Below are positions 1 to 64,000 of a stretch of 64,000 bases of DNA, piece after piece. The first letter of the stretch is position 1, and the number at the start of each line of letters is the position of its first letter. The notes beneath the pieces were generated by a model. It was not told the DNA's origin and made no database searches. It saw nothing but the letters and a program-made list of their open reading frames with translations. A program made the position numbers and the translations under genes. The DNA comes from Chara braunii (Eukaryota; Plantae; Charophyceae). Where the stretch lies: assembly GCA_003427395.1 (NCBI GenBank), contig BFEA01000029.1, forward strand, positions 3,754,366 through 3,818,365, in the 5' to 3' direction.

Positions 1-500
1 TGTGGCGCGCCGATCTGTATTTTGGTGCAATGCAAGACGGGGGGGGGACGTGTGGTGTGGTGGAGGCAAGAAAGAATTGAAACGCAGAACGAATGAAGGC
101 GGGAAGGCGGGAAGCGGTGGTGGCAGCTACCTACGGTAGCCTCGGCTGGAGGGCCGCGAGAGTGTTGACTGGGAAAGAAAAGGGAAGGAAAGGAGGTCGA
201 TTCCGAAAATCGAAAATCCGAAAAAGAAAGAGGGCAAAAAAAAAGGAAGAATAGAGGCGGGGACTGGGTTCGGCTGGAGGTTAGGAAAGCGTGGGGACCG
301 TCGGTTGGCGCAATCGACGCCCCTGGACTTGCCTCGTCATCGTTGGGAGCCGTGCAGCGCTGGTTGTCGGGTAGCGGACCAGTCACCAGCCTGGACACCC
401 ACATCGGACGAATATGGCCAACAAGGCCAGGAAAGAGTGCGCGAGGAGTAATCTCTGGCGTGGCAGCGCGAAGAGGCCGGAAAGCGACTTTCGACAGTGG

Positions 501-655
501 CACGTCACCGCCAGCAAGGGCAACAGCGAAGCATCAAGGGGCCACGAAGGCCGCCAGTTCCACCATCCGTCGCCTGGGAGTAGGCACAGTTGGCGCCTCG
601 TCACAAGCATGCGGGACGGAGAGAGCGAGAAGAAGAGAAGAGCGGCGCACACGTG
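501..655. promoter_or_regulatory. ACGT-core elements upstream of GBF: CACGTCA (TGACGTG on -) at 501 and G-box CACGTG at 650-655
   Basis: Motifs read directly, 480-640 bp upstream of the proposed ATG. Function is untested. Confidence 0.35.
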
Positions 656-853
656 GGTAACTGAAAGGACCTGGATACCCGTGCGCGCGATTCGTCCCTT
701 CATGTCAGCTCGCCGCTCACGAGCTCTAGCTATGGCGTGCGATCCACCCGAACGTTGACAGCGCGGGCATGGAATGTCCCTTTTGCTCTTGTCATCCGAA
801 GATTGCGTCTGTTTAAGTGGAATTGAGGAATAGCGCGATTTTGAACACTCACT

Positions 854-892
854 CACACACACACACACACGCAGCGAGCGAGCGAGCGAGCG

Positions 893-966
<74 letters not shown>

Positions 967-967
967 N

Positions 968-1050
<83 letters not shown>
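854..1050 (+). repeat. Compound microsatellite (CA)n-(GCGA)n-(GA)n just upstream of the GBF start
   Basis: Direct reading; one N inside the tract. Confidence 0.95.
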
Positions 1051-1052
<2 letters not shown>

Positions 1053-1135
1053 CCATCCCGATTGGAATTGGGCTAGTGAACGCGGCGTGTTCTGCAGGAA
1101 CGATCCTCGAGACGTCAACCTGAAGGGCACCCTCA

Positions 1136-18737
<17,602 letters not shown>

Positions 18738-19548
18738 ATGCTGGGATACTTATCAGAGAGTTACTGATCTTCCTTGGTAGGTATTTTTCCCCTTTTTGTT
18801 AATTGTTGTACACAAACAGTGTCAAGTAGCTCCCGACAGGCTTCCTTTTGCACTTGACCATTATTGCAGCTCCTCGTTTGCATATGTATGGAGCTCTGTA
18901 TGGCGAGCTGCCGTGCAGCAATCCTTATACCAGATTTCCACTTCAACTGTCAAAACATCAGTTGAACCGCGCCTGACCCTTGCCTCGGCAGTGTCCTCCA
19001 TTAGCAGGAAGTGTTCAAGTGTCTTGGTTATGTGGGCATTTCTTGTGGAGATTTGGTCTTCTTTCTTGATCCTGCTCGAGTCTTGTTAGCCCGTTTTTGA
19101 AACCACGTCTTCGACTCCAGGCATCACTTCGATAGGACGCCGGTGTGAGTATATAGTGTACTTTCCTGGCTGCATGCATGCATCTGGATACTTGGTAGGA
19201 ATTGATGCGCCTCCTGTTTGTGTCTGCAAGGGAGGTTGACCCTTGGAAAGAATATCACTGTATTGGGGCAGCTCTTTGCTCCTCTACTTGGTGGTGATGA
19301 TTCTGGCATGGCATGGTTGCAGATGAAGCCATTCGAAGTTCTCATAATAAGTTACTGTTGCACACTCCAATGTAGTATTTTTTGATGCGCTCTCTGATGG
19401 GCATTTTATCACAGTGGATTGGAAGTTTTGAGCACTGAATATGCTGGCCTTGAACTGGTTCAGCATGAACTTGAATTCAGGCAGGCTTGTCACCATTCAG
19501 TCTCTGTAAGTGGGTGATCGTTGATAGTGTCATAAGGCTATAGGCAGT

Positions 19549-19550
<2 letters not shown>

Positions 19551-19639
<89 letters not shown>

Positions 19640-19640
19640 N

Positions 19641-19726
<86 letters not shown>
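19551..19726 (+). repeat. (CT)n microsatellite
   Basis: Direct reading. Confidence 0.95.
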
Positions 19727-19729
<3 letters not shown>

Positions 19730-22700
19730 CCGCGCGTGCGCGCTCTTGCTCTCGTTCTCTCGTGGGAATTTCTCTTGGGTTTGGGTAAGGTCCACTGAGG
19801 GCAGCCGGCGTGGTTTCTCGTCTGGCTCATTTGCTCTGGTTGTAGTCTTGCCCCTGCAATTTTTAGTGCCATCTTTCTCATGTTTCTTTGCCTGGGCTGT
19901 GCACGGAGAGGGTGTTTGCTTTGCTTTGTGCACAGCAGATGGCATGGCACAGAGGTGTGCCATAATATTGACGGGCATCATCAAGAGAGTCTGTTGTCCC
20001 TTTCCAAGGGATGGTAGACGATGTCTGTAGAACGCAAGCTGATCATTGAGAATGCTACTCTTGAACAGCTGGTTTTGAAGTTCTCTTTTCCTTTGAACTC
20101 CAGATTGAATCCGACTCCCTGTTTGGGGTTGATTGGTCATTCACTGCTGGGTTGCAGAGTGCATTTCCACGACGTCTGTTTCCTCTCCCCTTCTTTGTCT
20201 CCGCTTCTCTCAGTTACTTTTCCTTCCTTCGTCCCTCGTCCTGCTCCATCTGTTTCCTGTCCTCTTCTGTTCTCTTCACCTGTCTTGATTCCCTTGTGTT
20301 TCCCCCACCTTCCCACTCACGGCCTCCTTGCTTTTACACTGCCCAACTCTCTGCTTCTTGCTCTTCCCTTGCTGCTTTGCGAACATCCCATTTGCTTTCC
20401 CATTCTCTCTCATTTTACGCTTTGTTTCTTCCAGATCAAGGAGGGAGATACCTTAGCATTGTCTGGTATATTAGAAGTACCTCATCTTCGGAGTTTTAGA
20501 GTCGATAGAGGCAAGCGAGTTGGGTATTGAAGTCTCTGGGAACGAAGTTGCCCACCTTCTATCCTTTCGTGAAGGGAGGAAGCTGGGTCTGTCCCTGTCT
20601 TCTGAGGCAAGGGACCATGATATTCTGTTGGGACCCCATGCCATTTGGTTGGGTTTTGTGACACTGGGGGATGAGGATTCCCTTGTCTCGGGTGTGCGGT
20701 ATGGCAAACTGGTGAACGGTAGTCGTAGTAGTTGTTTTATGCAACATGATCTTCCTCCATGTAAATAGGCATCTGTTGATTGGTGCAGGGCAGATTTCGC
20801 TGTCTCTTCTGCTCTTTTGTCCTTCCCCCTCTCTTCTTCCTCCCGCCCGGCACCTTCCTTCTGCCCCCCTTACCTTCCCTATAACCTTTCTCATTTCCCT
20901 CCCTCCTGTACAGTATTGCACTGTAATTGCTGCGTTGCATAACTGTAGCTGCCCTTAGTCGCCCTAACTTTGGGCGTGGATTTCTACGTATTGTCTCTGC
21001 AGAGGGCAGCGGATGTCTTATGAATGGCTGCCCGTTGTTGGCCACCCATAGCTTTGGTCAGTAGTTTGCTGCTCTATGCCCTCAGTGCGGGCTGCACTAC
21101 ATAGGTGTTCTTTAGTTAAAGATGGTTCTTTTTCGGGTTAAAACCGGATGCGGCAAATCCTGCGTCGGTCATGATGTGGACAATGAGAACCTCGCCCTCA
21201 TCCCTGAGCCATAGATGGGTTGGGTTTGAATGTAAGGTGGTCGTCTGATCGCTGGGGGAGAGGACCAAACTTGCAAGTGTATGATATGTTGGATTGGATC
21301 ATTTGAGTCGAAAAGGTCCACAGAATGTGTTCATTATTTGGGCTGTCAAGTTCTCAACGACACTTTGTTGGTCCGTTGGTCGAGACTGTGCAGAGCGAGG
21401 GCATTGATCTGTTCTGGAGTGGAGAAGTAGGCAGAGGAGACAACGTTCTTGGCAGGTGATAGTACTCTGGCAGAAAGTGGGATGGGATGGGATGGGATGG
21501 TCTTCTTTAGAGACATAAGTGTTAGTAATCTGTACAGAGCATCTTGACCAAGGGGGCATGAAGGAGTGGCTACGAGAGCGTCGAGAGGTTTATTCAGGAC
21601 AGTGGTTGGCTGCTTGTTCCTTTTCACAGTTTTGGATGTTGACTGCGTATTTTCAATTGACAGTCGCATACATTTTTCTGCCCTTCCTCCATCTGTTTTG
21701 CTCTATGTTTATGAATGATTTTCTCTATGCCAGCTATGCTCAGCGCTCGGTGGGGTCGAGAACCTGGCAAGGGGGTACTTTGCTCCTCCTCTTATCTTTT
21801 GCTCTCATTATTTTCTCACAAAATTTCTGCTGGCAGTTGAGGATATGAATGACGAAATATTATTCGTAGATCCCCCCCCCCCCCGCCTCCCTCTCTGATA
21901 TATCCTTCAAATGGAGTTGACACCGCCCGCACCCAGCCAGGGTTGCATGGGAAAAGGTTGGTGATTTTCTTGTCATCAATCCCCCCTGATCCTCCCTCCT
22001 CTTCCCTTGCTGGTGTGATAGAGTATGGTGCAATTGCGAGTGGCAGAATTAACATTTCATACTTTTTGACAGAATGAGGACACATGGGTGATATCACTGA
22101 TATCACTGATATGCCAATAATATTTTGTGGGAATTTTGGTTTTCTGTTGTCTAATTTCAATTTCGGCAATTCGTGTTGAGCCCAGATAAGAGAAGATGGA
22201 AGTGAGTTTTTCACGAGAACAGCTTGTACGTTATTCATGAGATGAGCTTATGTACCTCCAGAAACCTATGCTAATCTTTTGCAGTGTGCTTATGGACCTT
22301 AGAGGCAGGTGCTGCTGGATGGATGTTTGGACTTCTTGTTGGGAAATGTGCTTGTGCCTGGTAACACACCTATATGGTGAAAGATAATTTTCCGTGAAAG
22401 ATAAATTTTCCGTGAAAGATAATTTTCGGTGACCTGCGTAATCTGCATTGCATTTCGGAACAGATATGGTATGGAGATGTAACCTATATCCAGGTTTTGA
22501 GATCCAGTGGGGGATGCTCCGGTGGCAAATGTTTCTGAAGAGTTGTTTTTTTTTTTCCCCTCTTTGCTTTGGAAATTGTAGCTGCACAGGTAACTTCAGA
22601 AGAGTTGTTTCCCCCCCCCCCCCCCCCCTCTTTTTCTGAANNNNNNNNNNNNNNNNNNNNNNNNNNNNNNNNNNNNNNNNNNNNNNNNNNNNNNNNNNNN

Positions 22701-23298
22701 NNNNNNNNNNNNNNNNNNNNNNNNNNNNNNNNNNNNNNNNNNNNNNNNNNNNNNNNNNNNNNNNNNNNNNNNNNNNNNNNNNNNNNNNNNNNNNNNNNNN
22801 NNNNNNNNNNNNNNNNNNNNNNNNNNNNNNNNNNNNNNNNNNNNNNNNNNNNNNNNNNNNNNNNNNNNNNNNNNNNNNNNNNNNNNNNNNNNNNNNNNNN
22901 NNNNNNNNNNNNNNNNNNNNNNNNNNNNNNNNNNNNNNNNNNNNNNNNNNNNNNNNNNNNNNNNNNNNNNNNNNNNNNNNNNNNNNNNNNNNNNNNNNNN
23001 NNNNNNNNNNNNNNNNNNNNNNNNNNNNNNNNNNNNNNNNNNNNNNNNNNNNNNNNNNNNNNNNNNNNNNNNNNNNNNNNNNNNNNNNNNNNNNNNNNNN
23101 NNNNNNNNNNNNNNNNNNNNNNNNNNNNNNNNNNNNNNNNNNNNNNNNNNNNNNNNNNNNNNNNNNNNNNNNNNNNNNNNNNNNNNNNNNNNNNNNNNNN
23201 NNNNNNNNNNNNNNNNNNNNNNNNNNNNNNNNNNNNNNNNNNNNNNNNNNNNNNNNNNNNNNNNNNNNNNNNNNNNNNNNNNNNNNNNNNNNNNNNNN

Positions 23299-23362
<64 letters not shown>
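23299..23362 (+). repeat. (GA)n microsatellite at an assembly gap edge
   Basis: Direct reading. Confidence 0.9.
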
Positions 23363-23368
<6 letters not shown>

Positions 23369-23504
23369 GGAAGGGGAGAGGGAGAGAGGGTGAGGTTGGG
23401 CTTAGGTCCGGGGCTATGGAATGGGTCTTATGCTTTGGTCTGGGTCAAGGGCTCAGTCTGGCGTCTAGGATCTGCATCTGGGCCTGAGTTTGGAACGAGT
23501 ATGG

Positions 23505-23645
23505 ATGGGTTCCCACTCTGGGTCTGAGGATTAGGATGGGGCTGTGTTTGGGATTGGGTATGGGTTCCCACTCTGGGTCTCAGGTATGGGTTCCCACTCT
23601 GGGTCTCAGGTATGGGTTCCCACTATGGGTTCCCACTTTGGGTTT
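23505..23645 (+). repeat. Minisatellite of ATGGGTTCCCACTCTGGGTCTCAGG-like units
   Basis: ATGGGTTCCCACT repeated 5 times with variable spacing. Confidence 0.8.
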
Positions 23646-24512
23646 GGGTAGGCTTCCGCGCCAAGGGAATATGAGGCTGACATGTAAGGCAACGACTATC
23701 AAAAGTGGCTGGAAGAACAAACAGGTGTGACCAGGCAATCAAAAATGCATCACCCATCATATTTTTCACTGCATGCGAATAACAGGTCACATAAAATGGG
23801 GTGACTGCGATTTAATGTCAGCATATGCAAGGTAAGGACATTTAGCAATAATGCTGGGAATATAAGGAATTATAGAGTTGCCTAGGGTTTACGGTGCCAC
23901 AACGGAGTTTTTGTCGTTGGGGTTGGCGTCCATAAGGGTATGCAAAACCTTTGTTAGCATGCAAGGTGCTATGTCAAAGCAAACAGGTTTTTAATATTAC
24001 ATGAAGGATGGTTTGTTGATGTCAGAAGCGCTGTCATCATCTGTATGGGCCTAAGATGCTGGAGAAAAAGATGAGAGATCCGAAAGATCCCACTGTTTGG
24101 AGGAAACCCACTGAGAGGCTGGCAGAGGTTTATGCATTGATGATGGCCCATAACTGTTTGTAGCAATAGTAACCCATGATATCCATGAACTGGTGTAGTT
24201 TTTTTCCTGTTGAGGTTTATCCATTGATGATAGCCGAGAGAGGTTTATCCATTGATGATAACCGATAGCATACCACAGAATTCCCTCACACACCGGTGTG
24301 CTAACAGCTGCGGTGCCCAGAGTGCATTAATAGTCAATGGGTCCTCGAATTTTCAGATATGAAACATATGAAATCCAGTTGAGATTTGGAAAAAAACAAA
24401 TCCAAGTGAGATTTTCATGTTTGAATGTGGTGCGATGTTGATCATTTTTCCCATTTCACAGATGAAGATTTTATGACATATGAGTTTTTAGTAACTAATT
24501 ACTTACTTATAT

Positions 24513-24703
24513 TGTCAAACAGAGCTGCCCGGTAAACCGTTGGCAGAGATGGAGAAGAGGACAACAAACGAGGGGCTGTGAGTTTCACTCACTCATCAGG
24601 AGGCGGACCCCCCAACAGTCTGCAGAATTCCCTAACTGATTGCACTGTAAGTGATAATCCACCTTAACCCCGGCTGTGGTTAAGCATCAACGACTGCTCG
24701 ACA
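24513..24703 (-). repeat. Direct repeat A (191 bp) of a hammerhead-bearing element
   Basis: Aligns end-to-end with 36910-37116 (GAAGAGGACAACAAACGAGGGGCTGT, ACTCATCAGGAGGC, CACTGTAAGTGATAATCCACCTTAACCC). Ends are TGTCAA...TCGACA. Confidence 0.85.
24578..24623 (-). ncRNA. Type III hammerhead remnant in repeat A (GAAA box and 3' stem III deleted)
   Basis: Minus strand reads GCAGACUG-UU GGGG-GGUCCG-CCUC CUGAUGA GUGAG-UGAAA-CUCAC, followed by a deletion relative to repeat B. Confidence 0.6.
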
Positions 24704-24744
24704 ACGAATACCCTGATGCGGGCACCAACCACTGCCCGCGAGGC

Positions 24745-25685
24745 AGAAAGGGCAAATGGGTAACTGTTTCCTATACCCGACTGTACCCAGCTGCAACCGC
24801 CAGGTTACGGGTGGGGTTGCGTACCCCTTCCAAAGTGGGACTTGGGTATGGGAAGGGAGGGGCAGTGGCGGCGGAAAGCCCTGGGATGGGCGGCCGAAAA
24901 GAAAAATAAAATGGGTATGGGCAGATGCGAGTGGCAACAGAAAAAACTGGTATGGGTACGGGAGGGTAAAGGTTCCTATTGGGTAACCATGAAATACCTG
25001 GTGCCTACCCATTCCAAACCCCTCGTCCAGCCAACCCTGTCCCTCCACCCCCCTCTCCCGCCACCTCAAGTTATAGGCCCAATTTCTTTTCTACACCTGC
25101 CGTGTCGAAAGTTCCAAACAACCAAATGATTTTTTTTCCAGGCCGCTGCGCCGCTGCGTTGTTGGAAGTCAAGAGGTTCCCCGACTTCGAGCTGGGAGTG
25201 TGTCACGCTCCACTACTCACAAAATGCCAAGAAGAAAACAAAAAGATGGTGTATCATCCCATGTTCCAGCGGAAGATTCATTCTGATTTCCAACATTTCG
25301 TGAGTAGTGGAGCGAGGCCCATTGCCTCCCGCCCTGAGGCAGAGTTGGCAACCGAGATTTTTTAAAATACCTGTAACCAACCTAAGCGCACCCGCTTTGA
25401 AAACCATCTAACCATACCGACTATATACCTGGCCTATTGAACCTTTACCCATCTCTACCTGCTCCAAAAGAAAAAGATGTGTACCCATACCTGCTCTATC
25501 TTAACCTTTTCAGACTGTAACTGCCCATACCTGCCCATGTGCTTTTTTTAATTCCAAAACCACCCATGGCCACATAAACCTGAACCGTTTGTTAACCACT
25601 TGTATCCTATGCGACCCAGGTTTTTTTTTCATGTACCCACCCACAATTGTATGCACCCACACCCAACCGACCGCGCCCATCCCTC
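24745..25685. mobile_element. Probable decayed non-autonomous DNA transposon/MITE rich in GGGTA/TACCC motifs
   Basis: The left half is GGGTA(TGGG)-rich and the right half has the complementary CCCATACC/GAACCTTTACCC motifs. The right half resembles 61352-61475. Exact termini are not resolved. Confidence 0.4.
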
Positions 25686-26583
25686 GAGTCCTGACACATG
25701 CTGCTCCTGCCGATCACACCTGCAACGCCCTCTTGCCAGGTCACACTTACAACGCTAGCAATGGACGCTATGGAAGATGGACAATTACAGGTGGTAAGAC
25801 GACAATGAGTGGGGATGTGAACGACGAACAGCGACTCCGGGGCGTAGTGAGAACAGGGAATGGAAAGGGGTACCTGTGACGAAAATCAAAGCAGACTATC
25901 ACTCAACCAGACCAGATGGAGAACTCTACAGATTGTCCATCCACACTCCTTTTTTTTTTTTTTTTTTTTTCAAAAAGTCCTCCTGCCAGTGCTAGTGCTG
26001 CTGATATGAGCAGACACCACTAGCACCCAGGTGGAGGCTCCATCTATTGGTGGGGAGCATCACCTGCTGGAAACCGGGTCCAGCGTCCCATAATCGTCCA
26101 CAAAGAAAAGGAAGATGTTCAAGATCCGTGATTTTGAGACCTGCCAGCATTGATTGCCCTGTCTCCAGGGGGATTTATTGAACAGGTATGTGTGACCGAA
26201 ATCATGGTGATGTAGTCCTTGTAGCCCTTGTTATCCGTATCTCTTCACCCCCGGGAGGGGGTGCCAGATGTCCTCAATAAGCACTGATTCCTGAACAAGG
26301 AGTAGTAAAACTGTTTTATTTAGAAGAAAAACTCCCTGGGGGGCTCCAGGGGAGAGTTCCTTATATGAAAAAGAAAATGTAGGTAGAATGAGTTACTGGT
26401 TTATCTCAATTAAGACAGGATCTCGGTCAGGCAAAGGGCGTGGGGCGGGAAGGGGTCAGGGAAATCAGCAGGGGGGCGGAGTGGGAAAGAGGGTTCTATG
26501 TTCGTCCAGTCCTTAAAAAATTAAGTGATAGTCTCTCATTTCTTCCAGACTCCTCTGTCCCTCCCCCCCATCTCCACTCCATT

Positions 26584-29500
26584 CTACTTTTGCAATCCAT
26601 CCTTCCCCCCTTCCTCCCAGTCTGTACAAAAAGAAGTGATCCTTCTATTGACATCTCCTACCTGTTTAAAAAGATCTAGTTGTGATTTGGTGGCCCGCCA
26701 TCTTTGTGTGAGTTTGAAATGCAGTTGCTGCTGAATCTGTTTGGTAATTTCTGGCACCTCTACCCTCACTTTATCCATAGCCTGCGTACATCTCTGCCAC
26801 CAAAGTGCCCACAACACCGCACTCCTTCCAAGTTTGTACGTATTTTGTACGAAGGTCGTGGCCGCTGCTACGTGTGGCCAGTGGCCGGCCAGTATAGCTT
26901 GCCAAGTCCATGGCCAAGAAGATGTTGGTTCCATCTTTCTCCATATATGGTCCCAGCACCTCCATATGAATTGGGCGATCAGACATTGCAGGAAAATGTG
27001 TTCGATGGTTTCCGCCCTTTTGTGGAAGGGAAAAAGGCTCTGACATCGTTGGCATCATGGAAGCAGTAGGCCCTTTTGCTCTTAATTAGTGCGGTCGGTC
27101 AGCCAATCATTAGTTGGCAGACATCGGTGGGCGATTTGCCACTGCAGAGAAGTAATTTTCATAGGCCTTGCCTTCTGCTCCTGGAACCATTTGATCGGGG
27201 TTAGGAGAGAGCGATCCACGTTCAAGTGTCTGGCCCATCTATCGTTGATATCGTCCCTCAGCCGTTTCTTAGGTTTGAGCATTTTATAGGCTGATTTGAC
27301 TGACAAGTGGTGCAGGCTGATACAGCCTGCTTGGGGACCTGCCCTTTGCCGAGGAAGCTCCCAAGACCATTCTTCCGGGTCCAGAGCCAGGTCCTGGATT
27401 GATCTGAAAGGCTGGAACGCCACCTTCTACCCTTTTTCTTCAAGGATTCTCACTCTATACACGGAGTCTTTTTCTTTCCATACAAGAGGGTCTTGGCTAC
27501 CTTGGAGGGTGTTGGTTATAGTGATTGTGTAGTATCCGATTAGGACCGCCTGGGGTGAAACCATGTGTATTTGCCCTATCATCTGGGGAGGCTCCTTGCT
27601 GGCTACCCAGTCTCCTTCCTTTAAGGCGGGGCCTTGCTTGAGGGTTTGATACCATGCCAGCGGGATAGCTTCAACCAAATCATCCAAAATACTCCTTCAC
27701 GTGATGGCAATGTCGTAGAGTATCTTGCATTTGGTCGCCTGTTTTCCAGTCCTTTCTGTCCTCATCCCCAGAGATCCCCAACTCTGAGCACCCCTCTTTT
27801 AACCCAGCTCTTCTAGGGCAAAGCTGAGCTTGACATGATGCCACCAATTGAGTTAGTCACTCGTCTCTTGCCGAACAAAGGTTGTCGGTAGACTTCTTCC
27901 CAGCGATCGGGGTATGGTCTGTCTGAAAGCGGGAGTCTATGCAAGGTTTTCAATAGACAGGGCCAGAAGCTATCCAAAATTCGGTTGTCTCCGTCGAGTC
28001 CTTCCTTTGCTCGGGGAAGTTTCCATGGAATCGTCCAGAAACGGCCTCCAACCATGTCAAGGGGTGAGTGGATTGGGGGTTTCTGGGGCCAGTCGGGCCA
28101 GATGTTCTAGAGCCGGAACGCACCATGGACTCTGGGGGGCGAAAATGAGTTTTTTAATCCATTTAAGACATAGTGCTTGCACTTGTGTGGCTGGGTCAAT
28201 TATTCATAGGCCTCCCCGTGCCTTAGGTTGTATGATGGAATCCCATGCCACGCTGTTGATTACGTTATGGAGCTCGCCATCCCCCCTCCATAAGAAGGCG
28301 GTCACCTTTTTCTTTAGGTTTTTAAGGGCTGTTTTGCTTAGTGACCACAATAGTGATTTGTCCCATAAGGATGCGAAGATGACATTATTAATCACTAATG
28401 CGCAGACGAAAAGAGATGTGTGTTTGCTTCTCCAGTTTGCTAGTTTTTGCCTGGCTGGGTTGCCAATCCATTCGTCGTTGGTTGGTGGGCGTTCCTCGGC
28501 GGTCATGGTAACACCTAGGATTCTTACTGGGGATTCCAAGGGCATCCATTTGATTCTAGGTGACTCGGGGGGACGCCCCTCTTGGTAATAAATCCACCAC
28601 CCTTGAGTTTTACTTCCCCAGTTGACGGTCATGTCGGAAATCTTAGCAAATGTTTCCATCATATGCTGGATTTCCTCCATGTTGTTGTGTGTGGCTTCCG
28701 CCAGGATGGTGAGACCATCTGCAAAAAGAGAGCATACTGGGATAGCCTCCTCCGGGATGTGCGTGATTCAAATTTTGGTAATGTTTTTGTTTGCCCGGAG
28801 GTTGGTAGCAAGCGCTTCCATAATGACCAGAAAGAGGAAGGGAGCGATTGGGTCCCCTTGACGGACCGAGCGTTCCAGACGTAGGGGTGGTGTTATACAT
28901 CCGTTAACCTGGATGCAGGTGGTTGCATTCTGATGTAGGATCTGAATCCAGCGTCTGAAGTTCGGTCCAAAATTCATTTTCTCCAAGCATTTATCTAAGA
29001 ATAGTCAGTCTACATGGTCGTAGGCTTTTTCAAAGTCTATGAAGACTAGTGCCGCGTTCTGAGGAGAGTGTTTTGTGAGCTGAAGTACTTCGTGGATTAA
29101 AAGGATGTTCTCTTGAATGTTCCTATTCTCCATGAAGCCTGTTTGAGAGGGATGAATGATATCTTTCATTACCGGGATCATCCTGTTAGCTAAGGCCTTC
29201 GGCAACATTTTATAGATCACTATGAGCAGTGTGATAGGGCGGTAGTTCCAGATATCCATTTTGTCCCCCTTTTTGTATAGGAGGGTTAATACGCCCTGCC
29301 CCACCCTTTCTCCCATCTCTCCCGTGATCCATACTTCTTCGTAGAAGTCCATGATATCCTGATGTAGGAAATCCCATGTGATTTCCCAAAATTCTTAGGG
29401 GAAGCTGTCAATCCCTGGTGCTTTTTCCTCCTTCATTTGCAGGAGGGCGGTCCAGATTTCCTTCTTGGAGATCGGGGCTTCCAACGAATCGCGCTGTTCA

Positions 29501-30955
29501 GGTGTCAATGATTTTTCCATTAGTTCTAGAAAGTCTTTGAGTTGGCGATCGTGATCCTGTGGGTCAGATCTGTCTATGTGCAAGGTAAAGAGATCTTTGT
29601 AGAAATCGTAGATTATTTTGGCACACCTTGCTATTGAGATAGCCGGAGTGCCTCAATTGTTGTTCTTTTGCAACGAGGCCTCGCCAGTTTAAAGAAGCGG
29701 GCATCCATTACTCCTTCGGTTGAGAGGTTGGACAGTCTTGCCCTGATCTGGGCTTCTTGCCAACGATACTGTGCATGTTTCAAAAGCTGAGCTTTTAGAT
29801 TTTGTATTTGGGATTGTGATTCCTCTGGGTTTGAATCTTGCCCTAATTCCTGCCCTTGCGAAAAGCGTTTCTGTTCAGCATCCATGAGACTTTGCATTAT
29901 CAGGATTTCCTGTTGGTGTCGCTGTGCGGCTATATGCTTGGAATATTCGTTGCATTTTTTCGCCAAAAAAAACAATCCATTGTTGAGCCAATAAATTAGA
30001 GATTCTTGTTGGGGACTTTGGTCCTTCCAGAAGGCCCAGGCCGGCTGTAGGAACTTTTGGAAGGATTTGAGATAGAGCAGAGAAGTGTTAAGTTTATAAT
30101 AGCTAGCCCCCTGGTCTGGCCGTTTGCGGAAGGTCCAGCCTGCCACACACATCCTGTGATCCAGGCCTGGGTGCGGGCTAGGTGGCAAATATGGCCGTCA
30201 AGGTTAGTCCTCCACTCAAGTCCTCTGAAACCAGAATAAGATCGATTTTCGATTTTGACAGTCTTTCGGGATTATTATTGCGTAAGCAAGTAAAAGCCTT
30301 TTCGATCTGATGGCCTCGTCTGAAGGTGTCAAAAAGTGAGAGGGAAGCGCACAAATCCCTTAAAATCCCCTCATCCTCTTCTGCGTTGCGTGCGGTGGTA
30401 GGGGGGATTTTTCATCGGTCCAGCCACCTGTCGGGTGCGGCGTTGAAATCCCCTGCTATTATTACCGGGATATCGGGGATAAGGATCGTTTCGATCTTTT
30501 CGAAGAAAACTCTTCTTTCCTGGGGGGTGTTAGGGGCGTAAATGGAAACAATGCATATTATTTCTAATTCCAGCATGCCCAACACTAACCCACCTTCCTT
30601 CCACCCTGTCTTGTTCCCAATCGAGCACTTCGAGGCGAGATTCAGGTGGGATCCATATGGCCACCCCTGCACTTCCTGGAGAAGGGGCAAAGGCCTGGTA
30701 TTTTAGAAAGGGCTTGACTTGCTTATGTGCCCTGTGATGATCCGGTGAGTCCATTAAGTGGGTTTCCTGGATGCAAATCACATCCGGCCACGTTCTTCCC
30801 CCCACCCCCCGCATCAAGTCCCACAACGNATTGTTTTTTTCAGGGTTGCGTNAGGCTAGCCCATTCACATTGATTGATCGAATATCCNGGTCTGCCTGNT
30901 GAAGGGTGTGTTTCCACTTTTGGTTCTTACCATACACCACTTTCACCCAATCCAT
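26584..30955 (-). pseudogene. LINE ORF2: AP endonuclease + reverse transcriptase + C-terminal Cys/His (zf-RVT) region, multiple stops and frameshifts
   Basis: APE motifs SINVNGL, DVICIQETH, SIYAPN, IAGDFNA. RT motifs KAPGID, NYRPITLL, QTGF, IDFEKAYDHVD, VRQGDP; FADD is mutated to FADG near 28715. C-terminal WQIAHRCLPT...ETIEHIFLQC. Confidence 0.93.
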
Positions 30956-30982
30956 TTTTATCTTGTGTGATTCTCCTTCTCA

Positions 30983-33764
30983 CTATTTTGATCGGAATGG
31001 TGACCTATCTTGTATATCCCAATCTATTCCCTTGTTGATGATGTTCTTTCGGAGTATTGTGCATATACAGGTAAGCAGGTCATCTGTGGACCAAATATTA
31101 CTAGGCTGAATTTTTAGTTGCTGGGTGTCCAGGAGCATGTTGTGTGTGAGCCATTGCAGCCACACTTCTTTGTTGTCTTCAAATCTTACGTATATGTCCT
31201 TATAGGTCATCTTGAGGTTCTCCGAAGAGACGATGATGGTGGCCATTGCCCCTGGTTCGTATTGATTGGTGACAAAATCTGTGATCTCCTGGACACGTAG
31301 CGTCCCTTCCCTCTTCATGCGTCATCTGTGCAGGGTCATCCCTCCGTAGGTCGGGGCGTACGAGTCTTCTGAGTCAGCCGGTGATATACCCAATTCCCAT
31401 TTCCCGGCCCTCTTTTTGATGGGGAGGACCAAGACTTTGTCCCCTTTGGGTAAGCGTATGTGGTACATTCCTTTTTCAATGAGATGACGTATCCTTACTC
31501 GTTTCGAGAGACCTGCTTTATCTGTATTGAGTATCTCTTTCTCCTTCCGTTGTTCGGGTATTTCAGCGTGCGCTATTGGCTGGGTACGAAGCGGGGGAGG
31601 GGGGACATCAGTGTCTTTAGCCTGGTCAGGCGTTTCGTTGGCCCGTTCTGATGTTTCAGGTTGGATCGGTGCTCTTGTTGTTTTTGTTGTTTCGGGAGGC
31701 TGAAATTTTTGGTGAACAATATTCCAGATTCTGTATAANGCTGATTGCCAGTCCAGGTTCGGGGGCAGGCCTTGCTCTAAGGCTTGTTTCAAGCTGGGGC
31801 TTTCGTCTAGCAAGGAGAATAACTGTACGTAAGCCTCGTCCCAGTACACTTCTGATTGGCCTGAATATAATGACCGAAGGTGAGTAATTAGCCAATCTGC
31901 CAGACCCTGTATCTTAGTCTCGGTATCTCCGTCTCCTTGAGACCCCCAGGCCTCAGGCATGCTATCCATCATCTCCTCATCGGAAGAGGCCCCCAGGGCT
32001 TCCCAGTCCATTGGCTGGGGTCCGAAAGCTTGAGAGAATGGGTCTGTTTTTGAGGGAGATTCTCCTATGGCAGTCTTGGTTTCAGTATCAGACAGGATGG
32101 TGTTAGGAGGTGGGTCTTTTGGGCTGGCGTCCACTACTGCGGCCGGTTGTAAGATCCTTTGTTGGTTCTCCACTCTTCCTTTTCCTTTCTCCTTTCCTCC
32201 TTCCACCACCCCATCTTTTCTCTCCGTGTTTTTTACCCGTACCTGAGTTTTTTTTCCTCTTTCCCACTCCGTAGGGTTGCTTTGCCCTGATTCTCCGGGC
32301 CCCTTCTCCACTAGGAGCTTGCCCCCGTTTTCTGGAGAGTTTGCAATAGCCTGGAATCTGTTTTCTAAACTCTTGGGATTGCCTCCTTTGCTCAGGTTTT
32401 GTGGCTTATCATTCTTGCTTGAGTGTGCTTGTTTCTTTGGGGATGGGGAATGTTATAGTTCTCCCGTTTCTGTCGGGGTAATGAAGTCATGAGGTCTGGG
32501 TTCAGGATGCTGCTCAGTCCTGGGTTCAGGATGTTGTTCAGCTTGTGACTGTGTTGGCTTCTCAGGGACCACGGGGGGGGGGTTGGTGGCCCTGTCCATA
32601 TGCACTTCCACCGGTTTGGGGGGGATCCATTGCTCGGGGGGTTTGGTATCCCATTCCACCGCCTCTCCTTTTTCCCACTCCCAGCCCCTCACTCCTCCTT
32701 CCTATCGCGGCTCATCCACGTATACCCAACCCTCATGACCGGCGTCGACCGTCCTCCACCAAGTGTCTTTGAGCGGGTCCCGGTTCAGGCGGCTAATGAT
32801 TCTGATCTTCTTGGCCGGGTGGTGGGGGCAGTCGGATTCCGTTGGGAGATGTTCGTAAGCCTGGCATTTAAAACACCAGACTCTCGTTTTGTGTGACGTG
32901 TGTATTATGAAGTCTCGTCCACCTATTCGGAAGAGGATCATATCGTCAATGGTGAAGATGTGACCCTTTGGAAGGTCAAGGACTATCATAAGGTAGTCAT
33001 CCCTTGGGGTCACATGGGGCGGGAAAGGGTCAATGAAGTCCACAATATCATATTTCTGGGCTAGCTCTTGCACAAAAGCCCCTTGGATTTCAATGGGCAC
33101 ATGAGGAAATTCCACCCAATAATGATCGGACATTAATTGGTCCCTCTTTTCCTCTGGTTGTTGCTGCTTTGGGGGAGACCAGGGGAAGATCCGGACCTCT
33201 GACCGTCCACATGGTATGCTCCGCCATGTGTCCATGATTCTTTTGTCCGAATCGAACATGCAGATCACTGTGACCTCCGTGGACGAGATGGGTTGAATCA
33301 GGAAGAAGTCTCGCACCCCTTCCTCAGATCCTTTGAGGGTCGCAAGTCTTTTCTTGATCCACCCCACCTTGTCGTTGGTCGTTTTGTAGGCTGCGTCATC
33401 GTAAAAGACCCACGTGCTCGCGTAGTGAGTATATATAGCATCCCTTTCCCTTATCGCTTCTCCTGGAAGTGCTTTCACCCTCTGCTTTTTCCCCCCTTGA
33501 CTGATTATCCTATCCTCCGGTTTTGCTATAAATTTCGCTAGGAAAAAGGCTGATGCTGTGGTCAGATTGTCCGAAGGGATTTCTAGATTGCTCTCCCCTT
33601 CTCCACCTCTTCCGACTGACAAGGTCTGGCCTGAGTAAACTCTTTTTAGCTTGTCGGCCCATGTGGGCCTGTCAGTGACTTCTCTTCCCTCCTGCAGACT
33701 TTGCACCTCCTTCAGCAATACTGTAGGGGAGGGGGGGGGGGCAGGAGGATGATGCTTCAGCCAT
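30983..33764 (-). pseudogene. LINE ORF1 (~925 codons) with zinc knuckle
   Basis: The ORFs 33772-32702, 32692-32453, 32311-31322 and 31318-30983 share one frame, separated by single stops. N-terminal TWADKLK motif and CFKCQAYEHLPTESDC knuckle. Likely start accATGg at 33764 with a homopolymer frameshift just after it. Confidence 0.78.
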
Positions 33765-33984
33765 GGTAGCATCCTTTTTCCTCCCTTCCTCTCGCCGGGG
33801 CCGCCAATCAGACGAGTGGTGCCTCATGGCGCCATGGTGCCAGGTCATCCGTGTCTGCCCTCTCCCTCTCCCCTTTCTGGCTTCATTTTTGAGACTCGCT
33901 ATGTGTTCTGTGGGTGGTATAAAGAGGCTGACAAAACTAATGGCTAAAGTGGCAGTGTTATGGCCAGGTTGGCAGTCTAGGACT

Positions 33985-35530
33985 CGATCAGGGGGGGATG
34001 GATGTAAACAAGAAGGGATGGATGTAGGACGGGGATGCAGATGGTCAGGAACGAATCGGGAGGAGAAGGGGGGTCGGGACAGGAAGACGAAATGGTCGGG
34101 GGAGGATCAGGAGGGGGTGGGCAGATGGGCAGGGAGGATGTGAGCAGATCGGGACTGAGGAGAAGCAGGGGGGTCGGGACGGGATCAGGATGGGCGGATC
34201 TGAGCAGGTCGGGACTGAGGAGAGGCGGAGGGGTCGGGACAAGGGGAGGCAGATCGGGACAGTAGCGGGGGGGAATCAGCGGGTAGACGGAGTCGGGGCC
34301 GGAGACGAAATGGTTAGGACTTGATCAGGGGGGGATGGATGTAGACGAGAAGGGATGGATGTAGGACGGGGATGCAGATGGTCAAGAACGATCGGGAGGA
34401 GAAGGGGGGTCAGGACAGGAAAACGAAATGGTCGGGGGGGATCGGGGGGGGGATCAGGATGGGCAGATGGGCAGGGAGGATGTGAGCAGATCGGGACTGA
34501 GGAGAAGCGGGGGGTTNNNNNNNNNNNNNNNNNNNNNNNNNNNNNNNNNNNNNNNNNNNNNNNNNNNNNNNNNNNNNNNNNNNNNNNNNNNNNNNNNNNN
34601 NNNNNNNNNNNNNNNNNNNNNNNNNNNNNNNNNNNNNNNNNNNNNNNNNNNNNNNNNNNNNNNNNNNNNNNNNNNNNNNNNNNNNNNNNNNNNNNNNNNN
34701 NNNNNNNNNNNNNNNNNNNNNNNNNNNNNNNNNNNNNNNNNNNNNNNNNNNNNNNNNNNNNNNNNNNNNNNNNNNNNNNNNNNNNNNNNNNNNNNNNNNN
34801 NNNNNNNNNNNNNNNNNNNNNNNNNNNNNNNNNNNNNNNNNNNNNNNNNNNNNNNNNNNNNNNNNNNNNNNNNNNNNNNNNNNNNNNNNNNNNNNNNNNN
34901 NNNNNNNNNNNNNNNNNNNNNNNNNNNNNNNNNNNNNNNNNNNNNNNNNNNNNNNNNNNNNNNNNNNNNNNNNNNNNNNNNNNNNNNNNNNNNNNNNNNN
35001 NNNNNNNNNNNNNNNNNNNNNNNNNNNNNNNNNNNNNNNNNNNNNNNNNNNNNNNNNNNNNNNNNNNNNNNNNNNNNNNNNNNNNNNNNNNNNNNNNNNN
35101 NNNNNNNNNNNNNNNNNNNNNNNNNNNNNNNNNNNNNNNNNNNNNNNNNNNNNNNNNNNNNNNNNNNNNNNNNNNNNNNNNNNNNNNNNNNNNNNNNNNN
35201 NNNNNNNNNNNNNNNNNNNNNNNNNNNNNNNNNNNNNNNNNNNNNNNNNNNNNNNNNNNNNNNNNNNNNNNNNNNNNNNNNNNNNNNNNNNNNNNNNNNN
35301 NNNNNNNNNNNNNNNNNNNNNNNNNNNNNNNNNNNNNNNNNNNNNNNNNNNNNNNNNNNNNNNNNNNNNNNNNNNNNNNNNNNNNNNNNNNGACGAGGGG
35401 GAGCAAATCGGGACGGGGTGGGTACTCAGTGGGAGATAAGCTAGATCAGGACGGGGGGGGCGGGACGAGGGGGAGCAGATCGGGACGGGGCTTGGGGGGC
35501 AATCAATGGGTAGACGGGGTCGAGGTCGGG
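33985..35530. repeat. G-rich tandem repeats (GATCGGGAC/GGGGG units, ~340-bp higher-order duplication) in the LINE 5' leader, interrupted by an assembly gap
   Basis: GATCAGGGGGGGATGGATGTA...GAAGGGATGGATGTAGGACGGGGATGCAGATGGTC recurs near 33986 and 34323. Confidence 0.8.
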
Positions 35531-36909
35531 GGCGGGTAATCAGTGGGTAAGCGGAATCAAGGTTGGGAGATCGTGGATAGAAGGGAGCGGGCCAGAGACG
35601 GGAATCATGAGAGGGATCGGGAGGAAAGACGTGGGGACAGAATGGGATAGGAGAGGGGGGACCGCGAGGATCGGGTGGGTGCAGGGTTGAGGGGAGAGGC
35701 GGGATGGGGGAAGGGTCTGTTTAGGAGAGTTGCGCACCTCCGAGCTCCTTCGCTTCCTTCTTCGGGGGATTATGACCCCCGAGGCCCCAAAGGAAGTCGC
35801 CGGTTGCCCGGGGCCTTCGCCGCTATCGCTCGCCTCTTCACTGCCATCGTCTGCGCCCTTGCCGCTGTTACTATCGCCTGCTCCTTCCTCGTTGTCCTTG
35901 ATGCCTGCTTTTTTTTTGCCTCCTCCTCCTCCTTTCTACTCCCCCCTTGTTACCTCGCCGCTATCGCTCGCCCCTTCGTTGCTATCTCCTGCTCCCTCAC
36001 CGCTGTTATTATCGCTCGCGCTATTGCTCGCTCCTTTCGTCGTTGTCCCTGATGCCATTATCGCTCGCTGCTATTGCTCGCTCCTTTCGTCGTTGTCCCT
36101 AATGCCTACTCATACCTTGCCTCCTCCTTCTCTGGTGGTCGTCCGTAGCCGCTGTCGCCTCAGCTACTATCGATCTCCCCTTAGCCACCTACCCCTCCTG
36201 CCGCCCTGCTCCTGTTGTCTCCCATCCGCTGATCGACTCACCATCACCATGCTTGTAGCTGTTGTCGTGCTGTCGTGGCCTACCGTCTCCGTGACTCCCC
36301 AATTTGGCTCGTGTTGCCTCCCGTTCACTGCCCGAGCCTTGCCGTCTTCGTGTTTCCTGCTCTATTACTTGATCCGATGCTCGCTGTTCATCCACGCTCT
36401 TCCGTGGGCGCCGCACTTTCCCCGAAGATGCTTCCAGGTACCTGGTCTACATGGTCGATTCTGCCCAACCCAGGACCAGCATCGTTAGTGGGGCTCTCCT
36501 GTCTACACCACGAGGAGAAGTCGTCGGTCTCCTTCCTTGGCTATGGCGACCTGAAAATTTCCTCTGTCTTTTTTTCGCCATCTCAACTGTCGACGATTGC
36601 CGCTTCTCCCAAATGCAGACCGAATAGCGCGTTATCGATTGCTACGAGCCCGTCGTAGCGCTACCGCGAACCGACGCTCAAACCCTTCCCGGTCCAGAGA
36701 CCGGTGCTCCCTGTCCGTCCACACTCCATCACAAGCAACCAAAACACTCATGAAACAAAGACAGATCTGTCACAGCCAAAAAATACACTCCAAACATGCC
36801 GTTGGCACTAAAGGCACAACATGGCCACGTCGTGACGGCCCCGCCCACTGCCGCTCAACATGAACAGATGAAAATCATAGCAGGGTGCTAGCGAAGTCGT
36901 GGGATATAT

Positions 36910-37116
36910 AGTCAAATGGAGCTGACCGATGAAAGGCAGATAGAAAGGGGAAGAGGACAACAAACGAGGGGCTGTAACAAACTGATTCGTCGGAGTTTCG
37001 CCGACTCATCAGGAGGCTAAACCCTCAACAATCTTTAGAATCCCCTAATTGATTACACTGTAAGTGATAATCCACCTTAACCCTGGTTGTGGTTAAGTAT
37101 CAATGAGTACTTGACA
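36910..37116 (-). repeat. Direct repeat B (207 bp) of the hammerhead-bearing element
   Basis: Homologous to 24513-24703. Ends are AGTCAA...TTGACA, and a (TA)n tract follows shortly after. Confidence 0.85.
36977..37036 (-). ncRNA. Type III hammerhead ribozyme motif, near-complete (GAAA mutated to GAAU)
   Basis: Minus strand reads AGAUUG-UU^GAGG-GUUUAG-CCUC CUGAUGA GUCGG-CGAAACU-CCGAC GAAU CAGUUUGU. All three stems form; predicted GUU cleavage between 37027 and 37026. Confidence 0.78.
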
Positions 37117-37943
37117 ATTGATATATATATATTTATTTATATATATATACACATCAAACATCGCTATGAAACAGTTGAAATGAGATGCAGCGGCTTACGC
37201 TCCTGAAGTGAGTTTCAACTGCCACATTTCAAGTACCAATCAGGTCATTCAACACTTTTAAGTGGAAAGACCTTAAACGGTTGAAATGACCTTAAGGGGC
37301 TGAAGCTTTTGGAATCGTTTTGAGGTGTACTCATATAAACACTGAACACTCATTTGAAACCATATCGATGACCTCTAGTGATTGAGCATCTTAATACCTA
37401 TTTCAATTGCCCCTACATAAACATCATTCGTCAATATGAAAATGTTGAAAGCAGCTGAAGTGGAAACTTCTAAAAACAATTTCGATTTTTGAAATACGGT
37501 TCGATGAGCTATAAAGCAGATATTAAAATGATTAGCACAAATACTACAATTGGTTTTAGCCAAAAGGCCAAAAAACATTTTCATTTGCAACTATCTCTGA
37601 TGTATGAATAAGGGTAATTTAAACCGCTTTTAAAAGGTTGAACCGCCTTAGATAACTTCAATAAATTTCATATGGGATATCTGAAATCGTTGAAATGACT
37701 TGACTTGGCTGAAATTTATAAAACCGCTTTCCAAACACCTATTTGAAACGATAGTGATGACCTCTTGTGATTGAGCCTTATAAAACCGGTTTCGACTGCC
37801 CTTACATAAACATCATTCATCAAACTGTTGAAAGGACATGGAGTGGTTGAAACTTCTAAATGCAATTTCAATTGAATCTATCTTTGATGTTTGGATGATT
37901 ACGATTAAACTATCAATACCTTTCTTGGGTAAAAGAACGCCCT

Positions 37944-38247
37944 TTGAACATGTTGGAAGGGCGTTTTGCAGGCGCAACACAACTTCAAGCTGGAAAACCG
38001 TGAGCTATGCAGTACAATATTGTCTTCTGTGCAAAACCATGAAAATAAAACAAAAGAAAAAAAGGTTATGGCGAGTAGAAAAAACATTTCAATTCTTGAA
38101 CATGTTGGAAGGGCGTTTTGCAGGCGCAACACAGCTTCAAGCTGGAAAACCGTGAGCTAGGCAGTACAATATTGTCTTTTGTGCAAAACCATGAAAATAA
38201 AACAAAAGAAAAAAAGGTTATGGCGTGTAGAAAAAACATTCCAATTC
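37944..38247 (+). repeat. 152-bp tandem duplication inside an AT-rich region of recurring AAAC(C/G)GTT/TGAAATGAC motifs (37150-38800)
   Basis: TTGAACATGTTGGAAGGGCGTTTTGCAGGCGCAACAC...AAAAAACATT occurs at 37944 and 38096. Confidence 0.88.
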
Positions 38248-39133
38248 CTTTGGTGCAAACAAAAACAACAACATTTTGGTATGTGGAAATGACATTGCGA
38301 TTCGTTTGACCCCAACCGCGCGACCAAGATCACCCCTCATCTTTTTTTTTTTTTTTTTTTTTTTCCCTCAAAGCAGCCACAACTCTTTTTTTTACCCGCC
38401 CTTCGACGACATTGTGCACTGGTCGCGGACTGGTTCGACAGGGGCTGCTCAAAGATACAGGCGGTTTAAACCTTTTTTAGAAGGTTTAACCACCGTAGGT
38501 AATTTCAACAAGTTTCAAATGGGGATATCTGAAACTGCTGAATGACTTGACGTGACCAAAGCTTCTGAAACTGTTATCAAGTCTCGTCATCAAAATACCC
38601 AATACTCGTTTAAAACTGTGACGATGAGGTGAAGTGTCTAAGCCTTCTAAAACGGTTTTCAAATCCCTCGATCCAAACCTATAACAACCGTCTACAATCG
38701 TAACGATGACCTGAAATGTTTGAAGATTTTGAAACCAACTTCAAATCCCTTCATCCAAGCGTCTAAGATCGGTTTAAAACTATCATACCGACCTAAGATT
38801 ATTGGGAATATAAAGGGACCTGAAAATATATACATACGTTAACCATGGGTGGAGTTAGCGGGTGAAGTTCGCTTCCGTGCTTTGCCATGGACAAAATTGG
38901 GGTGACCATGTCATAAGGACAATAAAAGATGAAGGAGGGGCATTGAAGGAATAGGGGTGAACCTGCACACATGCCTTTTGGGTTTAGCATGCAAGGCGGT
39001 TTAGCATACACCACCCCATCTCTGGAAGGATGCTCCAATCCCAAGTCCCTAGGGTAACACATTAATTGCAGTGGGGATATTTTTCAATTATCTTCATCGT
39101 AAAGTCAACCTGTGGATTAAAAAAAAAAAAAAA

Positions 39134-42100
39134 GGATAATTTGCAAAATAGTAAAATATGCCAATAACTTAAGGTATATGCCAAAATGCCCCTAAAAGGT
39201 GTGGGTAGAGCGGAATATCCCTATGACACAAAAAATATTATGTGAAACACCCCTGGTATTAATTGGACCCCCCATTTTTGCAAAATACCCCTACAGGGTA
39301 ATATGGTGTTCAACCTCATGCCCTGTGCTGTCTTCCGGTCAAAGTGATAAATTGTGCGGAATAGGCCTTGAAAGACAACATCATGGGTTGTGCCAAGGAT
39401 TTTTGGAAAATCGCGTGTGGGGACTCAGACAACACTGAAGTCCCCCCCGCATGGTTTCGGTTTTTAGCGAGAACGGGTCATTGACGCGCGGGCAGGAAAC
39501 GAACGCGCACAATTTTCAAACATCTATTCAATCGAAAAAGTATTGCTGAACTTTTGGGCGGGCCACAACCGTCTTTTGGAGTGGAAGGGTGAGAGCAAAA
39601 GACGGTCCATATGACATAAGCAAATTTTGAATACGTGAATTTCATTCCGTCGATTGAATAGATGTTTGAAAATTGTGCGCGTTTGTTGACAGGTTCGGAA
39701 TCCGATACGGATTACCTTAGCCTGGTTGCACGTTCCTTGTGTTCGTCTTCGCCAAGTGTGCCGTAGTGAAACCCATTTATTGGGTACAGCTCTGCGCAGC
39801 GACAATCGCTCCACAGGGTATTAAGCCAATGGGGTGCTACCGCCGTCCACCATAAGATAATCAACTCGTTAAAAGGCAATAACAACGAGTACGGAGAAAA
39901 GTGAGTATCGATAATGGCAAAACCAGCGCCTACGAGCCCAGAGCACCTTATTTTTGGTGAAAAATAATATTGTTCGCCGATATTGGTGACAACTTCCCGT
40001 ACGTCCAACTTGCGGACACATATCTTTTCCTTGTCATACGAAAATCGACGTGATGGGGATGCGTGGAGTCGGCGCCCAGAAGGGTCAGAGCAATCGGTCC
40101 ACATGACATAAGCAAATTTTGATTACGTGAATTTCATTCCGTCGATTGTTCAATCGCAAAAATAGTTAGCTAGGATGCTTTGAACCGATAAAAAAGAAAG
40201 ATATGAGTTGGAACCGATCACAACAACAATCTTAATTTATTACAAGAGCAACGAGCATACATTCTCATAGTCTTGACGGGGTTTAGGTTGCTAGGTTAGA
40301 CAATACCTATTCAAGACAACCCTTACATGAGGGAATCCTCCATTGTTCGAGGTACACACCAATCGATAGAAAATAAAGGATCAACAAGGCCTTGTAGAGC
40401 TCTCTAGTCACTTCGAGTTCAACGACGGTCGTTCATGGGAGATCCAATTGAAATCAACAAGGGCGAGCGAGATCAAGGAAACCTTGAGTTATTTCGTTAT
40501 TCATGAAATAGTCATGAACACAAGAACAATAGGGAAAGGGAGAGGGATAGAGACATGATTGAATCGAAGAAGAGAACCGGGGAGGAAGAAGGAGAACTAG
40601 GATCACCCAAACAATCTTGAGGGAGAACATTCGGCTATTCACCGTATACTTTATGAGAACCAACAGAAGAAGAACCAGAAAGATAAAGGCGCACCGACCT
40701 TCTGCTTTCTGATAATGACCCTGGTCATGCAACCACTAGTATACACACAATTTTCCCACTAAGGTACCAACGATCCCGACCGCCATGTACCGATCTCCAA
40801 TCACAGCGATCGTCACCCCGCCAACTCAGTTGCCGCACCAACTTGCCCAAATACCGCAGTTCGTCGTGCCCACCCGACGCAAGGTCATGCTTTCACTGCA
40901 GTTAGCTCATCAAGACTTTCCGACTTGATACTTGCACATCACCTAGCCATGACTTCCCTGAAGCGGGCAGATGGGTTAAGAGAGAGAGAGAGTTTTTTAG
41001 AGTGTGCTTGCGGGTTTTATAGTTGTGAGGAGGGGAATAGGAGATGGAGAAGAGTGGGATGGGAATAGGAAGGGTTGAAGAGGGAATTTGGGATAGCCAC
41101 CCACGGAAAGCCATATTGATCCCCGCGAGTTTCTTCGCAACCAATCAGATCGCCACGTGCTGTGACGCCCAACCTCACGCCCAGCTCGACTTCCTAATCG
41201 GAGTGGAGTGTGGGCCTCGAAGTGCGGCAAGGGGTGTGCCAAGGATTTTTGGGGAAGTGGGGGTGGAGTCCCAGGCCAGAACTGAGATCTCCTGTGGCAG
41301 AGTTTTTCGGGGGCACGGGTGCAATTTGGCAGAGAGGGCGGACCACTTCTGGTCATAAGGCAGATGGCATGCGCGGGTCATTTATGGCCGTTCGATCCAT
41401 CTGTGTAGAGGACGGCGGTTCATCGGAAGGTCCCTTCGGGGTGGGTGTGATCCCGATGAGTCCGGTCGTCGGTGGTCGCCACGTGGCGCCGGTCATCGTA
41501 CATTCTGGTTGGGCCCTTGCGGTCCCGAGGCTCTCTGGTTGCCACGTTGTCGACAATTTCCGCAGGGCGTGCTGGGCCAGTAGGGGACTATGGCTTTCCA
41601 CGGGATGACCCTGAGTTGATGATACAGGAGAAGAAGACGGAAGGGAGGGAAGTTAGTGGAGATAACGACAAAGCCGGGGGAAATAAATTAGTGAGTGTGG
41701 TCCGCGGTGGGGAAATCAGAACACCGTGGATCGTTGGTTGTAGCACAGTGAAACTCCCTAGGACACAGTCGGTTCTCGGTTAGGCAGGGGAACCTCTGTC
41801 GGAGGTACCCCTCAATCCAAGGGGTGAAGTACTCCAGGTCGTACAGCGAATCCGAGATCCCAGAGCGCGTCATTATGTCATCGTAGAGCCGCGGAAGTCC
41901 TAAGGACGTGTCTTCATCGATTGCGATCACCGCTTGTGAATACGTGTAGGCTGCACGAGTTGCGCTTACACTTGTTCAAACGGGATGATCGTTTCGTCGC
42001 TGACGCGGAAGGGCCACATCCAACCAGGCAATACCCCCACAATCGTTAAGTCGTTTTATACGTGGTGGGTTGTGAATCGACGCGCGGGGACACGTGTAAG

Positions 42101-45100
42101 TGCGCAGATCAGATCGCACCTACGCGCGCTCCTGGGCGGCGTTCGTTGGTTTTCTGGGCAAACAGTTATCCGATCATCTAATCCTTTCGTAGTTTCTGAG
42201 CCGGCAAGATGCAACAATCGCAACAGCTCAATCAATGGGTAAACAAGAACGGAAGAAATATTGATGACTACACAAAAATTCCTACCCTACTCATGAATGC
42301 ATCAAGACTATTGACAAAGGCAAAGATCAAGCAACCAGATATAACATTCATTCATCCATTCATTCAACATAATGCACTCAAGGTCCGAGATGGAAATCGC
42401 AAAGACGAGTGTGGACGAAAGATAACCAAGCCAAGATTCCGAAAACAAAAACGGGCGAATCGCCTTGATCCGAAATCAAAATTTATATATACCAGCAGAG
42501 TGGGAGAAAAGACAAAAGAAACAGCAAATCCGCGTCCATCAACCTCAGCTCCCTCTTCCTCTCTCTCTCTCTCTCTCCGATGCGGACAGTCCGTGTCATG
42601 CACCAACCCACGAAGCCGTCACCCCGCTTAGTCCTCCCGCACCCGTCAGGTTCGCCCGCGCCCAAAGTCCGTCGTGGCCCGAGTCAACCCCACGTGTTTG
42701 GCACCAGCTCGTCGAGTCGCCCGACTCCCACTTCAACTCACCTCTTACTTCGCTCGTGAGCCGACCCTCACTGATTGCGCTACCCCGAGCTTCCACTTAG
42801 CTGGTTAAGAGAGCTAACTAATTGCGCAACCGAAATTTTTAGCGTGCATGCATGCACGAAGAACACGAAATTACAAGGACTTGAGAGGAGAGGAGGGGGA
42901 GGGATTGCCTACGTCTGCATGGCCCGATCGCGGCGTGGGGGACGTAGCTGCTCTCCACGCATCGATCCGATCATGCAGACGGCGGCTACCAAAACACAGC
43001 AAAAAGAAAGAGAAGAAGGGTGGGAAAGGCGAAACACAAGAAAAAAAATATAGTTACAATGGCGCCCGCCCAAAATTACAGTTACACACACGATTAAAGG
43101 CGCCGACTAATCAAAGTTCCGTTGCAGCCGCATGAAGAAGCGCGTAAGCAAAAAGCGCCGCGCGACCCAGAAGAAATTCCTAATTAAAGAATTCCTAAAT
43201 TTCTATCTAACACAGAAAAAGGCGGAAAGCACAAATTCTGAAAGGAAAGTCTGAATTTCCGAGAGCCATCGGGGCTCCACAAGATTCAAAAAAAAAATTA
43301 AAAAGAAAATTCAAAAAGAACAAAGCAAATTCCCGCGCGATGTCAGCGCGCCAGCCATTCAACCGACCAATCGATCGATCGTCCCGGGACACGCCCAGTT
43401 CCGAACCCAACCATCGAAAAAGACGACGAAAAAGATGAAGAAGTAGGGACACCAATGCAATTTCCTTCCTATCCCGATCTCCCGTGATTGGCCCATTCCT
43501 CCCAGCTTAGGACCCCTCATCGCTATCGCGCAGGAAATCGCGTGGTGCGGAAATCGGTTCGTCACAGTGCGGGGAGTATCCTCCTTACAGGACGCGGAAT
43601 CGGTGGGGAGCTCGGTATGGGAATGAAGGTGGGAAGGAGGAGAATGCGAAAAGTAGCGCGAAGTGGAAGCAAGATTCAAACGACGAGTAGGGGTGAAGCG
43701 TGAGAGAGAAGGGATGGAAAACAGTTACAGGTGAAGGAGAAAAGGCGCGGAGAGGAGGATGAAGATGACATGGGTCCTAGCGGGAGGCGGGGAAAGCTTG
43801 CATGCATGGCGCCAGTACAGAAAAGAAAAAAGCACCAAAACAGTTACCTTCCATCCTAAAGCTACTTCAAGACTGAGAAATTCAAATGCAATACGAGCGG
43901 GCGGGACTGAGCACACGAAAATCCTACATCTATCTAGCTGCCTACCAAAAGTTCACAGATGTTTCAAGGGCGGTGCGGGAACATCCATATGCAAGAAACG
44001 ACAGGTCAGCGAGAAGAGCGCCCATAAATCTTAGAATTCCCAACTGCCAAACAAGCTCTCTAGCACACTCGCTAAGGTGTAATTGCAGCGAAACAAAAAA
44101 GAAACGTTGTTTTAGACATGTGAGGGTCTGGTAGGCCCGTAATTTCAGGCACCGGGGAGATAGCCAAAGAAGGGGGACAAAAAAAAAACAAGAGAAATCC
44201 AATGAGTCGAATCAACAAAAACTCCAGTTTCAAAAGATCGTTCGGGTACAGCAGCAGATATGTCACATACTGTCCATCTTTGGGAAATGTCCTGGCACTT
44301 GCCAACTTTTCCCATATCTGATTTATGTTAGTTTCACGCCTACCAGCTCAGGTCATCTTTGCGTTTTGCCCGTGAGCCGTGGGAGGTTGAGATTGACCTT
44401 TTTCAGACCCATACCTTCCTCATATGTTGTCGTGAACGGATCTGGAGGAGGGGGGTAAGGGTGTGAGCAACTACGAGATGCAGAAAGAAGGAGACCGTGG
44501 CGGAGGAAATAAAGGGTGAGCCGAGGAAGAGAGACGATGCTGAGGGAGAAGCGGGGTAAAGATCATCCACATGTGGTTAACCAGGGGTGTTATTATCAGC
44601 GAATTTTACACCGAAACTGTCACATTGTGCTGATTTTTTGCTTTTTTAGCGCTCGAGATAAAAAAGCAGAAAGGATAAGCCCATCAGGTATGTAGATCAC
44701 ACGACATATGGTTGTCATTCTCACTGCCTCCAAGGTAAGTCTCGTACACAAGCTCCAAAACGCTAACCTGCATAAAACACAGACACATAGGAAAGCCACA
44801 TTATTGCTGCCTTTCCCACTGTCTCTCGTCTCAACTCCGCGCCTTTGTCTTGTGCCTTCTTAGCTCCAAAAAAAAAAAAAAAACAGAGACCATTGAGTTG
44901 GAGCAAAAAAAGTGGAAGGAGTCGGGGCACAAAGAGGATTTTGAGGAGAAGAGGTAGAAATGATGATATGGCAGTTTCCTTTTCACCATGTCACCAGAGA
45001 GGTAAAAATAATGATGTGGCAGTTTCATTTTTGGCATGTCGCCACCTTTTTTACCAAGCACCAGAAGAGCCTGAACCTGCAAGGGAGGAGGAGTGGGAGA

Positions 45101-45548
45101 GCAGGAGGAGCTTGGAGTCTTTTTGGAGATGGTGACATGACAAGGGAGGAGAACTTGGAGGAATGGCCAGGAGTTGGAGATGGGGAAGCTCGCCAGGGTG
45201 ACGAAGCTGCCGAAGACAGTGTGAGGCGTCAGCTGAAATTTCTGAACGAGGATACCCGTTTGAACTTGAATCTGGGTGGATACTTGTTCGAACTTGAATC
45301 TGGCAGCAAACTGCCCCGCCTATGGGCCTGGTAGTCCAGAAAGTTGTCACCCGGTATGTAGGGCAAACTGGGTAAAACATTTGCAAGCCCAGGCCCCAAG
45401 GACGATGGTCAGATTGCAAATTTGCACAACCGCCTGACAGGGGTATAACACAAAGAAATAGGCCCAAAAGGGCATTCCGCTCTACCCATATCTTTTAGGG
45501 GGATTTTGGCATATAGCGCAACTCACGGGGCTATTTCACAAATTATCC
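39134..45548. mobile_element. Non-autonomous Mutator-like element (MULE), ~6.4 kb
   Basis: Long imperfect TIRs: GGATAATTTGCAAAATAG...TATATGCCAAAATGCCCCTAAAAGGTGTGGGTAGAGCGGAAT versus the reverse complement at 45474-45548. Flanks are A-tracts compatible with a 9-bp TSD. No transposase recognised. Confidence 0.75.
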
Positions 45549-45699
45549 CAAAAAAGAAAACAAAGGAAAAAAAAGGACAACCTGTGGATAATATGGACAG
45601 AATAGGGGCACAGGGATTGGCTGCAGAGGAGACTTCCCTACCCAAAAGTCCACGTAGCAAGCACAACACACAGCCATGTGCTTGGAGCCATGTTTGAGG

Positions 45700-46420
45700 C
45701 CGCAGCGCATTCAGCTCTTCTGCCGAATAATGATGATCCGTGGTGGACGTTGCTAGAGGCACAATGTTCATTTGTAAAGAGCACTCTCTCAGTAGGAAGG
45801 GGACTTGGCGAGGGGAAAGCATCCGTGAAGGAGGTTGCAGGGGGAGCCCAGGAGGTGGGTATTCCAGGATTCGTTAGTGATCATCAACCTCCATTCCAAG
45901 CAGATGGCGAAGATGGCATGGAGGCACCAAGTGGCGGCTTTGTGGGGGATGGTGGCACAGGAGTGATCAAATGCCTATCGAGGCGGAGAACAATGACTGC
46001 TTGCTGCTTTGCCAATCTATTCCAAGGGGTGTTATCAGGCCGAGGTGCTCTAGGGCAAAGATGTGGATGGATGACGCTAACTTGTGAAGATTCGGGCACA
46101 GGGCGGAGCTGAAATTGTGCATGGAGATGATTTGTGTCTCCTTGTTTGAGAGAGTTAGTAACAGGGAAACCCCTCCCCCCTTGGAAGGCATTAATGGGTA
46201 CCTCTCAGATTTTGAACATGTCAAAGTTGGCCGCGGCAATCCAAGGTGGAAAGGCCTTGTATGACATTGCCCTCCAATTGATCAATGAATGGATCTTCAA
46301 GTTCCACTCTCACCACTTGGAGTTCCATGACGGACCATTCATACATCGTTCAATCATTTGGACAGTCGTGCCAAATGCTGTATGGGAAGCATGTGATTGG
46401 ATGACAAGGGTGAGCACCAT
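45700..46420 (-). pseudogene. Heavily decayed LINE ORF2 3' fragment (zf-RVT-like region)
   Basis: Minus-strand NLKIHSLINWRAMSYKAFPPW resembles the PKxxxFxWRxxxxxLP start of zf-RVT and is followed by a degenerate ...ETQ..H.F...CP. Boundaries are approximate. Confidence 0.42.
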
Positions 46421-47565
46421 TGTGTTTGCCATCACATGGAAATTGCACAAGGACATCCCGCTGTGGTTGGCGTGTGAGGCGATCACTAGCCTGGGTGCTC
46501 ACGCTATCATAACTTGCTGCAAGATGAGAGAAGTGCGGAATGCACTGGACAATAACAACAACGTATTTGACACCTCATTGACGATGGAGAGAAGGAGCCC
46601 GTTGTCAGAGGCTGACACGCCGCGTCAACAGAAGTTGACCTGCCACGGTCAGCCTTCGGGTCATATCAAGGAACATCCAGAAGCTGACGTGACACATCAA
46701 CAATAATTGACACATCGGTCAGCTGCCAAGTCACCTCGAAGGAAAGGTTGGCATGTTCATGCGGTTGCCCAAGGGCCTATTCATCGCCCTTGGACCAAAC
46801 CGTTGCAATCGTAGGGATCGATTTAGTGGGATCGGCTGAAGTGCTACTAGAAACAAGGGGCGGATGGGCGAGAAAAGAGAGGATGACCGTTTGGGACTGA
46901 AACCGCACAGCCATGCGGCTGGACCGGGGAAAAGAATGACCCAAAGGAGCCTGGGAAGTTGAGCGATTAGGGCCCATAAAATTACAAAGGGGACCCACAC
47001 TAGTTTTAGTGCGGCACTGACTTTTCGTCTTCCCGAATTGGCCCTGTCCCAGTCCTCCTCTAAGAATAGCACAGTGCCACACTATTTTTAGCGAGGGACT
47101 GACTGTTCGTCTTCCAAAATGGGGCCTGTACCAGTCCCGGTCTAAAGATAGTGCGAGCGTGTGCAGAGTGCTCGGCTCATGATTGCAGTCGCCCAACATC
47201 GTTTAGTTTTCATTTTTATTTTTCCGTTTCCTAAGTGCCGGGTGCACAGCGCTCAGCTCACGATTGCAGTTGCTCTCATTGTGTTTTAGAGCCCTAGGTG
47301 TTTGGCACCGGTTCCGGTTATGGCACAAAGGGTACATCAAGTTCAGGTTTCCCCCGTCGATGTAGCCACGCCTCGCGGCTGATTGATGGGGAAATGCCAA
47401 GGTACCTCCAGGGTAGGGAGGACCTTTTTCTCAGCCCAAATCAAAAAAGCCTGGGAAGTATTAGAATGCTGCAAGCTTGCAGATCAGTTCTTGTGCCAGA
47501 AGACTACAGACTTTCAAACTTCAGATTCACAGATCAGTCCCAGCAAACTTGAAGATCAGTCCTTG

Positions 47566-48683
47566 TGCAACGACTTGCTGATTTGTGCTGCCGAGATTAA
47601 CAGCGAGGGTGTACACTAACCCGGTAGGTTAGATTCGTAATTTTGTTTGGCTGAGGGCTAACCGAGAGACCTGCCTGTAGGGAAATTCTTGAGGGACAGA
47701 TCTGNNNNNNNNNNNNNNNNNNNNNNNNNNNNNNNNNNNNNNNNNNNNNNNNNNNNNNNNNNNNNNNNNNNNNNNNNNNNNNNNNNNNNNNNNNNNNNNN
47801 NNNNNNNNNNNNNNNNNNNNNNNNNNNNNNNNNNNNNNNNNNNNNNNNNNNNNNNNNNNNNNNNNNNNNNNNNNNNNNNNNNNNNNNNNNNNNNNNNNNN
47901 NNNNNNNNNNNNNNNNNNNNNNNNNNNNNNNNNNNNNNNNNNNNNNNNNNNNNNNNNNNNNNNNNNNNNNNNNNNNNNNNNNNNNNNNNNNNNNNNNNNN
48001 NNNNNNNNNNNNNNNNNNNNNNNNNNNNNNNNNNNNNNNNNNNNNNNNNNNNNNNNNNNNNNNNNNNNNNNNNNNNNNNNNNNNNNNNNNNNNNNNNNNN
48101 NNNNNNNNNNNNNNNNNNNNNNNNNNNNNNNNNNNNNNNNNNNNNNNNNNNNNNNNNNNNNNNNNNNNNNNNNNNNNNNNNNNNNNNNNNNNNNNNNNNN
48201 NNNNNNNNNNNNNNNNNNNNNNNNNNNNNNNNNNNNNNNNNNNNNNNNNNNNNNNNNNNNNNNNNNNNNNNNNNNNNNNNNNNNNNNNNNNNNNNNNNNN
48301 NNNNNNNNNNNNNNNNNNNNNNNNNNNNNNNNNNNNNNNNNNNNNNNNNNNNNNNNNNNNNNNNNNNNNNNNNNNNNNNNNNNNNNNNNNNNNNNNNNNN
48401 NNNNNNNNNNNNNNNNNNNNNNNNNNNNNNNNNNNNNNNNNNNNNNNNNNNNNNNNNNNNNNNNNNNNNNNNNNGATTGGTTGTTGGGAGTTGTGTCAGA
48501 GAGTGAGAAACACTGTGTGTCTTCTCCCCTGCTGTGCATGATTGTCTTCCACTGTTTATCTTCTCCTGTATGCAGTGTGGACTCTGTCTCCTCTCTCCCC
48601 ATCTCTTGTGCATGTATGGGCATGTATGAGACTGTCTGTGTGTGAGTGGCGAGGAAATTCGTCAGACAACCAAGATCATAACA
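47566..48683 (+). repeat. 5' LTR (partly in gap)
   Basis: Sequenced ends match 55528-56682, with about 6 differences in ~295 comparable nt. Confidence 0.93.
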
Positions 48684-48685
48684 AT

Positions 48686-48697
48686 TGGTATCAGAGC
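48686..48697 (+). promoter_or_regulatory. Primer-binding site complementary to initiator tRNA-Met
   Basis: TGGTATCAGAGC 2 nt after the 5' LTR. Confidence 0.93.
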
Positions 48698-50214
48698 GAG
48701 ATTGGAATTGGAGCACTGAGGGTTGACTGCACTGAGGCATCTTCTTTATCCTGGCGATATACTGGCGAGAGTTTCATGGCGATTCATCTTCCCCAATCCT
48801 GATTCAGCAGGGAAGAAGACTTTCAGCGGTGAATTCAAGTGTTAAGTGGCTGCACTGAACAAGCGCACTGAGCCTGTTAGGGCGCTTGTCAGGGAGTGGC
48901 GAGTACAGGGCTAATTCGCCATAGCCAACCCTGAGGGTAATACTGCGACTTACCCCAGAGTGGTGAATTACCCCTGAGGACATCAGGGAACCCTGAGCGG
49001 CATCATCCCTGGGTGGCGCTAATAGAGATTGATGCAGTATATCAATCTCCAGGAGGAATAACCCCATCTGGGGCTATTTTTAGCATCAGTGGCTACCTGC
49101 CACTGTGGCGAGATATTTTGGAGTTGGCGAATTGGGTGCCACAGGACCAGATACAGGGTATCTGGAGTGAAGGGGTGCAGCGCCACAGGATCCTGAAGAG
49201 GATCAACAATTTTGAGGAGGTTATGTGCGTAAAATTGTCTGGGAGAAGTTCTGGAGGAAATTGGCGAGATAAGGGTTTCATCTGCCGTAGCCAGATCTTC
49301 ATCATCACCTGCAAGATTCTCTACAAGTGAGTCCGTTCCATGCACCTACCTGTATTGCGATCCAGATGGTAGTAGTTTAGTGAAAGATAAGGGTCGATCT
49401 GTTTGTCAGTGACTGGATATGAAAATTGCAGACTGCATAACAGCCATAGCCACCTCTTCCCCTACCTCTCTCTGCTCATATCTCATTATCTGTTGACTCT
49501 TTCTAGTCCAAATTTGTCCTGCGACAGCTATACTGTATTGCGATTGTTCTGGGATGATCAAACAGCGAATTCTGTACTAGAAAAGTAGTGATACTGGGAA
49601 TTGCTGTTTTGCGCAGAGTCTATTTTTAGCCTGTGCTATCTAAGGTCAGTCATAACTTCAATTCTGTCCGTCAGAATTCAGTTCTGTGAGTCCCCAGTAA
49701 ATCGCAAATTGAAAACATTCAGTACTGTCAAATCGCAGATTTGGATTTCGAGTATTTCACTGGATACAGTGGAAAGTGTGATTCGCCATACCCTAGGGTA
49801 TGGCCGCCAGAGTCATCAGGGTCTGGAATTGGGTCTGAGTCAGGTTACAGGGTATCTGTCTACTTCGCTTGTTGTATTTGATCTCTCTTTGTCTGTACTA
49901 ACCATTTCTATCGTTCCCACTGATTACTCTTGTTTTCTAGTGGGTCTCTGGAAGACTAGTGGAGTGACTGTGTTGCTTCCAGTGTGGTCCAGGGTCAGTA
50001 AAAGGAAATCGTGTGACTGATTTTGCTGGACTTACAGTTTGTCTGACACCTGACCCCAGAGACACCCTTCTAATCCCAAACCGTTGATTTTCTACTCACC
50101 CACCTACTCCAGTGTTGGGTGCTGCAGCGATTCTAGGGTATCTGCAGGAATCTGTGTATCGCTGCAATTCTTTCTGCTGTTATTTTATTTTTGGGTTTTA
50201 TTTGAACTGGGAAA

Positions 50215-51838
50215 ATGTCCCAACAGGGGGATGAGCAGCAGCCACATGTGCAGGTTGTGGTGAAGGCAGAAGGTGAACAACCTTCTGCCTCCACTGCACC
50301 CCCTCCACCTCTGACTGCTACTCAAAAGGCTGAAGAAGGAGGCAGAGGAACAACTTAGACTACAACATGCCAGAGTGGCTGAATTGGAACGGCTGGAGAC
50401 TGCTGAGCTGGAGGCTGCAACAGATCACTCCAGGAGAGAGTATCTGTTGCAGCAGCTAGACAAGTCTCTCGCTGATGATCGGTGCTCCCAGGTCACCAAG
50501 CACATGGCTGAGATGATCCTGTTGGAGCACAAGATCACCAGCTCCCAGTTTACAAACTGGGATGATCGCTTTGTACGGCTGGAGCGTCGGGTTGACGAGC
50601 TGTCAGCTCAACAGTCCAAGATCCTGGACTCTATCCAGGGCTTGTCTGCTCAGCTGGCAGCCGCCAAGCTGATTACTCCTCAGCTCCCTCTGCTGAAATC
50701 CAAAACCTTTCCTCCTCCTTCACCACCTCCTTCCCCTCTTACATCCCATGGGGGATCTGTACATTCTTCCCGGTCATCTACTCCTTCCCAAAAGGCCTCA
50801 GCAAAGGCCACCTATGCTGCTGTGACTGCAGCGGACAGAGGTCCCAAGATCCCTGCTCCCAACAAGTTCAGGGGCGATGACCCCAAGACTGATGTTCGGG
50901 ACTGGGCTGCTGGGACCAAAGCCTACTTGAGGGGCTTTGTCTGTGCAGAACAGACCAAGGTGGCAACTGTTTTGGGGCTACTGGAAAGGCCTGCACTGAA
51001 GTGGGCCACTTCAACTTCCAGCAGTCTGCAACAGTCCATGGAGGACTGGGCCTTTGGGTTGGGGGTAGACAGACTTCTGTAGGCCCTGGAGGACCGGTTT
51101 GCAAACAAGGAGCGGGCCCGCAAGGCTGCTGACAGGATTGATCGCCTGGGACAGCAGCGGTACAGCGACACCCTACAGGCCTTGTTTGCTGAGTTCGAGC
51201 AACTCACCTCCACCCCTGGAGTGGTCATGGCACCTGATGATATGCTGATCAGTTTTTGCAGGGCAGCGCCTGAGAAGTTTGTTGTTGCACTCTACAGCGC
51301 TGGGTATAAGGACTGGAGGTCCTTTGGTCGTGCAACCCTGGAAATGAAGGCTAAGCTCCATGTCCAGGCCCCAACCTCTGACAGGAGGAAGGGTGCCTTC
51401 CCTAGAGGCAACAGAAGGGGAAAGGCAACCCTTACTCATGTGGGATCTGCCTCAAGATCAGATACCGATTCACAGCCTGATGTGCCTTCAGGTGGGATCG
51501 GATCTGCTGCTGAGACAAATGTTGCAGCAGTAGTGACTCAGTCTGTGTTGGGAGCTCTGCAAGCGCAAAAAAAGTATTCCCCTTCCACAGCCTCAGCCTC
51601 TAATAAGGGGAAGGATAAGGGACGTCGTCCTTCCTCTTCCCTGCGCCCTAATTTGCCTAGAGACGTCCGCATGCCAGCTGACCCTCTCAATCCCTCCTCG
51701 CTCCCCTGGCATGACCTCAAGATCCAGGAGGGAGTCTGGAGAAGAAGAAAGGAGAAGGGGGTCTTCCTGAGATGTGAGGGACAACACTTCTTAAAGGACT
51801 GCCCTTACATGCCAAGCCCGGGTCAGTCAAAAAACTGA
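50215..51838 (+). pseudogene. gag: gag (coiled-coil, Ty3 capsid, degenerate zinc knuckle); one frameshift near 50335 and a TAG at 51080
   Basis: PKIPAPNKFRGDD..DVRDW capsid motif, LEDRF, xLRCEGQHFLKDC knuckle. Confidence 0.87.
51829..51835 (+). promoter_or_regulatory. -1 programmed ribosomal frameshift slippery site A-AAA-AAC
   Basis: X-XXY-YYZ heptamer in gag frame directly before the gag TGA. The -1 frame is open into the protease, and a GC-rich stem follows. Confidence 0.75.
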
Positions 51839-54800
51839 AACAGACCCTGGGGACTGCAGTTCCCCCCAGTGCTGCACCTTCATCTGCCCAGGTAGGTGAA
51901 TCTGCAGCTGTTTCAGTTGAGGCTGTTTGTGATGATGTGTGTTTGGGGACTGCGCGGGCAGCATCCTTCTGCTATGAGGATCCTGACCCGGATCAGGACC
52001 CGGGGCAGGATGAGCTTCAGTCCATTGCTGCCTTCTTCTTCCATTTGAGAGAGCAGAAGAAGAAGGGCCTGCCTGAACTCATCATGCTTCGGCCACTGAT
52101 CAACCGCACCAGGATCACTGGGCTTTTGGACTGTGGAGCCACCCGAAACTTCATATCTCCCAGTGCAGTCAAAAAACTGCATCCGGGTATGAAAGTTCAG
52201 CAGTTGCAGCAGCCGCTGCAGGTGCGGATTCGTGACTCTACAGTGATCAGCATCAGGGAAAAAGTCAAAGGCATTCCGGTGACCTTTGACACTGTTGGGA
52301 AAGTCAGACACAGTCTGAACTTTTACGTCTTCCCTGAGCTGCCCTTTGAGTTGGTGTTCTCCATGCAGTGGTTGAGGGCAGTCAACCCTATGATAGACTG
52401 GCAGATTCCTAGAGTTGAGCTACCAGGCCGTCAGGGTGTGTATCAGCAGTGCATGATTGCTGCTGAACATCACCTTAAGACCTCCTGCTACTGCCTGAGA
52501 GCGAGGAAGTTTCATGCTCTCTCTCGCCAGTACCACCCTGAGCGTCTGTTCATTGCTTTGGTCAAGCAAACAGATGCTCCCCCTGTTTCCTGTCCTCCTG
52601 AGATACAACAGGTAGTAGATCAGTATGCTGATCTGATGCAGGAGCCCTTTGGGTTAGCCAACCGGCCAACCAAGCATCACATCGAGCTGCTGCCTGGAGC
52701 GGTCCCTCCTAAGGGTCGCGTCTACAGGATGTCCCCTGCTGAGCTTGAGGAGCTCAGAAAGCAGCTTGAGACCCTGAAGCAACGGCAAGGGCTGGATCAG
52801 TCCCAGCACATCTGAGTTCAGTGCACCTGTTCTCTTTGTACCCAAAGAGAACGGCGAGTTCAGGATGTGCATTGACTACAGGGGTCTCAACAAGATCACT
52901 AGGAAGAGTACTGAGCCACTTCCTAGGATCGATGACCTCCTAGACATGGCGCAGAGCTGCACAGTGTTCAGCAAAGTCGACCTCAAATCTGGCTACCACC
53001 AGATTGAGATGGCAGAGGAGGATGTCTATAGGACAGCCTTCAAGACCAGGTATGGGACTTACGAGTTCCTGGTCATGCCATTTGGACTTTGTAATGCCCC
53101 GGGCACCTTCCAGACTGAGATGCACCGCATCTTCAGGCCTTACCTGTACAAGTTTATGGTTGTCTACCTGGATGATATCCCGGTATTCAGCAAGACTGTC
53201 AGGGAACATGCGAAGCACTTGGCTCTAGTTCTTCAATCGTTACGCGACAGCCAATACAAGATCAACAGAGAGAAGTCCTCTTTTGGAGTTCCCTCTGTCA
53301 TCTATCTGGGTCACGTAATCTCTGGAGATGGTCTGGCTCCTGAAGCAGTCAAGATTGCTGCTATTCAGGAGTGGCCCCAGCCACAGACAGTGAGGGATGT
53401 CCGGTCCTTTATGGGTTTGACCTCCTACTACAGAAAGTTTATCAAGAACTTTCCTGCAGTGCCGCACCCCTGACCAACCTAACAAAGAAGGACACTCCCT
53501 TTCTTTGGTCCCTCCACTGTCAGCTAGCCTTCACACGACTCAAGAAGGCCTTCACTCGTGCGCCTGTCCTGAAGTTACCTGACCCCACTCTGCCATTTAT
53601 CCTGACCACTGACGCCAGTCAGTATGGCATTGGGGCAGTACTTCAGCAGGATGATGGGAATGGTCTACGACCTGTAGAGTTTATGAGTAAGAAGATCAAG
53701 ACTCAAAAGCTCCAGGACTCTACCTACGAGAAAGAGTTCTATGCTCTTATCTGTGCCCTGAAACATTGGAAACACTTTCTCCTGGGCAGGCACTTCACGA
53801 TCTTTTCAGATCACTCCACCCTACAGTGGATGAAGTCCCAGGGAGAGTTGAACGATAAACTGACACGGTACATTCAGTTCATAGACATGTTTGACTTTGA
53901 ACTGGAACACAAGAAGGGCAGCTACAACAAGGTGGCAGATGCCCTCTCTCGTAGGCCTGACTCTTTTGCTATGATCTCCTCTACTCACTCCTTTAGAGAG
54001 GAGACACGTCAGACCATTGCTCGTCTACTGCCTCAGGACGAGACTTTTGGACCCATTGTCAGGAATCTGCAAGCCGATCCTAACTCTGAATCAGGCTATG
54101 CTCTGAGTTCAGACCTGTTGTACACCTACAGCAGAGGTGAGGAGCGCTTGTGCATTCCCCAGCACCAGCGGCTCAAGACACTGCTGCTATCAGAGTGTCA
54201 TGATGTCCGTGGACAGTTCGGGTTCCTAAAGTCTTATGCAGCCCTGTCGCAGCGCTTCTTCTGAAAGGAGATGCGGAGTGAGATGTGGCGTTATGTGGAC
54301 ACCTGTGAGCTCTGCCAAAGGAACAAGGTTCAGCGTAAACCTCCTTTGGGACTGCTGAAACTCTTACCCATACCTGATGGCCCTGCCCAATCTGTGTCGA
54401 TAGACTTCACAGATCTAGACAAGACCACCCCTCGTGGCATGCGTCAGGTTATGGTCTGCGTGGACAGGTTCTCCAAATACGCAGAGTTCATCCCCTTGCC
54501 AGAGGTAGCTAGGGTACCGGNTGTGAGAGCANCCTTCTCTGAGAGGNGGNTCACACACCATGGACCGCCCACCTCTATCGTCAGTGATCGTGACCCCAGA
54601 TTTTGCAGCGATGAGTGGCAGTCCTACTGCAAGGACTATTTGCACTCACGTCTGGACATGACCTCTGGTCATCATCCTGAAGCCAATGGATTGGCTGAGG
54701 TGATGAACCAAGTCTTGTTCCAGCTACTGCGTCCTGTCATCTCTCCAGATCAACAGGACTGGGATCTTCACTTAGCGAGAGCACAGCTCATGTATAACAT

Positions 54801-55494
54801 GTCTGTCCACTCCTCGACAGGCTTCAGTCCCTACCGGTTACACTGGGGACGTGAACCGCGCCAGCCTCTCGATGATATCATCGACAAGGCTAAGCCTGAT
54901 CTGACGCCAGGCACCGCAGAGTTCGCCAGACGCTATCGTCTGGATGTGGAAAGAGCCCGCGCGAACTTGTTCAAGGCCCAAAAGACCATGATTGAACAAG
55001 CCAATCGCCACAGGCGGCCTTACCCCATCCGTCTTGGTGATCATGTCTGGGTGGCCAGTTCTGAGCTGTCGAGGGAGGAGGATATCTCCCCGAAGCTGCT
55101 GCCACGCTACTTGGGTCCGTGGCAGGTCTTAGATACAGTGGGCACTGACCCTTTCGGCCCGTCGTATGTTATCGACGTCCCGCTGCATCTACNCACCTAT
55201 CCGGTCTTCCATGCATCCAAGNTGCTGCCTTTCANGCCTGCTGATGCATTCCCTGACCGGCCCCCTCAATGGGNCCCACNAATCCCTGGTAAGGGATATG
55301 ATGTGGTGGCCATTGAGGATGAGTGGGGCACAGGCCCCNACCNNCAGTATCTTGTNAGGTTCGCTTTCCAGCCCCCTTCTGAGAACCGGTGGTTCTACAG
55401 AAGAGACCTGATCAAGACAGCAAAGTCTGTTGTACTGCGCTATGAGGCGGCTCAGAAGAGTGACCTTCGCCGTTCGCCTCGTCTGCACCACTAG
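51829..55494 (+). pseudogene. pol: pol: aspartic protease, RT, RNase H, integrase, chromodomain; frameshifts near 52785 and 53460, TGA at 54262
   Basis: LLDCGATRNFI; CIDYRGLN, DLKSGYHQI, MPFGLCNAP, YLDD; TDASQYGIGAVL, DHSTL, ADALSR; CELC, SIDF, SDRD, GP(W/F) module VFHAS; YDVVAI...QYLxRF...ENRW. Confidence 0.95.
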
Positions 55495-55513
55495 CTCGGA
55501 GGTCCTCGCTCCC

Positions 55514-55525
55514 GGGGAGGGTAAG
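55514..55525 (+). promoter_or_regulatory. Polypurine tract
   Basis: GGGGAGGGTAAG just upstream of the 3' LTR. Confidence 0.75.
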
Positions 55526-55527
55526 CC

Positions 55528-56682
55528 TGCAATGACTTGCTGATTTTTGTTGCCGAGATTAACAGCGAGGCTGTACACTAACCCGGTAGGTTAGATTCGT
55601 AATTTTGTTTGGCNNNNNNNNNNNNNNNNNNNNNNNNNNNNNNNNNNNNNNNNNNNNNNNNNNNNNNNNNNNNNNNNNNNNNNNNNNNNNNNNNNNNNNN
55701 NNNNNNNNNNNNNNNNNNNNNNNNNNNNNNNNNNNNNNNNNNNNNNNNNNNNNNNNNNNNNNNNNNNNNNNNNNNNNNNNNNNNNNNNNNNNNNNNNNNN
55801 NNNNNNNNNNNNNNNNNNNNNNNNNNNNNNNNNNNNNNNNNNNNNNNNNNNNNNNNNNNNNNNNNNNNNNNNNNNNNNNNNNNNNNNNNNNNNNNNNNNN
55901 NNNNNNNNNNNNNNNNNNNNNNNNNNNNNNNNNNNNNNNNNNNNNNNNNNNNNNNNNNNNNNNNNNNNNNNNNNNNNNNNNNNNNNNNNNNNNNNNNNNN
56001 NNNNNNNNNNNNNNNNNNNNNNNNNNNNNNNNNNNNNNNNNNNNNNNNNNNNNNNNNNNNNNNNNNNNNNNNNNNNNNNNNNNNNNNNNNNNNNNNNNNN
56101 NNNNNNNNNNNNNNNNNNNNNNNNNNNNNNNNNNNNNNNNNNNNNNNNNNNNNNNNNNNNNNNNNNNNNNNNNNNNNNNNNNNNNNNNNNNNNNNNNNNN
56201 NNNNNNNNNNNNNNNNNNNNNNNNNNNNNNNNNNNNNNNNNNNNNNNNNNNNNNNNNNNNNNNNNNNNNNNNNNNNNNNNNNNNNNNNNNNNNNNNNNNN
56301 NNNNNNNNNNNNNNNNNNNNNNNNNNNNNNNNNNNNNNNNNNNNNNNNNNNNNNNNNNNNNNNNNNNNNNNNNNNNNNNNNNNNNNNNNNNNNNNNNNNN
56401 NNNNNNNNNNNNNNNNNNNNNNNNNNNNNNNNNNNNNNNNNNNNNNNNNNNNNNNNNNNNNNNNNNNNNNNNNGATTGGTTGTTGGGAGTTGTGTCAGAG
56501 AGTGAGAAACACTGTGTGTCTTCTCCCCTGCTGTGCATGATTGTCTTCCACTGTTTATCTTCTCCTGTGTGCAGTGTGGACTCTGTCTCCTCTCTCCCCA
56601 TCTCTTGTGCATGTATGGGCATGTATGAGACTGTATGTGTGTGAGTGGCGAGGAAATTCGTCAGACAACCAAGATCATAACA
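55528..56682 (+). repeat. 3' LTR (partly in gap)
   Basis: Matches the 5' LTR at both sequenced ends. Confidence 0.93.
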
Positions 56683-59600
56683 CTTGTATCAGAAAGATGC
56701 AGGCTTACAATTCAGTCCCAGTGCCTGAAAACTGCAGACTCGAGAAACAGCCCCTGGATCAAGACGCCGCAGACTCGCAGGTCCGTTCTTGGACTGGAGG
56801 GTTGCGGATGTGCCCTCACACCAGGAAATCGCAGAGTTACAGACATCCCACCCTCATCAAACAAATGCGAGATTGCGGATTTGCCCCCATGTCAAGAAAA
56901 TTGTCAATGAGTCTTTGCTCTTCAGAAAATTGTAGACGAATCTTTGCTTATTCTGAATATTGCATACCAGTCCAGTTATCACGACATTCTAGACTAGTCC
57001 GTACCTCTTCAGAAAATTGCAGACACTTCGCTATTTATTCAGAATTTTGAAAACCAGTCTCTGCTGATCGCAAACTTCAGAAAATTGCAGACTGTTCTGC
57101 TGACAGCAAAAATTGCAGCTCCGGAGACTTCAGGGAATTGCAGAAAATTGTAGGCCTTCACTTCAGCTTGCTAGGCCCACCCTGCTAATTTATCCATCGA
57201 GAGATGCTGATCACCGGGCCCACTAAGGCGGGCCGATTCATTTGAGTTACTGATATGCCCAGTCCATTTACGCAGACCCTTCCATTTCGAATTGCTGTTG
57301 GCCAGGTCCACTCGGGCAGATCTAAACATTGCTAGGCACACTCAGGCAGACCAAGACATTGCCAGGTACACTCAGGCGGGTTTCTTCATTCTGAGTTGCT
57401 GATTGTCAGGTCCACCCAGGAGGACCCATCTATACTTAGTTGCTGATTATCAGGCAAGGTTTAATACTCTGACATGCCCAGCCGGGTAAGACAGATTTAG
57501 AGGTTCGGGTATGATCATTCGAGACGCTAGTCCTCCATGATCAGAGTGAACGAGCCACCATCATCGCTATACACTATCGTTATCACCTACTGGGTGAAGG
57601 TCGCAGAGTGAGGGACGAAAGGAGAAACCTTTTACATGATCACTGTCTTCATTTTCCACAGGGAGAGCCATTTGAGGGCACACTGGTTGCACATCGTCTT
57701 CCCTGACATCCGTTTTGCTTCTCGGGGTGTGCTGTTTGATTTCGAGAGTTGCAACCCCAAATTGTCCAGTCCCAGTTTGGCAGCAAGACAAAGGTGAGCC
57801 AGACGAAAGGCTAAGGAAATCTGCAAGAGGATAGTGGACGCAGGATTGTCTGTGACCACTAGTGCAGACCGACCAAAGACCGAGCAGGCCGACCTCGACC
57901 CGTGCAGCGTCAATGACTTGAATCGGTGACTATTTCAGTTTGGACAACCACTGGGATTGAGAAGTTGGATTGAGGATGACACAGGAGAAGGAGGTCATTT
58001 CTTCAATGGATTGGGTAATTGGTTGGGCGATACTTACTGAACAGTGAGTGGCTGCACTCCTATATCTCTTAGTGGAAGAGGCCGAAGGATGTTGTGGGGA
58101 CCAGCTCTATACTTGAGAGATCGATACAGCACCTTGATTGCTCAGAGTTGTCATTTCGGCGTTTCGACGGATCCTCGGTGGCGGCTGGTTACTTGATTCT
58201 TCTACGACTACTTCCGTTGATGCGGACGCATTGAGGTCATGATTGCAATGACTAGGGAGATCTCTTTGGCTGGGGAACTATGCCCCAGGAGCTTGTCCGA
58301 GGTGGAGATAGCACGATAATACAATTATCTTATTACAGGTTGATCTCCTCAGGACAGTTGGTCTTGGCCGGCAGCGTATTATCTTGTTTACTTACCCACT
58401 CTCTAGACTCAATTTAATTTATATATGAAGAGAGAAAGAAGAAAGTTCATCTCTCATTTCTCAATCACAAGAGATGAAGATAAAGCCCAAAAAAAGTTTG
58501 AATTTGAGCCTCATAATCTTGCTATGTGCCGGAACACCGCGGAAGGTATGAAGTACGAAGTCCTTCACCGCTTAGATTTCTAAGCGAATGCCATACATTG
58601 GGACAAGTAGACACTCTTTCTTTTCCTTTCTTTTCTTTTCTTCGAGCCTGAATCGGACTAAGATAGAGTCCTTTTAAATCTGATAAAGGTTTAAAGACGT
58701 GAGTTGGGTTGTATAGGCTCAAAAAAATTTTCACCATGTGCGGGAACGTGCTATGGCTTTCGGCCTTTCGTTTTGTGTGACTATCAACAGAAAACCACAA
58801 AAAAGTATAGCCACTCGCCCTAGCCGACCACTACCACAAACATTAGTTTGGCTCTTCTCGAGTAAATGGCTACAGAGTTCCGAAGGCGGAATCCCATATG
58901 GCGGGACTCATATACAAGGGTCTTCCCCTGTTATTTTGAAATGAGAGTGCGCCTTTGACACCGAGGTGTACATTCCTTGACATATTATAATGATCCTCAG
59001 TGACTGCAACCTTCCAACGATTTCTCTCAGCATCTACCTCTTATTATCAGTCGTTCTTGCGTCGTTGATCTTGTTTTTGCAAATTTTGTCTTTTGGTCCA
59101 TTCGTTCTACATTTGTCCTTTGTCTTCTGAAATACAGTTTGATAAAAGGAAAATAACAATAACATCGATATATTCATTTACCCACATCACACTGAAACTT
59201 GCTCAAGGACCCCTTAGGAACGGGACCTTACAGACTTTGAGTCTGGCCTTTACATGGAGTCAATACAGGTGATTCAATTGAACGCATCGCTCTGAGTCGT
59301 CTCGCTGCTTGCAGAAAGGGTTACCATCTTGCTTGACTCGACACCCTTCACGTTGCAAAAAGTGATTGGGGGTGGCCAAGGCACATTTACCTTACATTCT
59401 ATTGGTTCTTTTAGTAATTCAACAAAACCCCGTGTGACAGTCTGCCATTCCACAAACCCGTTGCGTCGAGTCCGCGGAGAGGAATCAAACCGAGTTTTGG
59501 AAGCAACAGGGGCGAGATAAAATGACGCCCTAAAATTTCGAGTTTCTAGGAAGGGACCCTGATCACAACATCCTGTATCAAAACAATACTCTAGTAGAGT

Positions 59601-61557
59601 TTATCATAAGGTATAGCTTTGATTAGGGTGGCTCATAGCATAAAATACTATGAATGAAGGGACCTCTTATAAAATTCAGTCTGGTATGATTCAAGCTTAT
59701 GAGCAAGGACTTGGAGCCTATTGCAAGGCCCGATTGCTCACTAAGTCAGTAGAGAAGACCTTCTAAAAGTCAAATAACATTTAAGGATCATAATATCTTA
59801 GAAGCCGTAACTCCAATTACCAGTGTTGGAGTTTTTTATTATGTCATTGTAAAGCGTACAACTTGTGACAAAGGCACGACAACTGTTCACGTGCTTGTAA
59901 CTAGGTTTCTTAATAAAGGGGAATACAACACAAGACATTATATATGAACGTGTTGATTAGAAGCCAAACTATCTTGTTTGTTGGAGTATCATTGTAAGTT
60001 ATATCGAACAAGAGAGGACTTTATTGAAACAACAACAAAAAAAAACTAGCTCGAGTTTGGTACCTAAGGTATATAGGAGAATTATAAGCCTGACAATTCG
60101 AAGGGATTTTTCGATGGGAAGGATTGTTTGTCTATCATCAATGCTACGCTAAGGAGACAGAACTGACAGACAAGTATTGGTGAACATGATATTTTTGTGA
60201 TACAAGTCAGCCAAGGGAGGAGTGGAATCTGAGTGTTGAAGATCGAGGTTTGGAAAAAAAAATAGCCCACGTGAGACAGAGGTCGAGGGATTGTTGAAGA
60301 CCTTGAAATCCTTCACTCGGGCATAGGTGTTTCCCTATGAAAAAGGGAAGTAGGAACTGATAAAGAGCGGTTGGGAGCGAGGGTGATTGTATGCTCTAAC
60401 ACTCCGATTCGTTGAATTGGACGAATATGATGTAATGATATATTTGCGCAAAGAGCAAAAGAGAACTTTACCGGAGGCGCTGGAAGTGGACAATTGATTT
60501 CCTGTGGCGAGAGAAGGAGAGGATCGAAAAGAAAGGGAAAAATATATTTGAAGCACCTATGCCACCACTTCCAAAGGACTGCCGAGTCCACCCTTGCCCG
60601 ACTTCAAGTTAGTGAAGAACGACTGGCACCCAGGTGGACTTCTCGTTGCGAGTAAAAGGGTCTTATGGTTGTTAGTTTTCTATAATGACGATAGCAACAA
60701 GGACGACTGAGGCTTTGACAAAGATCATGATAGGTGGTGTTTTGCCTTACGCGATTGAATTGGGTGTGACCTGTGAGCATGATTCGATGACGCTATCTCC
60801 TTATGGTCACGTTCTTAAAGAAAAACGACTATGATGTGAGGGTGTATGTATCCGCTAAGACGAGGAGAGGAATCGACTATGTTGCCTGTTAGGTAGCAAA
60901 AACCGATTATATACTGAAAAAGAGACAATTATTGAAACAATAAGAGAAAAATGTGATGTAGTATATTTTGCCCAAGGACTTAGAAAGATTCCTAAGTCCC
61001 CCGGTGCTAAGTAGTTTCTCTGACGAAAAAGATTGAAGACCGATCTTGAATGTCGTTCTGAGGAACCAAGTGTGATGAACAACACCGAGTTTCAAATGTC
61101 GACAAACATCTGTCTTTTTGGCGCTAGGGAGAACTCTTGTTTCAAGATATATCTAGACGAGCTATGGGTTACTATGATCGGTGTTGTAAGAGGTTGCAAA
61201 TCCTAACTCAGACGAAATGACGAGCTTGAGATGGTCAAGTATTATGAGGGCAACACCATTCGAGGTGATCACTAATTAAACTTGGATTGGGCATAAGAGC
61301 TTTGGTGGTAATAGGGTGATGGTCATAATCCGCAATTGAAACTTTTAGGAATACATGTACCCAACCTAATCACACCCTATTTGAAAACCAACCACCCATA
61401 CCCATTGTATACCTGGCCTACCAGACCTTTACCAATCCCTACCTTCTCCAAAAGAAAAAAATGTGTAGTATTGTGTACCTATACTATATATTACAATCTA
61501 GCTATGCATTTGTGCTTCATAAATTAGTTGAACCAAATCGTACCTTTTCTCAATTAT

Positions 61558-62080
61558 TGTTGGTCGTAAATAGAGAATGTACATATAAAAATAACTACCA
61601 ACCAAACATGGGTGCATGCAACCTTTATGACATTTAGTTAATTACATCTATTTCTTTAATTACTATGAAGTTTTGTCTTCGCTGGAAACTTACACGCACA
61701 TGCTTAGTGTCATTGATTTGTAGTAAAAAATAACTAAATGAGAAATAGAGGCACACGCTTAGTATCACTGATTAGTAGCAAAAATTAACTAAATGTTGGT
61801 GGTAAATAGAGAATGCACATATAAAAATAACCACGAACTAAATGTTGTTGGAAACTTACACACACACGCTTAGTGTTATTGATTAGTAGCAACAAATAAC
61901 TAAATGTTGGTGGTAAATAAAGAATGTACATATAAAAATAACCACCAACCAAGCACGGGTGCATGCAACCTTTATGGCATTTACTTAGTTATATGTATTT
62001 TTTTAATTACTATGAAGTTTCATCCTCGCTAGAAACTTACAGGCACAGACTTAGTATCATTGATTAGTAGAAAAAAATAA
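61558..62080 (+). repeat. AT-rich complex tandem repeat (GTTGGTGGTAAATAGAGAATGYACATATAAAAATAAC and GGAAACTTACA..CACRCTTAGT..TGATTAGTAG modules)
   Basis: Modules recur three to four times; 61560-61730 is duplicated at about 61907-62078. Confidence 0.82.
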
Positions 62081-62789
62081 AGGAGACTAATGCAAGCAAA
62101 AAAAAAAATCAGAAAAAGAAAAGCAACAACAAGCAGTATTTCACAATCCATTGTTTTATACAAAATTCATGTTTTACGTGTTTTACAATGATACATGACT
62201 TACACAAAGCGTATGCAGCCCCGATAGTCGAGACACTTGATTGGTTTCAGAGGAAGCACTTCTCTACAAAATGTTTAGGTTAAGAAAACAGGGAGGCCGA
62301 GAAGGTAAGATTATTGAGAAAGTTTGGTTATTAGGGAACCAGTCAAAAAGGGGGGTGGGTGGGGGGGAGAGATTATGGTATATTCTTCGTAAAGAGGAAG
62401 TCATCAACGCCCGTGTTTCAGGGTCCTTGGTTATAATAGAGGGGAGTGTGACGTGAACTCATAAGTAAGAAACACTGGACACGGTTTCCAGCAGATAATA
62501 CAGTTCAGTTTTTTGTTAGAATAAAAAAAAACCGAAAAATGAGACTTTATGGAGGGCAAGTGATGTCCTAAAACCATGTTACTCTCTTCATCTGATCGCA
62601 CTTGGAATTGAACTTGGGTCTGTGTTTCAACAATTCATGGGTCTACCAAGCTAGATGCAAAGCTTCGGTCCAACACGGAACAACAAGATTCACATGATAC
62701 AAGCACACACAAAACTTAATTACAACTTGAAAAGATACACAGGTTCTTCAAGATTGTGATTATGGCCCCCAACAACAATGAAAGCAGAC

Positions 62790-62792
<3 letters not shown>

Positions 62793-62832
<40 letters not shown>
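62793..62832 (+). repeat. (CT)n microsatellite
   Basis: Direct reading. Confidence 0.93.
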
Positions 62833-62835
<3 letters not shown>

Positions 62836-63364
62836 CTATTATTAACAACGCCCAGGTCCTACTTGTTTGACACTTTTCAAGCTCCAAGATCTTGGTGCCC
62901 AAGCAACAACGCAGCGCTTCCGCATCTGACAGAATCGAAGAATATGAGATTCCTGATATTCGCCTTGTAAGACTTTGCTTAATAAATTGTTCATCTTGTT
63001 GACATGATGATGACAACAGCAGTAATGGCTACCTGTGAAACTCGTGAATCCCCCTCCATGCTTGCTCATTGATGTGAGAGTATGTGTGGAGCAGTCACCC
63101 ATCCTCCTTTGGATCTTGGTATTGTCATCTCACTCTAAGTCGTTGGCTTGGTCTCCCCCACCTACCGGTTCTAAGTTCAGCCTGATCAACGATGCGGTCG
63201 ATGTCATATCCACCATCCATATTGGGCGGCACCTCTATGTGAGGGAATTTTAGGAAAAGGATTGTCCCAAATTAGTAGGCAGCTTTGAAGCATGGAAGAC
63301 TGGACAAGAACGAAGATGCAAAGGAAACCCAACTGTATAAGATGTACCGTCAGTGTGTTGTCTA

Positions 63365-63846
63365 TACACTGTGAACTTTGACGGTGTGCGGTGTTTGTTC
63401 CTTGGACTTCACCGATACTAAATCACACTGCGAACTTTGACGATGTGCGGTGTTTGTTAGCTTGCTCTACCATCTTGAATTGTGCATGCCTGATATTCTC
63501 AGTAACTTGTTGNNNNNNNNNNNNNNNNNNNNNNNNNNNNNNNNNNNNNNNNNNNNNNNNNNNNNNNNNNNNNNNNNNNNNNNNNNNNNNNNNNNNNNNN
63601 NNNNNNNNNNNNNNNNNNNNNNNNNNNNNNNNNNNNNNNNNNNNNNNNNNNNNNNNNNNNNNNNNNNNNNNNNNNNNNNNNNNNNNNNNNNNNNNNNNNN
63701 NNNNNNNNNNNNNNNNNCCTCGTACTTCAGTACAAACTCACGAGTGAATCAGGTTCTTGAATTGTGCATGCTTGATATTCTCGGTAACTTCAAGTTGTTG
63801 TTGGTCTTCCTCGTACTTCAGTATAAACTCACGAGTGAATCAGGTT
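63365..63846 (+). repeat. Tandem repeats around an assembly gap
   Basis: CACTGYGAACTTTGACGRTGTGCGGTGTTTGTT x2, TCTTGAATTGTGCATGCYTGATATTCTCRGTAACTT x2, CCTCGTACTTCAGTAYAAACTCACGAGTGAATCAGGTTC x2. Confidence 0.82.
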
Positions 63847-64000
63847 CCGGTTTAGTCCATCTATAGACCTCCATGGCTTCTACTTCTTGTGCAATTCATT
63901 TGGTGTTCTATTAATCGACAAATGCATAGAGTTATGCACAGGCTACCTGAGGGAGGTGCTCGTTCCAATCTACTTGATCTGGTCTAATGTACATACCCAG

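Follow-up and report, generated by a model that had tools for sequence, protein, structure and literature searches.

Canonical hammerhead ribozymes have been described in two Chlamys-type subclades of Penelope-like elements in Chara braunii (Craig et al. 2021, PMC8557442). The pseudo-LTR partial tandems and the microsatellite bias of Chlamys elements have been described as well (PMC8557442), and animal retrozymes have been reported as derived from Penelope pseudo-LTRs (bioRxiv 10.64898/2026.07.22.740005). The role of the hammerhead in Penelope-like elements is still called unclear (PMC8557442, PMC7761336). Among related systems, the plant LTR retrozymes combine a type III hammerhead in both direct repeats with a non-coding centre, within the green lineage (Cervera et al. 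2016, PMC4918200). In the HDV-like ribozymes of R2, L1Tc and RTE (cited in PMC7761336), a self-cleaving RNA sets the 5' end of the copied RNA, and genomic copies therefore start at or near the cleavage site.

The locus considered here lies in a stretch of 64,000 nucleotides of C. braunii DNA (the window) and contains two repeats, A and B, each a degenerate version of the ~210-nt 3' module that belongs to an abundant C. braunii retroelement family. About 100 best protein hits are CBR_g... entries of C. braunii, and the loci retrieved for comparison derive from assembly GCA_003427395.1. The element belongs with the known hammerhead retroelements as a variant and does not represent a new system. 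The initial annotation, which proposed a possibly undescribed family in this lineage, overstated its novelty, as Chara Penelope-like elements with hammerheads, pseudo-LTRs and microsatellite targeting are already published (PMC8557442). With a probability of roughly 55%, the locus represents a partial tandem of a non-autonomous element in the pseudo-LTR arrangement of Penelope-like elements, later split by a LINE.

The closest likeness is to Chlamys-2_cBra, PLE-X (PMC8557442), which occurs in the same organism and has its canonical hammerhead in the terminal region at the 3' end. Chlamys-type elements also share the head-to-tail arrangement as partial tandems, with an upstream copy that is 5'-truncated and resembles an LTR, the frequent 5' truncation, and the insertion into microsatellites without a clear TSD. 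Their reported preference is for (CA)n and (C)n, but the subfamily studied here sits in (TA)n, and the two are likened by organisation rather than by tail sequence. The metazoan non-LTR retrozymes (Cervera and de la Pena 2020, PMC7229834; Li et al. 2026 preprint) are likewise non-coding head-to-tail units of a few hundred nucleotides; each unit carries a single hammerhead, PBS and PPT are absent, a Penelope-like partner is suspected, and the rebuilt monomer has a compact fold. However, they are animal elements whose hammerheads are of type I and frequently have a weak helix III, in contrast to the type III hammerhead of this streptophyte alga, in which helix III measures 8 bp. Unlike the HDV-like ribozymes, the ribozyme here is of the hammerhead class, lies in the 3' module and would act on the next unit of the tandem.

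The repeats and their hammerhead

Repeats A (24513-24703) and B (36910-37116) were initially annotated as co-oriented direct repeats, and this is borne out by their alignment (82% mean column identity) and by two 26-27-nt probes, each of which matches A and B only, with 0 matches expected by chance. The short inverted ends assigned to them match at only 5 of 6 positions (B begins AGTCAA) and are not termini, as homology to the family passes beyond them: to at least 24730 past the right end of A, to about 37123 in B, and leftward of B into the core. Copy A of the 3' module, consisting of the extension, a hammerhead remnant and the tail, occupies 24513..24735 on the minus strand and is matched by loose ends of the family, one set lying behind 37103 and the other before 36950. 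Copy B, the same module, occupies 36910..37123 on the minus strand according to the alignment and family reads. In the minus sense, A terminates in ...TTTGACA plus ATATA against a TA-rich flank, and B is 5'-truncated at about 37123, adjoining an (AT)14 microsatellite in the sequence (37121..37149) that is read as the insertion target. A third, older family fragment on the plus strand (13414..13462) retains CUGAUGA, a wobble-paired stem II and GAAA, and its similarity to the family begins about at the cleavage site. A and B may stem from one insertion, although at six scorable positions they have no derived letters in common relative to the family majority.

The hammerhead of B (36977..37036, minus strand) is recognised by its motif layout, fold and family majority letters, and its sequence reads exactly as first annotated. 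On the minus strand, helix III is formed by a 5' arm at 37036-37028 and a 3' arm at 36984-36977, and cleavage is predicted between 37027 (U) and 37026. Between these arms lie stem I (37026-37013), CUGAUGA (37012-37006), stem II (37005-36989) and GAAU (36988-36985). Loops close the first two helices and leave helix III open, as in type III and not type I. Neither local copy itself retains an intact catalytic core, in agreement with the initial view that this locus is dead: B has GAAU where GAAA is expected, a change at position 36985 that inactivates the hammerhead, and in A a 17-nt deletion took out the helix III 3' arm along with GAAA. The remnant in A (24580..24624, minus strand) still has a stem II-like hairpin besides stem I and CUGAUGA; the differently paired stem II claimed for this copy may be a by-product of the deletion together with one substitution.

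The family majority differs from B at 36985, 36976, 37000, 37019 and 37035, and its letter at 36985, T on the plus strand, gives GAAA. When the majority letters are substituted into B, the minimum-energy fold is a three-way junction with a helix III of ~8 bp, stem I, CUGAUGA, stem II and GAAA. This version fits the Hammerhead_3 core, with CUGAUGA...GAAA, GUU as the NUH triplet, helices I and II closed and helix III open. The GUU triplet may, as first proposed, be a decayed GUC, and a related copy (L007:15414-15481) carries GUC and GAAA. At the family level, these sequence features support a real hammerhead, which would probably also cleave itself in vivo.

The region between the repeats and the wider family

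As initially estimated at ~1.4 kb, 1,428 bp are left between the repeats once the LINE is removed. This later insertion (25950..36711, minus strand) encodes an APE endonuclease and RVT_1 in broken ORFs, has its poly(A) at 25950-25970, and is flanked by a 16-bp target duplication with one mismatch (25934-25949 and 36712-36727). A gap of Ns (34517-35391) falls inside the G-rich tandem repeats of the LINE, with the same repeat units on both sides. Because matching repeats flank the gap, the LINE has its target duplication, and RNA reads from other copies bridge its empty site, the scaffold join is sound, and no reading frame depends on the length of the gap.

The core consists of a left part (25882..25949, minus strand), delimited by loose ends behind 37082 and before 36711, and a right part (36728..36909, minus strand), which joins the tail of B through ATATAT and has the same transcribed strand as the ribozyme part. 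The rejoined core of the initial annotation holds for these two parts, which are co-amplified with the ribozyme part, whereas the rest of it, 25686-25881, falls in a non-coding stretch, X (24736..25881, no strand assigned). A protein probe across X returned no protein relatives, and X is absent from 213 kb of other Chara DNA. Within it lies a MITE-like fragment (25348-25485) that is unrelated and shares 80% identity with 61332-61467. X may represent the body of the element in a longer form.

In public C. braunii runs, the family of B reaches roughly 10^4-10^5 times single-copy depth, a figure that reflects summed contig depth rather than copy number, with five copies directly observed in 277 kb. 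In two DNA runs, depth is 5-23 at the single-copy flanks and 0.2-1.6 million at 36935-37108, with its maximum on the ribozyme bins (36964-37021) and a sharp fall at 37109. The core is as abundant as the ribozyme part, with depth up to 5.6e5 at 36732-36818. Better copies than the local one are present elsewhere in the C. braunii genome. The family is transcribed with a strand bias, as the core and the ribozyme part show an equal bias of 3.5-9:1 in two oligo-dT RNA runs; which strand is expressed we infer, because the strandedness of the RNA libraries is not established. The RNA runs showed no pile-up of read ends at the cleavage site, and no RNA-specific back-joints were seen in these oligo-dT short-read runs.

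Loose ends of contigs and reads show that in other copies position 37082 of the ribozyme part is joined directly to 25882 of the core, and the junction of tail, ATATAT and core recurs across the family (majority C at 36910 in 48 contigs). These two joints together give a head-to-tail unit of ~423 nt, which is known from its junctions and not from a complete array. For the rebuilt monomer the fold gives z = -2.6 to -3.1, a value that is only suggestive regarding circular RNA. No reverse transcriptase or nuclease ORF was found in the unit, and without a reverse transcriptase or GIY-YIG ORF it is not autonomous. Compared with Chlamys elements, this unit of ~0.4-1.6 kb lacks any ORF, including a gag-like knuckle, and is therefore at most a non-autonomous Penelope-like derivative.

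At 37018-37022, numerous contigs and reads give way to AT-rich sequence, and DNA depth drops ~3-fold across the cleavage site. About two thirds of the copies appear to start near this site, many of them seemingly 4-8 nt past it and not exactly there, with the remainder in head-to-tail units. At its other end, the element closes with ...TTTGAC(G/A)(AT)n, located in (TA)n. A solo 5'-truncated copy (L005:17850-17903) ends like A in ...TTTGAC(A/G) plus (AT)n and has TA on both sides, and the L007 relative sits between (CA)n and (TTG)n. Together with the (AT)14 at B and the AT-rich loose ends, these copies point to microsatellite insertion with no discernible TSD. The initial reading of the family as a non-coding, ribozyme-based retroelement is supported.

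A probable Penelope-like tandem and its alternatives

As in Penelope-like elements, the locus is probably a partial tandem with a truncated upstream copy, B, and a hammerhead module in both repeats. Read on the minus strand, the module comprises a short extension, the type III hammerhead and a tail ending in ...UUUGAC(G/A)(AU)n. Once the element had been transcribed, the hammerhead would cleave the transcript, so that many copied-back units would start at the cut or a few nucleotides past it. A borrowed enzyme, most likely that of a Chlamys-type Penelope-like element, would then reverse-transcribe the (UA)n-ended RNA from a nick within a (TA)n microsatellite, and copies would frequently be deposited head to tail. 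This would amount to target-primed reverse transcription with a Penelope-like partner. The local order on the minus strand, (AT)n, B, ATATAT, core, X, A and TA-rich flank, could then be explained with B as a 5'-truncated upstream unit serving as pseudo-LTR, the core as the start of the next unit and A as the 3' module of that unit, the core having been split afterwards by the LINE.

A possible though rather unlikely alternative is that B with the core, and A with its upstream sequence, are separate (TA)n-seeking insertions of one or two families, whose orientation and 1.4-kb spacing are accidental. Such stacking agrees with the preference of the family for (TA)n, with the differing stem II sequences and the lack of common derived variants in A and B, and with the unrelated repeat material in X. 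However, the end of a separate insertion of B and core would need to coincide with the very point at which the short form passes from the core to the ribozyme part. In addition, (TA)-type sequence is confined to both outer ends of the composite and the recurrent junction of tail and core, with none at the boundary of core and X, and the core and the ribozyme part share their transcribed strand.

It is improbable that the ~423-nt unit spreads like a satellite, mainly by unequal crossing-over or segmental duplication, with the hammerhead as a passenger that has no role in mobility. The head-to-tail joints and the very high depth would suit such amplification, but not the dispersed copies with variable 5' truncation, whose constant 3' end lies in microsatellites of unrelated loci, nor a depth peak on the ribozyme, whose core is intact in the majority letters.

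A classical plant LTR retrozyme, mobilised by Ty3/Gypsy elements through a tRNA-Met-primed circular RNA, is very unlikely despite the non-coding centre between direct repeats with type III hammerheads and the abundance of Gypsy elements in the genome, one of them within the window. No tRNA-Met PBS was found in or beside the unit within 2 mismatches, the sole exact match in the window (48686) being located at the start of the Gypsy region, and no tRNA-like sequence was found. By inspection, no purine tract that could be a PPT lies beside A or B, and there is no 4-bp TSD, the flanks being of (TA) type. With no PBS, PPT or LTR-type duplication, the element is therefore not an LTR retrozyme, in line with the poor fit noted in the initial annotation. 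The Gypsy-like TG...CA ends are also missing, the repeats are shorter (~210 bp against 300-400 bp), and solo copies with 5' truncation and (TA)n microsatellite tails are a signature of target-primed reverse transcription. The repeats are better taken as the pseudo-LTRs of a head-to-tail partial tandem than as LTRs with inverted ends.

That there is no ribozyme, and the repeat merely happens to contain CUGAUGA and GAA, is scarcely credible: the proposed covariance-model check did fall short, with Rfam Hammerhead_3 (RF00008) giving B 22.1 bits (E = 0.027) against a gathering score of 48.5 and A no match, and B alone folds at a z-score of only -1.75, but the majority letters restore GAAA and the 8-bp helix III, the motif coincides with the depth maximum, the L007 relative has both GUC and GAAA, and B is the single place in ~198 kb, on both strands, where stem I, CUGANGA, stem II and GAA occur together.

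Implications for possible retrozymes in Chara

Being dead and split by a LINE, the locus itself contributes little beyond its pseudo-LTR arrangement. The family as a whole would extend retrozyme-like non-autonomous elements to streptophyte algae, and with its full type III ribozyme it would offer a tractable case of a ribozyme that defines the copied-back RNA. Tentatively, C. braunii might even possess true non-LTR type III retrozymes, in which the ~423-nt units cleave themselves, close into circles and return to (TA)n sites through the reverse transcriptase of a Chlamys-type Penelope-like element. If so, these would be the first non-LTR retrozymes outside animals and would link the LTR retrozymes of plants with the Penelope-derived retrozymes of animals. 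Copies that start near the cleavage site would then be direct evidence of hammerhead function for Penelope-like elements.

Repeats A and B and their hammerheads

Alignment of A (24513-24703) and B (36910-37116) revealed that the two repeats lie in identical orientation with 82% mean column identity and a 17-nt gap in A relative to B. Within the window, two repeat-derived probes of 26-27 nt match at A and B only, with 0 matches expected by chance. B carries a complete type III hammerhead layout on the minus strand, consisting of the helix III 5' arm (37036-37028), the U before the predicted cleavage (37027, with the cut predicted between 37027 and 37026), stem I (37026-37013), CUGAUGA (37012-37006), stem II (37005-36989), GAAU (36988-36985) and the helix III 3' arm (36984-36977). 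In A, the deletion takes out GAAA together with the helix III 3' arm. The initial annotation was largely right in its description of the repeats, of the B hammerhead and of the copy as dead, as both local copies are (GAAU in B, the deletion in A), but its inverted ends do not stand as termini. As the letters juxtaposed by the 17-nt deletion pair at four of five positions with the ancestral 5' strand, the deletion by itself leaves most of A's stem II (GUGAG/CUCAC), and one substitution suffices to complete it. This stem was therefore rejected as solid covariation and is weak evidence of it.

With Rfam Hammerhead_3 in permissive mode, B was the sole hammerhead match, at 22.1 bits versus a gathering score of 48.5, and A was unmatched. 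At the gathering score, zero hammerheads were found in the window and eight other Chara loci. A simple descriptor scan of both strands of ~198 kb found the full arrangement in B alone, and an exact-pattern scan for the ribozyme in JGI metagenome contigs gave 0 matches.

Abundance, consensus and transcription of the family

The region 36500-37350 was compared at 80% likeness with contigs of two DNA runs and raw reads of two oligo-dT RNA runs. Depth is 5-23 in the unique flanks and rises to 0.2-1.6 million across B at 36935-37108, with the peak at the ribozyme bins, returning to the background level from 37109. Depth summed over contigs does not equal copy number; combined with the five family copies directly observed in 277 kb, it points to a family of the order of 10^4-10^5 copies. 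The 250 nt of core adjoining B (25882-25949 plus 36728-36909) equal the ribozyme part in abundance, with depth up to 5.6e5. A further 213 kb of C. braunii sequence from GCA_003427395.1, reached via Gypsy and LINE genes, contained just a single tail fragment and a single diverged relative, with both the core and X, the non-coding stretch between A and the core, being absent.

The family majority at 36985 converts the GAAU of B to GAAA, and the majority also differs from B at 36976, 37000, 37019 and 37035. A has the majority letter at all six positions that it covers (37000, 37019, 37035, 37049, 37084 and 37098). When a 65-nt stretch is given the majority letters, its minimum-energy fold is the exact hammerhead three-way junction, whose helix III spans ~8 bp. 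A third, older family fragment in the window, at 13414-13462 on the plus strand, retains CUGAUGA, a wobble-paired stem II and GAAA, while a diverged relative at another C. braunii locus (L007:15414-15481) combines GUC and GAAA with CUGAUGA mutated to CAGAUGA. The ribozyme is a real feature of the family and was once under selection. The diverged relative, within L007:15330-15580, is flanked by (CA)n/poly(A) and (TTG)n, suggesting that microsatellite tails differ between subfamilies.

The RNA runs show that the family is transcribed, with a strand bias of 3.5-9:1 that is the same for the core as for the ribozyme part. Neither a read-end pile-up at the predicted cleavage site nor evidence of circles was found in the two oligo-dT runs.

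Monomer, ends and the LINE insertion

In other copies, 37082 is directly joined to the sequence from 25882 onwards, and contigs of high depth span the junction of B tail, ATATAT and core, where C is the majority letter at 36910. In combination, these two joints indicate a head-to-tail unit of 423 nt. The rebuilt monomer folds better than its shuffles (z = -2.6 circular, -3.1 linear), and this predicted compactness is only suggestive as support. X (24736-25881) contains an unrelated MITE-like fragment at 25348-25485, a short repeat with a second, 80% identical copy at 61332-61467. A protein probe over the extension of A and X returned no relatives, a result of low weight as short repeat ORFs are rarely called.

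The right end of A is no terminus, since other copies, like A, extend beyond 37103 and run on into 24704-24730. B extends to ~37123, where it meets (AT)14. The proposal of inverted terminal ends as functional termini was rejected. On the minus strand, the genuine 3' terminus, as seen in A and at L005:17850-17903, a 5'-truncated solo copy outside the window with TA at both sides, reads TTTGAC(A/G) followed by (AT)n. Many contigs and reads leave homology at 37018-37022 and enter AT-rich sequence, DNA depth falls ~3-fold across the predicted cleavage site, and the similarity of the 13414-13462 fragment to A and B begins at about the same site. Together, these observations suggest that most copies start at the cleavage site or a few nucleotides beyond it.

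The LINE that separates A and B runs on the minus strand and has an APE-type endonuclease and RVT_1 in broken ORFs, a poly(A) at 25950-25970 and a 16-bp target duplication (25934-25949 and 36712-36727, one mismatch). Subtracting the LINE leaves 1,428 bp between A and B, in agreement with the ~1.4 kb originally estimated. In its 5' region, the LINE contains G-rich repeat units of 50-340 nt in a long array (33978-36130), giving an element of ~10.8 kb. This array probably caused the assembly gap, an N run at 34517-35391 with G-rich tandem units on either side. RNA reads of other family copies show the uninterrupted site, as their loose end ahead of 36711 corresponds to 25905-25933; given these reads and the shared flanking repeat units, the join across the gap is sound. 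The uncertainty of the gap is limited to its length, on which no coding sequence relies, and ORFs spanning the N run were rejected as artefacts. An exact look-up of LINE ORF1 gave no recorded match; its best relatives are annotated as Chara braunii, as are ~100 among the 120 relatives listed for the window's Gypsy fragment. A Ty3/Gypsy retrotransposon (~48686-55500, plus strand) encodes protease, RVT_1, RNase H and integrase, each in a separate broken ORF, and has an exact tRNA-Met primer binding site at 48686-48697.

Small nuclear RNA sequences were also observed. A truncated U2-like sequence (37455-37579, minus strand; Rfam U2, 57.6 bits, 3' half of the model missing) sits in a repeat-rich block at 37345-38250 that includes repeats of 90 nt at 37345 and 37734 as well as a 152-nt repeat twice in tandem at 37944-38247. 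The sequence may represent a retropseudogene or SINE derived from U2. A full-length U6 gene (Rfam, 107 bits) is found on another C. braunii scaffold at L002:6322-6422 (plus strand).

Probable relation to Penelope-like elements

Penelope-like elements are described as joined head to tail, with an upstream copy truncated at its 5' end and resembling an LTR, as targeting microsatellites and as lacking a clear TSD (PMC8557442). The window locus has this architecture, and its minus-strand order is (AT)n, B, ATATAT, core, X, A and a TA-rich flank, probably deposited as a partial tandem. A serious rival is that A and B stacked independently in one TA-rich site, as the two repeats have no derived variants in common. 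A plant LTR retrozyme (PMC4918200) was rejected, as the locus lacks the PPT and 4-bp TSD, its repeats are short, and no tRNA-Met primer binding site was found in or near the unit, the single exact match in the window (48686) being located where the Gypsy region begins.

Given the Penelope-type architecture and the failed tests for an LTR retrozyme, we read the A/B locus as a retroelement that is non-autonomous, bears a hammerhead and seeks (TA)n; a Chlamys-type element probably mobilises it. The initial annotation had named the same kind of element, ribozyme-based and distinct from LTR retrozymes, and this interpretation holds. Its suggestion of a family possibly undescribed in this lineage does not, as hammerhead-bearing Penelope-like elements of C. 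braunii have already been reported, with canonical hammerheads in two Chlamys subclades, one of them located 3'-terminally (PMC8557442). These elements are the closest described counterpart of the family. Animal retrozymes are derived from Penelope pseudo-LTRs according to a 2026 preprint (10.64898/2026.07.22.740005). The window locus is a dead, LINE-split example of the family, and its value lies in displaying the pseudo-LTR arrangement together with the co-amplified core.
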